From positions 28,024,001 to 28,088,000 of the forward strand of contig CM060731.1 in assembly GCA_030704615.1 (NCBI GenBank): DNA of 64,000 nt, given 5' to 3'. Shown here one piece after another: positions 1 through 64,000 of this stretch. A program made the position numbers and the translations under genes. Under the pieces are notes generated by a model. The model had not been told where the DNA came from. It saw only the letters and a program-made list of their open reading frames with translations, and made no database searches. Position 1 is the first letter of the stretch; each line of letters starts with the position of its first letter. The DNA comes from Takakia lepidozioides. Lineage: Eukaryota > Plantae > Bryophyta.

Positions 1-363
1 TGTAAATAGCGCTATGGAATGTGGGGGCCACATGCACATGGGCAATGTGCAGCTTCTCCACTCAGAAAATGGACAGACAAAAATGCACACGCTGAATCTA
101 GACAAAGAATGTGCTTATGACAGCACACCCCCTTCGAAACCAAACATGCAAATGAGGGACAGACCTACAAAGCACGGAAGAGACAGAACAGAAAGAAGAA
201 GAATATTGACACGCAATTAGATCTGCCAAGTATTTAGACAATCCCTCCCCGGATCATGGCCCCTAATGAAGTCCACATGATACTGTTTGGCACTCATGAG
301 GTTGTGCTCACCTTCGGAAATAAGTGGTGAGAGACTACAAATATGCCCATAAAATGCACTCAC

Positions 364-1119
364 AGATGGAGACGGTGTGCATGCACCACGTTTTTTTCCT
401 GCGTGCGCCATTGTGCCTACATCTGCGTCCTCCGACATGGAGTCGGCTGAATCCCCAATCCCTTCCTGTACTGCTCCCTTTTGTGGTGGGAGGTAAGGAT
501 CGTCGTCGTCTATGTCAATAATTACTTTGGGCTTGGTAGTTGTTCGAGTCATGGTGACGAGTCGGGCACTTTGTCTTGCCAGACCTTTGATAGGAGCTCC
601 ACGAGACCGTGCCTTCCGACGCGGTTTCACACCCGTAATCCTGCAAAAATACTTCCATTGCGGCCCACAGGTTACTTGACTATCTCCCCTCTTAAACGAC
701 TAAACACAAGACAAAGCAGCTCATACCCTAATGTTCATAAAGGAGCTGGAAACACAATGAAGTGCCTTACCGCTGTCCCATGGCTGCCAGTCAAATGCGG
801 TTCACTCCCGCCTACTGCTATGAATGCACTCCTATACCCTAAACTATACTCAACTTGCACTTTTCAAGCCTTTTCTACATTCACACCAACAGCGCCGCCT
901 CTCGATCACACCTCATCTATTGTGCAAATGGGAAGAGATCACACTATTAGCCATGCATGCATTGTCAAAGGATTGGGTCACTGAACTGTTCGATCCCTAC
1001 CTTTCGAAGTCCTGCTTCAACTTTGCTGTGGCATCCTTCACGATGGCAATGTTAGCCTCACGTAGCTTCTCGTACTCAGTGAGAGGAGCAATGACTTTGA
1101 CTTCACCATGAATGATCAT
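364..1119 (-). CDS. Spliced accessory gene divergent from the CACTA transposase (exons ~1119-1001 and 640-364; probably continues towards or past the window start)
   Basis: ATG at 1119. Exon 1 ends GAA AG|gtagg at 1001 and joins ttttgcag|G ATT at 640 in the matching phase (…LTEYEKLREANIAIVKDATAKLKQDFER-ITGVKPRRK…). Donor |gtgagt at 363. The LxEYExxRxxNI motif is common in TE-associated and chromatin proteins. Confidence 0.4.
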
Positions 1120-2126
1120 GCAGCTCACTAGCACACACCGCAAGAGGTAGATATATTGTAGAGAGAGCACTGAGGACACAAAGTTGCAGAGACTCTATAG
1201 GGCATTTGCATACTACGAGCTATGAACGTTCAACGTCTGTTCGGCCGTCATGGTGCATATGAGCCACGCATGCAATTACAAGATGACAGACTATGGCAAC
1301 TCGAGGAGGCGTACGCCATATCAAATGGGAACAAGAAAATGCTTTGCAATTGCACTGAATGTCATGGATCCAAATGGCAGTTGTTGGAGACACTGAAGAA
1401 GCACTACCTCAAACATAAGAGGGATCCAACTTTGCGCAGCTGTACTATTCCGGTACATCTGCAGGAAGTACACTGTCCTTCAGGACTTAGCAATCTCCAA
1501 GTTTGAATTTTGAAACCATTTTGGTGTGGTAGTAGTAGCCATAACTTCACCACTCCACATGTCAAAAGTTGATTGACGAGTTGTAGTCATGTAGTTGTGT
1601 CTATGACTGCCCTTTATACACATGTCGATATGTCGTTGGCTAGTTGTAGTCGTGTAGTCATAAACACATATAGGAACATGACTACGTCACTAGAACTATC
1701 TGCCATGTGTCACAATGTTATTGCTCAAATCGAAGTGATGTAGTGATAGCCGTGACTACATTTGTCCACATGTCATAATCTACATATATTGTGAATGAAC
1801 CGTGGGAAACACGAGATGCAGGGACATGTTGATTCTGATGACGAGGACTATCGGGCTGAGTTTCGGCAGGGGCCTAATGAAAGGGAGAACAATACGGATC
1901 ATGAAGGTGGTGTGGAGGCAGAAATTCAACGAGCATTGCAGGATGCTTTTGAGTTTGCGGATGCAAACAGAGAGGATCCGATTAATGGTGGAACTCGGGC
2001 CGAAGACAGCCCCAACGAGGAAGAATCCATGGACAATGCAGAGAATGCAGAGAATGGCCCAAACCTGAGTCACGGAGTTGACCCCAACTACGATACGCTA
2101 TTTCGACAATCTCAGTGTAAACTCTA

Positions 2127-2301
2127 TGTCGTGCGCATACATATCGCTACCCAACTACATCGCTGTCCAAAAAAACACACAACACATGTGCACACCACAC
2201 ACTAGTATACCACTAGTCCACCACTAGTCCAACCACTAGGCTACAACTAGTCAGTCACTAGGCTGCCACTATGCTGCCTATGGCAGTCACTAGTCCACAC
2301 A
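2127..2301 (-). repeat. LTR segment Y (U3-like), terminal copy, 175 bp
   Basis: Direct repeat of 2632-2810 differing by one substitution and two small indels. Reads TG…CA. Confidence 0.95.
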
Positions 2302-2302
2302 A

Positions 2303-2810
2303 TGATAAAGAAGAAGAATACAAGCACAAGCTCATGCGAGCTCACAAAGCTGAAGCATAAACTCATGCATATATAACCTCATCACTCAAATACAAGTCAA
2401 GCCAAGTGCACCCCACGCCATGGGGAATCCACACTACGGCGCCATAGCTAGGCGCGGTGAGGCTCAACTCGAGAAAGATGAGCCTTCTGCGCTTGCCGTG
2501 AAGATAACCACTCCAGGGTCTAAATCTGCCTTGACCCCTGGATTGACACTTGGGCCAATCCCAAATGTCAATATGTAAAAGCTAGCTATTTCCTAGCTAG
2601 TTTCACACTAGTGGTAAAATAACTTGACAGCTGTCGTGCGCATACATATCGCTACCCAACTACATCGCTGTCCAAAAAAACACACAACACATGTGCACAC
2701 CACACACTAGTATACCACTAGTCCAGCCACTAGTCCAACCACTAAGCTACAACTAGTCAGTCACTAGGCTGCCACTATGCTGCCCACTATGGCAGTCACT
2801 AGTCCACACA
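2303..2810 (-). repeat. Complete internal LTR = Y (2810-2632) + GC + X (2629-2303), 508 bp
   Basis: On the minus strand it begins TGTGTGG just after the PPT and ends CTTTATCA. Contains the palindrome GACAGCTGTC at 2626-2635. Confidence 0.9.
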
Positions 2811-2822
2811 ATCGCCCCCCTA
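2811..2822 (-). promoter_or_regulatory. Polypurine tract of the DNMT-Gypsy
   Basis: Minus strand reads AGGGGGGCGAT immediately before TGTGTGG (start of Y). Confidence 0.75.
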
Positions 2823-3070
2823 GCTGGTGCTTAGGTCCCTCTAAGTCCAGGTAGCCACAAGATGTGATAGTGACCATAGCCTCACTAAGTCCTCCACGAC
2901 TATCCCTACTACACTCAAACTCGATAGATCAAGAGGCCGGGTGCAAGAGTTGCCCCATCGTTAGTTGTCGTCTTGCAACCTGTGAACTTGAGCTTGGGAT
3001 CTCATGTATTGACTCCTATGAGCTTGGCCTCCCATGTCTTGTTAGCTACCTCCAGTCATGTCCACTGCCA

Positions 3071-3289
3071 CTATCCCAAGCAGTGTGGACACAACCAATC
3101 TCCGTCAGGAACCTTCTCAAGAGGTGGTGTCAAGCATCCCATATGCCAACCCCTTGAGCATCGATCACACACCAGCATGGTGGCTGCCCATTTGGCAGAC
3201 CCACAGAGCATGCACCTCAAACCTGCAGGTACCACTGCCAAGTTTGGGTCAACTCTGCCATCAACATTGGAAGGTGACATGGCGCACAA
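3071..3289 (-). CDS. PHD finger (C4HC3) at the integrase C-terminus, 1-nt frameshift from IN
   Basis: CMLC…MLVCDRCSRGWHMGCLTPPLEKVPDGDWLCPHC. Confidence 0.9.
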   Translation of the reverse strand: MCAMSPSNVDGRVDPNLAVVPAGLRCMLCGSAKWAATMLVCDRCSRGWHMGCLTPPLEKVPDGDWLCPHCLG

Positions 3290-4360
3290 TTACGCACATG
3301 GTCCTTCCAAGTCATGCCATCCCGACCCTCCAAGATCAGGACCCCTGAGGGCAACACCTCTCGAACCCTCAGAATAACACGCCCTGCAGTAACATCCAGA
3401 GTCGTAGGAGCAGTCTGCTGCAAATAAACATAGTCATCAGGGCTAAACCTCGGAACCCCAGGACGATATCCTCTACCACGTATAGTGGCATACCTCAACG
3501 TATCACGGTGCTGTGCAATGGCAAGGTTCTCAAAAGCCATGGGCATGACTTTCTTGAACAACTCTGCACGCTGATCACATGCACGTACCCACACGTCCGG
3601 GTCGTCAAGGTTAAGGACTTGAGCAGTGTCCCTACGAATGGCTGCAGGCAAATCCGGCTCTCGGCCAAAGAGAAGGAAATATGGTGAGAAGGAGGCAAGT
3701 GATGCTTGTTTGCTGAACCTGTAGCCCATGGCTAACCAAGGAACCTGAAATCCCAATCTCCTAGGTGTCCCTTCTGCAAGCCATACTTGCGCAAACCCCT
3801 CTTCACCGTCTGAACAACTCTCTCTGCTAAGCCATCGGCCTTAGGATGATCCCGAGAAGTGGTGCGGTGGTCTATCAAGGCTTTATCACACAAAGCCTGA
3901 AACTCCCCAAAAACTCTCTCCTTGGTCCGTGAGTACCTCAGCTGGAGCACCAAATCGGCTAAGCACACGATCCAAGAATGCATACGCAGCCCCCTCACTA
4001 GCCTTGTCAGGCAATGGAACCAACTCAATCCACTTGGAGAAGTGCTCCACCATCACCAACACATATTTGTGGTGGCGCATAGTCAGTGGCAACGGTCATG
4101 CGAAGTCAAGACTCCACCTGTAGCCCAATCCCATGATTGGTAAAGGATGCAACTGTGGTGTAGGGGCGTTGAATGAAGCACGCACCCTGTCACACACATC
4201 ATGCACCTAGCCACGAACTGTTGCACCTCTGTATGCATACCACGCCACCAATACTGCCCCTGCAGTAAACTGTGAGTGCGTCGCACTCCAAAATGCCCCA
4301 ACTCCTCATGGGCATGCCGCACTAACCGTGCACGCTGTGTGGGGTGAGGCACAATCCTCA
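3217..4360 (-). pseudogene. DDE integrase (HHCC zinc finger + rve core), frameshifted
   Basis: HEELGHFG…YWWRGM…CMMC; VMVEHFSKW; LTDQGE; DGLAERVVQTVKRGL; FSPYFLLFGREP. Confidence 0.9.
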
Positions 4361-4629
4361 CCCAACCATCCTCCCACACTCGAAGTAGGTGTATCCCCTC
4401 CCACTTGAACCTCTTGGCTCGTTGCAGGATCCGATCCATCTCCCTGGCAGTCACAATGGCTGCCGTGTCTCCCGTGCGGAGGTAGTCCAACACAGCCGAA
4501 TCCTCATGTATATCTCTGGCACCACCTAGCTCATCACTAGCCTCAGGGTCCTCAGACACTCCGTCTACAGTCATCCCTGTTGTAGGTCCAATCTGACCTC
4601 CCGATGCCAAGATACACAAAAATGCAGAT

Positions 4630-6090
4630 GCGTGCCATCCCTGCACCATCTCCTCGTCCGTCTCACCATGCCACCGAGCTCCAGTGTCATCCTGCTGGCT
4701 CATGCATGGATTGCGACTCAATCCATCCGCATCCCGATTGACCAAACCCGGTTGATGCACAACCTGAAAGTCATACTCATGGAGTATAAGTGCCCACCGT
4801 GCAAGCTTCCCCATAAGCTTGTCTGACTCCATCAACCACTTGAGTGGCTGGTGATCCGTGACTAGGGTGAAAAGATTGCCGTATAGATAGCACCTGAAGT
4901 GTGTCACGGCCCACACTGCAGCTAAGCACTCTCCCTCATATGAGTTGTACTTAGCCTCTGCAGCGTTGTTCGAGCGGCTAGCGTAAGCCACTACGAACTC
5001 TCTTCTCTCATCATCCACCTGTGTGAGCACCGCTCCAAGCCCCAACATGCTCCAATCCGTATGCAACTGAAAGGGACGCCCCCTGATAGGTCGTCTCAAG
5101 ATAGGCGCCGAGGTCAACCTCGCCTTGAGCTCTTGAAAAGCTCGTTCCTCCTGCTCATCTTCCCACTGCCACTCCTGGTCCACCTTGGTCAGCTTGGTTA
5201 GAGCCTTTGCAATGGTACTAAATCCCTTGACAAACCGTCTATAATAGTTTGCCAACCCCATGAAAGCTCGAACTCGGCTCACATCCGTGGGGCGTGGAAT
5301 TTGTGCAATGGCCTCTACCTTAGTTTGCTATACCCCCAATCCTCCATGATATATCATGTGACCCAGATACTCAATCTGGTTGTGGAAAAACTTGCACTTC
5401 CCCGGATGCAACTTCAATCCGTGCACTCTCAAGCACTCCAATACCACCTGAAGGTGTCTCTCATGCTCCTCCATCGTAACACTAAAGATGATGATGTCAT
5501 CTATGTAGCACCGAGCAAAGTCCACCCCTGCTAGAATCCTATCCATGACTCTCTGAAACTCTGCAGGAGCATTCTTAAGCCCAAATGGTAAGAACCGCCA
5601 ATGGTATAGGCAATCCTTGCCGTGCTCATTGATCCCCCAGAGTCGTCTTCTGCTTGTCCGCCGCCTCCTTGATTGGCAACTGGTGATATCCGGATCGTAA
5701 ATCCAAAGTGCTAAAGGCCTTAGCATGCCCGATGGCATCAAAGATCTCCTCTGGTGTTGGCATGGCATACTTATCGGACTTGGTCTGACGATTTACAGGC
5801 CGGTAATCACCGCACATACGTCTCTCCGTCCAATTGCCATAGACATCCTTCTTGGCTGGCATCACTGTGGCTGAAGCATACTCTCCACCAGAGAGCTCCA
5901 CCAAAACCTGCCTCCCAGAGATCTTGAGTCCTCATCTGAATCAAAGACCTCTCCATGTCACTGTATCTATAGGGTCTCCGAAAGATTGGCGTGTCAGTGG
6001 CCAACTCAATACGGATCTCTTGACCCTTCAGTGCTCCCAAGTCCTTCAAACTGAAGGCAAAGCAATTCCTGTAAGCCCTCAGGAACACCG
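4630..6090 (-). pseudogene. Gypsy reverse transcriptase and RNase H, frameshifted
   Basis: RMCGDYRPVN; LDLRSGYHQ; LPFGLKNAPAEFQR; YIDDIIIFS; LHTDWS…VAYASR…ECLAAVWA…TDHQPL…DADGLSR. Confidence 0.95.
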
Positions 6091-6499
6091 TATACGTCGT
6101 CTCTCTCCTCCGGTGACAAGGGTCCAATGTTAGGCTCCCAATTGTCCTCCGTAACTGCAACCTTAAGTCCAGTGGGCTTAGAGGTAGAGGACGCGTCCAG
6201 TGGTTGCTATGTTGCAACCTCTTGAGCAGTACTCCCTGCCTGCTCAGTCAATGACAAGGCCTCATCCTGCCCCATCATCTCATCCTTGAGGACCTCCTCA
6301 ACCCGAGAAGAATCCCCAACCTCATCCATCACAGCAGCCGCCTTGGCTGCCAACTCCCTCTGAACCTCGAGCACCTGTGTGCCATGGATGCATGAACCCC
6401 GTGGTCCTCACATGCTCGCCCCCACTCAATGCCTGTACCGTCTCGGTAGGCAAAGAGACCATTGAGGGAAGTGTACTCCGCACTCTGCGTTGCTCAGCC

Positions 6500-7460
6500 A
6501 GAGCCAAGCTGATAATCCAGGTCAAGCAATTGAGATCCATTGCTTGCCCCAACACTTGACGACGTGATGCCTCAGAAAGAGACGACACCGCCATGGTACC
6601 AGGGGTAAAACCCATTGCCCGCTCACGCTCGTCAGCATTAGGCTCCACTAACTGCTGCAACTGAGCATCCCACAAGAGGCTAGGTCCACTATCCGGAAAG
6701 CATGCGATCCTGGGAAGCTGAGCAGTGTAGGTAATGTTGCTCGTGGTTGACCCACCTTGTTGACCACTGCCAAAGGCGAACGGTCATCGTGTCTCACACG
6801 CTGAGACTGCCTCCCTGTGTCCAGAATGTTATCCACTGTGAGATGTGCTGGCCGCTGCACCCCATCAAATGCACGCTTGAGCAGTGCGGGTGGCATCAAG
6901 TTAGTCCCATAGCCGTGGACGATGAGCCGTGACCCCACTGTAGCTGCATCTAGCAACACTGCTGATCCAAGCCACGACCAGACTTGATGCACACTAGCCA
7001 TCACCCTGGCCCGAGAATCGCCCATCAGTGGCACATTCTCCAAGATGTATGCTGGAGATACAGCTTGATGAAGCTTGCAAGTGGCGCAAAACCCGCACCA
7101 GCTCCCAAAACAGACCCTACCTCGAGTCTCGCAATCCATTGCCATGCCCGGCTGATGAATGCCCTTGGCAAGGCCAACCTGCCACTACCAGATCAATGGA
7201 GCCAACCCGCTCCAACCTGCGCCCCAGCAACGAAATGTCTGCTGGCAAGGCCTGCTGATATCCACGAATTGCAGACACCGACAAACAACTCAGGGTACCG
7301 CTGCACCAACTGAGCAACATGGCGAAGTGAAACGCGTCGTGCAATCTCATCCCTCTCCACATACAGGTAACGCCGAACTCGTACACCTGCTTGTAACACA
7401 GCAGCCAATCGGTGCTGATCCCGCCAAACAAGTCCAGAAGACAAATGCCTTCATCCGGAT
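6500..7460 (-). pseudogene. DNMT3-like C5 cytosine DNA methyltransferase domain embedded in pol between protease and RT
   Basis: Motifs in canonical order: I LLDLFGG (~7420-7440), II YLYVE, IV AGWPCQG (~7162-7179), VI YILENV (~7032-7049), VIII AHRPRL (~6910-6927), IX/X ERERAMGF…RRQVLGQAMD. Split by frameshifts. Confidence 0.9.
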
Positions 7461-9287
7461 ACTGCCACACAATAGGTGTGGTGTCCAATGGAGACAATTG
7501 AGGTGGTCCTGGTGCAATCCCCACACTCTCCTCCTCTCCTGACGGTACAAAAGCCTCCACCCAGGCTTGTTGCACCCGTCGATCAGCATCCCGCTGCAAA
7601 TCCTTGCTCGTGCCCCACAATGGAGTCTGAGCAACCATGGTAGGCAACTCCGCCATACCATACATGTCATCATGCTCTCCCGGAGGTGGTACATCCTCTG
7701 AATGAGCATTGCCCTCAAGCAACTCTCTAGGCCAACTCACTGCCATTGTGAATGCTGCTAGTGCCGGCATCTTGCCTCGCTGGGCAACCGCAACTCCTCC
7801 TATGAACGTCACAGGGAGCTGCACACGCCGGCCCTCCCCTGACTGCCATGCAGGCCTATAGGAAGCTGACTCCTCCAAAAAATCCAGGGTGAAGCCCATG
7901 GGGTACAACACTGCCCCACCAACCAGGACATCGTATGAGACCGCGTCTGTCACAATGGCCTTGGCTCGCATCACTGAGCCATCTGTAGGGTGATCCGGCC
8001 GTAGTCTGATAGCCAACTCACGCCGTGTCATGCCCCGAGCTTGCTCCGATCCTCCCAGAGACGTCTGTATCTGGAAAGGACAAGGCTCCATATCCGCCTC
8101 CGTGAGGCCCAAGCCTGCAATAGCAGCTCTGCCCAGCATCAGTGGCTGAACTCCCGAGTCCAACAAGACCCGCAGTGGCCGGTACCTCTTGCCTGCCGGT
8201 CCACTCAAACAGAAAATGTTATCCTGGTTGTCTAACATGACAACTCCAGGTGTCACCATGGCGCGCTCAATGGCTGGCCTAGCTGGCAGCTCCATCAACC
8301 TGGCAGCTGCAGCTTGCCATGGCGCCGCCGTGGCAGTCTTGACCCTCAAATCCGAGGATCCCTCCGGCACTACACCTCCCACTATCTCCGCAGAAGATGA
8401 AGTAACCTCCCCACTCTCACAGAGTGTAGCTGCCAGCCTGAACACCTCAGCTGGTCTTACCCCCAGTGTCGCAATCATGGTAGCCGAGAACAATGGAGCC
8501 TGGCACACAGATGTGGCCGCTCCTAGCAGCACACTAGCTGCCGTAGCCTTGGCAACACTAGGTAGTGGTGCTACCAGTGTAGCTCTCCCCAATGGCATAG
8601 TAACCTCCGCCTCGGTAACAATCGGGCGAGAACTAGGTGCCATGGATGGCATCGACACTGTCTCCACCAATGTGAATGACTGAGGAAGCCTAGCCTGACG
8701 GCTTGCCTCCCCACGCTGTGGATCCAACTCCACCTCTGCACCTCGTGGCTCAGGAACTCGTGCTGCTCCTCGAGTCACGGCTGCAGCAGACTCCACTGCA
8801 CTAGTGGTAGTGCTGCCCCACACATGAATCCCATGCCTCCCATATCTCCTCCCTCAGGAGTAGGAGGTGGACCATCCGGCCTTAGAGCCGGTACCACCTG
8901 AGCTGTAGCCATGGCAGCGAGCCTCTGCTCTAGCTGCTGAAGCCGGTTGGCCATGCCTTGGTCAACACCCTGACCTCCGCGTCCTTGGCCACGTTGAGCT
9001 TGCCCTTGGCCTCGTGGCTGGTCACCTCGTCCTCTCTGGGCTGCTCCACCTCGCCCCCGGCCACCATTGTTCCCTTGGAACTGGCCTGGGCGCAACTCAG
9101 GATGCAAACCATAACACTGGGCCTCTCCATGCCCGTGCTTGCCACAATGTCCACACTGCAACTGTGCAGGCTGTGCATGTGCCGACCCTTTGCCAGTATG
9201 GAGGGGATCCAAACACAAGAAATCAGAACGACAACTCCCCCACACCAAAAACAACTCCACGGTGTTGCTCCTGCAAGGACACCCCAA
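7461..9287 (-). pseudogene. Gag C-terminus (CCHC zinc knuckle, G/R/Q-rich) and aspartic protease
   Basis: CGHCGKHGHGEAQC (ORF 8775-9287); LRVLLDSG and YDVLVGG (ORF 7117-8823). No capsid domain recognised upstream. Confidence 0.8.
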
Positions 9288-9589
9288 CCCAAACCCGGAC
9301 TAACTCTTGCCTCCACCTACGGAAAGGTCTTGGCCTAATGAGAGGGTGGAAACTACAAGGAAGAGAAGCTAAAGCAATGCCTAACCCCAACATGCCCTCA
9401 TCCCAACACTCTTCATCTCCTCTCTTTCCTCACTTGCATGACCATGGGAGTATCATGAAGATACTCCTCATACCGCCCTCCACGAGCTTCAAAATTCGGC
9501 CTTCCAAACCACATGCCAGTCCTTAGGCAGTCCACCAGTGCCTCCACGAGTCAGCACAGGCCGTCCACAGGTCAACACGGGCCACCACA

Positions 9590-10445
9590 GACCAGCACAG
9601 GCCCACACAGCTCACTGGTCACAACCGTCACAGTCCCACAGGCCACTGGGCACAGCCTGTCACAGCCCCTCATAGCCCGTCACAGCTCGCCACAGCCTGT
9701 ACAGCCGTCACAGCCCCACACGCCACTGGGCACAGCCAGTCACAGCCCGCACAGCCCGTCACAGCCCCACAGGCCACTGGGCACAGCCTGTCACAGCCCC
9801 GCATAGCCCGTCACAGCCCCACAGGCCACAGGCACAGCCTGTCACAGCCCCTCACAGCCCGTCACAGCCCCACAGGCCTCAGGCACGGCCTGACACAGCC
9901 CCTCATAGCCCGTCACAGCCCCAAAGGCCTCAGGCACAGCCCGTCACAGCCCCATAGGCCACTGGGCACAGCCAGTCACAGCCCCGCACAGCCTGTCACA
10001 GCCCCTCATAGCCCCAAAGGCCACGGGCACAGCCTGTCACAGCCCCTCACAACCCCTCACAGCCCCAACGGCCTCAAGCACGGCCTGTCACAGCCCCTCA
10101 CAGCCCGTCACAACCTCAAAGGCCTTAGGCACGGCCTGTGACAGCCCCTCACAGCCCATCACAGCCCCAAAGGCCATGGGCACAGCCTGTCACAGCCCCT
10201 CACAGCCCGTCACAGCCTCAAAGGCCTCAGGCACGGCCTGTGACAGTCCCTCACAGCCCATCACAGCCCCAAAGGCCATGGGCACAGCCTGTCACAGCCC
10301 CACAGGCCAATGGGCACAGCCTGTCACAGCCCATCATAGCCCCCAAGGCACCGGCACAGCCCGTCACAGGCCCTCACAGCCCGTCACAACCCGAAGGCCA
10401 TGGGCACAGCCTGTCACAGCCCGTCACAGCCCATCACAGCCCCAT
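9590..10445. repeat. Minisatellite of TCACAGCCC-like subunits with ~50-bp higher-order units, inside the DNMT-Gypsy leader
   Basis: Many iterations of ggcacagcctgtcacagcccctcacagcccgtcacagccccaaaggcc. Confidence 0.95.
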
Positions 10446-10899
10446 CCATGGCCGCTCTGGCAGTTTAGCCATTTCTCCAAGGGGTTTAGCCACGCCAGCT
10501 AGGGTTTGTGTCTCTTGGACTCTAGGCTTCTTTCCACCGAGCTATGGCGGCTGTGAGGAAATCAGCAAGGTATTCTTGCTCTTTCAGCTCCCACACACCA
10601 CCATAGTAGCCCTAAGCCATGAGGTGGTTGCCACAAACCAAGCCTTCTTTCTCACTTAGCCTCCCCAAACACGCCACTAAACTCAATGGCAAACAACCAA
10701 GCCCTGCTGGTTCCCAGCTCTTGTGAGCACTCATTCAAGCACTCTCCTTGGCCATAACATCTGTCTTAGAGCCTATTCCAGCCCCCTACACCTGCAGCTT
10801 CAAGAGTTGCGCTCCCTTCAAGCTTGAAGTTGAAACCCCAACTCACATAGGCACTACAAGTGCTTTTCTTTCACTCCAAGTGGAAACCAGCCCTAGACC

Positions 10900-11300
10900 T
10901 TCCATTCTAGCTCTCTAAAGCTTGAAAACAAGAGCCTCAATGGGCTGAAGGCATGCTCCACACATGCCCCACTCTCACCATAAGAGAATCAGCTCCTTTG
11001 CTTCATTTCTTGCACCCACAAACCTGAAAATACAAGCTTCAGCAGGCTGAAAGCATGCTCCACATGCCCTACAGGGAAACCAGCCCCTTCCTTCCTTTCT
11101 TGCACTCCCACACCTGAAAGTGCAAGCCTTCACCAGGCTGATAGCATGCTCCACACATGCATTGCCCTCACATAAGGGAAGTCAGCCCTTCCCTCTTCCT
11201 TGCTTGCCCTCCAAGCTTGAAGATGGAAGCTTCAATGAGCTGAATACATGCTCCACACATGCAACCTCTTCACACAAGAGATATCAGCCCCTATCTTGGC
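10900..11300. repeat. Degenerate tandem repeat (about 4 copies) with core GCTGAxxGCATGCTCCACACATG
   Basis: Core seen near 10945, 11046, 11137 and 11239. Confidence 0.75.
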
Positions 11301-11960
11301 TCCTTGGCTCCTTGATGCTCTCTAAGACAAGACCAAGCACTCCACAGCCTTTGCCAAGCTCCTGAAACCCTAAGGCTTACATTTCCAGCCACAAGACACT
11401 TCTCTTGTGGTGCAAGAACTCTTCTTCTAAGCTCTGAAACCCTAGGTGCACATTCCATGGCCTTGCCGCACCTCTTAGCTCCTGTTCCAGCCCTGCTCTC
11501 GCCATGACAAGAGCCCTCTCAATGCTGAAGCTCGAGATTGAAACCCAATCTCACCATACTCCACAAAGTGCACTGATTTGCCCCAAGCCAAATCAGCCCT
11601 TTCGCTTGGTCTTGCAATCCTTCACACAATGAAAGCTCGCATTCCCAAGTCCAGTTCTCAGCTTTGCCACCAAAGCCACTATAACCTCCTCGTGACTGGT
11701 CCTCTTCCCAATCGTGCTTGCTCGTGCATGTACACAATCTGAAACCATCAAGGTGCTCTGGAATTACCTGCAGTATGGTGCTTTCATCTCTGAAGCTGAA
11801 GATCGAATGCCAAGGTTTACCACCTCGTAACCCACATCGCCTCCGCTTCTAACAACCAAGAGCTCCACGGAGCTCCTTGCATAACAACTTGGTTTCTCTC
11901 ATTCTCAAGCAAAAACCACAAGTGCTACAACTAACTCGTATCTAGCACTCATAGATACGA

Positions 11961-11976
11961 GCTGATCTTTCTCGAG
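11961..11976 (-). promoter_or_regulatory. Non-tRNA primer-binding site, putatively self-priming
   Basis: Directly abuts the end of X and has no TGG. Inverted complement of 12142-12157 inside X (15/16 nt, 12 contiguous). Confidence 0.65.
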
Positions 11977-12303
11977 TGATAAAGAAGAAGAATACAAGCA
12001 CAAACTCATGCGAGCTCACAAAGCTGAAGCATAAACTCATGCATATATAACCTCATCACTCAAATACAAGTCAAGCCAAGTGCACCCCACGCCATGGGGA
12101 ATCCACACTACGGCGCCATAGCTAGGCGCAGTGAGGCTCAACTCGAGAAAGATGAGCCTTCCGCGCTTGCCGTGAAGATAACCACTCCAGGGCCTAAATC
12201 TGCCTTGACCCCTGGATTGACACTTGGGCCAATCCCAAATGTCAATATGTAAAAGCTAGCTATTTCCTAGCTAGTTTCACACTAGTGGTAAAATAACTTG
12301 ACA
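11977..12303 (-). repeat. LTR segment X (R/U5-like), terminal copy, 327 bp
   Basis: Direct repeat of 2303-2629. I count 4 differences, all transitions. Confidence 0.95.
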
Positions 12304-15300
12304 TCTATGAAGGGAGCTCGATCAGCCGATTTGAAGCTACTTTGCACTTGCTCAACTTGTGCACCGCCCACAAGTGCACCAATGGCTTTATGGATGAGCT
12401 TCTTGGATTGTTGCACAAAAGTTTTTTGCCGAAACAGAATTCTCTGCCGAAAACTAATTATGAAGCTAGAACTATGATTGCGAAGATGGGATTGCAGTAC
12501 ACCCAGATCCATGCCTGCGAGAAAGGCTATGTACTCTTCCGTGGGGAGGATGAAAAAGCAGAATTTTGCCCGGAGTGCAAGACATCGCGTTACATTCCTG
12601 GTCGTGGGACTGTACCCAGAAAAATACTACGACATTTCCCTGTCATCCCAAGGTTGAAACGCATGTATCAATGCAAATCAATCGCGCACCTTATGACATG
12701 GCACTTCAGACATAAGAGTCAGGATGGATTGGTTTGACATCTAGCTGATAGAAAAGCCTGGGCCCACGTTGACTCCACATTTGCGGATTTTGCTTCAGAA
12801 CCACGAAATGTACGATTTGGATTAGCCTTAGATGGAGTAAATCCATACAGTGCTCAATCCACGAGTTGGAGCACATGACCCATCCTGTTGGTCAACTATA
12901 ATTTGCCTCCATGGTTGATGACGAAGAAGTTTTTCGTCATGTTAGCACTCCTTATCCCTGGAAAGGAGTCTGTTACATCTGCGAATATTGATGTGTGGAG
13001 AGGCATCATAGCTTACGATGTTTCCCAAGCTCTCCAACAACGCCAATTCTTGCTACGGGCATTGCTGCTATGGTCAATCCATGATTACCCTGCATATGGC
13101 TTGCTCGCGGGTCAGGTTACTAAAGGTTATGCTGGTTGTCCAGCCTATGGACCCGAGGTGGATTTACAACATTTACATGCATGTTCGAAGACTGTGTTCC
13201 TGGGCCATCGGAGATTTCTTGCCCACAACCATCCGTATAGAAGATCAAGATTGTTCAATGGTGTTGTTGAGCATAGAGTGGCTCCACAAACGTAGACAGG
13301 AACACAAATAAAGAAACGTGCAATTGACCTGATTGCATGGATAGCAGCAGGGGGGAAACCAGATACGCCATCAGACCCTTCCAAATCTCACGGAGTGAAG
13401 CGATTATCAATCTTATATGCCTTGCCTTACTGGGAGGGCCTCCTCATACGGCATACGTTTGATGCTATGCATTGCGAGAAGAACTTTGCAAAAATATCAT
13501 TAAGACTATTTTTGGGGAGAAAGATACATCGAAGGTTCGGCGTGATCTTGAATTACTTGGGCTGCGTCCATCATTGTGGTTGCAATGACATCTAGACAGG
13601 GCAGATACGTTAATCATGCCTCCTACTCCTTATGTTCTGACTGAAGCTGAGTTGAAAGTTTTCTTGGACACTGTGCGAAACCTTAAAGTACCCACAGGAT
13701 ACGCATCAGCTTTCAAAAAACACGTGGTAAAGAAAAAACTATCTGGCATGAAATCACATGATTACCATGTGTTCATGTACCAAATTTTACCGCTGGCTAT
13801 TCGTGGGTTCATGGCAACAGGTGTGCGCACTACAATTTTGCGAGTATGTCGTGTATTTAGGAGGTTGTGTGCAAAAGTAGTGAATCCTGCAGAGTATGAG
13901 GAGTTGAAACATGAAGTAGTTGTTACTCTCTGTCTAATGGAGAAAGAGTTCCCACCATCATTCTTTGATGTGATGACACATCTGTTTGTCCACCTAGTGG
14001 ATGAGCTCGATTTATGTGGTCCTGTGGCATCACGTTGGATGTACCCCATGGAGCGGGCAATTAAAGAAATGAAGGGGTACGTCCGGAACATGGCAAAACC
14101 TGAGGGCAGCATGGCTCAAGGATACATTTTTTATGAAGCTCTAGGATTTTGCACGGAGTATATGGCAGGATATGATGGAACCGCACGAAGGGTGTGGGAT
14201 GCAGATGAGGAAGAATCTGTGGCCGGCGTAGTTTTGGAAGGAGCTGGCAAACCTTGGAAATTGGGTGACTTGCATGCTATTGTACACGATTACATCATTC
14301 AAAATCATCCAAGCATATCCGATATGTTGAAGTAAGTCCACACCCTTTCAGATCTGAATATTTTGTTGATTTGATCTTTTTGTACTGCCCCATGCTTAGT
14401 CTGTGTTGGCTAAATAGCCTCGACATTTTGTGCCAGGAAATATGAAGAGGAGTCCAGACAAATGGATGATTGTCCTCCATTTGCTGCTTGGCTGCCAAAT
14501 GCTGTACGAGAACATCTATCTGGAATTCAAGAACATGTGCTTGAAGATGGCGTACGACAAGAATTACTGGATCTTTCAAGACCCCCATCATATTATGCCT
14601 TGACATACAAGAGTGTGTCAGGATATGGCAACCATTACAGGGCTACATCCCCAAGCATGAACACATCGAGTATGGCATCCTTTGATTGTGGAGTCTCATC
14701 AGTTTTCAAGCATGAGACGGAATCTGTACGGTATGTGGGTCTTATCAGGGAGATTTTGCAGATTGACTATGGCACTACACGACCTTTAGTGTTTTTGTGC
14801 TCCTGGGTACGGGCCCAAAATGTGGGTCGTCAACCCAGATCAATGAAGGAAGATGATTGTGGCTTCACGTTGGTCAATTTCAATCAAATGCTACCACCCT
14901 CTGAACAGCCTTTTGTATTGCCAGTACAGGTTGATCAAGTCTTTTTCTCTGAGTGTGTGAAGGAATGACAATGGAAAGTTGTATTGGAGAAGAGCCCCCG
15001 ATCACGGAGAGTGGTGTGTGATATCTCAATTTCTATTGATGATCTCAGAAGAGTTGAAGGCTTGTTAGCTCCACAACAACTACAAGAGACATTGACTACT
15101 GGCCGAACTCACAACCGAATTTAGACAGTGACACCAGAGCAGCTGACCTCATTGTACCGACCCCCATACCGACGACGCGAGGTACAACCCCCAGTTGACC
15201 AGCAGGTCTGTCATGAAGACACAGATACCTCCACCGACGTTGAGGCTATAGTTAGTGATGATGACACAGATACCTCCATATTCACAGACACGGATTCAGT

Positions 15301-17370
15301 CGATGGAAATTAGATATGCTACCCTTGTGCATGTATTACCTGTCATTCCAAATAAATGTACTCTTCTGTCCCCATGTAGTCACATTTTTTTGGGTACCAA
15401 CTGTCAATGAACATTGATATTCAAATATGCTCACAATTCCTCCATGCTATAAGCTGTTGTGATCAAGCACTAGTGGATTGGCCACTAGTAGGGCCATTGA
15501 TTCATTTCCAGATTGTAAAACATTGGCACCCAGAAGTTGGGAAGTGACCCAGTCTGGCACTTCACCATTCTACACTTCTAATATCTTCCAATGTGCATCT
15601 ATTAGCACTGATTTCATCGCTAGCAACCTGCAGTAATATCCCTATATCAAAAAAATCCCATACCCACATCCCTGGGCCTTTGTCTAGCTTCAACTACAAC
15701 AACATATTGCCACATTTGGCATACATCTACGCCACTCAATATCCAAACTGATATTGGTACAATTCATGCTTTGATCCTGTCAATTCTTTGCCCCTTTGTA
15801 GAGTTGTAGACGGGGTGGCATGCATAGCAATATCCTGCAAACCTGGCCCTGTGCATTTTCACCCCTTCTACCACTCTGAATCGATGTGAGTCTGCTCAGT
15901 CCCTTTGTCTGGCCAGGGCTGAGTGAGTCTGCTGAGTGTGACTGGACATGAGGCTGGGGATGGAACCTTTTGTGCAAGGCTGCTTAGTGGACTTGCCAGA
16001 CTGGACACTCTACTTAGTCTATCCAGTCTACTCAGTGGCTTGGCCAGTCTACCCAGTTTGCTCGGTTTGCTGAGTCCACTCAATGTATTCAGTCTGCTGT
16101 CCAGTCTGCTCAGGCAGAGTGGACAAGGGACTGGTGAGAAACCATCCGCAACTTATGAGTCTGCTGAGTTTTGACGAGTCTGATGCGCACTAGTGTCAGT
16201 GGTTCTCAAGACTCTGACTGACTGCATGAATAAAGACTACATGTGAATGGATCCACCTGCAAAGTCAGTCTACTGATAGACACATCAGAATGGTTAGAGT
16301 ACTAAGAGCAGTCTGTCAGGAAAGGCTTGTCCGATTACGAGAATGTGTCTGCTTGTAAGACATCCATTGACAGACTGTTCAATAGACTTGTTAGAAGTCT
16401 GGTTGGCAGACTGGTTCGAAGAGTGTCTCCGTGGCCAAAGGACTGGTGACAACTAGCAGACTGAAACCAACAGACTTAGTCCTGAAACCAACAGCCTTAC
16501 ACCTGCGCTTGGGCTTCAACAATGTGCACATTTCGTGCCCTCGGCGAACTGGACTGTATATTGAACAAAGACTTGTGCACATGCAATCAGACTGACTCTC
16601 TTTTATTTCATGGGGAGAATGGTACTGGAGCATTTCTTGGAGTTTATTTTACAACAGATACACGGTCTGCAACCTTACGGATTGTGGAGTATATTTGTGT
16701 TGCAGGTGTTGGGGCTCCAACCCTCTTGCCTGTTTTCCACAAGACTCTGGGTCGCGTTCTCCATGCCTCCACGAAATCCTGTTTCCTTTGCAACGACATA
16801 TTGTTGTTGTCATTTACAGTATGAAAGGTCTTTGCTGCCGTAAGGTGCAACATTCATGCAGCACTCTTGGACAAGGTATCAACAAGCTGCCCCCTACAGA
16901 TTCGGAGATATGACATCACATGACTCTCCAGGTATTTGTCATCACCAACAATGCGACATATGTCAGCAAATTCTTCGTCCATGGAGGCTGATACGAGGAC
17001 AAGTTCCTGATCATAGGGAAATTCATCTGTGGAAGGTCCGTCATATGCATTTCCCAAATCGTCTTCGTCGCCGCCGCTTGCATGAACCCCAAACACATTA
17101 TGCAATCCTCCATGAATGGTTCCCAGCGCCATGCCACAAGCGGGCACTATGAGTCCATCCTGCAAATGTGGATGAAGCATCTTCAGGACTCGGACTTGAT
17201 GCTTGCACAAATTGCCCTTCATTGCCCATGGGCAAGTGCAAGAAGCCCATTCACATGTGGGGTTGTAAACAATGTAAGTTGTGTTTGGGTGATTGGTGCT
17301 TAGAACATAGGCTGGTTGCCCAGGATGGAACGGAAGAGAAACATTGCAAGCTAGGATGTCGCGTGCCGCA

Positions 17371-18093
17371 TGTCGCGCACCTCCCTTCGGTAAGCTCCCC
17401 TTCACGTCATAGATACTCGCTTTGATGCGCGCGCCTGATTCCCAACCTGGCCGCCGGGCCAACTTGGAGCTTCGGCTGCTCACCGGGACATAACGGTCCC
17501 CCTTCGCTTCCCACTAAACCCTCCACCTATTCGGGACTAGTGGAATTCCCTTTGGTAGATGGCAGTCCGGAACAGCTCCCCACTCTTTGGTCGCTTTCCG
17601 GCTCGCTCGCTTACTCACTAGTTTTTGGTCACCAACGGGCTTGCACCGTTCTCGGGGTACTACTCCCTATATATACTTCTGTAGCTGTCCGCGGGGGTTT
17701 CACAACCAGCCATGCCATTTTATGGCGAACCACCACGAAAACCCTCGACTCCCGGTGATGAGTCGCGGTGAGTCTTGGCCCACTCATCACGGCCCCTATG
17801 GACCGTGATGAGTCCCAAGACTCCCCACGACTCCCACCACGAGGTCTCCGCCCCCATGGTGAGTCCTATGCCACCCCCACTAAGTCCCGCTAAGCTACCA
17901 CAACCCCTTGTGGAGCCACCCCCACCGCACCCGGTGTGCGGGGCTCCACCTAGTGAGCGCCTCCGCCTCCTTCAGTGCCTTGGGCACTCAAGGGTGCTTC
18001 AGCCCCCCCATACCTACCGCTGCCGCTGCCCCCACCACAGGGGCAGCCCTCATGTGTCCCGACCCCCTGCCCTCAAAGCAAAGGGCCGCGACA
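17371..18093 (-). repeat. 3' LTR of the chromovirus
   Basis: Near-identical to 23972-24694. Preceded on the minus strand by the purine-rich GGTAGGGGTGTG. Confidence 0.95.
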
Positions 18094-18944
18094 CACACCC
18101 CTACCAACAGGGAGTCGATGTCCTCATCGACTTGTCCATTTTGTAGAAACGAACATCCAAGTTGTGGCGTCCCACATCAAAGAGTTTGTTTCCGCACATG
18201 GCGTCCCATGGCAAAGAACCAAACACCACACTTGACTCTACTCTCCACTAGCTTGTTCGGCCGACTTCCTCCAAGTCCCGGCCAAGGGTGGAGCCTCTCC
18301 AGCTCCTCCCAGTGCACTCTTCTTGGCCTACTTCAAGGCCAAGGAACGATCCTCCCCGAGGATCGAATCGCCTTACTGCAACAACATTGCTTGCGACCGC
18401 TCATGATGCCGCTTTTGGCATCACCTTGAGCAAGGGTTCACCTGGGACCCTCTTGACTAGGAAGATAACTTTGAACCAACGTGCGCCCCAATCACTACAA
18501 TTGGGTCCGCCTTGGAATGCTGGCCTGAGGTACGGGAACACGCCGAAGCCGCACTACGACTTCGTCCCGAGGCTACACGATTATAGTAAGTGAACGGAAG
18601 CACGTGGCTTCCGCGTTAGCCTGCACTACAAGGCAACCCCCTCGGTAGCGTATAGTTTATAGTACGCGCACGCGCCAGGTGCGCACTAGCACGTGTGAAC
18701 TCCCAAAGAAAGGCGCAAGTTTCCTTGCCCTCGGATGGGGGTCACCCGATTTCGGCACTACACAAAACACACGATTAACCCAATTTACCTCTCCCACTTT
18801 TATAAGCTGCATGCATTCTACACACTAGCCAACCATACCATGCATCACCATTCCAAACAAAATAGGACGCACAACATTTGGAATCCGTTTAATTTATAGC
18901 ACGTTTGTACAATACAAGTTTTTGCAATCGGATTCCTAAGCTAG

Positions 18945-21900
18945 CTAAGCCGGGCTAAGCATGCATTTCCTCCCCCATGCTCCAAGGTTGATGTCCCCAT
19001 CAACGCTTCTCCGCTTTTGAGGTCGTCCTTCGAAAGCTGCGACCGCCTCGGATGCGTTTCCCTTCTGAGGCACGCACCCAAGAGGCCTCCACATGATGAT
19101 AGCCCTTCCATTTGAGAGATACTCTGTTTCTCGGTTCTTGAACCTCCTTGACTTAAGTATTGCCTCCACCTCGTACTCAGGTTCATTTTCATGATCCAAC
19201 AACATAGGTGGCGGACGCAACACTTGATGCCGATTCGGACGCGCTTCATCTTTGAAGTAAGGCTTCAAAAAAGAGACATGGAATACTGGGTGCACCTTGC
19301 TGTTTGCCGGCCAGCTCCAATTCATACACATCCTCATTCATAACCTTCCGAATGCGAAAGGGTCCTGCATACGGAGGTACGAAACTTCGGACTCACTTCA
19401 GGCGGGTAGTCGAAAATTCTTGATGTTCAACCAGACCTCGTGCCTGCCTCAAACTTCACTTCCCTCCGCTTCGATCGCTTGCCTTTCATACCGTTTCCTA
19501 GCTTTGGCAATGTTGTACTTTGCGAGCTTCAAAAACGCTCGCGTTCTTCCAATACTGCCGCTACTGCCGGTTCCTCAACGTCCTGGCGGCCCAACTTGTC
19601 GGCACCAGAGGTGCTTTTCCATAGACCAATACGAAAGGGGAAACTCCCGTTGCGGAGTGTTCTGTGTATTATAACAGAACTCGCCGCGTCTAAGTGTTCC
19701 ACCCAGTCTGTTTGGTATGCCGAACGTAATGCCCGCAAGATCTGCTTCACTACGGAATTCACCCTTTTGTTGGCCGTCGGTCGTAGGTCGGAAGGCAGTG
19801 CTCATCTTCAGCCTCGTCCCCATCTTCTTCCAAAGTGCTCTCCAGAATTTACTCGTAAACTTTGGATCGCGGTCCGAGACAATATCCTCGGGACTCCATG
19901 ATGCTTAAGAGTGGGCGAAGTAAAGTCGCCCTGTCTCCTGCACCGTTGCCGTCTCCTTGGTGGGGGATGAAATGGCCCATTTTACTGAACCTATCTACCA
20001 CCACCCATGATTGCATCGAATCCTTTTGACAGCGGTCTGGAATCGGCAAGGGTTGTAACAGCCCCGCTTGTTTTTTGTACTCGCTCCGGTTTTGTTGGCA
20101 TGTGGTGATGTCTTGACATACTCCTCTGCCTCCTCCCTCAGTTGTGGGCCAGAAATACTCTTCTTCAAGAGTGCCGCAGTGCGCTTGGCTCCGCCGTGGC
20201 CCGCAAGCGGGCTATCATGGCATTCTCTCAAAGAGGAGGCATTCTGATCCCTCCCTTCGGCACGTAGAGAGCTTTGCTTATACTCGGAGCAACCCATTTT
20301 GCAAGTGGAACTGCGATTTAACCCCCATTCTCAAGTCCTGCATCACGGACTTTGCCAGCTATCCTTCTGGCAAGCCTTCTGGATCTTCCTTTGGAGCCGG
20401 TCTCGCCCTTGTAACCAACAAGAGCTGCTGCTTTCTACTTAAAGCATCGGCCACCACGTTGTCTCGTCCCCGGGTTGTACAAGATATCCACGGCGAACAC
20501 CGCCAAAGTATCTTGCCACCTAAGTTGTTTTGGGGACAACCTTGGGCTGCGTGGCAAATACTTCACCGTGGACATTGTCCGTGAACACCTTCACTGGGTT
20601 GGAACCAACATAGTGGCGCCAGAGTCAAGACAGTGCACCACCGCCTCCATTCTTCTCGTGCGTCGGCCACCGTCGCTCCACTTCATTTAGTTTCTTACTT
20701 CGTAAGCCACGGGACGTCCATCTTGCATCAGCACACACCAATCGCGAAGTCCGACGCCTCTGTATGTATCTCGAACGGACGATCGAAACTCCGGGATTTT
20801 CAAGACTGGAGCTTCCGCCATCCGCTGCTTCAATTCAGCAAAAGCTTGGCCAAAAAATGTGTTCCATACCCAGACTTTGGATTACACAGAAGGTCCGACA
20901 GCGGCGCCACCCGATCTTGGTGAAATTTCTCAAAAAACTTCCGGTAATAGGAGGTGAGTCCTAGGAAGGATCGCACTCCCGGGACCGAAGTCGGAGGACT
21001 CCCAGTCCAAGATCGCCCTCACCTTTCTGTCATCCATTTTGAGCCCATCGGTGTAATCACATGTCCCAAGAACTCCACTTTCGTGACCCCGAATTCGCAT
21101 TTTGAGCTTTGGCGTAAAACTTCCCTTCCTGCAACTTTTGGAACACCCTTTTGAGGTGCCTCCAGGGTGTTCTCCTTTTTTCGAGTACACCAAGATGTCG
21201 TCGATGTAACGATCACAAAGTCATCCAACCACTCCTGAAAAGGCTGTTCATCAGCGTGCTAAAGTCGCCGTGTGCATTAGTGAGCCCAAAAGGCATCACC
21301 AGAACTCATATGAACCATACCTTGTCCTGCACGCGGTCTTCTCCTCTCTCCTTCCGCGCACCCGCAATTTGATGATAGCCGGAGCCAAGTCGCGAATCGC
21401 GGTGAAATACTTTGCTCCTGCCCCCAACCGGTCTCGAAAAGGTTGTCGATCTGGCGAAGGGTAACGGTTTTCAATAGTCACACTATCAAAGCCCTGTGAA
21501 TGACACACATCCGCAGCGTCCCATCCTTTTGTCTGCGAATAGCACCGGGGTGCTCCGTTAAGGTGACTTACTCGGCCGGATTGTACCCCTTTGACATTAG
21601 ATCTTGAGCCGAGTCTTCAGCTCAACCAACTCCCTGTGGTCAACCGGTAGGTGCCATGGTAGGCGGTTCCGGATCCCAGATATCACCTCATCTTGTGGTC
21701 AACTCCTCTTCGCTTGGTGGCAGGCCGATTGGTAAATCCTCCGGCATCACATCATGGTATTGCTCCAAGATTTCCCTTGATCCAATCTGGGCTCGGCTCC
21801 CCATCGCCTTCTCCCTTCACTACTCTAATGTAAAGCAAAAAATTGGGCTCGTGTGCCTCCTCCACGGCCCACTCCTGCTGACAAAGGTTTATCGCCCTCC

Positions 21901-23480
21901 CACGGAATTGGGCGTTTCCGACACTCGAAAACCTCGCCACCATCCACATGGCAGCGTGACTACTCTCTGCGGCCATCTATGACCGGATTTGCTCAAAAAG
22001 GTCATCCCCAAAATGAGATCCACTCATCGATCTTCGCCAGATGGTGAAGTTCTCACCGTCCCTCCAAAACCCCCCAGTTGAAGAGGAACATCAACGCCAA
22101 CCTTGTCGCCATCTGTGTTTACTCTTTGCAGAACGCACCTCAATAGAGGCCCCCCGTCACTTGCGTGGTAGTCCCATTGTGCCGTTGCCGGGTCATGAAG
22201 GAGTACGACGCTCTATGTCCACAACAAGACACATTAGTTCCAGATATTATCCCAGACACGACAAACTGACTCCCTTTCGTAAGGCGCCAGTTTCCTGATA
22301 CAACTCACAAGAAAATTGCCTACCTTGCAAGTCCTGGCGACCACCGCTTCCACCAAGCGACTGATGGTATCTTAGACAGCGCGTGGTCGCCCGAGCATGT
22401 TAATTGCGGGGCTTCGTGCCACTTTCTTGGGCCATATGCCCGAGGCTCCCGCCAATTGAAACACACTCCATCAAGGCCGCCTTTGTCCGCCATAAGCCGC
22501 TCCACCGCTTTTCCTTCGAAAGCACGGGGTGGCGCCTTGAAGTGTGAAGGTCTCCCTCGATTTCCACGTGCCATTGTCGCCGCGTGGCTATCCCACTTCG
22601 TTTCCGGTCGGAAGGCGTTACCTTCCGCCAGGTCTTCTTGTGGTTCAGCTCAGTACGACCTTGTCTCTCACCTTAGGGACATCCGAGAAACATTCAGGCC
22701 CTCTCAATTGCCTCGTCCAAAGGTCTTGGTGTGGTTTCTCCTCCAACTCCGCCTGTTGCCCATGGGGCCAACCCCGCCACAAGTTGAAGACCCTTTTCTA
22801 GTTCTGTCATGTCACGACTTCGAGCAACAACACAGAAAGCCTGGACACCCCCGAATGTCATAGGTTTTGCTTTCAAATTCCTCATCTCTGTCGGGCAGAG
22901 CCAGGACGCGTTGAGGGGCACAACCTGTCTCTTCATCGAATTCCTTGAACCCACTCCAGTTCAAGGTTTCCGGGTGGGCCTTGGTCGTGAAGGCGTTTCT
23001 GCCACCGAGTTGAGCATAGCCCCTCAAATAGGGTGGGAGCCATTCCACCCGATCCTCGTCACTCAACATTGGCCGCACGGAAGTACTGGCTCTAGCTACG
23101 AGGAGCAAGGTGTTGAGTGCAGTTCTGATTTCGAACGCCCTCGAAGGTGCGGGTTCCTTAGGCTTCACCTTAAACTTTGTCCTTAGTGGAAGTGGCATTA
23201 GTGCCTTTCAACACGTCTTTCAACGTCCCGCCAAACTGCGCCAACAACCCTTCCCAAAAGGCTGCCGGCACAGGAGGCATCTCTTGGTTTGTCGGAGCTC
23301 TCAAGATTGCCTCGGCTCCGACTCCTCGGATTCCTCACGCTCTTGAGGGGCCTACGTTTCCGGACAACATGCATCGCTTCCTCAAATGGCTGTCGGGGTG
23401 ACACGTCGCCCCATCGGGCTCCCCAGGATCATCATCTTGGGCCGTCCGCTTTCGCTTCGGCTTGCCCGACCCCATGATGA
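18945..23480 (-). pseudogene. Heavily frameshifted gag-pol with chromodomain
   Basis: KVKPKEPAP (gag); KTACRTRYGSYEF; KCEFGVTKVEFLGHVI; HDSPLAGHGGAKRT; VVVDRFSKMGHFIP; VHPVFHVSFLKPY; EYEVEAILKSR (chromodomain). Confidence 0.9.
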
Positions 23481-23957
23481 GGCCAAGACCCAAGGACGAT
23501 GGTGACTGAAAACTCTAAGCTCTGATACAAAGTGTCGCGCAACCCCTCGGGTAGCTCCCATTCACGTCTTAGAACTCGCTTTGACTGCGCGCGCGCCTGA
23601 TCCCCCATACACTGGCCGCCGGGGCCAACTTGGAGCTTCGGACTGCTCCCCGGGACATAACGGTCCCCTTGCTTCTGCGCCAACAACCCTTCCCAAAAGG
23701 CTGCCGGCATGGGAGGCATCTCTTGGTTTGTCGGAGCTCTCAAGGATTCCTCGGGCTCCGACTCCTCGGATTCCTCCCGCTCTTGAGTGGCCTCGTTTCG
23801 GAAACATGCATCGCTTCCTCAAATGGCTGCCTCGGTGACACGTCGCCCCCATCGGGCTCACCAGGATCATCATCTTTTGGGCCGTTCCGCTTTCGCTTCG
23901 GCTTGCCCGACCCCATGATGAGGCCAATCCCAAGGACGATCGCGTACTGAACTCTAA

Positions 23958-23969
23958 GCTCTGATACCA
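23958..23969 (-). promoter_or_regulatory. PBS complementary to initiator tRNA-Met
   Basis: TGGTATCAGAGC 2 nt after the 5' LTR. Confidence 0.95.
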
Positions 23970-23971
23970 AG

Positions 23972-24694
23972 TGTCGCGCACCTCCCTCGGTAAGCTCCCA
24001 TTCACGTCATAGATACTCGCTTTGATGCGCGCGCCTGACTCCCAACCTGGCCGCCGGGCCAACTTGGAGCTTCGGCTGCTCACCGGGACATAACGGTCCC
24101 CTTTCGCTTCCCACTAAACCCTCCACCTATTCGGGACTAGTGGAATTCCCTTTGGTAGATGGCAGTCCGGAACAGCTCCCCACTCTTTGGTCGCTTTCCG
24201 GCTCGCTCGCTTACTCACTAGTTTTTGGTCACCAACGAGCTTGCACCGTTCTCGGGGTTACTACTCCCTATATATACTTCTGTAGCTGTCCGCGGGGGTT
24301 TCACAACCAGCTATGCCATTTTATGGCGAAACCACCACGAAAACCCTCAACTCCCGGTGATGAGTCGCGGTGAGTCTTGGCCCACTCATCACGGCCCCTA
24401 TGGACCGTGATGAGTCCCAAGACTCCCCACGACTCCCCACCACGGGTCTCCGCCCCATGGTGAGTCCTATGCCACCCCCACTAGGTCCCGCTAAGCTACC
24501 ACCACCCCTTGTGGAGCCACCCCCACCGCACCGATGTGGGGGCTCCACCTAGTGAGCGCCCGCCTCCTCCTTCAGTGCCTTGGGCACTCAAGGGTGCTTC
24601 AGCCCCCCCATACCTACCGCTGCCGCTGCCCCCACCACAGGGGCAGCCCCTCATGTGTCCCGACCCCCTGCCCTCAAAGCAAAGGGCCGCGACA
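23972..24694 (-). repeat. 5' LTR of the chromovirus
   Basis: TG…CA, 723 bp. Confidence 0.95.
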
Positions 24695-26475
24695 CCGCAA
24701 GCATAGAACTGGACATGTACTTATCCTGTTTGTCATTCCTTATGAATCTATGCGTCTTCACGTGAATTGCATACCAGTAGTGGCTTGTGAGTTCCCATAT
24801 GAGCCAATCGACTCTACCCCCTGTCATTTTGCCTTTCCCCATCCTTAGTCTTGCCTTCAAGTTTCCATGGTATGCCTCAGTGCTAGCATTTGTGTCTTGA
24901 CTGACATGCGGAACATGACGAGCTGCTGTACACCACATTGCTATTTTAGGACGTCATTCCTTATCAATATAGTCCAGAAATTCATGCCCATTTGGATATT
25001 TCTTTCTCATGCCTCGGAGCGTGGTTGCTACCCACGCAAGACCTTCTTTGGAATCGTTTGGTCCACCTCTACAGTATATGAGGTCTCCCATATCCTTCAG
25101 CAAGTTCGCGGCAGTGAGAGGATATTTGGTTTTCGCGCACGATTGCTTCATCCAAGCCCTTCGGACATGCCAAAGGCACAAGAAAATGAGCACTCCTTGA
25201 AAAAAAGCCCTGCAAAATACACATGCAATTTCTCCTCTTGATAGAAGAAGACCGATTTCGGGTTCTGGTCTTTCCACATGCGGACACTCTCCGCATCGTT
25301 GGCATGTTTTTTGAACGTTTGCCTTGCCCGTTTCTCGGCCAGGTTGCGCACATCCTGCTCCAACAAAAAATCGTCCCGTGTCCATGCATCCCCCAAAACG
25401 GTGCTGTTCATGGCGTGCTCTTTATGGTCCATCATGATTTGGGCGACTGACAGGCCTCGACACATACACTCCATGACCCATGCTTTCAATTCCTCGCTAA
25501 TATGTGGTACATAGGCGTGGCGAGTGTTCCTGAACTCAGCAGAATTCCCATGACAGACGTTCCCTTTCGCGTCTGTATGCTCCATGTTGTTGTAGTACGT
25601 GAGAACACAAATGTCGGGGGCGAGATAACATTGCTAGACCTTGAAACAACATTGACAACCACGCTTGTAAGACTCTCCATATTCCGATTTCTTTCTCCTT
25701 GGGCCTTGAGGGTGAGATGTTCCAACACCCACAAGAGGTCCTCCACGTTTTAGTTTGGGATCCTCCACTATCGCATTGTTGGTGCGCTTGTCATCTGGAC
25801 CGTAGCAGCATTGATACCTGGACATAAAAATCACAATCGATATCCATTGACTTCTGGAAGCATGAAATCACAGTACGTGGGTATGAAAAATGGCAATAGA
25901 CATGCAATCAGACTACAAAAGGACGATGAGGATGGTGCCCACATGATACTGTTCAGAAAACTGTTGGCTCTCGGCTCTTTTAGTATGTCGGGTTGTACTT
26001 TAGTATGGACATTCACCCAAAATCGAGTGGGGTAGTCCACCAAACTGTCGTCTCCAAGGATAAAGTCATCAACTCTATCCCACGGTATGCAGGTCTTCTG
26101 AACATTCACTTGCACACCCATATAACCATATTGCGTGTCTTTCTTCCAATGGAGGTCCTTCGTGTTGAAGGGTCCTGATTTTGGTGTTTGCAAATATTGT
26201 CGAAGAGGAGTATATAATCCAGCTTCCCGTTTTCAATATATCGTCGTCTTCTGCTTCCACGTCCATGCCCTGTACAGTACAGAGGACACGCTTCAGAACC
26301 TGCAAGAAACGCGCCGCAGTACACTGCACACGATGGACAACGTACAAGGAGCATCAGTGCGCACGTTCGCGGCTGCTGACAAGTGGCAGACGGCAGGGAT
26401 AAGGTTTGAATCCATGCCCTAAAAATGAAGGGCTCAGATGGGATTTACGAATGGACGGTCCAGATGCGGCATCAT

Positions 26476-26610
26476 CAGCGGACTGCATGAAAGCGGACTC
26501 ATGGGTAGCGGACTGGCAGGGTGGACTGGCGGGGACTGCCACAGCGGACTGGCCGGCAGACTGGCGGTCTGGCGGACTGAGGGGAAGCGGACTCGTGGGT
26601 AGCGGACTGG
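26476..26610. repeat. Cluster of GCGGACT motifs upstream of the MULE-like gene (possible subterminal repeats)
   Basis: 7 exact GCGGACT copies plus variants in ~135 bp. Confidence 0.7.
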
Positions 26611-26829
26611 GGGGGGGGCTGCGGCAGGCGCGGCTAGGGGGGCCCGGGTGGGGAGCCGGGCGTCCGTGTGGGGCCCACCGATCAGCTCGAGCGTGCGGCA
26701 TAACGTCCCAACTTTGGTAAAATGAGAGGCCTTTTTTGGTGGTGCCAGCCCATTTTCATTCCGCCATATGGCGCTGGGTAGAATATACACAGGCAGCAGT
26801 GAGTCATGCTATTTTTTTATTTTTATTTA

Positions 26830-27072
26830 AAAAAAAAAAGGGAAATACCTGGGAGCGACAGCTCACAAACTTTCAGGCCCCTTAATTACAGGTGTTTCCC
26901 TTTATATTCTACTGAGAGGAGTAAATAACCTCTTTCACAAAAACCACCGCCCAAGGGAAAGGGGAGAAGAACCTACAAACACGCCACACCTAACAATGTG
27001 TAGCAGGGTTTGATCCCAGAAGCACTTGGGCGACACTCAGTGCACTATCCAACTGAGATACTGACTGATGGT
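26830..27072 (-). mobile_element. tRNA-derived SINE, degenerate
   Basis: A-box-like TATCTCAGTTGG, B-box-like GGGATCAAACCC and a T-tract tail. Similar to 32882-33087. Confidence 0.6.
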
Positions 27073-27208
27073 AAGAAAAACTGAAACTTGAAAAACGGCT
27101 AACATGCCTCTTGGTTGATATATCATTTCCTTATATAGCCCACCTGGGACCGTAGTATCTTACTTTGCTAACTTACCTAGAGACTCCGTGGTGTTTTGTT
27201 TTTTGCAA

Positions 27209-27380
27209 GGAAAAGGAAACAGGCCCCTCAATCAGACCCATTAATTATCGCCATGAGGTGCCATACACAAAAGCTCATTGGCCACTGTGGAAGGGAAAAA
27301 GGAGAAGATAATACTACACACTAGGCCACAAGATTTGAACACAGTATCACCTGAATAGTACCTATGCACTCTCCAACTAA
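27209..27380 (-). mobile_element. Older degenerate copy of the same SINE
   Basis: Shares gatttgaac…atcacct…gcactctccaact with the 32882-33087 copy. Confidence 0.4.
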
Positions 27381-27962
27381 AAGCGTGTGTCTCTTAGTTA
27401 CGTTGGCTTTTGCCGGAATCTTTTGTCACTAAAAACCAAAAAACCGGCATGTAGGCGGCTTCGCGGTAGCTTTCCAGGTGGTGGGAAGTGTGAAGCATGG
27501 CCTACCTCTGGGGTACACTAACTAACTCCTTTGAGTCAATTAATTAGGAGTAAATGGAATATATTACATAAATTCGATTTTTATAATTATAATAAACAAT
27601 GGTGGCAGGACCTGCCACGCCGACTCTGAGTAGTGTCCGCGTGGAATCTGCCGCGTGATGTTGCGAGGTGGAGCATTCCAGGAGGGGAACTGTCGTCCCG
27701 ATAGAAGCAAAGTAGACGCAGCGAGGGTTGGTTTGCGTGAGGCTCTGCGGAGCTCGGGACGCCATAGCCGCATCCCTGGCCCTGCTAAGTGACCCCGGGA
27801 TGCTGTTGCGCGCACAGCGTTGGGGGGATTTATGTTGGGGTCTGCAGATGTATGAGATTTGTTGAGTTGGAAGAACAGAGAGGCAAAGAATTACGAGTGT
27901 AGAAGAGGGGGGGGAGCGGCTGGAGGAAGGTGAAGGTGAAGGCAGGGTTTGGTTGGCAGGCC

Positions 27963-30900
27963 ATGGCCGCCATTGGTAGCCTTCACTTTATACCCCCTTC
28001 GCAAACAGTTGCCTCTGACAGTTCAATTTCTCCTGGAGTCCCTCCCTCTGATCGGAATTCTTGCTTTCGACATTTGTTTTCCCTTCGCTCTCGCGTCCAT
28101 CCTCTTTCTTCGATCAAGAGTGTGAAAATTTGGGCGCAGAGGAGTTGTTCCAGCAGTACACGTCGTTGCAGCAGCCATAGCCATGGTGGGAGGAGCTTTT
28201 TGAAGGGGGAGCAGAACGTGTTTTTAATGCTTCAGAGGTTGGTGTGCATATGTAAGAGAGAGAGGCGACGACAGAGGAAGGTGTGCAGTTTCTGCGACAA
28301 AGGCTCAGAAAATGTCGATGCTCAGGTCAGTTGTGTCAGGTAGTTGTGAAATGGCAGGCAGATGATTGCGTGTTGAAGCGGTTTCGCACAAGAGAGTGTG
28401 TTTGTGGGAAATTTGAGAAAGGGGACAGTCGCTCGCTACTATGTGGTCCATTTGTTCCGAGCAATTTGGCCTTCACAGTGGAGTGTCTTCTATCGTAGAG
28501 TGATTAAACCAGTCAGGATCACTGTACATACACAAGGACATGCGGGAGATATAGGAGGGAGCGAGTGATTTTCTCTCTTTAAAAACAATTAAAATTAAGA
28601 TTAAAATTACACCGCATTATCATCGGCTGCATGTTGGACTAAATATAGCCCTGTGAAGCTTCAAGCAAGGGACAAGTATAGTCGTGTAAGTGGCCTTATG
28701 AGTGCAGGGTTTTCCTTTTTAAGAAGTCCCTGTACTTTGATGTTCCTTGGAATGGGACTTCCTTATCGAATTGGGTCGTTACTGGTTTTAATTCTGGCCC
28801 AGACATCAGTTTAACTGGCGTGTCATTATTCTTGCGCATATGACTTAGCAGTATCAGAACTTAAGAGTTAAAGGGTAACTTATACTTGATTGGACTGTTA
28901 GCGGAAGAAAGTTGTTGTACTCTTAAAATCGCATCTGGGTGGTGAAGATGAATTTTGATAAGAGGCTGAGGTATCTTGAGACTCTCAAACTCACAACTTT
29001 AGGTGCGGTGCATGGACTAGGGTATGTGAGGCGTCGTAGTCAAGGGGTAATTTTACTCACCGATGAGCTATATGATTTTCTCAAAATTTCTCTTTGGAAA
29101 GCCGGGCTGTGTTGATAGTTAGTATGATTGCAAAACAAAATTGATTAAATGAAGAAATAGTTGAGTGAAGTAGTACACCTGCTACTTGAAAGGGCTCCAT
29201 ATTCAGGAAGATAATTTTCCAAGCAGCTGTTGATTGCTGCTTGTTCTGTCCTCAGGCTTATTTGTCTCTTACAAGGTGTACTAATGAATGAGTAAAGCAA
29301 GAAAATTTGGCTTTACGCATTCCAGAGCTGGGATCATACACAAAATTGCTGGTGTTTTGAAGCCTGCTAGAACCATGCCTGTTTGGTGACGAAGGCCAGT
29401 TGAAGCTTTGGTGCCTACTCACCCTTTGATATGCTGAGCCCTTACTGGGAGATAATCACAAATCTGAACATGGCGTTATTGTTCTCACTAAACACGTGGG
29501 ATGTTCTTCATCCTCTTTCTTTTATAGTTCTATGGCCCAACACTACGGCAAACATCTTATGAATATAGTCTCTCTCGTAGTAGCAAACCATCAATGTTCT
29601 TACAGGGGCCAGTACATAGGGTGAATTTTTACCACACTAAAATATGGGAGTTGTTGAGTGGAGACAGGTTACATGTTTGAAATTGTTATGTAGCTCTTGA
29701 CAACAAATTTCAAATGGAGATTGTGGTATTGTACAAGGTTGGCAGGTTGACTTCTCAGGCATTGTGGGGGACGATTTCCTTGAGCAGTTAGGGTTAGTGA
29801 AGGGTACAAGGAAGGTGGTGAATCACGAGGAGAGGGGCAATGTGCTGCGGGCGTTAGATGGGCGGAGCTATAAGCTTTCTGCTGGGGGCTCGCTTTCAAA
29901 CACTCTTGTGGCACTTGCCAGGCTAGGTGTTAGGAACAGCCGGAGCCCATCTCTGGATGTGGCTATGACTGGCAGTGTTGGGAGTGACCCATTGGGTGAT
30001 TTTTACAGGTAAATTTGTCGTCTTGCTCTCCTTAGTGTGGCTCTTTGCTGTATTATTCTGTACTGACTGTCGTACTACCATCAGTGCTTTTGGGGATGCC
30101 ATTTATTTTCATATGCCAGATTGAGATCTGTCACATGTACAGAATAATTAGTTTGAGATTGTTGGAGATTTCAACTTGGCAGATGACGCTCAGGTCTCTC
30201 GAGATCTCAGCTTGGGTATGGTCTTGCAGGACAAAACTGCTGAGGGCAAATGTTCATTTCCTATCACAGCCAATTTTGGATGGTACTACTGGCACAGTTA
30301 TTGTACTCACCACGCCAGATGCTCAGCGCACCATGCTCTCTTACCAGGTGAGGCTCTGTATTGTGTGTCTGGATATTCTTGGGAATATAGCTGGGAGATG
30401 AGTGCTATTAGAAATTACATAACATTGGTGGAAGAATTTCAGTTTATCATTTGCTCCTGGGTTGGGGCTACTCCATATGCAAGGGCATCTTTAAAAGAGT
30501 GCATCAACTCTGCAAGGATTTGTTCCCACACTGGGGACCTCGGTTCCTGTGTGTTAAGCTGCTATTCAGCCTCTGCAATATCAGAATTTCCAAGTTTTTG
30601 GTCTGTCTATTTCTGTCTTCTCTTCATCTCGATGATGTACGCCTTTCAGCTCTAGACCCTTGGCAGGCTGTAATTCAACTTCCATTTCAAATGATAAGAG
30701 ATGAACAAAGCTGCAATTTCTTTAAGCGTTGATAGATTGTCTATGTCTATGGATAATGGAGAAATGAGAATCCAATGTGCAGATTTGAGCTCATATTCGA
30801 AGTATAATAACACCAGCTCATGTTGTCAGGGGATGTCATCAGTTGTGAACTTCGACCCAAACTTGGCTGGTGCTATAGCCAAGTCTAAAGTCCTGGTCGT

Positions 30901-31814
30901 AGAGGGCTATCTTTGGGAAATTCCTCAGACCATACAAGCCATAGCCCAAGCTTGTGAAGCTGCTCGTCGTCAAGGGGTACTGGTGGCCCTCACCGCCAGC
31001 GATGTCTCTTGTGTCACTCGTCATCGTCAACAGTTCTGGTATGTCGTAGTCTAATCTCTTATCTGTACAGTGTCTCATTTTTTGAAGTGACAGTATCTTG
31101 CTAGTTAGATGTAGGGTGATTCGTTGAACGAGTTTGTGTCTGAACTCACCGCAGTCATGCAATTTTGTGGCATGGACACTTATGCATGAGTTTCTTGAAG
31201 ATATTTTGCTCTGGATTCTATGGGACTCTAGTGACCTGTAAGTGGTACTCTGAATTTTCTGTCCATTCCTAAAGTTTAAAACTGATTCTTCTATTCCTCT
31301 ATGTTTTCAAGTTTGTATTTTTTGTTTTCCTGACAGGGATGTGATGCGTGAGAGCTCAGACATCCTCTTCACAAACAGTGATGAAGCAAGTGCTCTTTGT
31401 GGCTTCAGTGAGAGCACTAGCCCAGCGTCGGCGGCAAAACACTTGAGCCAATTTTGCCCACTAGTCTCTGTGACTGATGGAGCCCGGGGATCATTTATTG
31501 GCCTCAAAGGAGAAATTGTGTATATCCCACCTGCACCATGTGTTGCTGTGGATACATGCGGGGCGGGTGATGCATATGCTGCAGGTATACTATTCGGCTT
31601 GCTTCGAGGGGTTCCGGATATTAAAGGAATGGGAAATTTGGCTGCTAGGGTAGCTGCCATTGTGGTTGGCCAACAAGGCACACGACTGAGGGAGGAAGAT
31701 GCTTGGGAGTTGGCTGAATCAGTCACTTGTGCTTCGTCTCATTTCGAAAACCGCATTTTGGATCTGATGGGCGTGAACCTCAATGCTGAATCAGAGAGTA
31801 TCTCTAATGTCTGA
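27963..31814 (+). CDS. NARA5: Plastid pfkB-family carbohydrate kinase, NARA5-like (exons ~27963-28325?, 29746-30008, 30230-30347, 30830-31038, 31337-31814)
   Basis: VDFSGIV…AGGSLSNTLVALARLG; GTTGTVIVLTTPDAQRTM; VVEGYL; pfkB signature DTCGAGDAYAAG. GT-AG junctions are in phase. The first exon is Ser/Arg-rich and transit-peptide-like but uncertain. Confidence 0.85.
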
Positions 31815-32199
31815 TCAAAAGAAAGTAGGAGGAAGAGATGATGGAAGTTACACGGGACAAATTGATTGAGGAATGATACCATTTGTCCAGAATGGATAAA
31901 TCTTTCAAATGTGCCTGGGTCGCGGCCCAAAACCACAAGTGACTTTGATTCAGTATTATGGTGGATCATCAAAATTGGTAGGTGCTAGATCGACCAACAA
32001 TTCTATGATGGACATTTAAGATTTATCAGCCACATTGCTTAATGTTATAGATGCAGATGCAGATAGCACATTGGCAACCTCTGTGGGACAGTGTCACATG
32101 AAGGCCTAGTCCATTTGTCTCACTTGAACAACAACATTTATTTTGTGTTCCCAGGGCACAAAGGGAATTACAGTTGGAGTCATTTCTTTGATCTCTTTG

Positions 32200-35100
32200 C
32201 AAAAATGTTGAAGTTCTAGACACCCGCTTTTGAGTTCCTGTATGAGAAAGAGAAACTTAAGAGTTAAATTGCCCAGTTCATTTAGGGAGCACCAAAATAT
32301 TGTGTCAGCCTAACTAAGGAGATGAACGTGAGGACTAAATTTCATGAATGGATTCATTTCCTATATGTTTTCAGCTTCCAAGTGCTTGTTCTGTCTTGGA
32401 CAAAAACATACTAGTCACTCCCATGCCTATCCCTAGTGCTTAAGATCATGCTGAAGCTGAGTGTTCTCACAAGCTTTCATGTCCAGGGATAAGTTCACAA
32501 GGAACAGGCATACAGCTCCACACACAGCCTAGAATGTGTCTTAGAGAGTGATTATGCTCTGCTACCAAACATTGTGCATGTTCAATTTTAAAACCCAAGA
32601 AACCACCCAATGTGCCAAGTAGAACCTGCCATTCCACACAAATCCGAACAGTTGCCAAGCAAACCGTGTGATCTGTTCACTCTGAGCAAACTCAGACTTT
32701 GCACACAGTCTCTCCACTTTCAACTCTATTTTCCATCCCCGGAATTTATTCAAAATATTGCAATCACCACAAAAATATACTGAGTGCATCACCGATTACA
32801 ATACATCTGTTGCAATTCCATCCAGATTCATTTATTTCAATACCTCCCATCTTCCAGGCTTCCATTTTTGTTTGATTTTAAGAAGAGAAACACCCGGGAG
32901 CAACCGCTCACAAATCAGGCCAGGCTTAATGAACCTTGCCATGACGCACCGAGCAGAAGGCTCATGGGAAACCCCCACACAAGGGAAGGAAGAAGAGTAT
33001 ACCACACCCAACAAGGTAGGAGGATTTGAACCCCGAATCACCTAGGTGGCACTCAACGCACTATCCAGCTGAGCTACCGACTGGTGGTCTTATTCTCCTC
33101 ATGATCTTCCAAAAATTGTAATATATGAAATGATAGAACAGAAGAACTCAATGAAACCAAACAGGTCCCAATGGAAAACTACATTTACACAGAAAATAAT
33201 AACCTCACAAGGGGAAAAAACACTCACCCTCCCAATTGCTTGACCCTTCTTCACCCATACACCACCACTCTCCTCTCTCATCAACTGCACTCCCCACACC
33301 ATAGAATGGCCCACAAGCTACTAAACCATACACTCTTAAATGCTGGAGAAATTGAGTTAATTACTCAAATTAGGACAGTATGGTGGGTTGATACAAAAGG
33401 CTTGCATATCCTACCAGAAAGCATGATATCCTATCCAGCATCTTAGTGTAGCCGTGTGTTTGGCCACCCCACTGGCAGGTGTGTGGTGAGGAAGGGAGAG
33501 AAAGAGAAGAAACGGAGTCAGATACAACGGTGACCAGAATCTCATCTGAAACATGCAGTTTGTTGCAATCCAAAAATAAGCTATGCACAAATGTCCTTGT
33601 GAACTGAGATTGGTAGAAAATCGAATTGGTAGCCCATCAATAATGTTCAAATTGGCACCTGAATGCGTCGGGCCAACACAAAAAGGCCTCTCCCTTCTTT
33701 GCACAGAATAGAATGTGCCAGCCGGCAACGGAACAGTTCCATCAAGCTTCCAAGTATATCCTTCCTGTATTTGGAGATTAACTTTTATGAAAATCATCAT
33801 TGTGTGAAGTCAAAGTTGTCCTGTTTATTGAATTGGCGAGAAAGCTCACCCGATTAGAGCTTTCATCATCTTCTACGTAAAACATTCCAAGACCTTGGCA
33901 CAGTCCCACGATGAATCCCCATAGACCAATTCCTTCATGTTATACCACCAGAAATTGATTCAAAAAACAAGGTCCATAGTATATGTGTTTGGAACAAAGG
34001 CTTTTGCCAATCATTGAAGGGACTTCTTAAACTGGTCACATCCTTTTTCAGAACAAGTTTTCTGGAATAAACTGAACCTGGTGGGCTAGTGTAATGGTAC
34101 CTTGTAGATGGGCTGGGAAGAAGAGAGTTAGCAACCATGGTTTCCAAATGACAGTGAAACAGAGTAGCACGAAGTGTATGCATCAACCGAGCGATTGCAA
34201 CCACTTCCTGCACCCCACAGACATTGTCCCCAAAAATCCTGTCACCTCTCCTTTTCAGGTTGATTTATGGTTTGCTTATCAACTATGATACACATGACTG
34301 CCACTTCTATTCCAACAATGTACGTGATTCTCTATGTTGGAAAACCACTGGCGTGTGGTCGGGCTAGGGATTGAACCTAGGACCTTCCCCATTCCGGTGG
34401 GGTGCTCTACCACTGAGCTACCCGTCCCATTCTGTTCTTCTGTTCTTAAAGTGCCGTGCAAGGGCTATAACCTTGACACTCCAACACTCCCCCTCAAGGC
34501 ATAGCCCTTATAGCTGATGCCCACCCATTCTGACCACCGCCCCAACCTTGGCTCTGATACCATGTTGGAAAACCACTGGCGTGTGGTCGGGCTAGGGATT
34601 GAACCTAGGACCTCCCCCATTCCGGTGGGGGGTGCTCTACCACTGAGCTACCCGTCCCGTTCTGTTCTTAAAGTGCCGTGCAAGGGCTATAACCTTGACA
34701 CTCCAACACTCTATCTTTTTGAAAGACACCTTTCCACAAAGCTCTGCCGTCATCATGCCTCCATGAATGTTTCAACTATGCAATGATGAACATGAATCAA
34801 TAAGTTCATACCCCAATCACCCAATGCAAGACACTAGAAGGCAGCATTACAAATTGAGGTGTATCTGTTTATGAAGATCGATTACCTCTGGTTTGGAGTA
34901 GAGGGTGACTTCTGTCTGCAGATGCAATGGAGCCAGCACTAGAGGATCTTTTTCCGTGAGGTCTGCCTGCTTTAAGGCCCTAACTATTTCCCCTGGAGGT
35001 ACAAACCACAGAAATATGGGAATCACCAGCCACCAGGACTCTCTGAACAGATGGGCCTATGAGACAGGGTTGCAGATGGAGAGGAAGACAAGGAGAAGAG

Positions 35101-38100
35101 GATTGAGGGAGACAGAGATCAGCTCCAAACATTCTATCACCCTGCCCTAAATGATAGATGGATTTGCCAAAACAGGTCTCACTTTAGGTAAACCAACCTA
35201 GAAATGACCAGCTATCATCAGGGAGCCAAGAATCATTGAAGTATCCATGGGTGTTGCCGCAGACCACATTGTGGAATCCGACTGGAGTTGGAACCTGAAA
35301 GGAAAATCAATGGTAGGGATCACTACAATTTACACATCAACAGAATGGTGGCGGAGCTGCCGATGCAAACTTGATACTTTGAACTCCAAGGCCAAAGTGG
35401 AACCATATCTTACCTGGATTCTGGGCTGGGACAGGGAGAGGCAAAGCAGTGCATGCATACATGTGTCGCGGCGCTCCGCAATCAGACCGCCTGTTTCAGA
35501 CACTTCTTGTGAAGGAGAGGGTAGAATCACTGAGATATACCGGGGTATTTCATTAAAGAGGATGGAAGTTTAGATGGGCACCCATGTGTGTGGCAGGTCT
35601 GAGGGCAGTACATCCATGACGTCCCTTTCTTGGTGATTTCATCAGAAGTTAAACTAAGATTAGAAGGCATACTCTTTGTATTGTGCTTGGGGTTTTCTTG
35701 GTAGGATATGGTTATTTCAAAAGGACACAGAGCACAAGAATCTCTTTTAATTGTAATGCTAGAACTCTTGCAATTTCGGATGGCTAAATGTGAGGAAACA
35801 ATCCTAATCACTATATAACCCAACATGGAGGAAATTTTTACCTGGAATAAAGTACACACCCTGAATAGAAAATGCCCCAACAGTTGATGGAATTGGTTTA
35901 TCTGTTTACCAGGTGCGACACGAAGAAGCGAGTTCAAATGCAAGCTTCCAGTAGACTGCGCCAATAGTTTCATAAGCTTTTGCAGGCTCTGGATGTTGTT
36001 CCATGTCTCTTTCTGTCGCAGCATCACTGATCGCGCATTCCATGTTTCATTTGAGCCACATACAACCTGATTTAATTGAAGAAAAGAGAGTTTAGAGGGA
36101 TAAAGAAACCTGAGGTCCCGGAGAGAGAGAGAAAGAGAGAGTGGGAAAAAGAATAACATCACAGAGACTTAGACTGCGAGGACCCATGGGACAACGCAGA
36201 GCAACAAGGACCACTTGAAACACTAAAAAATGAAGGTTAGCTGCCAGACACTTCAGGTCCTCAAAGCTGAAAGCCTCTGCCAAAGACTAGGAATCTTGAA
36301 AGAGACTAAAGTACCTGCCTTGGGGCTTATAGCATGCAGGACAAGAGACAAAGAAATGGTACTCTGGCAAAGGAGAAAAATAGGAACAGCGCACCTCAGG
36401 CCCAGCAAAAAGCTCCTGGGGAAAGTAGAATCCTACTACTCAACTTCAAGTGCACTTGGGGGGGGGGGGGAAAGAGAAGTGAAATATAACATCCAGCCAT
36501 TTACCAACCAAGTGAGATGCTGAAAGCAAGAAAAGACTACGGAAACAAATGAAATAAAATGAAATGGAACTTTATAACATCCGCAGAAAGCTCAAGAGCT
36601 TAAGAGACAAAAGAAAAACAAGAAACAAGAAAGAGAATAAAAGACAGTGAAGTCAAAAGCAGCCCAAAAGCAACTACTGCTCAGTGCAAGGGTGTGGATG
36701 TTTTCCCGCCCACCACACTATGATATTCCGTTAGCGCGCTGGGTCAGGGTAGGGTGGGGATGCTCTAAGAGCATCTCCACGGTGTCACTCTAGCTTGGCG
36801 GGGTCCTAAAAAGGCTGCGAGGTTGCTCCAAGGTCAGTGCCTCAGCCCGGTAGATTTGTTAGGGGTCAAAGCTTCGTGCAGATAAGCTGCCAAGCATTTC
36901 TGATCCTCATAATGAAAGACTTCTGTGAGAGATTGGGTCTCACGGAACGACAGTGGAATCTCCCATGGATCTCATAGTAAAGAGGGCAGTAAAAGAAGAA
37001 GTGTTCTTCAGTTTCGATACAACAGTTGGGCCCAGTGCATGCTGGGCATAGGCGGTCTTCTTGCTGCAAGTTTTCCACCTACCAGTCTCTATCCGTAAAT
37101 TGTGGGAGCCCACCCTGAATAGCCCCAATGCCCTCAGAAGAGAGGGAGATAAAGGTGCAGATAAGTAATTAAGCCGCAAGATTCCATGATCATGGAGAAG
37201 TAAGAATGTCCCTCGGTAGAAATGGAGTTTTCTTGTTAGTGTGCTCGGCATCCATGTTCGCGGTTCTCTTCTGATGAGTCTGTTGCGATCCTGCAAGATT
37301 TACAGTGCAGTTGATTAACTATGTTGTCACCTTGCACGGACTATCTTGGGGATGCTTGCATTGACAGGGGGCACCCCTTTCTGCTTTTTTGGCGAAGTTG
37401 GGACCTTCAATGTAATTATTACCTTTGTGGATTCACGCCCAAAGTCAAATTCTCAAAGCCAGACTTGCACACTTGTGGATGGGTTATCATTAACTGTGCT
37501 CACTTAACCTGTGGAAGAGAGTCCGCTGGGGAACCGATATGCCACAAGCACGATAAGAATCTTGCCCTAGCCAATCCCTGGCCCTCCTTATCAAATGAAA
37601 GATCTCCCTGAAAGACCAGAGTGTTGCCCTGTTCAATCGAGAGATTATCGAATCTGTGAGTTGCCATGTCAGAACTACTCTTTGTAGTATGAAACCAGGT
37701 CAACAGTTGTCGAAATGAGTCCGGGAAACTCAGGGGATGTCTTGGATGCTGTTTCTTTTCTGAGGTCCCCTTCTCTTCAAGCTGAGGTTGTGGTGAGTGA
37801 CCATTTCCACCCCGGATGGCAAAAGTATTCCCACCTGCAGCTGAGAAAGGCTTCCCTTCATTCTTCCCAGATTGCTCAGGGGATTGAGCCACAATCTGGT
37901 CTTCTATCACCTCTGGAATTTCAACATGTATATTTGTCTGAATCAGCTCTACTTAATTGCTTATATGCTCTTACCAAAGACTTCTCAATACATTTTTGAG
38001 TCGTGACTTGATATGCCACTCTTCTGAAATCCAAAAACTAAGACAGCATCCCAGCAGACTCAGCCTGAATTTTCCATAGTGCTCTCTCTCTCTCTCTCTT

Positions 38101-41100
38101 TTATATCTCTTAAAAAGAAGGGAAACCCACTTATGTTTTTTTCCTGGATGTCAAAAAGGCTTATGACACAGTGTGGAGAGATGGCCTATGGTTCCGCCTC
38201 TGGTCTTGTGGGATCAAGGGAAAGATGTGGAGAGTTGTCCACAACTTGTATGCTCACACCAAAAGCTGTGTCACTGTTAACGGACAGAAGTCCAACTTCT
38301 TTGACATAGACCAAGGTGTAGCTCAAGGATGTACTCTCTCCCCTCTGCTCTTCAATGTTTTTATCAATGTCATCCGCAAACATAAGGGCTGGTATGGTGG
38401 TATCACCCACCCTTAACCCAAATCCCTCACTTTCCACATCCTCTAGGCATAGGGGAGACTCCAACCAATCTCCAGGAGTTGATTGATTGCGCGAAGAGAT
38501 ACTTTGATCTTTGGGGGCTAGAGGCTAATGTCAGCAAATGTGCAGTGGTAGCATTCAACGACAGAGGAGAGGGAGGAAGTGATCTTAAGTGGCAGTGAGA
38601 TCCCGGTCCTCCCTTCCTACACTTACCTGGGCGTTGAGTTTTCCTCCAATTGTAATTGGGATGCACATATCCGGAAAGTTGTTCAAACTGGCAAGGGCAA
38701 AGCTCTGGGGCTCACTAAATTTTTCCACTGCAGAGGGGTCAACTCTGAGGTTAAGAAAACCATGCTTTGTCGCGTTATTAGACCTGCCTTGGAGTACGGA
38801 TCTGCTATATGGGTTGATAACTCCAACCAGGCTAAGTCTCTAGAATCCATTCAAGTGGGGGTGCTTAAGGAGTGTATGTCAGCATGCTCCAAAACAGCCA
38901 ATGTGGCTGTTCGGGGTGAGTTTGGCATTCCGTCCTTAAGCTCCCGACGAGATGAATTCAAGGTCAGATGGTGGGGTCAGCTGCAACATATGCCCAACAC
39001 CAGATATCCTAAGTTAATCGACTCTATATCTTGGAAACAGGACCGCCCTGTCAAACAGGCTAAGTCCTGGCAGAAGAGAGTAGAAGAGATTCTCAAGGAC
39101 CTGGACCTGGATCCGCAAGTCTTGACCCTGCTGGATAAATCTGACTTAGAGGCTGTAGTGTCCTCAGCCATGTCTGTTGCCATGAGATTGTCTGATGAAA
39201 ATGAAGTTAGGCAGAAAACTTCCCTGAACTTGTTTCCAGTCAGTGACATGGGGGAGGACATCTTGGATGACCTCAAGGGTCTACCCACTCTCGGCACTAG
39301 ACTGAAATTTAAACTCAGGGCAGGAAGCCTACCTTTGAACAGCAAACAGAAGCAGAGAGGAAAGGGAGAGTGCAATTGCCCGCTGTGTGGGCAATCTGAA
39401 GACAGTATTGATGCTTGTGTGAAGGGATTTCTAGAGGATATCTGGAAAACCCGGATTAATTCTATATATGATGGTAAGTCACACTACCAACGTCAGCCCC
39501 TGACAGAGGTAGGTTCTGTTCCTTTTGTTCCCGCTCAAACTGGGCTCGGGGTCAATGGCCACAAGGCTACGGCAAACAACGTCTTATGAATACAATCTCT
39601 TTTATATCTGGCTCTGATTTTATCTCCTCTCTCATGTTGTCTTCCACTTTGTCCCATAAGCTCTACGAACTTTCCGCGGACGTTATAAAGCACCATTTTG
39701 TTCTCTCTCATGTACATTCTCTCTCTCTCACTCAGGCATGTATTAACTTTCTTTCTTTCCACCCAACTTAGACAAAAAAGTTTGCAGGGAATTGAGCCAA
39801 GATTTAGGGGCTGTCAATGACATCTACTGGACAGCATGATCCAGTGTCTGTCTTGCAACAGACGTGACAAAATATGTTTGGGCTGTCACTCACACAAGTG
39901 GGGATTTGAGGCTGGGTGAGAGGGGTGAAGCTGTTTGCATATCAAAACGTGTTGGGAAGCTTACTGGGTTTGGCAGTTGGAACGTTGCATGCTTTCTTCA
40001 CCATTTCTCCAGTTCGGGTGGAGTTACTTTTGCTCAAATCCTTGAGCTGGGTCCGTCTACCTTGTAGCACCTCAAGATAAGGAGCCAGTTTTTGCTGAAG
40101 GGACCCTCCTGGTCTAAGCGGACTCCCCACCATGCCATGGTTGGTCTTCCCATTTGTTGCTGACCCCTGAAAAGAAACAGTGATGGCCATAGACACAACA
40201 CAATGTTACCATGACCTCATTCCCATCTTTTCATTAGAATTCAGAGACCAAGTCATCATAACTTCAACCCAAGTGCTTAACTCAAGATACATACATTAAA
40301 TATCATACAGCAGAACTTAACTCAAAATTGTGCAGTGCTGGATGAAGTGTCATGAGGAACATGACAAAGTGATCAAGCAGTTCTCATCATGCATGCATCT
40401 GTTGGCCAAGTTTTTTTTTGTGAGATTGAAACAGGAAGCATTCTTTAGACATGAGTGTGATATGGGAAGAGCCCAAATTAATTAGAGACAACAAGGTAGG
40501 AAAATGCACAATACAAAGGTGGCTTCACAGTCCCAGCCTCTTGTTAACACATTCTCTTTGGAGGCTCAGTATTCATTTTCTGATACACTGTCCGGGGTTC
40601 TCTCACCAAAGAGATGCTCTCTTCAACTCTATCAAGGGAATTGTGCCTGTACCCCTGTTTACCAACTTTGAAAGTCTCGAGGCTGAGCCAAAAGCCCAGG
40701 CCCTCCTGAGGCCTAGTTTTTGGGCAAATCACACACAGCAGATTGATGCTTGTGTGAAGGGATTTCTAGAGGATATCTGGAAAACCCGGATTAATTCTTT
40801 ATATGAAGGTAAGTCTTACTACCAACGTCAGCCCCTGACAGAGGTAGGTTCTGTTCCTTTTGTTCCCGCTCAAACTGGGCGCGGGGTCACAAGGCTACGG
40901 CAAACAACGTCTTATGAGTACACTCTCTTTTGGAGGCTCCTTCTGGGGTTCGATTCCTTGTCACTGTACCAATAGGTTTGGCTTTCTGTTCATCCGGATA
41001 GGCCCTCATTTTATCTGTGGCTTTCTCTTTCTTTCTTTCCCTCTTCAACTGCCTTCCATTCTTCAGGGTGATTTTACCCACTTTCTCTTGGCTTAGTTTT

Positions 41101-43642
41101 CTGCCTGTGTTTGATTGAGCAACCAACTTTCTTGCAGCAGCGGGGTCTCCAGCTGTCCTGAAGACTAGCACACGTTTGAAGGAAGTCACCAGACTTTCTA
41201 CTTAACCAACTTGTACAAGCAAGTTAATCATGTGGGAGTCCAGCCCAATTAAGTGAACTAATGTTCACAATGGTTAAGTTCTCAGTCTAGGACAGATCCA
41301 ATTTGTACAGCTAGCACTGTGCAAGAATTTAGTGCTAGTGATGTAATGTCACTGTCAATTGCACAGGTGAAATTGCTCAGATCATCAGTAGTAGAAATTA
41401 CACACTAAGAAGATGGGTTTTACTTTTAGAAATTCTTACTTCCTCCATTTTTAGTGATCCTCTTCTGTTTGTTTTCTTGATCTCCTGTCCAACAAGTCCA
41501 GATCTCAGGGGTACTAGTTCATTCTCTGTCTCTCTGTGCCTCTTCGATTGGCTTCCGTGCCTGAGGGGTTCACATACGGTCTAAAGGCCCACTACTTTCT
41601 CATTTACTTTTGATGTTCCTTCTGAAAGTCTGTTATGTATCACTGAGTTTGCATTCTGTCCAACCGTACTGGCTCTCAGCATATCTGTTAATTCATCCTC
41701 TGTGCCTATCTGTCGGCTTTCTTGTATGGGGATCTGCAGCAGGGATTCGAGCTTTCCTGTTACAAGATTTAGCAAACGCACACCACAAATTTAATATCTT
41801 GGTGCTGCCCATGTCGATTTAGGGCCGAAACAGTTATGACATGCAAAGAAAAATGCTACCAATGGGAGGTTGAGAAACAGACGAAGAAGGGGAGGAGAGG
41901 AGAGAGACTTATAACGAAGACAGACATAAGCCAAAACTGCACCTTACGGTCAAAAGACTTGGTGGAGCTGGTCCGCAGAAACTTGGCCTCAGCCAAAATC
42001 CAATCAATGGATTTTGACAGGGCAACATACTCTTCACCATGTTCGGGAACTACAAAAGAGAAGGCACTACAACTGTGAGCAGGCATTTGTTCTTTAACTA
42101 CAAAACTCAAGCTCATTGCACACTTATTAGAGCTCCTGAGCAGACCTGACCATCAGTTTATGATGGCCCCTACACAATACCTGTTAGAAACAATTCGAGT
42201 TCGTTAAAATTAGAAGAGGCACTTTTTCGATTCAGTGTACAAAGTTTGTTGTGCAGGACCTGCATCAATGGATTCGGCATCAGTCTCTTTCGCTGTAGTT
42301 TGGACATTTGTGGTCTCTTGCACTGGATATGGCTGCTCTGGAAGCCTGAAGATTTAGAGCAGAAGAAGCCCTTAGTTCTTCTTGTAGCAATTTTACTTCG
42401 GTAAATTCTTCATCAGGAGAACAGAATCAACTTCACATTTTCTTCGATGGTACTAGCCCTCATTTCTCTCTTCCACTGTCTATTCCGCGGAACTCAATCT
42501 CTCACTGACGTCTTCCACTATGAGGATCAGAAATGCTTGGCAGCTTACCTGCCCAAGGCCTTGACCCTTAGACAATTCCTTCAGCAGTAGTTGCTTTTGG
42601 GCTGTTTTTTGGCTCTGGTTTTGTTTCCTCTCTTGTTTTTGCATTTTGTCCCGTAAGCTCTTTGAGCTTTCCGCGGCCGTTATGAAGTACCATTTCATTT
42701 CATTTCATTTCTCTTCTACACTGACACAGACCAATACAATCCAACCACTTCTTGAATGCTAATAAGACTCCCCACTGACTTCATGAGCTTTCACTACCGG
42801 GTGCAAACGCAATGAGAGTCTGCCATATTTTTCCATATTTAGAAACTCACCTTTGGCTCACAAATTGAATTGAGGCAGCATACTGCGATATTCCAAACTC
42901 TTCTATAGCCTGGGTGGCCCGCATGCGAGCCAACGCCTCTCCCAGAAACTCTACCACCTGCAGACAATCAGTGCAAATTTCGTTGAGATAAGCATTATGA
43001 TGTTAATGGTCACTTTCCGTTTGTTTTCAATCATGCCTTAGAGCTGTGGAGTATGCGAATGCCGACATACGGAATGCCAGAACCATAAGGGTTCCAAATA
43101 GATTTAGGAATCGGCAATGGAGTGCAGGGATGCTTGCTACATGTGAGGATTGTATAGTATAGCGAAACCACTACCTGCAGGGTTGCATCATCCAACTCAC
43201 GAGATCGCTGGTCTTCTTTCTCACTGCGGAGATCAAGGCAATTTGTTTGGGTTTAATTAGATCTCATCTAACAACACTTTAAAACACGCATTCAGGAATC
43301 AGAGTTGTGGCCCAGGGCACTCCTGATTACCCACTGAACCAGCGAACCTCCTGAGGCAGTTTCCAGCAACCAATATCATCACCATTGTGTTCAGAATTTT
43401 CGATGCCTCTATCTACATTAGGATGTACTTCACTGCCACACGAAACGGGAAATTGGAACCCAATTTGTGAACATGGCTACCACAACAATCCCTTCAAGAA
43501 GATACCTCTTTTTTCGATTTCAGAGGTGGAATGTGAAGGCTCCATGTACTTACCTGTTAAAATCGTCGTCTGCGACAGCATGGTGATGCTGCACGGGTTC
43601 TGAGAACTCTTCAGAAGGATGGCGATCGCTCCATGACTCCAT
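32200..43642 (-). CDS. Uncharacterised multi-exon gene, possibly damaged; 3' end uncertain
   Basis: In-phase GT-AG exon chain from ATG 43642: MESWSDRHPSEEF…DDDFNS / EVHPNV…WFSG / EKEDQRSRELDDATLQ / VVEFLGEALARMRATQAIEEFGISQYAASIQFVSQR / LPEQPY…IDAG / KLESLLQ… Further exon-like ORFs near 37.5-37.9, 35.4-36.1 and 33.6-33.8 kb. In-frame TAG at 41581-41583. Confidence 0.5.
32882..33087 (-). mobile_element. tRNA-derived SINE
   Basis: A box TAGCTCAGCTGG (33076-33065), B box GGTTCAAATCC (33032-33022), non-tRNA body, and related copies elsewhere in the window. Confidence 0.7.
34335..34708 (-). mobile_element. 374-bp TRIM with tRNA-derived LTRs (Helenus-like)
   Basis: LTRs 34335-34486 and 34563-34708 (TGTTGG…CCAACA), TSD CTCTA, PBS TGGTATCAGAGCC and PPT TGAGGGGGAG. 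Each LTR contains GGTAGCTCAGTGGTAGAGC…CTAGGTTCAATCCCTAG. Confidence 0.95.
36546..37296 (-). mobile_element. 5'-truncated LINE (RTE/RTEX-like 3' end) with (CATTT)n-like tail
   Basis: FRVGSHNLRIETGRW…RLCPAC…IETEEHFFFYCPLY. The tail region is shared with 42580-42710 and 39645-39700. Confidence 0.75.
38130..39589 (+). mobile_element. 5'-truncated LINE RT fragment with an internal micro-inversion and a deletion
   Basis: FLDVKKAYDTVWRDGLW…GVAQGCTLSPLLFNVFIN; the MFADD segment lies on the opposite strand; YTYLGV; IRPALEYG; CPLC. Confidence 0.85.
40565..40920 (+). mobile_element. Second 3' fragment of the same LINE
   Basis: 40742-40917 is nearly identical to 39407-39588. Also carries the HFLIHCP segment that the first copy lacks. 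Confidence 0.85.
42580..42710 (+). repeat. Short retroposon 3' end with (CATTT)n tail
   Basis: Inverted copy of 36546-36680: cagtagttgcttttgggctg…taagctctttgagctttccgcgg…ccatttcatttcatttcattt. Confidence 0.7.
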
Positions 43643-43980
43643 ACTCGCCCACGATTCTGTGATAGTGGAGAAGAGAAAGAAAATACTGTCCCCGTGCTGG
43701 GACTACGCTCAGGTTTCTTGAGGAAGTTGCACACATGCAGATGCTCTTGGATGAAGGCTCAGGATGTTTCTTGTCAGATGATGTTGAGAAAGATGTACGT
43801 CGATCAACGTTGCCAAGATCCTGTCTTCGGGCAAACAACGAGATTGTTGGATCGTATGGGAATGGAAGAGCCACCAACTGTTTGTTGAAGTTTTCGGAGA
43901 GCTGTCATGCCGGAGATAACAATCTTGCGCAGCCCTCTGCTTGAAGCGTTTTGACAGCATTGTGAATTAGGCGAAAGAAT

Positions 43981-46107
43981 GTGGTGGGTGAGAGTTGGGA
44001 TGTGAGCACAATGTGTAAGCAGGGCCTTCTGAAGGAGGCGGTGCAGAGATTGGATCTTATGGACCGACACGGGATTCGGGCCTGCTCTGACACATATGCT
44101 CGTCTCTTGCAGGGGTGTGCGAAGATGAAAGCCCTGGCAGATGGCAAGCAGGTCCACGCACATATGGTGAAAAGCGGATTTGAGCCAGATCTATTTGTGG
44201 GGAATTCGCTTGTGAGCATGTATGTGAAGTGCGGGAGTGTTGGGGATGCGCGCAGAGTGTTTGACAAAATGCTTAAACGAGATGTAGTCTCATGGACTGC
44301 GATGATTGCAGGATACGCTCAGCATGGGATTGGGAATGAGGCTTTAGCACTGTTTCGGCAAATGCAACGAGAATGTGTGAATCCAAACAAAGTCACCTTC
44401 CTTGGCATTCTCAATGCATGTGCCAGCCCAGTGTTCCTGGAAGAGGGCAAGCGGGTTCATTCCCTAGTTACCAGGAGTGGATTTGAATCAGACGTCCGTG
44501 TGGGGAATGCCCTTGTGAGCATGTATTGCAAGTGCAGGAGTGTGGTGGATGCGCGCAAAGTGTTCGACAGCATGTCTAGACGAGATGTGGTGTCATGGAA
44601 TGCGATGATTGCAGGATTTGCTCAGCACGGGTATGGCGAAGATGCTTTGGAACTTTTTGGGCGTATGCAACTTGACGGCGTGAAGCCAGACAGTGTCACC
44701 TTTCTCAGCATCCTCACCGCCTGTGCAAATCCGGGAGCCCTGGCTGAGGGTAAGCAGGTCCATGCCCACATCCTCAGAAGTGGATTTGAGTACAAAGTTC
44801 CTGTGGCAAATGCTCTCATCAGTATGTATGTCAGGTGTGGAAGCGTGCTGGATGCTCGCCAATTGTTTAACAAAATGCCTGAACGAGATGTGGTTTCATG
44901 GAATGCAATGATTCTAGGATATGCTCAGCACGGTCATGATGAGAAGGCATTTGATCTGTTCCAGAAGATGCAGCATGAAGGCATGAAACCGGACACCATC
45001 ACTTTCATGGGCATCCTAAACGTGTTTGCCAGCTTAGCAGCTCTAGAAGAGGGCAAGCGGGTTCATGGCCTCATCGTTGGAAGTGGATTCGACAGAGATG
45101 TCCGTGTGGGGACTACCCTCATCAACATGTATGCCAAGTGCGGCAGTTTGGTGAATGCACGTGAAGTATTCGACAAAATGCCTCACAGAAATGTGGTCTC
45201 ATGGACTGCAATGATTCTAGGATATTCTCAGCATGGGTATACCGAGGAGGTTTTTGAGCTCTTTGGTCAAATGCAGCATCTAGGTTTGAAGCCCGACAAG
45301 ATCACATTCGTTGGGGTTCTCTCGGCCTGCAGCCATGCAGGCCTAGTGAATGAAGGCCTGCACTACTTTCATGCCATGAGTCATAATTATGGCATTTCAC
45401 CAACAGAGGAGCATTGTGCCTGCATGGTGGACCTTCTTGGCCGTGCAGGAAGGTTGGAAGAGGCAGAGGACTTCATAAACAAAATGCCCCTTGAACCAGG
45501 TGCTTCCACATGGGGAGCCTTGCTCGGTGCCTGCAGAATCCATGGGAATGTGGAGCTCGCAGAACTTGCTGCAGAGCAGAAGCTTAGGTTAGAACCAGAC
45601 AATGCCGGAGTTTATGTGCTGCTGTCAAACATCTATGCTGCAGCTGGGAGGTGGGACGACAAAGCAAAGGTGAGAACAGTTATGGAAGACAAAGGTGTGA
45701 AGAAGGAGCCAGGGTGCAGCTGGATCGAGGTCAACAATAGGGTATATGTGTTCATTTCTGAGGATAGATCACACCCACAAACAGAGAAGATCTACGCGGA
45801 GCTTGAGGGATTGACCAGGCAGATGAAGGAAGCGGGTTTTGTGCTTGATAAGCGCTTCCTATTGCAGAAGGAACAGATCGAACTGTCTCTATGCTACCAT
45901 AGCGAAAAGTTAGCCATTGCTTTTGGGCTCATCAGCACACCCCCTGGGACAACTATCCGTATTATCAAAAACCTTAGAATATGTGGAGACTGCCACTCAG
46001 CCACCAAGTTCATATCCAAGATTGTTGGACGAAAAATTGTTGCAAGAGATGTTAATCGCTTTCATCATTTTGATAATGGGGTGTGCTCCTGTGGGGATTA
46101 TTGGTGA
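43981..46107 (+). CDS. PLS-class PPR protein with E1/E2 and DYW deaminase domain (organellar C-to-U RNA editing factor); first ATG at 44011
   Basis: Intronless ORF with repeated P-L-S triplets (DVVSWTAMIAGYAQHG), PG box PGCSWIEV, HSEKLA, CGDCH and terminal DYW. Confidence 0.97.
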   Translation: MVGESWDVSTMCKQGLLKEAVQRLDLMDRHGIRACSDTYARLLQGCAKMKALADGKQVHAHMVKSGFEPDLFVGNSLVSMYVKCGSVGDARRVFDKMLKRDVVSWTAMIAGYAQHGIGNEALALFRQMQRECVNPNKVTFLGILNACASPVFLEEGKRVHSLVTRSGFESDVRVGNALVSMYCKCRSVVDARKVFDSMSRRDVVSWNAMIAGFAQHGYGEDALELFGRMQLDGVKPDSVTFLSILTACANPGALAEGKQVHAHILRSGFEYKVPVANALISMYVRCGSVLDARQLFNKMPERDVVSWNAMILGYAQHGHDEKAFDLFQKMQHEGMKPDTITFMGILNVFASLAALEEGKRVHGLIVGSGFDRDVRVGTTLINMYAKCGSLVNAREVFDKMPHRNVVSWTAMILGYSQHGYTEEVFELFGQMQHLGLKPDKITFVGVLSACSHAGLVNEGLHYFHAMSHNYGISPTEEHCACMVDLLGRAGRLEEAEDFINKMPLEPGASTWGALLGACRIHGNVELAELAAEQKLRLEPDNAGVYVLLSNIYAAAGRWDDKAKVRTVMEDKGVKKEPGCSWIEVNNRVYVFISEDRSHPQTEKIYAELEGLTRQMKEAGFVLDKRFLLQKEQIELSLCYHSEKLAIAFGLISTPPGTTIRIIKNLRICGDCHSATKFISKIVGRKIVARDVNRFHHFDNGVCSCGDYW

Positions 46108-46599
46108 TCATGAGCTCTGGAACTCTCTTGAACTTAGTAATTGGTGATGGTGGGAAGACCTTTCCTCTACTGGGGGTCGTGTAGAGAGCATGCTGCGTGC
46201 ATTGGCCAGTGCAATCAGTGCGGGGAGGTCAAATAGGTGAAGAATTGAGTCACACGCACTTGGGTTGGCCATGGCAACTCCGACAAAGATGCTGTTGCTG
46301 TGCAGGTAAAGGGAGAGGGAGGTAGGGAGAAAATTATTGCAGACACTGTGCCTGATCCTTTTCTTACTACCCACCACATTCCAGCCTTGTGGGAAAGGCC
46401 GTTAGTCACACCAGTAACACCCTCCTAGGGCCTCTGTTTACATGCCATATTCCTTCTGTGCTGCTTCCTATGGTCTGCAGGGGTAGTTAAGGGCCACTTC
46501 CAGTATCATAGCCAATCACTATCGAGTCTTTTTTCTTCTTCCTCTGTTGGTTATTAGTTTGGTTATCAGACTTTCTTGCAAAAGAGCTGCTTTTGTACC

Positions 46600-48300
46600 T
46601 TGGGTTTGGTGTTGCTTTTCAAATGTGAATCTGGAATCAAGAGCACTTCAATCTTTTTTGACACCAATGGCAATTTGTACTTTTAATTTCATACCCAAGG
46701 GGAAACAGGACCAGGTTTGGTTTGAGGGCGATTTGCTCAGTCTGACAGAAGTAACCTGCTTCATGCCTGCAGGGAATGGCACAATATCTGGGGCTGGCAA
46801 ATGGGCAGTGCAGTATCTGAGCTTTGCTAGGACATTCTTTGCACCTTCTTTCGAGATGAACAGGCATGTCCACCTGTGCTCAGCAGTTTAATGAACATGG
46901 AGTGCCCAGTCTTTTCCCCAAACTGGAGTGCATGTCAGAAGCATGTGAGTTGCTCCGCCAGTACTGGCTATTCCCTTAAACTCTACTCGATTTAGGTTTG
47001 CACAATTTATTTATCCCTTTTACTCTTCATTCGATATATCTGTTTGAAGCCTTTTATATTGCGTATGGGAGCATGGATTCAAGTAGCTGCGACCAACTTG
47101 TTGTCAGATTCAGCGGAGATGTTTTGCAGAGGGTTGGGGGGCGGCGTCGTCTGTTGATCTTTGCAGCCAGGTATATATTTTGCATTGCTTTGTATTGGAG
47201 GTTAGACGCATCTGTGTAGGCCCCTCTGAAAGGATAGGGTGCAAACCAATCCATTAAGGATAGTAAAGTAGGCAACCACCAGCAGTACATCCTCAACATT
47301 CTATTACTGGGGAGCACCTCGTCAAAACTGCGAAGAATCAGCTCATTGGCAGGCGCTAATCTGTAATCTCCTATCTGTCTGTGTGAGTTTGGGTGGTCTC
47401 TTTTACACAACCATGACGGTAAACCTCATCATGAGTTTTCTGTGAATGTTGTTAGAGTGAGGTCAGTGGAAGAGACCTAAGCCATGGCACAGTCTCTTCA
47501 CTTTTAAAGCTCTGGACCTGCTCACTTCACATGTGACCCTAGGTCCATTGCTGGAAGGCGTTACCTGTGAGCCAGAGCTGCCACAAGGTTCTTGGTCTGC
47601 TCCAAAGAGGTTGTGCCAGGGTCTCATGTTTCCATTTGAGACACCCAAAAATAGACTGACAACTGTCCCTACAAAGATGGATAGTGGGATGGTAGGTGAA
47701 GGAAGATGAGGAGGGTTCCACTTTTATGACATTGTTGGAGGACCTCAAGGTGCAGGCCACCGATGCTGCAAATTAGACTTGCTTCCGCAGAGACTGTTGG
47801 TTCCAGCAATGAGCTTGACACATTGATTTGGACGAGTAGAGGAGAACAGAAACCTGGAGGACATCAAAGAGGAGGCAGAGGTAATTCCAGACACATGTCT
47901 AATTGTTTATCTTTTGTGTGCAAGTGAATTCCCTCAACTGATTGGCCAAATAAGGGACCTAGGTCTGGGTTGCTGCAAGTTCTCTTGTATGGCTGGATGG
48001 CAAATGGTTCAGTGCCAGGTTTGGAATGAGGGAATGACTCTTGTAGCAGGGGTTCCACTGCATGCCTTGATTTCCCATTTCAGTCCAAAAACGTAGTTTC
48101 TATGCATCTTAATCAGGCCAGAAGAAGTTTGGTTTGTAGTACTGCTAACAATGAAAAACGTCTTTTCTTAACTTCAAGTTCCCGAAGAGTGTGGCCTGTT
48201 TTTTGTATGCTTCTTTATTCGGCACATTTCCCAGTGTGGGAAACACCTTCGAATCCCACTGTTCGTCAATGCTGGGATTAAAGTAGATTTGTGCCAGGCT
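46600..48300 (-). mobile_element. Possible highly degenerate LINE/L1 remnant
   Basis: Only weak motifs (GLGL, CxxC…H…C), no intact domain. Confidence 0.2.
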
Positions 48301-48696
48301 TCAGCTGGTTCATGTTTTACTACTATCCCCTCCACCATGTCCCTGATCTTGGTTCTCAATCTCGATTACGTGGTCCATGAATTTGGTCTGCATGTACCTA
48401 TCCATTGGCATCGTTGTGCTTGCAGATTGAGGAGAGGGGAGCGAGTAGAGTCTAATGGGAAGAGGTTACAAAGTACTGAGGAGGAAACAGGTGCAGAAGC
48501 AACCTCTTGTCCTCGTGGTCCGTGGATAGCAAATGAAAGACATACATGCCCCTCTACAGTCTCTCCCTTGTATTCTACAACACATACATGGAGTACATGC
48601 AGGCCCTACCTTTTCATTCAATAAAATGGTGAATTCTAAACTTTGTTTGTTCAAGTTATAGTTTTAGAAAAAATATTCTCGCTATTTTAAAATATA

Positions 48697-48882
48697 GGAA
48701 ACCTGGATTGACAGCTCACACTTTGGGACTTTGGGCCCATCGCGGAAAAATTAATCCCCTTTCGTATGTAAGCCACAACTCAGCATACAGGAGACACCAT
48801 CCCCAGTAAGGTTGCAGGATTCTGAGCCTAAACCATTGGGGTGACACAAAGTGCACATCCAACAGAGCTATCTGCTGCTGGT
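48697..48882 (-). mobile_element. Degenerate copy of the tRNA-derived SINE
   Basis: gacagctcaca body motif and A-box-like TAGCTCTGTTGG on the minus strand. Confidence 0.5.
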
Positions 48883-50567
48883 AATTTTATATTCGTTTGT
48901 AGAAGTGGATCCATCAAGTACATATTTTAGGTCTCAAACCCCAATATTATGTCATTCACCACAATTTTCAGGAGATAAGACTTGTCGAATAAACCCCCTT
49001 TTGTGGTTGTGATATGAATGCAAAAACAATCTGGACACCCTATCAATGTAATGGAGAGATCAAAGCTAAATTTCTGGAGGCCTAAACATTTCATACTTAC
49101 GTTGTCTTTTCTCGGGAAATGTGGTGCAAGTGATGGTGAGATGGAGCATAACCCCTTATTATAATAACCCAGACCACCAGGTTTCTAGTTTCTAGTTTCT
49201 ACACCTCCTGCATCCTCAACAAAACAGCCAAGCAACAAGTCCAACTTGCATAAGCGGTGGCGATCGGAGTTGTGAAGGGTGCGGGTGCGGCACTCTCAAT
49301 ATCCATGAATACTTGAGAAGTAATCGCTCAACTCAGCTCGCATCGGGTTTCTCCCATTCACATACCCCTGCTCGTCATCAGGCTGCTCAACAAACGTTCA
49401 ACTCTTCAAAATGGATGAAAAATCGTAGCGAATAGATGGAAATGCTTACCGCCGTTGGACAGAGCAGCCCTACAAATGTAAGTAGCCCTTGTTGTCCAAG
49501 GGTCGAGTGTCAAGTGCCCTTCATTGGCCGGTGACACTGACTGCTGCAAAGGACGTCGACGTTGGGCCCCCTTTTTTCCATAATACACGGCAACTAAGTT
49601 AACGTGTAACGTAAGTTACTTAAGAGGCCTCTTGTTACCCGTCCAAGTTGCTTGCCCACATGGACGTCTACACGGACAGCGATACCACGTTGTGTATGCA
49701 CAACTTCCTTGCCTGCCAATGGCCCCATTGATCCTGAATGCACAAATGTGCTCACCTAGACTTGCCTCGCTTCAAATCGTGTGCGAAGGCTTTGGTTGGT
49801 TGAAGTGTTTTGTGTTGCGAGCCAAGGATGCTGACTAGATGGTAAGTAGAGGCAATGCACCACTAATTCATGCTCATATACACTCTGCAGGCCATGATTC
49901 AATCTGCTCAACTCGTGATCCAAGGTGAATGCTTCACAGATACAAGGGGATAATTAACTTGCTCTCTGTATGCCTAATTGCTCCGTGCGCGTCCTCATCA
50001 CAAGACTCCAGCGTAACTGCAGTAAGGCGGGATACGTAAAAAGTCATGTACGCTGCAAATACGGTTGGCTCTGATCGGCATTGTCGATAGCCAGGGTTAA
50101 GCCATATTCAGCGACTCATGGATGAAGTAGGCGGATTTTCGTCGGTTTTGGGGGGATTTTAGTTGTGAGGATGCCCCAATATTCAGGTAGCTGGTGGATG
50201 TCGTCCATCCCGTGATGGCCAGTAATTATGCTAATCCCGAGATACGGGGGTTGAGCAAGTGTTAGCGAGTGGAGTAATAAGTAGTGGCGGGTGGTGCTGA
50301 GCTTGTCCTGTCTCAGCTGTCACATCGCCGGGACACCTTGCAGGCCCTTCTGCCAGGATCCAAGGCGGCATTCTTCAAGCTCGCTCTTGCTCCAGGCATC
50401 CAAGCTTTGAATCACATCTAGTGTTGTAGTCTGGGGATGGAAAATCTGTTGGAATGCCACTCTTGCGCTCTGTGCCAGCCTTGCTAAGCTTCCCAATCTG
50501 CAGTCAGTGGATGCTGTAAACTTGCGCGCGGTTCAATCTTGCTGCACTACTCTGTGTGTTGATGCTC

Positions 50568-51376
50568 TGTAACATCATCGCAGTTACCCTATTCTTTCGG
50601 TGGTCTTGCGTTGCTTCGCACAGATCTGGTGCGCTTTCAAGAAACTTGGGATGGTTGGTGATCTGTGAACTAGCACATCGTGAACGGGCTCGCAACACAC
50701 TTGCAGAGTTGGATCGGTGAGTGAAATCTTCTGGAGGGCAACTTTTGGTATTCTATCTCTGCTCTGGTGTGGACGTGAATTAGCCTATGTGCATGTAGAG
50801 CGCTTGCGCCACTAATTAATTTGTTCGTATGTCTACGTCTGCAAAGGGATCAAGTCCACCTTCTGGCAGTGTGTCCAGAGGAGACAGCGGAGACACGTCT
50901 TGAAGTGTATCTGGGATCTGAAGGGATCGCATTCTTGGAGAAATAAGCCTTCAAGGAGCTTCTAAAATAGCAACTTTTGTACTGCCCGGATAGGGCATTC
51001 TGTAGATCGATGGTCCAGAAAGCAAGTTACAACCCTATAGCGCGCTCTTTAAGATGCAAGGTTTCTAGATAAGGACTATTTTGTACCATTAAGGGATATC
51101 CGTGGACAGTGTCAGACAGAGTCTAACAGCAGGGGAGGATAAGTAATGCTGCGAAACACATCTATATAGCTGGTTTGATCGGGCGAAGCTTGTAACATCA
51201 TCGCGGTGACCTATTCTTTTGGTGGTCTTGCGTTGCTTCGCACAGATCTGGTGTGCCTTCAAGAAACTTGGGACGGTCGGAGATCTGTGAACTAGCACAT
51301 CGTGAACGGGCTCGCAACACACTTGCAGAGTTGGATCGGTGAGTGAAATCTTCTGGAGGGGAGCTTTTGGTATTCT
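50568..51376 (+). repeat. ~187-bp direct repeat (50568-50754 and 51191-51376) upstream of the KNOX start codon
   Basis: Close copies, each containing a strong donor GATCG|GTGAGT. Confidence 0.9.
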
Positions 51377-51514
51377 GTCGAAGTTTGGTATAAGGACTTT
51401 AGACCTCTTCAACGCTATTTCATCTGTGAAAGATCATATTGATCATGTACTTATCAAAGTTGTTGTCTTCCTTCAGGCCAGATTTGTAATCTCACCAAAA
51501 GAGCCAAAAACGCG

Positions 51515-54500
51515 ATGGCATTCAACAGTCTGTCAAACGATGTTTCCCTGCAACAGTTTCCAGAACTTTGGGAAAGCTCTAGGTTTGCTCAGAGACAGGA
51601 TTCCCTTGAGAAGAATCACACCGAGAGCTTTCACGAAAGGCAAACGGCAAAGAACTCTCAGGAAAGCTTACAAATCCGTGAGCGCGTGATGCAAAATCAG
51701 CACACTGGCGCCATCGGGGAAGGAAGCAAAGGCAAGGAGCCCATGAGAAATTCAGACGAAGACGCACATGATATGCTTGCAAGCGAGCAAGAAAGCATCA
51801 AACACGGGACTCCCACCTGGCTCAGCAGTGCTCTGTTGAGGCAGCAGGCACAATCGTCATGTGATGATACTGAGGGTGACCCGCGTGATGCCACAGACAA
51901 GTGGTGTCCTGTTTGTGCAGCGAGTGGCTCACAATGTATGTGCGCCATGCCGATGCATGCTGCTGATGCCAGCACTTCATCGTTCCCAAATCAGAACTAT
52001 GCGCATTGGCTGTCAATGCAAGGGGCCATGCATGCTCCCCAGCACAGAGATGAACTTGGTGAAAATTCAAAGGACTTCACCTTCAGGAGGGCTCACCACT
52101 CGAGTCGAATGGCTACTGAGCTAAATCTTTCCCCCGCTGGACAAGCCAGAGGGCAGCAGTTTTTGGAAGTGCGACATAGCGATTCTGGCCCCAGGCACGG
52201 AGAGTATGAGAGAGCTCACCAGGTATTTAGGCTTGGTCCAATTAAATGTGCTCACTTGATTACTATGCATGTGCTTAAGCTGACTCATTCTAATGCCCTT
52301 TGTGGTTTTCAAATCTGTCGTGAATTGCATGTCTTGACGATGCAGTTCTCCCACACGGCAAACTTTCTGAGCTGCATTTGCGCTTGCTTATGTGAGGCTC
52401 CTGGACGTATCTTCTAGCCTGGTAAGATCCGCTAACGATCTTTTGGCGATGCAGACTGACTGGGAGTCTGCAAGGCAAAAAGAAGAATGGGAAAATGCGC
52501 GAAACAAAGCAATGATTGTGGCACATCCTCTATATCCAGACCTGCTGGCAGCCCATGCTGAGTGTCTTCGTGTTGGCACACCTGTTGATCAGCTCCCACA
52601 CATAGAGGCACAATTGGGGAAGGCTCAGGAAGTAACCGATAAGTATGGTGTTCTACACCCGGACCAGCTCGATATTCAGCCAGAAGAGAAGGTTGAGCTT
52701 GATCAGTTCATGGTGAGAGACCCTTTTGAACAAGAATCTTTCCTTAACATGAGTTTCTTTTAATGGACTCGTCAAGTGCTCCTTTTATCTACAACTTTGA
52801 AAAAATAAGAGAGGATTCAACATAGGTACTAACTCTAGCAAGCCCACATTCATGCTATTTGAAAGATTCAGATGACAGGACTTTCTATGCCATGCCTGTA
52901 ACATGACCGGATGAAAACTATCGAGGGAAATCCTCGACTGGTTGAGCTCTATCTAGTAATTCAGTTTACTCATGTCATATTATAATAGAAAACTCAGACC
53001 TCCTCTCTTTTCCCAAACTGACTTGTAGAAAGTCTTTCTTCTAAATCTTATCATCATCTCAACTAATTTTCTTTCAGATTCTTGTTTTCCATGATGTTAA
53101 TACAGAAGTGGCCTCCTTTTCAGAGCTGGCACCGCAGCTGGTGAGCTGTAAGATAACTTGTGACGCACTTCTGGTTTGATTTTTGTAGGCCCAGTATATT
53201 TTGCTCCTCACTGCATTTAAGGATCAGCTGCAAGAGCATGTTTACGGTGATGTGACTGACGCTATGATGTCATGCTGGGAGTTGGAGCAGGCACTTTACA
53301 GTCTGACAGGTGAGGCAGGGGTTGCAAGATAAATTAAGGTTTTCGAGACTAAAAGGACATGTGAGAAGGATGCAAGGTCATGTATTGTGCGCTTCAAATG
53401 TTAGAAAGAGAGCTCGAAAAAGCCAGCCTGGAAAGCTCCACATGGCAATTTAAGTAGAAATCAAGTACTTATTCTACCAGTAATCGCAGATGTCTTGAAG
53501 TCTTAACATGTCCATAAATCTGGCCCCAGACTCGATACTAAATTGAAACTAAATTGAAACTAAATTTCGCTGAGGCGCTCGTGGGGTCAGTCCATCTACC
53601 ACCAAGGTTTGTACTCTGAACTCGAAAGTTCTCTCATCGCGATGAGAAATCGGTTAGGTATAGGCACTCAATTGACTCTGTAAGTGTCAGCTGATGCATC
53701 TTTTGTATGCAGTTGACATGACATTAATACTAGTTAGAATTATAGAGCTTGACTGTAGGACATAGACTGGTGGAAAGTGTAGGTTTTGTTGTTACTCAGC
53801 AACTGAAGTCTATAGTCCGTACTGTATTAATTATTTTTCTCCAGGAGGAGCTGCAACTTGCAAGCAAGACAAGTAAACCTTGACCATCTGAATGTTTTGT
53901 TAGTAGGATGATTGGAAGCTTTACTATATGGTACAGGCAAGTCAGGATGGCTAAATTAATCAACTCCATTGCGCTAACTAGGATATTGATTCCTCTGCAT
54001 AAGGGTTTCTAGATCTTAAGAAGTGGTGTGAATATGAAAGACAGGAAATATTGTCTTGCAGTGGTATGAAATTCGCTACTCAGAAAACAAAACTTTTTGG
54101 TTCAAAAACTGAATTCTTAAAACCATTTTAATGTGTGAACTCAACAGGAGTATCCCCTGGGGAAGGCACAGGAGCTACTATGTCTGATGACGATGAAGAA
54201 TATGACAGTGATTATTGTGCATATGACCCGGGCCTGGACCCCCAGGATAGTGGCGGGTTTGGGCCACTGGTACCTACTGAAACAGAGCGTACACTTATGG
54301 AACGTGTGCGTCAAGAGCTCAAATGTGAGCTCAAGCAGGCAAGCGTTCATTCTACCTTGAACACTCACATCCTGGGCTTCACCCTCGCTTCACCATAATA
54401 TATTATATGTCTGAACCTTTAGCACATTCTGCCATGCAAATTAAGTTTACATTAAATTCATACATATAGAGATGTGACCCAGACTCCTAATCCTCCACGT

Positions 54501-55250
54501 GCGCGTTTAATTGTCCAAGATAGACGCTTGCTGTAATTCTTGGTGCTGGAGAAAACTAACTTGGACCAAGTTTATCTGCAGCCACTGTCCTTCCATGAAT
54601 TCAGCACTCTGGAAGGCGGACCAGTTAATACTGTTCAAGGGTTGATGCTACAGTGCCCAACTATTCAGTTCAATCTATATTCCTCGAGAGCTCGATCCAA
54701 CCTAGGAAATAAACTGCACCTACATAACTAGGGAAATTCACGGAGCACATAGAGGACAAGTGCTTACTGAAAGTAATTTTAAACACATTTGACACGTGCA
54801 TGTGCAGGGTTATCGAGCAAGGATCGTGGATGTTCGGGAGGAGATTTTGCGCAAACGCCGGGCTGGCAAGCTGCCTGAAGGCACAACCACTATACTGAAG
54901 GCCTGGTGGCATGCGCACTCCAAATGGCCTTATCCAACGGTACTACACCTACCATCAGCCAGAGAATAGAACAAGACAGCTAGTAATTACATGGGGTCTC
55001 ATTTTTATATATATTGGAGGTCATGAAATGCTTTGAGTAAGTCCATATTCTGTTGCGTTGTTTTACGTAACCCCCTCTAATTGACTTGTATACCTATGTT
55101 GTAAAGGAGGATGAGAAGGAGCGATTGATCCAGGAGACAGGGCTGGAGCTCAAGCAAGTGAATAACTGGTTTATTAACCAACGCAAACGCAATTGGCATA
55201 GTAACCCCTTATCATCATCATCAGATATGAAGAACAAGCGCAAGAGGTAG
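51515..55250 (+). CDS. Class II KNOX (TALE homeodomain) transcription factor, moss MKN1-like; exons 51515-52222, 52455-52712, 53189-53309, 54148-54338, 54808-54939, 55107-55250
   Basis: KNOX1 ([24 protein letters not shown]), KNOX2 (ELDQFMAQY), [17 protein letters not shown] ([21 protein letters not shown]), homeodomain RKRRAGKLP…WPYPT…[11 protein letters not shown]. All junctions in phase. Confidence 0.95.
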
Positions 55251-55963
55251 GTGGTAGTCCTCTCTCTGATAGTAGCAGTGTCAAGGAGATATTGTAGCTA
55301 TATCTGAGATCTTCCTTCATGTCTAATTGTCTTTGCTTTTCTTTTCCTCTATGATCACTAATACTGCTGGCCATGTGAACAACTGCGTACAAGGCTTCTA
55401 GCACTCCATCAGGCGACTCAGATTTTACCCTACTATGTGTTTTAAATCATGATCTCTTTGGCAATCTACTTATGTCAAATATGGGCCTGTAAATAACTTT
55501 GGACAATTCAAGTAAAATCTGAATTCTCTGTACACCTAGTATTACTAAGAATTTGATCTGTTAAGATTGTTCCATGCACAAGCAAATGTTATACAAACAG
55601 TTTGACCTCCAAGAGAATTATAAGAGACTCCTTAATTTCCCACTAAACCTGACCAATTTTGGGCTGTTCAATTTTTTTATAACTTCTAAGTTCTCTTTTG
55701 TTTTAAATGTGCAGCTGGTGACTTCAATGTGGGCTACTTCAATGCTGACTAGGTACCTTCGTTGAGGTCACCTCTGGACTCTGCAAGGTCTATAAATCTG
55801 TTTTCAAGTGATTAGCATGCATGTTTGGTGATGATGTTCACATATCTGCCAATGGCTAGCTGCGTGGTGCATTTTATTGGGCAGTATCTAAATGGAGCTC
55901 GGCTAGGAATCATGATTCACCAAGAGGTGGTCTTAGGTCTATCAGAAAGAAACTATTAGCCAA

Positions 55964-56096
55964 GTGAAAGGGGTTATTTGGTTAATTCGCCTTCCTCGCT
56001 GAATTGTGAAAGCGGTTATTTCGGTTATTTCCCCTTCCTTGCTGAATTGTGAAAGCGGTTATTTCGGTTATTTGGGCTTCCTCGCTGAATTGTGAA
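55964..56096. repeat. 43-bp tandem repeat (about 3 copies) downstream of KNOX
   Basis: cttcctcgctgaattgtgaaagcggttatttcggttattt at 55991, 56034 and (partial) 56077. Confidence 0.9.
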
Positions 56097-57199
56097 CTGT
56101 TGTTCTTTTTTATGAATTTGAAGTAATGATAATAACTTTATGCCTAGAAATTCGACTTGTGAAGGACTTTACCTGCACCTTTTCTTGACAGTAAGCTACT
56201 TTCAACTGTGGCCTGTCTGTGAACACAACCCTCTCACTATAATGATTTGTGAGCAGTTGCACAGTTGCTCCCAGGTGTTTCCCTTTAAATACCATATGTC
56301 TGTTTATAGTTAGCGTTATCTTGGAAGTTGGCATTCTTCATTTTTTGGGAAGAGGATCTTATTTACACTAACTTCAGTTGGCATCAGATATATACATATA
56401 GATAAGAGGAGAAAATTCAGGTTGTCAATTGTGGATCATAGCAATTTTCAAAACCTCTCATGAACAAAGTCCAGATTTCCATCTTCATCGGTGGTTAATG
56501 TGTAGAAACACCTAATGTTTGCCCTACATTAACCCTAAACCCTACATAACTGCCTACATAAGCTTTGAAGTTTGAAAGGTTACATGTATACTTCACCTTT
56601 GCTTGTTTTTTTGTAGTCATAGGGTAGATGAAGTTTATGTGTGGTAATATGTTTCAATGCTTATTTACTAACAATGGGCTATCACTTATATATGGCAAAT
56701 ACATGTTATCATTCTTTTAGGTTGTTTGATTTTTTTCCAACCTCAGGTGAAGTGTGCATGTGATAGTAACCGGAACCATGGATTCCAAATACTTGAGACC
56801 ACCTCCCAACACTGAAACTAACCTCTTGCCAATAGGTATTGGATTTCAATGTTTGATTTTCAAAATCAGTACTTAAACAGGATGCGAGGAAGGGAAAAAC
56901 TGCTTTGGTGGACAGAACTTAACCGATCCAGCCCCGTTCAGTCATCCATTATGTCACTTGAGCACTTGAGAAGGTAGCCTAGTAGTTCAGTATTTGTGCC
57001 TTGCCTCTGCATAATCTGGGTGATCTTGGGTTCAATCCTTCAACCGTCCATTGGCCCCTCAATGGGCTCTGTGTTGAGCAGTAGGCTCTGTAAATTCATT
57101 AGAGGATAAAACAAACTATTTTTCTTTACTTTATCATAGTTTTCCTCCATCTTTTATGGTCTAGTTTCCAAAAACATTGTAGTGTTGTGTCATAATAAT

Positions 57200-60100
57200 A
57201 ACTAGGGTAGCCTATGCCGTTGGCCCAAGCGTCCATTGTTAGCTAAGTCCAAGTGCAATCCCATAGGTATCCAAGTGCATCTCCTATGTCGAGGCCCACG
57301 ATGTGTGAAGAGTAGTAATCCAATCATTGTTCCAAGAAAGCCCACTTTGCTAATTTTCACGAATTTTTGGCAACCAAAAGTACTTGAAATTCCATATCTC
57401 CCACATTGCAGGTCCAAAAATTATGAGACCAAGTCATCGAGGGCTTTCCAACAGTACCCAAATCATGGCCTCTACCCAAATCATGGCCTCTACCCAAATC
57501 ATGGCCTCTATCTAAGCCCAAGTGCAACCTCGAGTGTCCTTCCAACACTTGATTTTGTAATGTAGTTCAATTTCAGCGACCAAAATTGTTTATAATTTCA
57601 TAAGTCTCGGGCCAATCATTGTCCCAAGAAAGCCCACTTTGCTATTTTCCAACGACCAAAAAGTACTTGAAATTCTATATCTCCCACATCGTAGGTCCCA
57701 AAGTCATGAGACCAAGCCGGTGCACCCCTCTTCATCAACGGTACCAAGCACCACGGCTGAGGCCCCGCGGTTTGGGACATCTCAACGCGACAAAACTAAA
57801 CTAAACTAAACTAACTAACTAACTAACTACTTCAATTTTCATAAAGTATTAGGGTTACAGCCTATGCCATTGGCCCAAGTGTCCAATGCCATCTATGTAT
57901 CCGAAGACCCTGCAGTTTGGGAGATCTCCACTTCTAAAAAAAGCCACTTTGCTATTTTTCACGAATTTCTAGCAACCAAAAGTACTTGAAATTTCATATC
58001 TTCTATACCGACGTAGGTCCAAAAATTATGAGACCAAATCGGTGCATCCCTCCTCATCGAGGGCTTTCCAACAATACCAAACACCAGGGTTGGGGTCCCG
58101 CTTTGGGAGATTTCAACGTTACAAAATCAAACAAAACAAACAAACTACCTTGCTTCATATATTGAATAGTACCGCCTGTGCCGTTGGCCCAAGTATCCAA
58201 GAGCAATCCCCTTATATGTATCCAAACAAACTACCTTGCTTCATATATTGAATAGTACCGCCTGTGCCGTTGGCCCAAGTATCCAAGAGCAATCCCCTTA
58301 TATGTATCCAAGTGCGTCTCCTATGTCGAGACCCAAATGCAACCTCTAGGGTAGTCTGTGATGTTGGCCCAAGTGTCGAGTGTCATCTAAGCCCATTGAG
58401 TGTAAGATCTTCTATGTATATTCCCAATGCGTCTCATATGTTGAAGCCCAAGTGGTCCATGCATGAAGAATTGAAATCTAAGACCAAGTACAATTTCTTA
58501 TGTATCCCAGAGCGTCCGTCGAGGCCCAAGTGTGATCTCTAGTGTACCATATGTCGTTGGCCAATGTGTGAAGATTTGCAATCTAAGACCAAGTGCAATT
58601 TCCTATGCAAGTGCGTCTCCTATGTCGAGGCCCATCTAAGCCCAAGTGCAATCCTCTATTCATGTATCCAAGTGCATCTCCCATGTAGAGGCCCAAGTGT
58701 CCAGTGTCATCTAAGCCCAAGTGCAATCTCCTATATATCCAAGTACGTCTCCCATGTCAAGACCCAATTTATTTTTTTCCATGAATTTATTGAGTAGTAA
58801 TATATCCAATCATTATTGATATATCTCATGTCGAGGCTCCAATCATTGTTCCAAGAAAGCCCACTTGCTATATTTTGAGAATTTCCAACGACCAAAAGTA
58901 CTTGAAATTCCATACCTCCCACACTGCAGGTCCAAAAATCATGAGACCAAGCCGGTGCACCCTCCTCATCGAGGGTTTTCCAACGGTACCAAGCACCATT
59001 GTTGGGGCCCGCGGTTTGGGACATCTCAACACTACATAACAAACAAAACAAACAAACTATCTCACTTCATATATTGACTAGGGTAGCCTGTGCTGTTGGC
59101 CAAGTGTCAAGTGTCATCTAAGCCCAAGTGCAATCTCCTATGTATCCAAGTGCATCTCCTATGTTGAGGCCCAAGTGCGACCACCTCTAGGGAAGTATGT
59201 GCCATTGGGGCAAGTGTCCAGTGTCATCTAAGTCCAAGTGCAATTCTATATGCATCAAAGTGTGATTCATATGTCGAGGCCCAAATGCGACCTCTAAGGT
59301 AGCTTGTGTCATTGGCCCAAGTGTCGAGTGTCATCTAAAGCCCAAGTCTAAGATCTTTTATGTAACCCATTGCGTCTCCTATTTCGAGGCCCAAGTGCGA
59401 TCTTTAGGGTGGCCTGTACCTTTGGCCCATGTGTGAAGAATTGACCGAGTGCAATTTCCTATGTATCCCAGTGCGTCTCTTATGTCGAGGCCCAAGTGTG
59501 ACCTCTAGTGTAGCCTCTGCCGTTGGCCCAGGTATGGAGAATTGAAATCTAAGACCAAGTGCAATTTCCTATCTATCCAAGTGCGTCTCCTATCTTGAGG
59601 TCCATCTAAGCCCAAGTACAATCTTCTATTCATGTATCCAAGTGCATCTCCCATATAGAGGCCCAAGTGCCCGGTATCATCTAGCCCAAATGCAATCTCC
59701 TATGTATCCAAGTACGTCTCCCGTGTCAACGCCCAATTTGTTTTTTTTTTAATTTATTGAGTAGTAATATATCCAATCATTATTGATATAGGGTAGCCTG
59801 TGCCGTTGGCCCAAGTGTCCACTGTCACCTAAGTCCAAGTGCAATCCATGTATCCAAGTGCGTCTCCTATGGCGGGGCCCAAGTGCTACCTCTAGGGTAA
59901 CCTGTGCCGTTGGCCCAAAAGTCCCGTGTGTGAAGAATTGAAATCTAAGCCCAAGTGTAATCTCCTATGTATCCAAATGGGTATCATATGTCGAGACCCA
60001 AGTGCGACCTCTAGGGTAGCTTGTGCCCTTGGTTTTTTTCCACAGAGCCTACAACCAGATTTGAACCGGAGACCTTTCCCTTGATATCTCTCCCGTCGAG

Positions 60101-60260
60101 GCTCCAACCATTGTCCCATGAATGCCCACTTTGCCATTTTTGCTATTTTTCGTGATTTTCCAGCGACCAAAAGGACTTGGAATTCCACATCTCCCTCACC
60201 GGTGCTTGGCGCCGTTGGAAAGCCCTCGACGAGGAGGGGTGCACCAACTTGGTCTCATGA
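57200..60260 (+). repeat. Modular repeat array (GGCCCAAGTG modules and CATCGAGGGCTTTCCAACGGTACC modules); left arm of a foldback-like structure
   Basis: Module caatcattgtyccaagaaagcccact…aaaagtacttgaaatt recurs near 57320, 57612, 57940 and 58840. Many gcccaagtg copies. Confidence 0.85.
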
Positions 60261-60629
60261 TATATGTATATATGTATATATACATGAGCCGTTGATACAT
60301 AATGATTCTTATCAAAGTTTTTCCACATTTTCTTAAAACATGTTCTTAAATATAGTAATAAACTGCAGCCTCGATGATCAAGTTGACAAGAGAAGTGGCA
60401 ACGAAAACCTACAAAGGCCTTACAAGCAAACAAAAAGGGGATACCACCTAGTAGCCAATAGTTGAAGTGCATAAAACAGTAAACACAAAGCGTATTGACT
60501 CTACTGTAGTTTTAAAATTGCACATACATACATTTTGAATGTACATACTCATGACAATTCATAGTATCAATATACAAAGTAATTATCCAAGGACAATGGT
60601 GAGAGAAATTGTACAATTTCAAATGACTA

Positions 60630-62075
60630 CTACATCAACCCCCCCCCCAGCAGAGCCTGTTAAATGCACTAAAAGATGTTAAATATAAAAGAAGAGCCCC
60701 GCACACACATGTTCCGTTATGTGCTCTTAATAGATCGCAATAACAGTTGCCATGGCTTGACAGATTCTGCTTAACGGAAGAAGAAATCTGTGCTTTGGGT
60801 CGTAACATGATCTTTCTATTAAACATGTTAAAGCCCACTTGGATGAACGATCCAGATGAAATTGAGTGATCGTCTCTCTCGTTGAAGACGCACCACAAGC
60901 GCCCATCTCTATTGTTTCAACGAGAGAGACGAGTCTAGAGGAACGCGTAGAGAGGAGCTGTCGTCCAAAATGGGGACGCAACAACAATCTAGCTTTCTCC
61001 AAACTAAATGTTGTCGAGGGAGGAGGCTATTGATCAGGTAGCAGTACCCCCAAACCAGAAACCAAAGAGCACTAGAACTCCAAACTGGACTGTTGCAGTA
61101 CAGAACCTAGCTTTGATTTCTCTGAAGAAAAATGAGTTAAAAAAGAAGAACGCTTCTTCAAAGCATTCTGACCAATTCATTTTTGCAGCATTAAAGCAGA
61201 GATGGAAAGAAATAATAGACTATCTTGCTATTGTAACCAATTTCCCAAAGAGAGCCATGCCTCAATGTATTACTAGACCGTGGGATATCAACACCCAAAG
61301 TGAGTTCTAGAAATTGTTTACTTATATCAACAAGGAGAGTGGAGCAGGTAATCCATGGTCAATATCCAAGGCTGAGAGACAAGTTACAAATTAGCTACTT
61401 GTTAGTTTCACCAATGAGATCTTTGATGAGATGTTACCATGGTATGGAAATTATGGGAGATTTGTCTAGAATGTTCGCATTGTGGACACTATGAACAAAC
61501 CAACCTCCCATGCTTCAAGAGCATAGTCCATTTGCAAATGATGATTCAGTTGCTAAAGTATGCAAAGAAAGGTAGAAGAACCTCAGTATGTCCATCTTCA
61601 TCTCCTAACATGGATGAGTCTCCGGAAGTTGATACTGCCTAGTCCATGGGCATCAGACATCCCAAACAAGATTCCCAAGGTTAAGGACCATGGAAATAAG
61701 GCTCCCAGTTCCAATGGTCGTCGTCGTAGGGTCGAGAGAAAGACGAAGGAAATGTACCATTACCTCGAGGAGTCAAATAGAGGTTTATGTCAGCAGCTAC
61801 ATACACAAGCCAACAGCCATGAAGCATTTTGAAAGGAGATCATATTGCTTGAACATGAAAAGTCCTTTGATAGACGTGAAGTTGCAAATGCAGATTTTAT
61901 CACCCCTCGTGACGGCGCAATTGCTCTTGAACAGCGTCGCCTCGACTTTGAAATAGAGAAAGATAAATGGCTATGTACAAGATTTGACTCTATTGCAACC
62001 GCTATCAACAATATATCTTGCAAGTTTTGTGGTTGTCATCTTCAAAAACCTCAAACCATGAATAATTGTAGGTAA
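60630..62075. pseudogene. Degenerate PIF/Harbinger-like remnant: Myb/SANT-like ORF (+, ~61008-62075) and possible transposase N-terminus (-, ~60727-61002)
   Basis: RTPNWT…LALISLK…RWKEIIDYL…QC…WD (Myb/SANT-like). Divergent fragment TQFHLDRSS…VIAIY. Confidence 0.45.
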
Positions 62076-62379
62076 GTATCTCACGACCTTTTCAATATAG
62101 AAGATGGGCTATATCAAGATTATAGCTGTACAGAGGTAGACAATCATAATGGAGGAAACCTCTTTTAATTCTTTGAATGATTCATTTTATAGGATTCATT
62201 TTGCTTTGAATGATCCATAAAAAATAAATGATTTCATTTTGCAGGATTCATCCTTAGTTTAACGGCCTGCGAGGGGTCCTCTCGCGTTAAGAGGTTCTAT
62301 CCTATCAACTTTATCATGTTAATTTTGGGGCTTTAATAGGGGGGGGGGGGGGGGCTAAGTTTGTTTCACTTCAACTATT

Positions 62380-63060
62380 TTACTATTGAGACAACAATAT
62401 ATGAAGCGAGACGTTTATTTCGTTTTGTTTTGTCACGTTGAAATGTCCCAAACCGCAAAGGCGCAGCCTGGTGCTTGGTACCGTTGGAAAGCCCTTGATG
62501 AGGAGGGGTGCACCAGCTTGGCTCATGATTTTTGGACATGTGGTGTGGGAGAAACGGAATTTCAAGTACTTTTGGTCACCAAAAATTCGGGAAAAATAGC
62601 AAAGTGAGTTTTGGGACAATGATTGGAGCCTCGACATGAGATATATCAAAATAATTGGATATATTACTACTCAATTAATTCATGGAAAAAAATAAATCGG
62701 GCCTTGACATGGGAGATGTACTTGGATACATAGGAGATTGCAATTGGGCTTAGATGACATTGGACACTTGGGCCTCTACGTAGGAGATGCACCTGGATAC
62801 ATGAATAGAACATTGCACTTGGGCTTATATGGGCCTCGACATAGGAGACGCAGTGGGATACGTAAGAGATCTTGCACTTGGGCTTAAATGACACTGGACA
62901 CTTGGGACAACGGCACAGGCTACCCTATGAAGCGAGACATTTGTTTTGTTTTGTTTTGTCATGTTGAGATGTTCCAAACTGCAAGGCCCCAGCCCTGATG
63001 CTTGGTACCGATGGAAAGCCCTCAGATGAGGAGGGGTGTGTCGATCAATTTTTTGGATCA
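62380..63060 (-). repeat. Inverted copy of the 57.2-60.3 kb modules (right arm)
   Basis: Reverse complement of 62400-62860 aligns by eye with ~58610-59060. Confidence 0.85.
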
Positions 63061-63158
63061 TAATTTAGAATAGTACATTTTATGTACATTAGTATATATT
63101 TTATGAAGTTTAGTACGAAATCATAGTAAGAAATCATAAATAAAATGGAATTCTAGCA

Positions 63159-63800
63159 ATGGCAGAGCCGGAGGACCAGTCAAAGGACAACTCCTTGATT
63201 CCGGGATTGACAGACCATGTGATACTAGAATTCGTTGCACAGGTGCCTCGTTATTATTATTTATCGTTGAAAGGTGGTTGTAAGAAATGGCAGAATGCGC
63301 TAACGGTGGTTGATGACGAAGGCCGCAACGACGTCCTTGAGACTCGCACACGGGTAGAGATCAAGGAGGAATGGGTTTACATGTTGGCTGGTCCTGCACA
63401 CAATGTACAGCCTCTCATAAGTGCACGGAAGTGGTGGGCGTTTGATTCCGTTAGTACGCATTGGCGTTGTTTGCCAGACTGCCCTGTGGATTATACCTTT
63501 GAAGTTTCTGACAAGGAATCGGCAGTTACATGAACTCAACTTTTGGTTTGCGGACAGTACTCTAGAGGCTACATGGTATGGAGGTATGATTTAGAACTCA
63601 ACGAATAGTCTTCAACGCCCAGAATGATTCAAGATCGATGTCTTTTTGACTCAGCAAATGTGGGCAAATATGTCTATTTGTATTAGAAGTCTCACCAATA
63701 GACGACTCTCAAAGCAATCAAGCGCTACAACTCGCTACTTCAAGCATGGGAACCTCTCCCCGTTCTCAACATAGCACGGGAAATGGAGCTAATGGGAAAA
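63159..63800 (+). pseudogene. F-box/kelch-repeat protein pseudogene
   Basis: SLIPGLTDHV…VPR…CKKW (F-box); IKEEWVYML, WWAFD, DKES, VWRYD, RCLF (kelch). In-frame stops from 63531. Confidence 0.8.
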
Positions 63801-64000
63801 CAAGGATAAATATGAAACGTTGGATACTGGCTAATCAAGGGTAGCGATCCTCACTTCCTAAACAGATGAATGACATGGATGAGGAGCAACATTCATGAGG
63901 ACTTAAAACGACTCATGTATCAATGTAAGTTGGTCATGTCCCTGAATGGATGAAAGTTACAGATGGATGAAAATTATGAGGAAGAATGAAAATGGATGAA

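Follow-up and report, generated by a model that had tools for sequence, protein, structure and literature searches.

Gypsy elements of the green lineage appear to insert through the arms of an LTR-internal palindrome, probably from circular cDNA

Integration of LTR elements is expected to proceed from the ends of a linear cDNA, and circular forms are mostly a side product. The window analysed here (64,000 nt of Takakia lepidozioides, GCA_030704615.1, CM060731.1:28,024,001-28,088,000, forward strand) contains a decayed Gypsy element with split repeats, which raises the question of how such an element was inserted. In sense orientation (minus strand) it reads X-int-Y-GC-X-Y, where Y-GC-X is the complete 3' LTR; on the plus strand the order is TCTA, Y', X', GC, Y', PPT', internal, PBS', X', TCTA (2123-12307). 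The coordinates given for this layout in a first-pass annotation check out on the window sequence (Table 1), except that a T described there as a spacer separating X from Y belongs, in both copies, to Y as its first base, so the X|Y junction is blunt. Four transitions are the only differences between the two X copies (327 bases); the two Y copies have one substitution in 176 bases and two indels. The element has TG..CA termini and a 4-bp target site duplication (TSD). Removal of 2127-12307 leaves a single open CACTA frame (..SQCKLYEGSSIS..), followed by Tnp2 and DUF4218 domains, bearing out the proposal that the TCTA duplication restores the host reading frame. A 6-bp TSD (TCTATG) was ruled out because the internal copy shows TG to be part of Y, and because relatives are fitted best by 4 bp.

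Table 1. Features of the split-repeat Gypsy element and its insertion site (positions in the window).
Feature	Position	Strand	Evidence or remark
Host CACTA transposon coding region, split by the insertion	1795..14335	+	Tnp2 12879-13295, DUF4218 13589-14335
TSD, left copy (TCTA)	2123..2126	.	Empty site restores CACTA frame
Y2, element 3' end; terminal Y copy (Y being the part of the true LTR next to the PPT), ending in GACA, att left arm	2127..2302	-	
X2, follows Y1-GC within the complete 3' LTR; terminal ..CA blunt-joined to Y2 at 2302/2303	2303..2629	-	
Intact LTR-internal palindrome GACA-GC-TGTC, putative integrase att site	2626..2635	.	Retained behind PPT in relatives
Spacer GC of palindrome	2630-2631		
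Y1, opening part of the complete 3' LTR, adjoining the PPT	2632..2811	-	
Polypurine tract (PPT), AGGGGGGCGA in sense	2812..2821	-	Precedes Y in relatives too
PHD finger, integrase C-terminus	3080..3349	-	tblastn of intact relative P0001; PF00628 in P0001
RT, RNase H, integrase (H2C2, DD(35)E motifs present); stops and frameshifts	3265..6088	-	
Protease and C5 cytosine methyltransferase region, broken	6484..8697	-	PF00145 E 0.002; tblastn
Gag zinc-knuckle region	9087..9191	-	tblastn with L019 ORF1; CCHC motif in ORF
51-bp tandem array, 5' leader	9530..10450	.	
Self-priming PBS, directly after X1	11965..11976	-	
13 bases complementary to PBS; predicted transcript 5' end (start inferred) and self-primer	12141..12153	-	
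X1, 5' terminal segment; starts TGTC, att right arm; no preceding Y	11977..12303	-	
TSD, right copy (TCTA)	12304..12307	.	

Split direct repeats of this kind are known from the PAT/Ngaro/TOC1 group of DIRS elements, which are arranged as A1-internal-B1-A2-B2 with a B-A junction that copies the joined ends (PMC8969392, in the text available). The window family has the same layout. The DIRS elements are described in that text as lacking a TSD and carrying a tyrosine recombinase, whereas the window family has a DDE integrase, a 4-bp TSD, a 2-bp loss, a PBS and a PPT. Its coding content follows the Ty3/Gypsy domain order of gag, protease, RT, RNase H and DDE integrase; rve, PHD and DD(35)E are found in the family enzyme (Pfam, tblastn), and the best PDB sequence match of the intact relative P0001 is Ty3 Gag-Pol (E 4e-98). 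The methyltransferase domain (PF00145) scores E 0.002 in the window and E 1.8e-13 in the intact relative L019. The element had been annotated as integrase-encoding, with the advice to search for a tyrosine recombinase; DD(35)E was seen, and the Pfam hits for the window ORFs and for the two ORFs of L019 include no tyrosine recombinase (L019 has no further ORF of 200 aa).

The replication signals are likewise those of Ty3/Gypsy, with a PBS behind the 5' repeat and a PPT before the 3' LTR. The PBS is self-priming, not of the tRNA type: the final A of X and the 12 bases that follow it match, as a perfect reverse complement, a 13-base stretch within X (12141-12153). A complement of 10-17 bases inside X was present in seven of nine related copies tested; among these nine, L008 had no PBS complement in X and L016 only an offset match.

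Terminus counts were made on related metagenome copies of one family, in short-read contigs from few samples and with shared-flank copies merged. The insertion layout is the family standard rather than a single event. Of 18 independent 5' ends, 17 begin with the right arm (TGTC), with Y absent up to 700 bp upstream, and the remaining one is cut inside X. At the other side, of 30 independent 3' ends not truncated by their contig, 26 terminate with the left arm GACA, 10 as Y-X-Y and 16 as Y only, and four are interrupted inside Y; L063, which terminates at an inverted right arm, was set aside from this count. An exact 4-bp TSD flanks 8 of 11 both-ended copies, with three of four bases matching in two copies and two of four in one; shuffled pairings gave a mean of 0.30 and a maximum of 3 in 36,565. 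The annotation had anticipated X-int-YX-Y as a recurrent form with TGTC..GACA ends and 4-bp TSDs, and these expectations held. It did not foresee that X-int-Y would be the commonest both-ended form (9/11), and two other forms named in its predictions, the mirror form as a possibility, did not appear: none of 17 independent 5' ends shows the mirror form X-YX-int-Y, and 80 loci contained no solo X-Y unit, a weak test since these loci (~0.8 Mb) were picked around pol. No related copy has an ordinary LTR pair, Y preceding X in 0 of the 17 independent 5' ends.

The family is very abundant in the window's own species, with many copies in contigs of four public runs; summed contig depths were not taken as copy numbers. 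Run X4 yielded 22 contigs with heterogeneous loose ends at the start of X (2629, agreement 0.4) and nine with uniform PBS-type loose ends at its end (2303, agreement 0.97). Two scans of viral contigs detected no relatives. RNA data sets listed for the stretch numbered none, which carries no information about its expression. No bridging contig for the flank junction of the window insertion was found among the contigs listed from the four runs, and the locus is unconfirmed by raw reads; to that extent the window copy could be a one-off rearrangement, an autointegration product or an assembly error of an ordinary Gypsy, or else a tyrosine-recombinase element. We regard this as very improbable, given that the same termini with TSDs occur at dozens of independent sites and in distant families, that loss of the central GC together with a TSD differs from conservative recombination, and that no recombinase domain was detected in the ORFs scanned; for the family as a whole it is refuted.

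The two termini correspond to the two arms of a palindrome that lies intact within the 3' LTR, with the central 2 bp lost, as the annotation had described for the window and as is also seen in family copies. The palindrome is found behind the PPT in all five clade members whose sequence reaches it (genome_contigs), three of them at 44-46% pol identity, and GACAGCTGTC is retained in families just 44-46% identical in pol. L087 ends at its contig end after GACAGCTG, and a match in L093 was discarded as lying outside the clade in GACA-rich sequence. Across 13 palindrome junctions of one family every departure is G>A or C>T. The G at position 5 is changed in 7 of 13 junctions; for the C of CA and for the G of TG the figure is 1 of 13, suggesting that the spacer may tolerate change. 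Treating the spacer variants AC, AT and GT as free variation was abandoned, since all are G>A or C>T and GC is mostly kept (6 of 7 intact or distant loci). That the LTR-internal palindrome is the att site is well supported, and since copies begin and end at this mid-LTR site, the integrase likely cuts there instead of at the cDNA ends.

We consider it fairly probable that this green-lineage Gypsy clade inserts via the arms of the LTR-internal palindrome, with the DDE integrase likely cutting there and probably in circular cDNA. The observed layout, termini, central 2-bp loss, 4-bp TSDs, palindrome conservation and self-complementary PBS would be accounted for by a route whose steps we infer as follows. 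RNA would start inside X1, self-prime at the PBS and end in X2, and ordinary reverse transcription would give linear Y-GC-X-int-Y-GC-X. End joining of both cDNA ends (X|Y) would then produce a 2-LTR circle, and 1-LTR circles would form too. The integrase would nick both strands of GACA|GC|TGTC just 3' of CA, so that each CA-3'OH end carries a 2-nt 5' overhang, and these ends would be inserted 4 bp apart. A 2-LTR circle opened in the 5' LTR would yield X-int-Y-GC-X-Y, able to replicate again, and a 1-LTR circle would yield X-int-Y, a predicted dead end. X-int-Y copies could alternatively arise after insertion by Y-Y recombination, or by X-X recombination from the mirror form. One contig, L081, is circular but may be a collapsed repeat. 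No shared insertion site carrying both X-int-Y and the full form was found among the copies compared; L037 and L068, considered as such a site, were dropped because their flanks fail to align.

The X|Y joint bears on how the two cDNA ends come together. In 9 of 11 copies it consists of the end of X followed by the first base after the PPT, while at the joint of L005 there is filler plus a PPT remnant and L006 shows a variant, the kind of outcome that end joining gives. A subfamily-marking column is identical between Y1 and Y2 of the same copy in 11/11 copies, and in L055 the X pair and the Y pair are equally diverged (7.7% and 7.0%), a pattern that recopying of both in every cycle would produce. 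The internal att site might also be used without any circle. Linear cDNA cut at both sites would give X-int-Y; were the 5' site alone cut and both halves held, X-int-YX and Y would be inserted together, and host repair would close the chromosome by joining the free ends of X and Y. This scheme yields identical sequences and accounts for the abundance of X-int-Y, and the inverted right arm of L063 suggests pairing of two separate sites. We nevertheless think it unlikely, as each productive insertion would need repair of a chromosomal break, yet 9 of 11 joints are clean, and the missing mirror form is left without explanation.

Absence of the mirror form also weighs against the symmetric 2-LTR circle that the annotation envisaged: with two identical sites, it would give the mirror form as often as X-int-YX-Y. 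One way to a fixed intermediate would be for reverse transcriptase to make the X|Y joint, by an end-to-end jump at the single A common to the X end and the PPT end or by PAT/Ngaro-like copying, with the integrase opening one obligatory intermediate at one site. Such an intermediate could explain both the missing mirror form and the clean joints, and the layout equals that of split-direct-repeat DIRS as described in the available text of PMC8969392. The PBS and PPT are, however, intact and positioned as for ordinary LTR replication, and the filler and PPT remnants of L005 resemble host end joining; we rate this origin of the joint as quite improbable. In the broadest form of the preferred reading, for which we see about even chances, an old clade spanning chlorophytes, charophytes and bryophytes moved its integrase site off the cDNA ends and must pass through a circular cDNA, which is opened at a single chosen palindrome within the LTR. 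This would add a third integration route, intermediate between those of DDE LTR elements and of tyrosine-recombinase DIRS.

Bacterial elements of the IS3/IS30/IS911 type likewise have a DDE enzyme acting on two abutted ends with a short spacer in a circle, but they are DNA elements without reverse transcription and offer only an analogy. Retroviral integrase cleaves palindromic 2-LTR circle junctions (PMC1905944, PMC4372172), which resembles our case in the DDE integrase, the palindromic internal site and circles that can feed integration. There the site is the U5-U3 junction, the route is a side path and the product an ordinary provirus, whereas the window clade, as its standard form, has the site within the LTR and carries the U5-U3 joint in the interior of the insertion. 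Tf1/Sushi and Tcn1 chromoviruses share a self-priming PBS, Ty3/gypsy domain order and occurrence in non-seed plants, but have ordinary LTR pairs and a chromodomain (PMC6317226, in the parts available); the window clade has a PHD finger in place of the chromodomain and lies apart from five chromodomain-bearing pol proteins in our tree.

The closest described element is KnitGypsy-Dnmt3 of Klebsormidium nitens, for which the Fig. 4 legend of de Mendoza et al. 2018 (PMC5890265) gives a DIRS repeat structure with Gypsy domains, and which combines a Gypsy pol with a C5 methyltransferase, as does the window clade. In midpoint-rooted RT-RNase H trees built without bootstrap, the window element groups with Klebsormidium methyltransferase-bearing Gypsy with support of 99 (FastTree) and 100 (quick IQ-TREE with P0299, a Klebsormidium protein that has no methyltransferase hit). 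The 99-support clade includes K. nitens protein P0321 (PF00145, RT, integrase), which is probably KnitGypsy-Dnmt3; its RT-RNase H shares ~46% identity with that of the intact relative, and it matches L019 ORF1 at 33% over 584 columns. Gypsy-7a_cRei (Chlamydomonas) was not counted as having the same layout, since it has a PHD finger but its legend gives a near-complete LTR pair. The annotation had put forward a circular, internal-att route as one not known to be described for Gypsy. The route was indeed not found in the literature, in the portions available, but the A-int-B-A-B arrangement of an integrase-bearing Gypsy had already been remarked in PMC5890265, whose accessible text is silent on termini, TSD, palindrome, priming mode, the X-int-Y form and mechanism. 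What was known before, as far as these sources extend, is a repeat-layout oddity in one alga, with no explanation for the layout.

Surveys that demand two LTRs flanked by a TSD, as the available text of PMC6317226 describes, would miss elements of this clade. The clade also illustrates how a DIRS-like layout can arise without a recombinase. In this widespread clade the cDNA ends lie inside the insertion and a conserved internal site is used, making circle-based DDE integration testable in algae and bryophytes.

The layout and coordinates claimed in the first-pass annotation for the decayed Gypsy (the window element) are present in the sequence. In sense (minus) orientation, between two TCTA copies, the element reads X1-PBS-internal-PPT-Y1-GC-X2-Y2, where Y-GC-X is the true LTR and X and Y are its PBS-proximal and PPT-proximal parts. 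The left arm of the palindrome GACA-GC-TGTC ends Y and the right arm starts X. The T claimed as a spacer between X2 and Y2 is instead the first base of Y, and excision leaves a single CACTA reading frame, as had been proposed. X1 and X2 show 4 differences over 327 bases, and Y1 and Y2 show 1 over 176 in addition to two indels. A stretch of 13 bases within X is complementary to the PBS, the mark of self-priming.

The broken ORFs of the window element match RT, RNase H and integrase H2C2, with a weak C5 methyltransferase match. The related locus L019 has two unbroken ORFs, gag-protease-methyltransferase and RT-RNase H-integrase-PHD. A domain search of both found no tyrosine recombinase match, and L019 has no further ORF of 200 aa, upholding the claim of a DDE integrase without a tyrosine recombinase. 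Three acidic integrase motifs occur in L019, with 35 residues between the second D and the E, and the window copy keeps all three at this spacing when read across frameshifts. The methyltransferase precedes RT in both; in P0274, the protein of L087, it lies between RNase H and integrase. Its place in the polyprotein has shifted within the clade.

Termini were studied in metagenome copies (the best 80 of 102 related loci) using the natural X and Y of locus L059 as probes. A terminal segment was found in 52 of the 80; the remaining 28 end inside the element or come from other LTR families. Copies with common flanks were merged before independent ends were counted, L063 was set aside for 3' ends, and 3' ends cut by a contig end were excluded. 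Seventeen of 18 independent 5' ends lack an upstream Y and begin at TGTC (or TATC/TCTC); the remaining one is cut inside X. The GACA arm is the stop of 26 of 30 independent 3' ends (10 after Y-X-Y, 16 after Y alone); four are interrupted inside Y. Nine of the 11 copies with both ends are X-int-Y and two X-int-Y-NN-X-Y. An exact 4-bp TSD flanks eight of them (3 of 4 bases match in two, 2 of 4 in one), versus a mean of 0.30 in shuffled end pairings. The predicted TGTC...GACA ends and 4-bp TSDs were thus recovered, as was, in the two longer copies, the predicted X-int-YX-Y form; among the 80 loci we saw neither the predicted mirror (X-YX-int-Y) and solo (X-Y) forms nor an ordinary LTR pair, which would make the window copy a one-off. 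In one Takakia run, at least 22 contigs have diverse flanks at the start of X and at least nine a uniform PBS-type continuation at its end, a count covering X boundaries only.

The genome_contigs set comprised 13 loci, including seven close relatives (44-91% identity), five of them extending into the LTR. GACAGCTG(TC) lies behind the PPT in all five, of which three show only 44-46% pol identity. In the young copy L082, Y1 and Y2 are identical, the order is Y-GC-X-Y and the terminus is GACA. Within the 0.83 Mb of DNA analysed, the exact palindrome 10-mer appears 11 times, against 0.8 expected, and ten occurrences sit at the LTR-internal position behind the PPT; this is not an independent count, because the copies carrying it are related. 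The palindrome arms reach about 7 bp.

At one subfamily-marking column, Y1 and Y2 share their state in all 11 copies compared, and the X pair and Y pair have diverged to a similar degree within copies, consistent with Y2 being recopied from Y1 in every cycle. In 9 of 11 copies the X|Y joint consists of the X end and the base that directly follows the PPT; L005 instead contains filler plus a remnant of the PPT, L006 carries a variant, and further variants were found in Takakia contigs. This make-up suggests that the joint unites the two termini of an ordinary linear cDNA, probably through a fresh ligation in each cycle. In L063 (3246-3878), an inverted copy of X bases 1-180 (6.7% diverged) follows PPT-Y-GC-X; it begins exactly at the self-primer site and finishes at GACA. 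By its sequence, this single case resembles plus strong-stop DNA that folded back and was cut at an inverted att arm.

The simplest reading is that the integrase recognises CA-NN-TG inside the LTR. We regard an LTR-internal att site as highly probable and a circular intermediate as reasonably likely. A 2-LTR circle opened within its 5' LTR would give a window-type element, and a 1-LTR circle, once opened, X-int-Y. For at least one LTR element, circles are reported as the main product (available text of 10.1101/2022.09.25.509424), and the available text of PMC1905944 and PMC4372172 agrees with the first-pass annotation that retroviral integrases cleave palindromic junctions. The absent mirror form is the weak point of the circle model. 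One of the two sites may be preferred, speculatively because the shortness of Y would place the 5' site closer to a cDNA end. Alternatively, X-X recombination may turn mirror copies into X-int-Y, or the intermediate may be something other than a symmetric circle. The whole L081 contig is circular (int-Y-GC-X-PBS-int), being either a 1-LTR circle or a collapsed repeat.

Named relatives include Marchantia (the nearest, 80% over 370 columns), Coleochaete, Closterium, Klebsormidium, Volvox, Tetrabaena and Haematococcus. They form one clade in two fast trees (support 99-100, without bootstrap, midpoint root). Animal Gypsy, L091 with its ordinary LTR pair and five proteins bearing a chromodomain fall outside it. 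L079 (14468-15140) holds the 3' end of another family with the same PPT-Y-GT-X-Y layout and unrelated LTR sequence. L081-L087 are eukaryotic retrotransposon contigs binned in bacterial and archaeal assemblies, probably through contamination.

The second Gypsy of the window sits in a MULE-like ORF, and its termini are likewise TGTC..GACA. The att site may therefore, speculatively, be a fossil circle junction from an ancestor whose LTR was an ordinary X+Y.

Features of the window
Feature	Position	Details
Decayed Gypsy (window element)	2127-12303	minus sense
Second Gypsy, ordinary chromodomain-type	17371-24694	724-bp LTR pair (97%), 5-bp TSD
Tandem duplication in second Gypsy	23236-24103	
Intact PPR-DYW-like gene	43966-46107	recognised from translation; indicates a land-plant host
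Degenerate repeat array with inverted copies	57190-63040	

The layout is already known, having been remarked on once in print: the Fig. 4 legend of de Mendoza et al. 2018 (PMC5890265) describes KnitGypsy-Dnmt3 as combining DIRS-like repeats with Gypsy domains. The terms KnitGypsy, TSD and circular are absent from its supplement text (supplementary figures excluded), and our literature search found the name in no other paper. Outside Repbase reports, theses and subscription journals, that search found no description of termini or integration route, nor of the att site, TSD, self-priming, X-int-Y form or asymmetry. The feature is real and family-wide: the LTRs of this Gypsy clade are permuted, with a conserved internal palindrome setting the ends.

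Follow-up and report, generated by a model that had tools for sequence, protein, structure and literature searches.

A Frame-Shifted DNMT3-Type Methyltransferase Domain in a Ty3/Gypsy-Type Retrotransposon of a Land Plant

Results

Organization of the Element

Repeats, ends and domains read in the 64-kb stretch of DNA that was analyzed (64,000 nucleotides, hereafter the window) define a retrotransposon on the minus strand, at positions 12303-2127. From 5' to 3', it consists of a repeat (alpha1), a leader with tandem repeats, a gag remnant, a protease-like region, a DNA methyltransferase (DNMT) domain, the stop context UAG-CAA-CCA, reverse transcriptase (RT), RNase H (RH), integrase (IN), a PHD finger, a purine tract, a repeat of a second kind (beta1), the dinucleotide GC, and then alpha2 and beta2. 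All features given below lie on the minus strand, except for a tandem array in the leader, to which no strand is assigned.

The 327-bp repeat alpha1 (11977-12303), which starts with TGTC, ends with ATCA and forms the 5' end of the element, is 98.8% identical to alpha2 (2303-2629). Beta1 (2632-2811), ending in GACA, is 97% identical to positions 2127-2303, and beta2 (2127-2302 by self-comparison and sequence reading), likewise ending in GACA, forms the 3' end. Beta1 is immediately preceded by a polypurine-like tract, AGGGGGGCGA (2812-2821), and a similar G-run motif is found ahead of beta1 in two other loci (L065 and L079). The two bases GC (2630-2631) separate beta1 from alpha2, and this junction, GACAGCTGTC, is a 10-bp palindrome. 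The four bases TAGA, read on the minus strand, precede alpha1 (12304-12307) and recur after beta2 (2126-2123), forming a 4-bp target-site duplication for which the probability of an accidental match is 1 in 256. The element is therefore laid out as alpha-coding-beta-alpha-beta, i.e., with split direct repeats, and has TG..CA ends and the 4-bp duplication. A preliminary description of the locus had reported a 327-bp LTR pair with about four differences; this repeat is real, but it is one half of the split layout rather than a plain LTR. Taking alpha alone as the LTR was ruled out, since the flanks then show no duplication and the beta-alpha-beta arrangement recurs in other loci. It is present in L065 and L079, where the repeats are only about 84-85% alike.

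The long leader (9300-11976), which contains a 51-bp tandem repeat array (9586-10444; repeat search and self-blastn), occupies the place where relatives have the N-terminal, capsid-like part of gag. What is left of gag (8901-9206) comprises the second CCHC zinc knuckle and the stretch after it, recognized by tblastn of relatives P0122 and P0130 and the gag-PR ORF of L011, and by a CCHC pattern in ORF 8775-9299. Upstream of about 9206, tblastn with three full gag-PR-DNMT relatives gave no match, and thus the N-terminal part of gag is missing. The protease-like (PR) region (7879-8256) contains D-S-G (8160-8152) and was assigned by this motif, by its position in ORF 7117-8853 and by its alignment to relatives; it has no Pfam protease match in the window copy, while in P0286, a relative from Closterium, aspartic-protease Pfam families occur alongside the DNA methylase family PF00145. 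The DNMT domain (6520-7449) is followed by an ORF1 tail (6207-6519) with at least one further frame change (ORFs 6322-6783 and 6207-6407), and the end of this tail is homologous to the ORF1 ends of relatives P0121, P0122, P0128, P0130, P0131 and L011. A conserved in-frame stop, read as UAG CAA CCA (6198-6206), then separates ORF1 from ORF2 (3074-6197), in which Pfam identifies RT (PF00078), RNase H (PF17917/PF17919), the integrase zinc domain (PF17921), the integrase core and, at the C-terminal end of the integrase, a PHD finger (3080-3214; PF00628, E = 1.7e-11). The closest solved chains of the latter are the PHD fingers of CHD4, PHF12, KDM5B, ATXR5 and PHF21A.

The order PR-RT-RH-IN is that of Ty3/Gypsy elements, and among solved structures the family profile matches Ty3 Gag-Pol best (E = 2.2e-131). 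The integrase is of the DDE type (PF17921 in the window, rve PF00665 in relatives), and the element carries these integrase domains instead of the tyrosine recombinase that is the hallmark of the DIRS order.

The DNMT Domain

Three-frame translation of the minus strand at 7449-6520 shows the C5 cytosine methyltransferase motifs LLDLFGG (I), GWPCQG (IV), ENV (VI), AHRPRL (VIII) and ERERAMGF...RRQVLG (IX/X). As first described, all five are present in non-permuted order between the protease-like region and RT. Motifs I and IV do share the protease frame, as had also been stated, but only because two intervening shifts sum to three bases. The domain was further delimited by tblastn, frameshift-aware alignment and a partial PF00145 match at motif IV. 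The window fragment scores 18.1 bits against PF00145, below the gathering cut-off of 22, because the gene is in pieces; intact relatives, at 35.2, 35.6, 46.1 and 49.0 bits, are above it. Chance cannot account for the resemblance: when intact relatives were searched against the window by tblastn, the DNMT part of P0012 matched at E = 4e-36 and the Marchantia protein P0011 at 6e-133, and window positions 7449-6358 are 65% identical to P0011 over 358 aligned residues in frameshift-aware alignment.

Searching solved structures with the window's open fragments gave no useful match, because each open piece is too short. The family profile, by contrast, matches DNMT3A (8.5e-15), DNMT3B (7e-13) and DNMT3C (2.4e-12), and far more weakly DRM (7e-5 and 6e-3), M.HhaI (1e-4), DNMT2 (4e-3) and DNMT1 (0.77); three stretches, containing motifs I, IV-VIII and IX-X, are collinear with the DNMT3A catalytic domain. 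A predicted model of the domain (pLDDT 90.8) retrieved DNMT3A/B/C in all 30 Foldseek rows listed from ranks 1-50 (E = 1.7e-20, TM 0.72/0.79). Motif order, profile scores and predicted fold thus bear out a DNMT3-like rather than a permuted, DRM-like domain, and among solved structures the closest relatives by profile and modeled fold are DNMT3A/B/C, not DRM. The label DNMT3-type, as used here, rests on these solved structures and on the published tree of Klebsormidium elements (PMC5890265). Pfam found no PWWP or ADD reader domain in ORF1 of the relatives, the PHD finger being instead at the far end of ORF2; therefore, the domain is of DNMT3 type and not a canonical host DNMT3.

By a column-based count, the catalytic Cys is kept in 188/190 family proteins and the Glu of ENV in 189/190. 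Bryophyte-type ORF1 proteins (from Marchantia, Calypogeia and others) keep motifs I, IV, VI, VIII and IX, with GWPCQG in 10 of 11 and ENV in all 11. Motif X has Q in the bryophyte type and mostly N in the algal relatives.

Distribution of the Family

Other family members also carry the domain. Matches to the DNMT region (n = 26) comprise 16 Marchantia polymorpha gene models, one from Calypogeia fissa, one from Sphagnum fallax and eight others, in addition to 200 related DNMT stretches in metagenome contigs. At E <= 1e-30 there are 332 cluster representatives, the best 150 of which are all element-borne with E < 1e-52. One of the relatives, P0122, represents 18 member sequences clustering at 90% identity. 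The best relatives of the RT-IN part are from Calypogeia and Marchantia, and among the 120 matches listed 15 carry PF00145 and about 82 a PHD finger (hand counts). In the DNMT tree, the window falls in a bryophyte-type clade of 25 tips, itself included, with support 1.0. Gypsy elements of the green lineage with this DNMT form a very large group, and the family of the present element is its bryophyte clade. Across the wider family, the DNMT occupies two different positions in pol, and only two of 80 fetched loci have the whole DNMT in one open frame.

The preliminary description had placed the DNMT inside pol of a land-plant retrotransposon. It is inside an element of a land plant, but it ends the gag-protease frame ahead of the conserved stop, and is not part of one continuous pol.

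State and Age of the Window Copy

Six frameshifts (at about 7409, 7285, 7074, 6925, 6906 and 6691) and one in-frame stop (7117-7119) break the DNMT. ORF2, which is 71% identical to relative P0003 over 1015 residues in frameshift-aware alignment, is broken by seven frameshifts (6095, 5905, 5643, 4198, 3918, 3748 and 3266) and two stops (5328 and 4096). The window copy is thus a pseudogene, defective throughout and unable to make the enzyme.

Each of the public runs of the same organism yields over 10,000 short contigs with matches at 90% or more. At each of the six DNMT frameshifts, some of the contig depth has the window's state and some a compensating length change, and at the DNMT stop nearly all of the depth carries another letter; the independence of these runs (X1-X4) is limited because they may derive from the same sample as the assembly. 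One contig from a second organism covers the whole DNMT stretch with all six compensating changes. For the recent activity that had been claimed, the support is only indirect: the repeats mark the copy as young, yet it shares several breaks with other copies, and therefore it probably moved in trans, already defective. With repeats 98.8% and 97% alike, this mobilization was probably not long ago.

The Stop Between ORF1 and ORF2

When 80 loci were scanned, all 33 with the flanking pattern had a stop at this site (TAG in 24, TAA in nine, a sense codon in none), and in six loci ORF2 is in frame after this single stop. The UAG CAA CCA of the window fits exactly UAG_CAR_YYA, the type I motif for stop-codon readthrough in tobamoviruses (Firth and Brierley, 2012; PMC3542737), while moss-type loci have CAA CCC, the last base of which is off consensus. 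Context and conservation suggest that the UAG between ORF1 (gag-PR-DNMT) and ORF2 (RT-RH-IN-PHD) is likely leaky.

Selection on the DNMT Domain

Pairwise dN/dS was informative only when split by distance; the overall median of 0.555 (2382 pairs) was ruled out as a sign of purifying selection, since shifted-frame controls gave 0.55 and 0.58. For deep pairs (n = 137), in-frame DNMT dN/dS was 0.18 vs. 0.73 and 1.83 in the shifted frames and was the lower value in all pairs, which are non-independent and saturated at synonymous sites. For close copies (nucleotide distance < 0.2), in-frame DNMT values (0.56-0.76) were no lower than those of the shifted-frame controls (0.37-0.57), whereas RT-RH in the same loci was constrained (0.36 vs. 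0.50 and 0.82). DNMT variants among copies were synonymous at 11 and non-synonymous at 15 sites (26 DNMT sites among the 40 listed of 67 variant sites), not significantly different from the expected synonymous share of 0.32 (p = 0.17). A dN/dS comparison among copies had been proposed as a check on the domain, and its outcome is divided: the DNMT of close copies looks neutral, and purifying selection appears only across deep splits.

Discussion

Nature of the Domain and Alternative Explanations

We interpret the locus as the frame-shifted remnant of a DNMT3-type domain with which the gag-protease frame of a Ty3/Gypsy-type element ends. In intact relatives, translation up to the UAG, itself likely leaky, would yield the enzyme along with Gag, and the enzyme is predicted to methylate DNA, most plausibly the new copies of the element; we put the probability of this reading at roughly three in four. 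Two alternatives would deny that the window copy is a broken member of such a family. A fragment of a host DNMT3 gene, or a chimeric capture peculiar to this locus, has nothing in its favor beyond the resemblance to DNMT3, and can hardly be credited given that the same domain, in the same place and with the same neighbors, occurs in gene models of Marchantia, Calypogeia and Sphagnum and in the 200 metagenome stretches, that the 150 best cluster representatives are uniformly strong matches, and that the domain has neither introns nor PWWP or ADD domains; this family-wide presence rules out a one-off capture. It is also very improbable that the frameshifts are assembly errors in a copy that is really intact. 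Thirteen length changes within about 4 kb of coding DNA are indeed many for an element with repeats 97-98.8% alike, but the window's state at each of the six DNMT positions is seen in part of the depth of contigs derived from short reads, and the copy also has three premature stops and lacks the N-terminal part of gag.

Other alternatives concern what the domain does in the relatives. The bryophyte DNMT might now be a passenger, inherited from algal ancestors in which it mattered, unneeded for transposition and slowly decaying. We consider this rather unlikely, although several observations point that way: close copies have an in-frame selection signal in RT-RH and none in the DNMT, the DNMT is open in so few loci, the defective subtype of the window seems to have spread, its frameshift states being a sizeable share of the depth, motif X has changed from N to Q, and in yeast the Klebsormidium domain showed no activity (PMC5890265). 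On the other hand, bryophyte-type ORF1 proteins have kept the remaining motifs, the deep pairs show a low in-frame dN/dS, P0122 stands for 18 closely similar sequences, and differences among dead copies are expected to be mostly neutral whatever the role of the domain. Alternatively, the domain may work otherwise than as a methylase of the element's own cDNA, either as a non-catalytic binder of DNA or chromatin or by acting on host DNA or RNA. Its place in the Gag-PR precursor, away from RT-IN, would fit such a role, which is nevertheless improbable, since the catalytic Cys, ENV and RxR, kept by nearly all members, would be superfluous in a module that only binds, and the closest proteins by sequence and fold are the DNA-acting DNMT3 enzymes and not DNMT2. 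The KnitGypsy-Dnmt3 domain of Klebsormidium gave no detectable methylation in yeast, a result that its authors call inconclusive (PMC5890265). We infer that the methyltransferase of the intact relatives is likely active on DNA.

Proposed Expression and Replication

Only a small fraction of ribosomes would be expected to pass the stop between the DNMT and RT, in which case the DNMT would be about as plentiful as Gag, and RT-IN scarce. The permuted repeat layout may derive from a circular or junction-templated intermediate that is opened at the palindromic beta/alpha junction, and the PHD finger might steer the integrase to chromatin. Taken together, these steps allow the hypothesis that the elements set their own epigenetic state: Gag-PR-DNMT, made ahead of the leaky UAG and packed in the particle, would methylate the new cDNA, and a PHD-tipped integrase reading unmethylated H3K4 would insert permuted DNA from a circular, junction-bearing intermediate. 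This scheme is speculative, and we think it unlikely to hold as a whole. If true, a writer, a reader and an unusual replication route would form one system, and Marchantia, a model liverwort, would offer a means of testing this.

Significance

Retrotransposons that carry a DNMT invert the usual picture, in that the silencing mark of the host is written by the parasite. The idea is not new, as the preliminary description had rightly stated: Klebsormidium and dinoflagellate retrotransposons are known to carry DNMTs (PMC5890265). In print, such elements come from dinoflagellates and one charophyte alga, and the activity and purpose of the Gypsy-kind enzyme are open (PMC5890265). With the 16 annotated but unrecognized gene models of Marchantia polymorpha, this question becomes testable. 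M. polymorpha is a model plant that can be transformed and for which methylation mutants and methylomes exist. Any model of how the enzyme is used is constrained by the position of the DNMT before a conserved, probably leaky stop, by an integrase with a PHD finger, by split repeats combined with integrase-type ends, and by the two pol positions of the DNMT in the wider family.

Comparison With Known Systems

The catalytic domains of mammalian DNMT3A/3B/3C, the closest solved relatives by profile and fold, have the same motif order from I to X. Identity is only about 21-22%, however, and the domain of the element, which is inside a retrotransposon polyprotein and without PWWP or ADD, has PCQ where the aligned DNMT3A chain has PCN, and more residues between motifs VIII and IX. 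Plant DRM enzymes are relatives of DNMT3 and give the weak profile matches noted above, but they are circularly permuted (VI-X before I-V), unlike the domain of the element, and only profile motifs I-IV align, onto the C-terminal part of the DRM chain.

Among mobile elements, SymbioDIRS-Dnmt3 of Symbiodinium also combines a retrotransposon-borne DNMT3 with A-coding-B-A-B repeats, and these elements have been shown to methylate CG sites de novo in yeast (PMC5890265). However, they belong to the DIRS order, having a tyrosine recombinase, their host is a dinoflagellate, and their DNMT was acquired independently (PMC5890265). The split direct repeats of DIRS, PAT and Ngaro elements likewise comprise two repeat kinds and an internal joined copy of both ends, but those elements use a tyrosine recombinase, whereas the present one combines a DDE integrase with TG..CA ends and a 4-bp target duplication. 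The stop context has its counterpart in tobamovirus type I readthrough (PMC3542737), whose consensus is matched by the UAG CAA CCA between two in-frame ORFs of the window; the present context is a retrotransposon, and readthrough there is a prediction. Algal Gypsy elements (metagenome polyproteins and Chromochloris) are related to the present one in DNMT (E < 1e-52) and in RT-RH-IN, and likewise end in a PHD finger, but their DNMT lies between RNase H and integrase, and the two architectures separate in the DNMT tree with support 0.998.

The most similar published element is KnitGypsy-Dnmt3 of Klebsormidium nitens, a streptophyte 'Gypsy-DNMT3' (de Mendoza et al., 2018; PMC5890265), to which the present DNMT is likened by published description. 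Both are Gypsy elements with a DDE integrase whose coding region includes an intronless, non-permuted DNMT3-type domain with its key catalytic residues, and both have DIRS-like A-coding-B-A-B repeats (PMC5890265, legend of Fig. 4c). The RT-IN proteins of Klebsormidium share 40-49% identity with that of the window, those gene models showing no PF00145, and no Klebsormidium DNMT-bearing protein was among the DNMT-region matches to the window. The DNMT of KnitGypsy-Dnmt3 was described within the Pol ORF (PMC5890265), whereas in the present family it ends ORF1 before a conserved stop, and the present integrase ends in a PHD finger, a term with 0 occurrences in the text of PMC5890265. Land-plant members are named in no paper found in the literature searched, in which such elements were described only from algae. 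KnitGypsy-Dnmt3 has an alga as its host, while that of the present element is a land plant, with relatives in liverworts and a moss; the element is thus a land-plant member of the known Gypsy-DNMT3 kind, and elements of this kind are abundant in land plants.

Anatomy of the Element and Its Repeats

The element, a Ty3/Gypsy-type retrotransposon copy, occupies 12303-2127 on the minus strand, where Pfam identifies a reverse transcriptase (RT), RNase H (RH), an integrase (IN) zinc domain and a PHD finger (E = 1.7e-11). The RT-RH-IN-PHD frame (6167-3074, minus strand) is 71% identical to the related protein P0003 over 1015 residues and contains seven frameshifts and two stops. Relatives with full gag (an ORF of metagenome locus L011 and the proteins P0122 and P0130) align only from the second zinc knuckle down (~9206), and nothing in the window element corresponds to their ~315-400 N-terminal gag residues; its 2.7-kb leader instead contains a tandem array of ~17 units of 51 bp (9586-10444). 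On its plus strand the array has long open frames rich in proline and serine, probably without significance. Given the frameshifts, the stops and the absent gag part, the window copy is defective in every gene.

The preliminary description had taken the repeats for long terminal repeats (LTRs). The 327-bp repeat, here called alpha (12303-11977 and 2629-2303, minus strand), does exist and is 98.8% alike, but a second repeat, beta (about 177 bp; 2811-2632 and 2302-2127, minus strand; 97% alike), makes these split direct repeats and not plain LTRs, the minus-strand order being alpha1, coding, beta1, GC, alpha2, beta2. Alpha begins TGTC, beta terminates GACA, the internal beta1-GC-alpha2 junction is a 10-bp palindrome (GACAGCTGTC), a purine run (AGGGGGGCGA) lies immediately 5′ of beta1, and the four bases TAGA stand on either side of the whole element. 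The beta-alpha-beta end was found again in two independent metagenome loci, L065 and L079, and in both a comparable G-run precedes beta1. In L079, a distant relative, the beta1/alpha2 junction region (~15850-15900) has the 10-bp palindrome AACAATTGTT, as at the window junction. In L064, L039, L003 and L057, the same layout is suggested by pairs of short repeats that lie 300-450 bp from each other. Such a layout might originate from a precursor DNA whose LTR was beta+alpha and which was closed into a two-LTR circle; opening this circle at the palindromic beta/alpha junction would yield exactly alpha-coding-beta-alpha-beta with TG..CA ends.

The DNMT Domain and Its Breaks

Three-frame translation of 7700-6250 gives, on the minus strand, LLDLFGG, GWPCQG, ENV, AHRPRL and ERERAMGF...RRQVLG, the methyltransferase motifs in the order described earlier, between a protease-like region with D-S-G (8160-8152) and the RT (PF00078, E = 6.8e-25). 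Intact relatives cover the whole domain in alternating frames (tblastn; P0012, 4e-36), and a frameshift-aware alignment of 7449-6358 to the Marchantia protein P0011 (65% identity, 358 residues) places six frameshifts at about 7409, 7285, 7074, 6925, 6906 and 6691 and one in-frame stop at 7117-7119. Motifs I and IV are indeed read in the protease frame, as had been noticed, but the stretch between them is not; they share that frame because two frameshifts between them sum to three bases. With the gene in pieces here, the longest DNMT piece scores 18.1 bits against PF00145, below the cut-off of 22 bits, and the intact relatives reach 35.2 to 49.0 bits. The DNMT gene at this locus is a pseudogene.

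The stretch is contained in public sequencing runs of one organism (X1-X4), in a plant metagenome (X5) and in a run of a second organism (X7). Short contigs matching the 1.3 kb at a level of at least 90% number 10,471 in X1 and 13,953 in X2, which makes this a highly repetitive family. A length change of compensating size occurs at all six frameshift places, in about 6% to 66% of the depth in X1 according to the place, while the remaining depth has the window's state, and the stop position carries another letter in nearly all depth. In X7, one 2.3-kb contig extends across the stretch, differing at 30 letters and carrying all six compensating changes. The part of the run depth that has the window's state at each of the six places argues against assembly error as the source of the frameshifts. 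Therefore, we conclude that the breaks are real, that several are common to many copies, and that frame-continuous versions exist.

Recent activity had been proposed from the similarity of the repeats. They are 97-98.8% alike, yet the copy has 13 frameshifts in ~4 kb, so it was most likely already broken at insertion and would have moved in trans.

Neighboring Features

CACTA/En-Spm-type transposase pieces (Transposase_21, DUF4218, DUF4216; 12297-14968, plus strand) begin right at the element's 5′ end, and a CACTA-type DNA transposon, or the DNA next to it, may have been the element's insertion site. Further direct repeats (275 bp, 98% alike; 127 bp, 94% alike), ~6.6 kb apart, occur in 17384-24456, possibly a non-autonomous LTR element, in which the five long interior ORFs scanned have no Pfam match; a SWIM zinc finger is encoded at 16857-17513 (minus strand). 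An exon-like ORF at 31257-31814 (plus strand) matches pfkB carbohydrate kinase (E = 6.7e-21), an ordinary host gene. At 43969-46107 (plus strand), an uninterrupted frame of 712 residues encodes a PPR protein of the plant organelle RNA-editing type, with E and E+ domains and a DYW deaminase domain. This gene and the CACTA-type transposase are both in keeping with a land plant. Marchantiid liverworts are not known to have DYW proteins, so the host is probably from another line of bryophytes.

Type of Methyltransferase

Three open domains taken from fetched loci were combined into a profile which, searched against solved structures, matched DNMT3A (8.5e-15), DNMT3B (7e-13) and DNMT3C (2.4e-12) best, followed, ten orders of magnitude weaker, by tobacco DRM (7e-5) and M.HhaI (1e-4), and further by DNMT2 (4e-3), DRM2 (6e-3) and DNMT1 (0.77). 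The DNMT3A alignment consists of three collinear stretches, whereas tobacco DRM aligned over motifs I-IV only, to the C-terminal part of its chain, as expected of a permuted enzyme. The structure predicted for the L011 domain by AlphaFold2 (pLDDT 90.8, pTM 0.90) retrieved DNMT3A/B/C in all 30 Foldseek rows listed (ranks 1-50; best E = 1.7e-20, TM 0.72/0.79). By profile and predicted fold, judged against solved structures, the element domain is of DNMT3 type and not DRM, in agreement with the preliminary description. Pfam found no PWWP or ADD domains in the relatives' ORF1, a difference from host-type DNMT3.

Carriers, Architecture and the Conserved Stop

The DNMT domain is not confined to this copy. 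A query with the P0011 DNMT region gave 26 protein matches (16 Marchantia polymorpha, one Calypogeia fissa, one Sphagnum fallax and eight others), and a metagenome scan gave 200 related stretches, 80 of which were fetched; P0122 alone represents 18 sequences clustering at 90% identity. The window RT-RH-IN matched Calypogeia fissa (68%) and Marchantia polymorpha gene models best, and among the 120 proteins listed for this query, 15 had PF00145 and about 82 a PHD finger (hand count). Named algal carriers are Closterium species, Mesostigma viride and Chromochloris zofingiensis (P0092). Two proteins of the same Gypsy-PHD group, P0105 and P0111, carry the Dam-type adenine methylase family PF05869 instead of DNMT, and match the subject of a 2026 preprint (10.64898/2026.05.21.726589) as part of its text presents it.

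In a midpoint-rooted FastTree analysis of the DNMT domain (88 chosen rows of 242), the window falls within a clade of 25 bryophyte-type tips (support 1.0), beside Marchantia sequences with weak support (0.70), and two DNMT architectures are split (support 0.998). The full HMMER search returned 6358 representatives at E <= 1e-3, of which 332 reach E <= 1e-30. Family RT-RH was also present in 67 of the best 150 (all < 1e-52), the RT preceding the DNMT in 62 and following it in five. The DNMT lies between RNase H and integrase in 12 of 14 long representatives (Pfam; DNMT position from the representative search); of the other two, P0174 has the window-like architecture and P0146 showed PF00145 only. 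This placement, and not one between protease and RT, is that of most algal or metagenome relatives (e.g., P0151, P0159, P0162).

The gag-PR-DNMT proteins (Calypogeia P0128, Marchantia P0121 and P0122, P0130, P0131) all terminate 60-100 residues past the DNMT domain, and the RT-RH-IN-PHD proteins P0003, P0004 (labeled a complete ORF from a transcriptome assembly) and P0006 have about 1030-1080 residues. Among 36 loci with both ends placeable, ORF1 (gag-PR-DNMT) ends at one conserved site in 15, and ORF2 (RT-RH-IN-PHD) follows in frame after a single stop in six. The flanking pattern occurs in 33 of 80 loci, with TAG in 24, TAA in nine and a sense codon in none. Thus, the domain does lie between protease and RT, but the earlier placement "inside pol" needs revision, as it belongs to ORF1, before the conserved stop. 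L011 shows three open stretches in one frame with single stops between; the one separating protease and DNMT (3192-3194), in an otherwise open copy, is probably a mutation, because other relatives have no stop there. The window site, TAG CAA CCA (6206-6198, minus strand), fits exactly the type I readthrough motif UAG_CAR_YYA, as given in a passage of Firth and Brierley (2012, citing Skuzeski 1991; PMC3542737), whereas moss-type loci have CAA CCC, a mismatch at the last base. This context suggests that the stop might be read through, in which case the methyltransferase would be produced abundantly, together with Gag and protease, and RT-IN sparsely.

Selection

Pairwise Nei-Gojobori dN/dS, with the same aligned bases read in shifted frames as control, gave medians of 0.555 for DNMT (2382 pairs) and 0.397 for RT-RH (732 pairs). 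The DNMT value was rejected as a sign of purifying selection, since the shifted frames give 0.55 and 0.58, and ~0.55 is therefore the baseline in these data. Among close pairs (distance < 0.2), no DNMT constraint is seen relative to the control (0.56-0.76 in frame vs. 0.37-0.57 shifted), so that the dN/dS comparison proposed earlier shows constraint only with depth; RT-RH shows some at distance 0.1-0.2 (0.36 vs. 0.50 and 0.82). Across 137 deep DNMT pairs (distance 0.3-0.6), the in-frame value is 0.18 vs. 0.73 and 1.83 shifted, and is lower in all 137. The whole domain is in one open frame in only two of 80 loci. Of 190 family proteins, 188 retain the catalytic Cys and 189 the Glu of ENV. The deep-pair ratios and the conserved residues argue that selection has maintained the domain over long periods, as seen in deep pairs and not in close bryophyte copies.

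Proposed Mechanism and Comparison with Known Elements

The anatomy, family and DNMT3 type of the element are demonstrated by the analyses above; the mechanism as a whole (readthrough, self-methylation, PHD-guided placement) we infer. Translation of intact elements would yield Gag-PR-DNMT and, whenever the stop happens to be read through, Gag-PR-DNMT-RT-RH-IN-PHD; the methyltransferase would act on the element's own new DNA, which the PHD-tipped integrase would put into chromatin. The closest solved chains to the PHD finger are those of CHD4, PHF12, KDM5B, ATXR5, PHF21A, DPF3, AIRE and UHRF1, whose PHD fingers are readers of histone H3 with unmethylated K4, and the finger may steer integration. 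Passages of Craig et al. (2021, PMC8557442) describe PHD fingers as common accessory domains of green-algal transposons. Counting against the mechanism, the Klebsormidium domain produced no methylation in yeast; however, human DNMT3B failed there too, and the authors therefore call the result inconclusive (PMC5890265).

The concept itself was known, as the preliminary description noted: de Mendoza et al. (2018, PMC5890265) describe a Gypsy element with a DNMT3-type domain in Klebsormidium. Its text contains no occurrence of "Marchantia," "liverwort" or "moss"; passages of PMC12344493 and of the 2026 preprint name "streptophytes" and cite the 2018 paper, and the part of PMC11982613 covered holds nothing on a retrotransposon-borne land-plant DNMT. 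Our literature search, which took in few subscription journals, found no paper naming land-plant Gypsy-DNMT3 members. Within the literature searched, this kind of element is thus undescribed in the present host group. The details added by this analysis concern the place of the domain in ORF1, the stop conserved behind it, the combination of split repeats with integrase-type ends, and the existence of two architectures. The window copy is an ordinary dead copy of an unusual, previously described kind of element: the Klebsormidium nitens element combines Gypsy domains with a DIRS-like repeat structure, A-coding-B-A-B (Fig. 4c legend; de Mendoza et al., 2018), to which the alpha-coding-beta-alpha-beta of the window element is alike.
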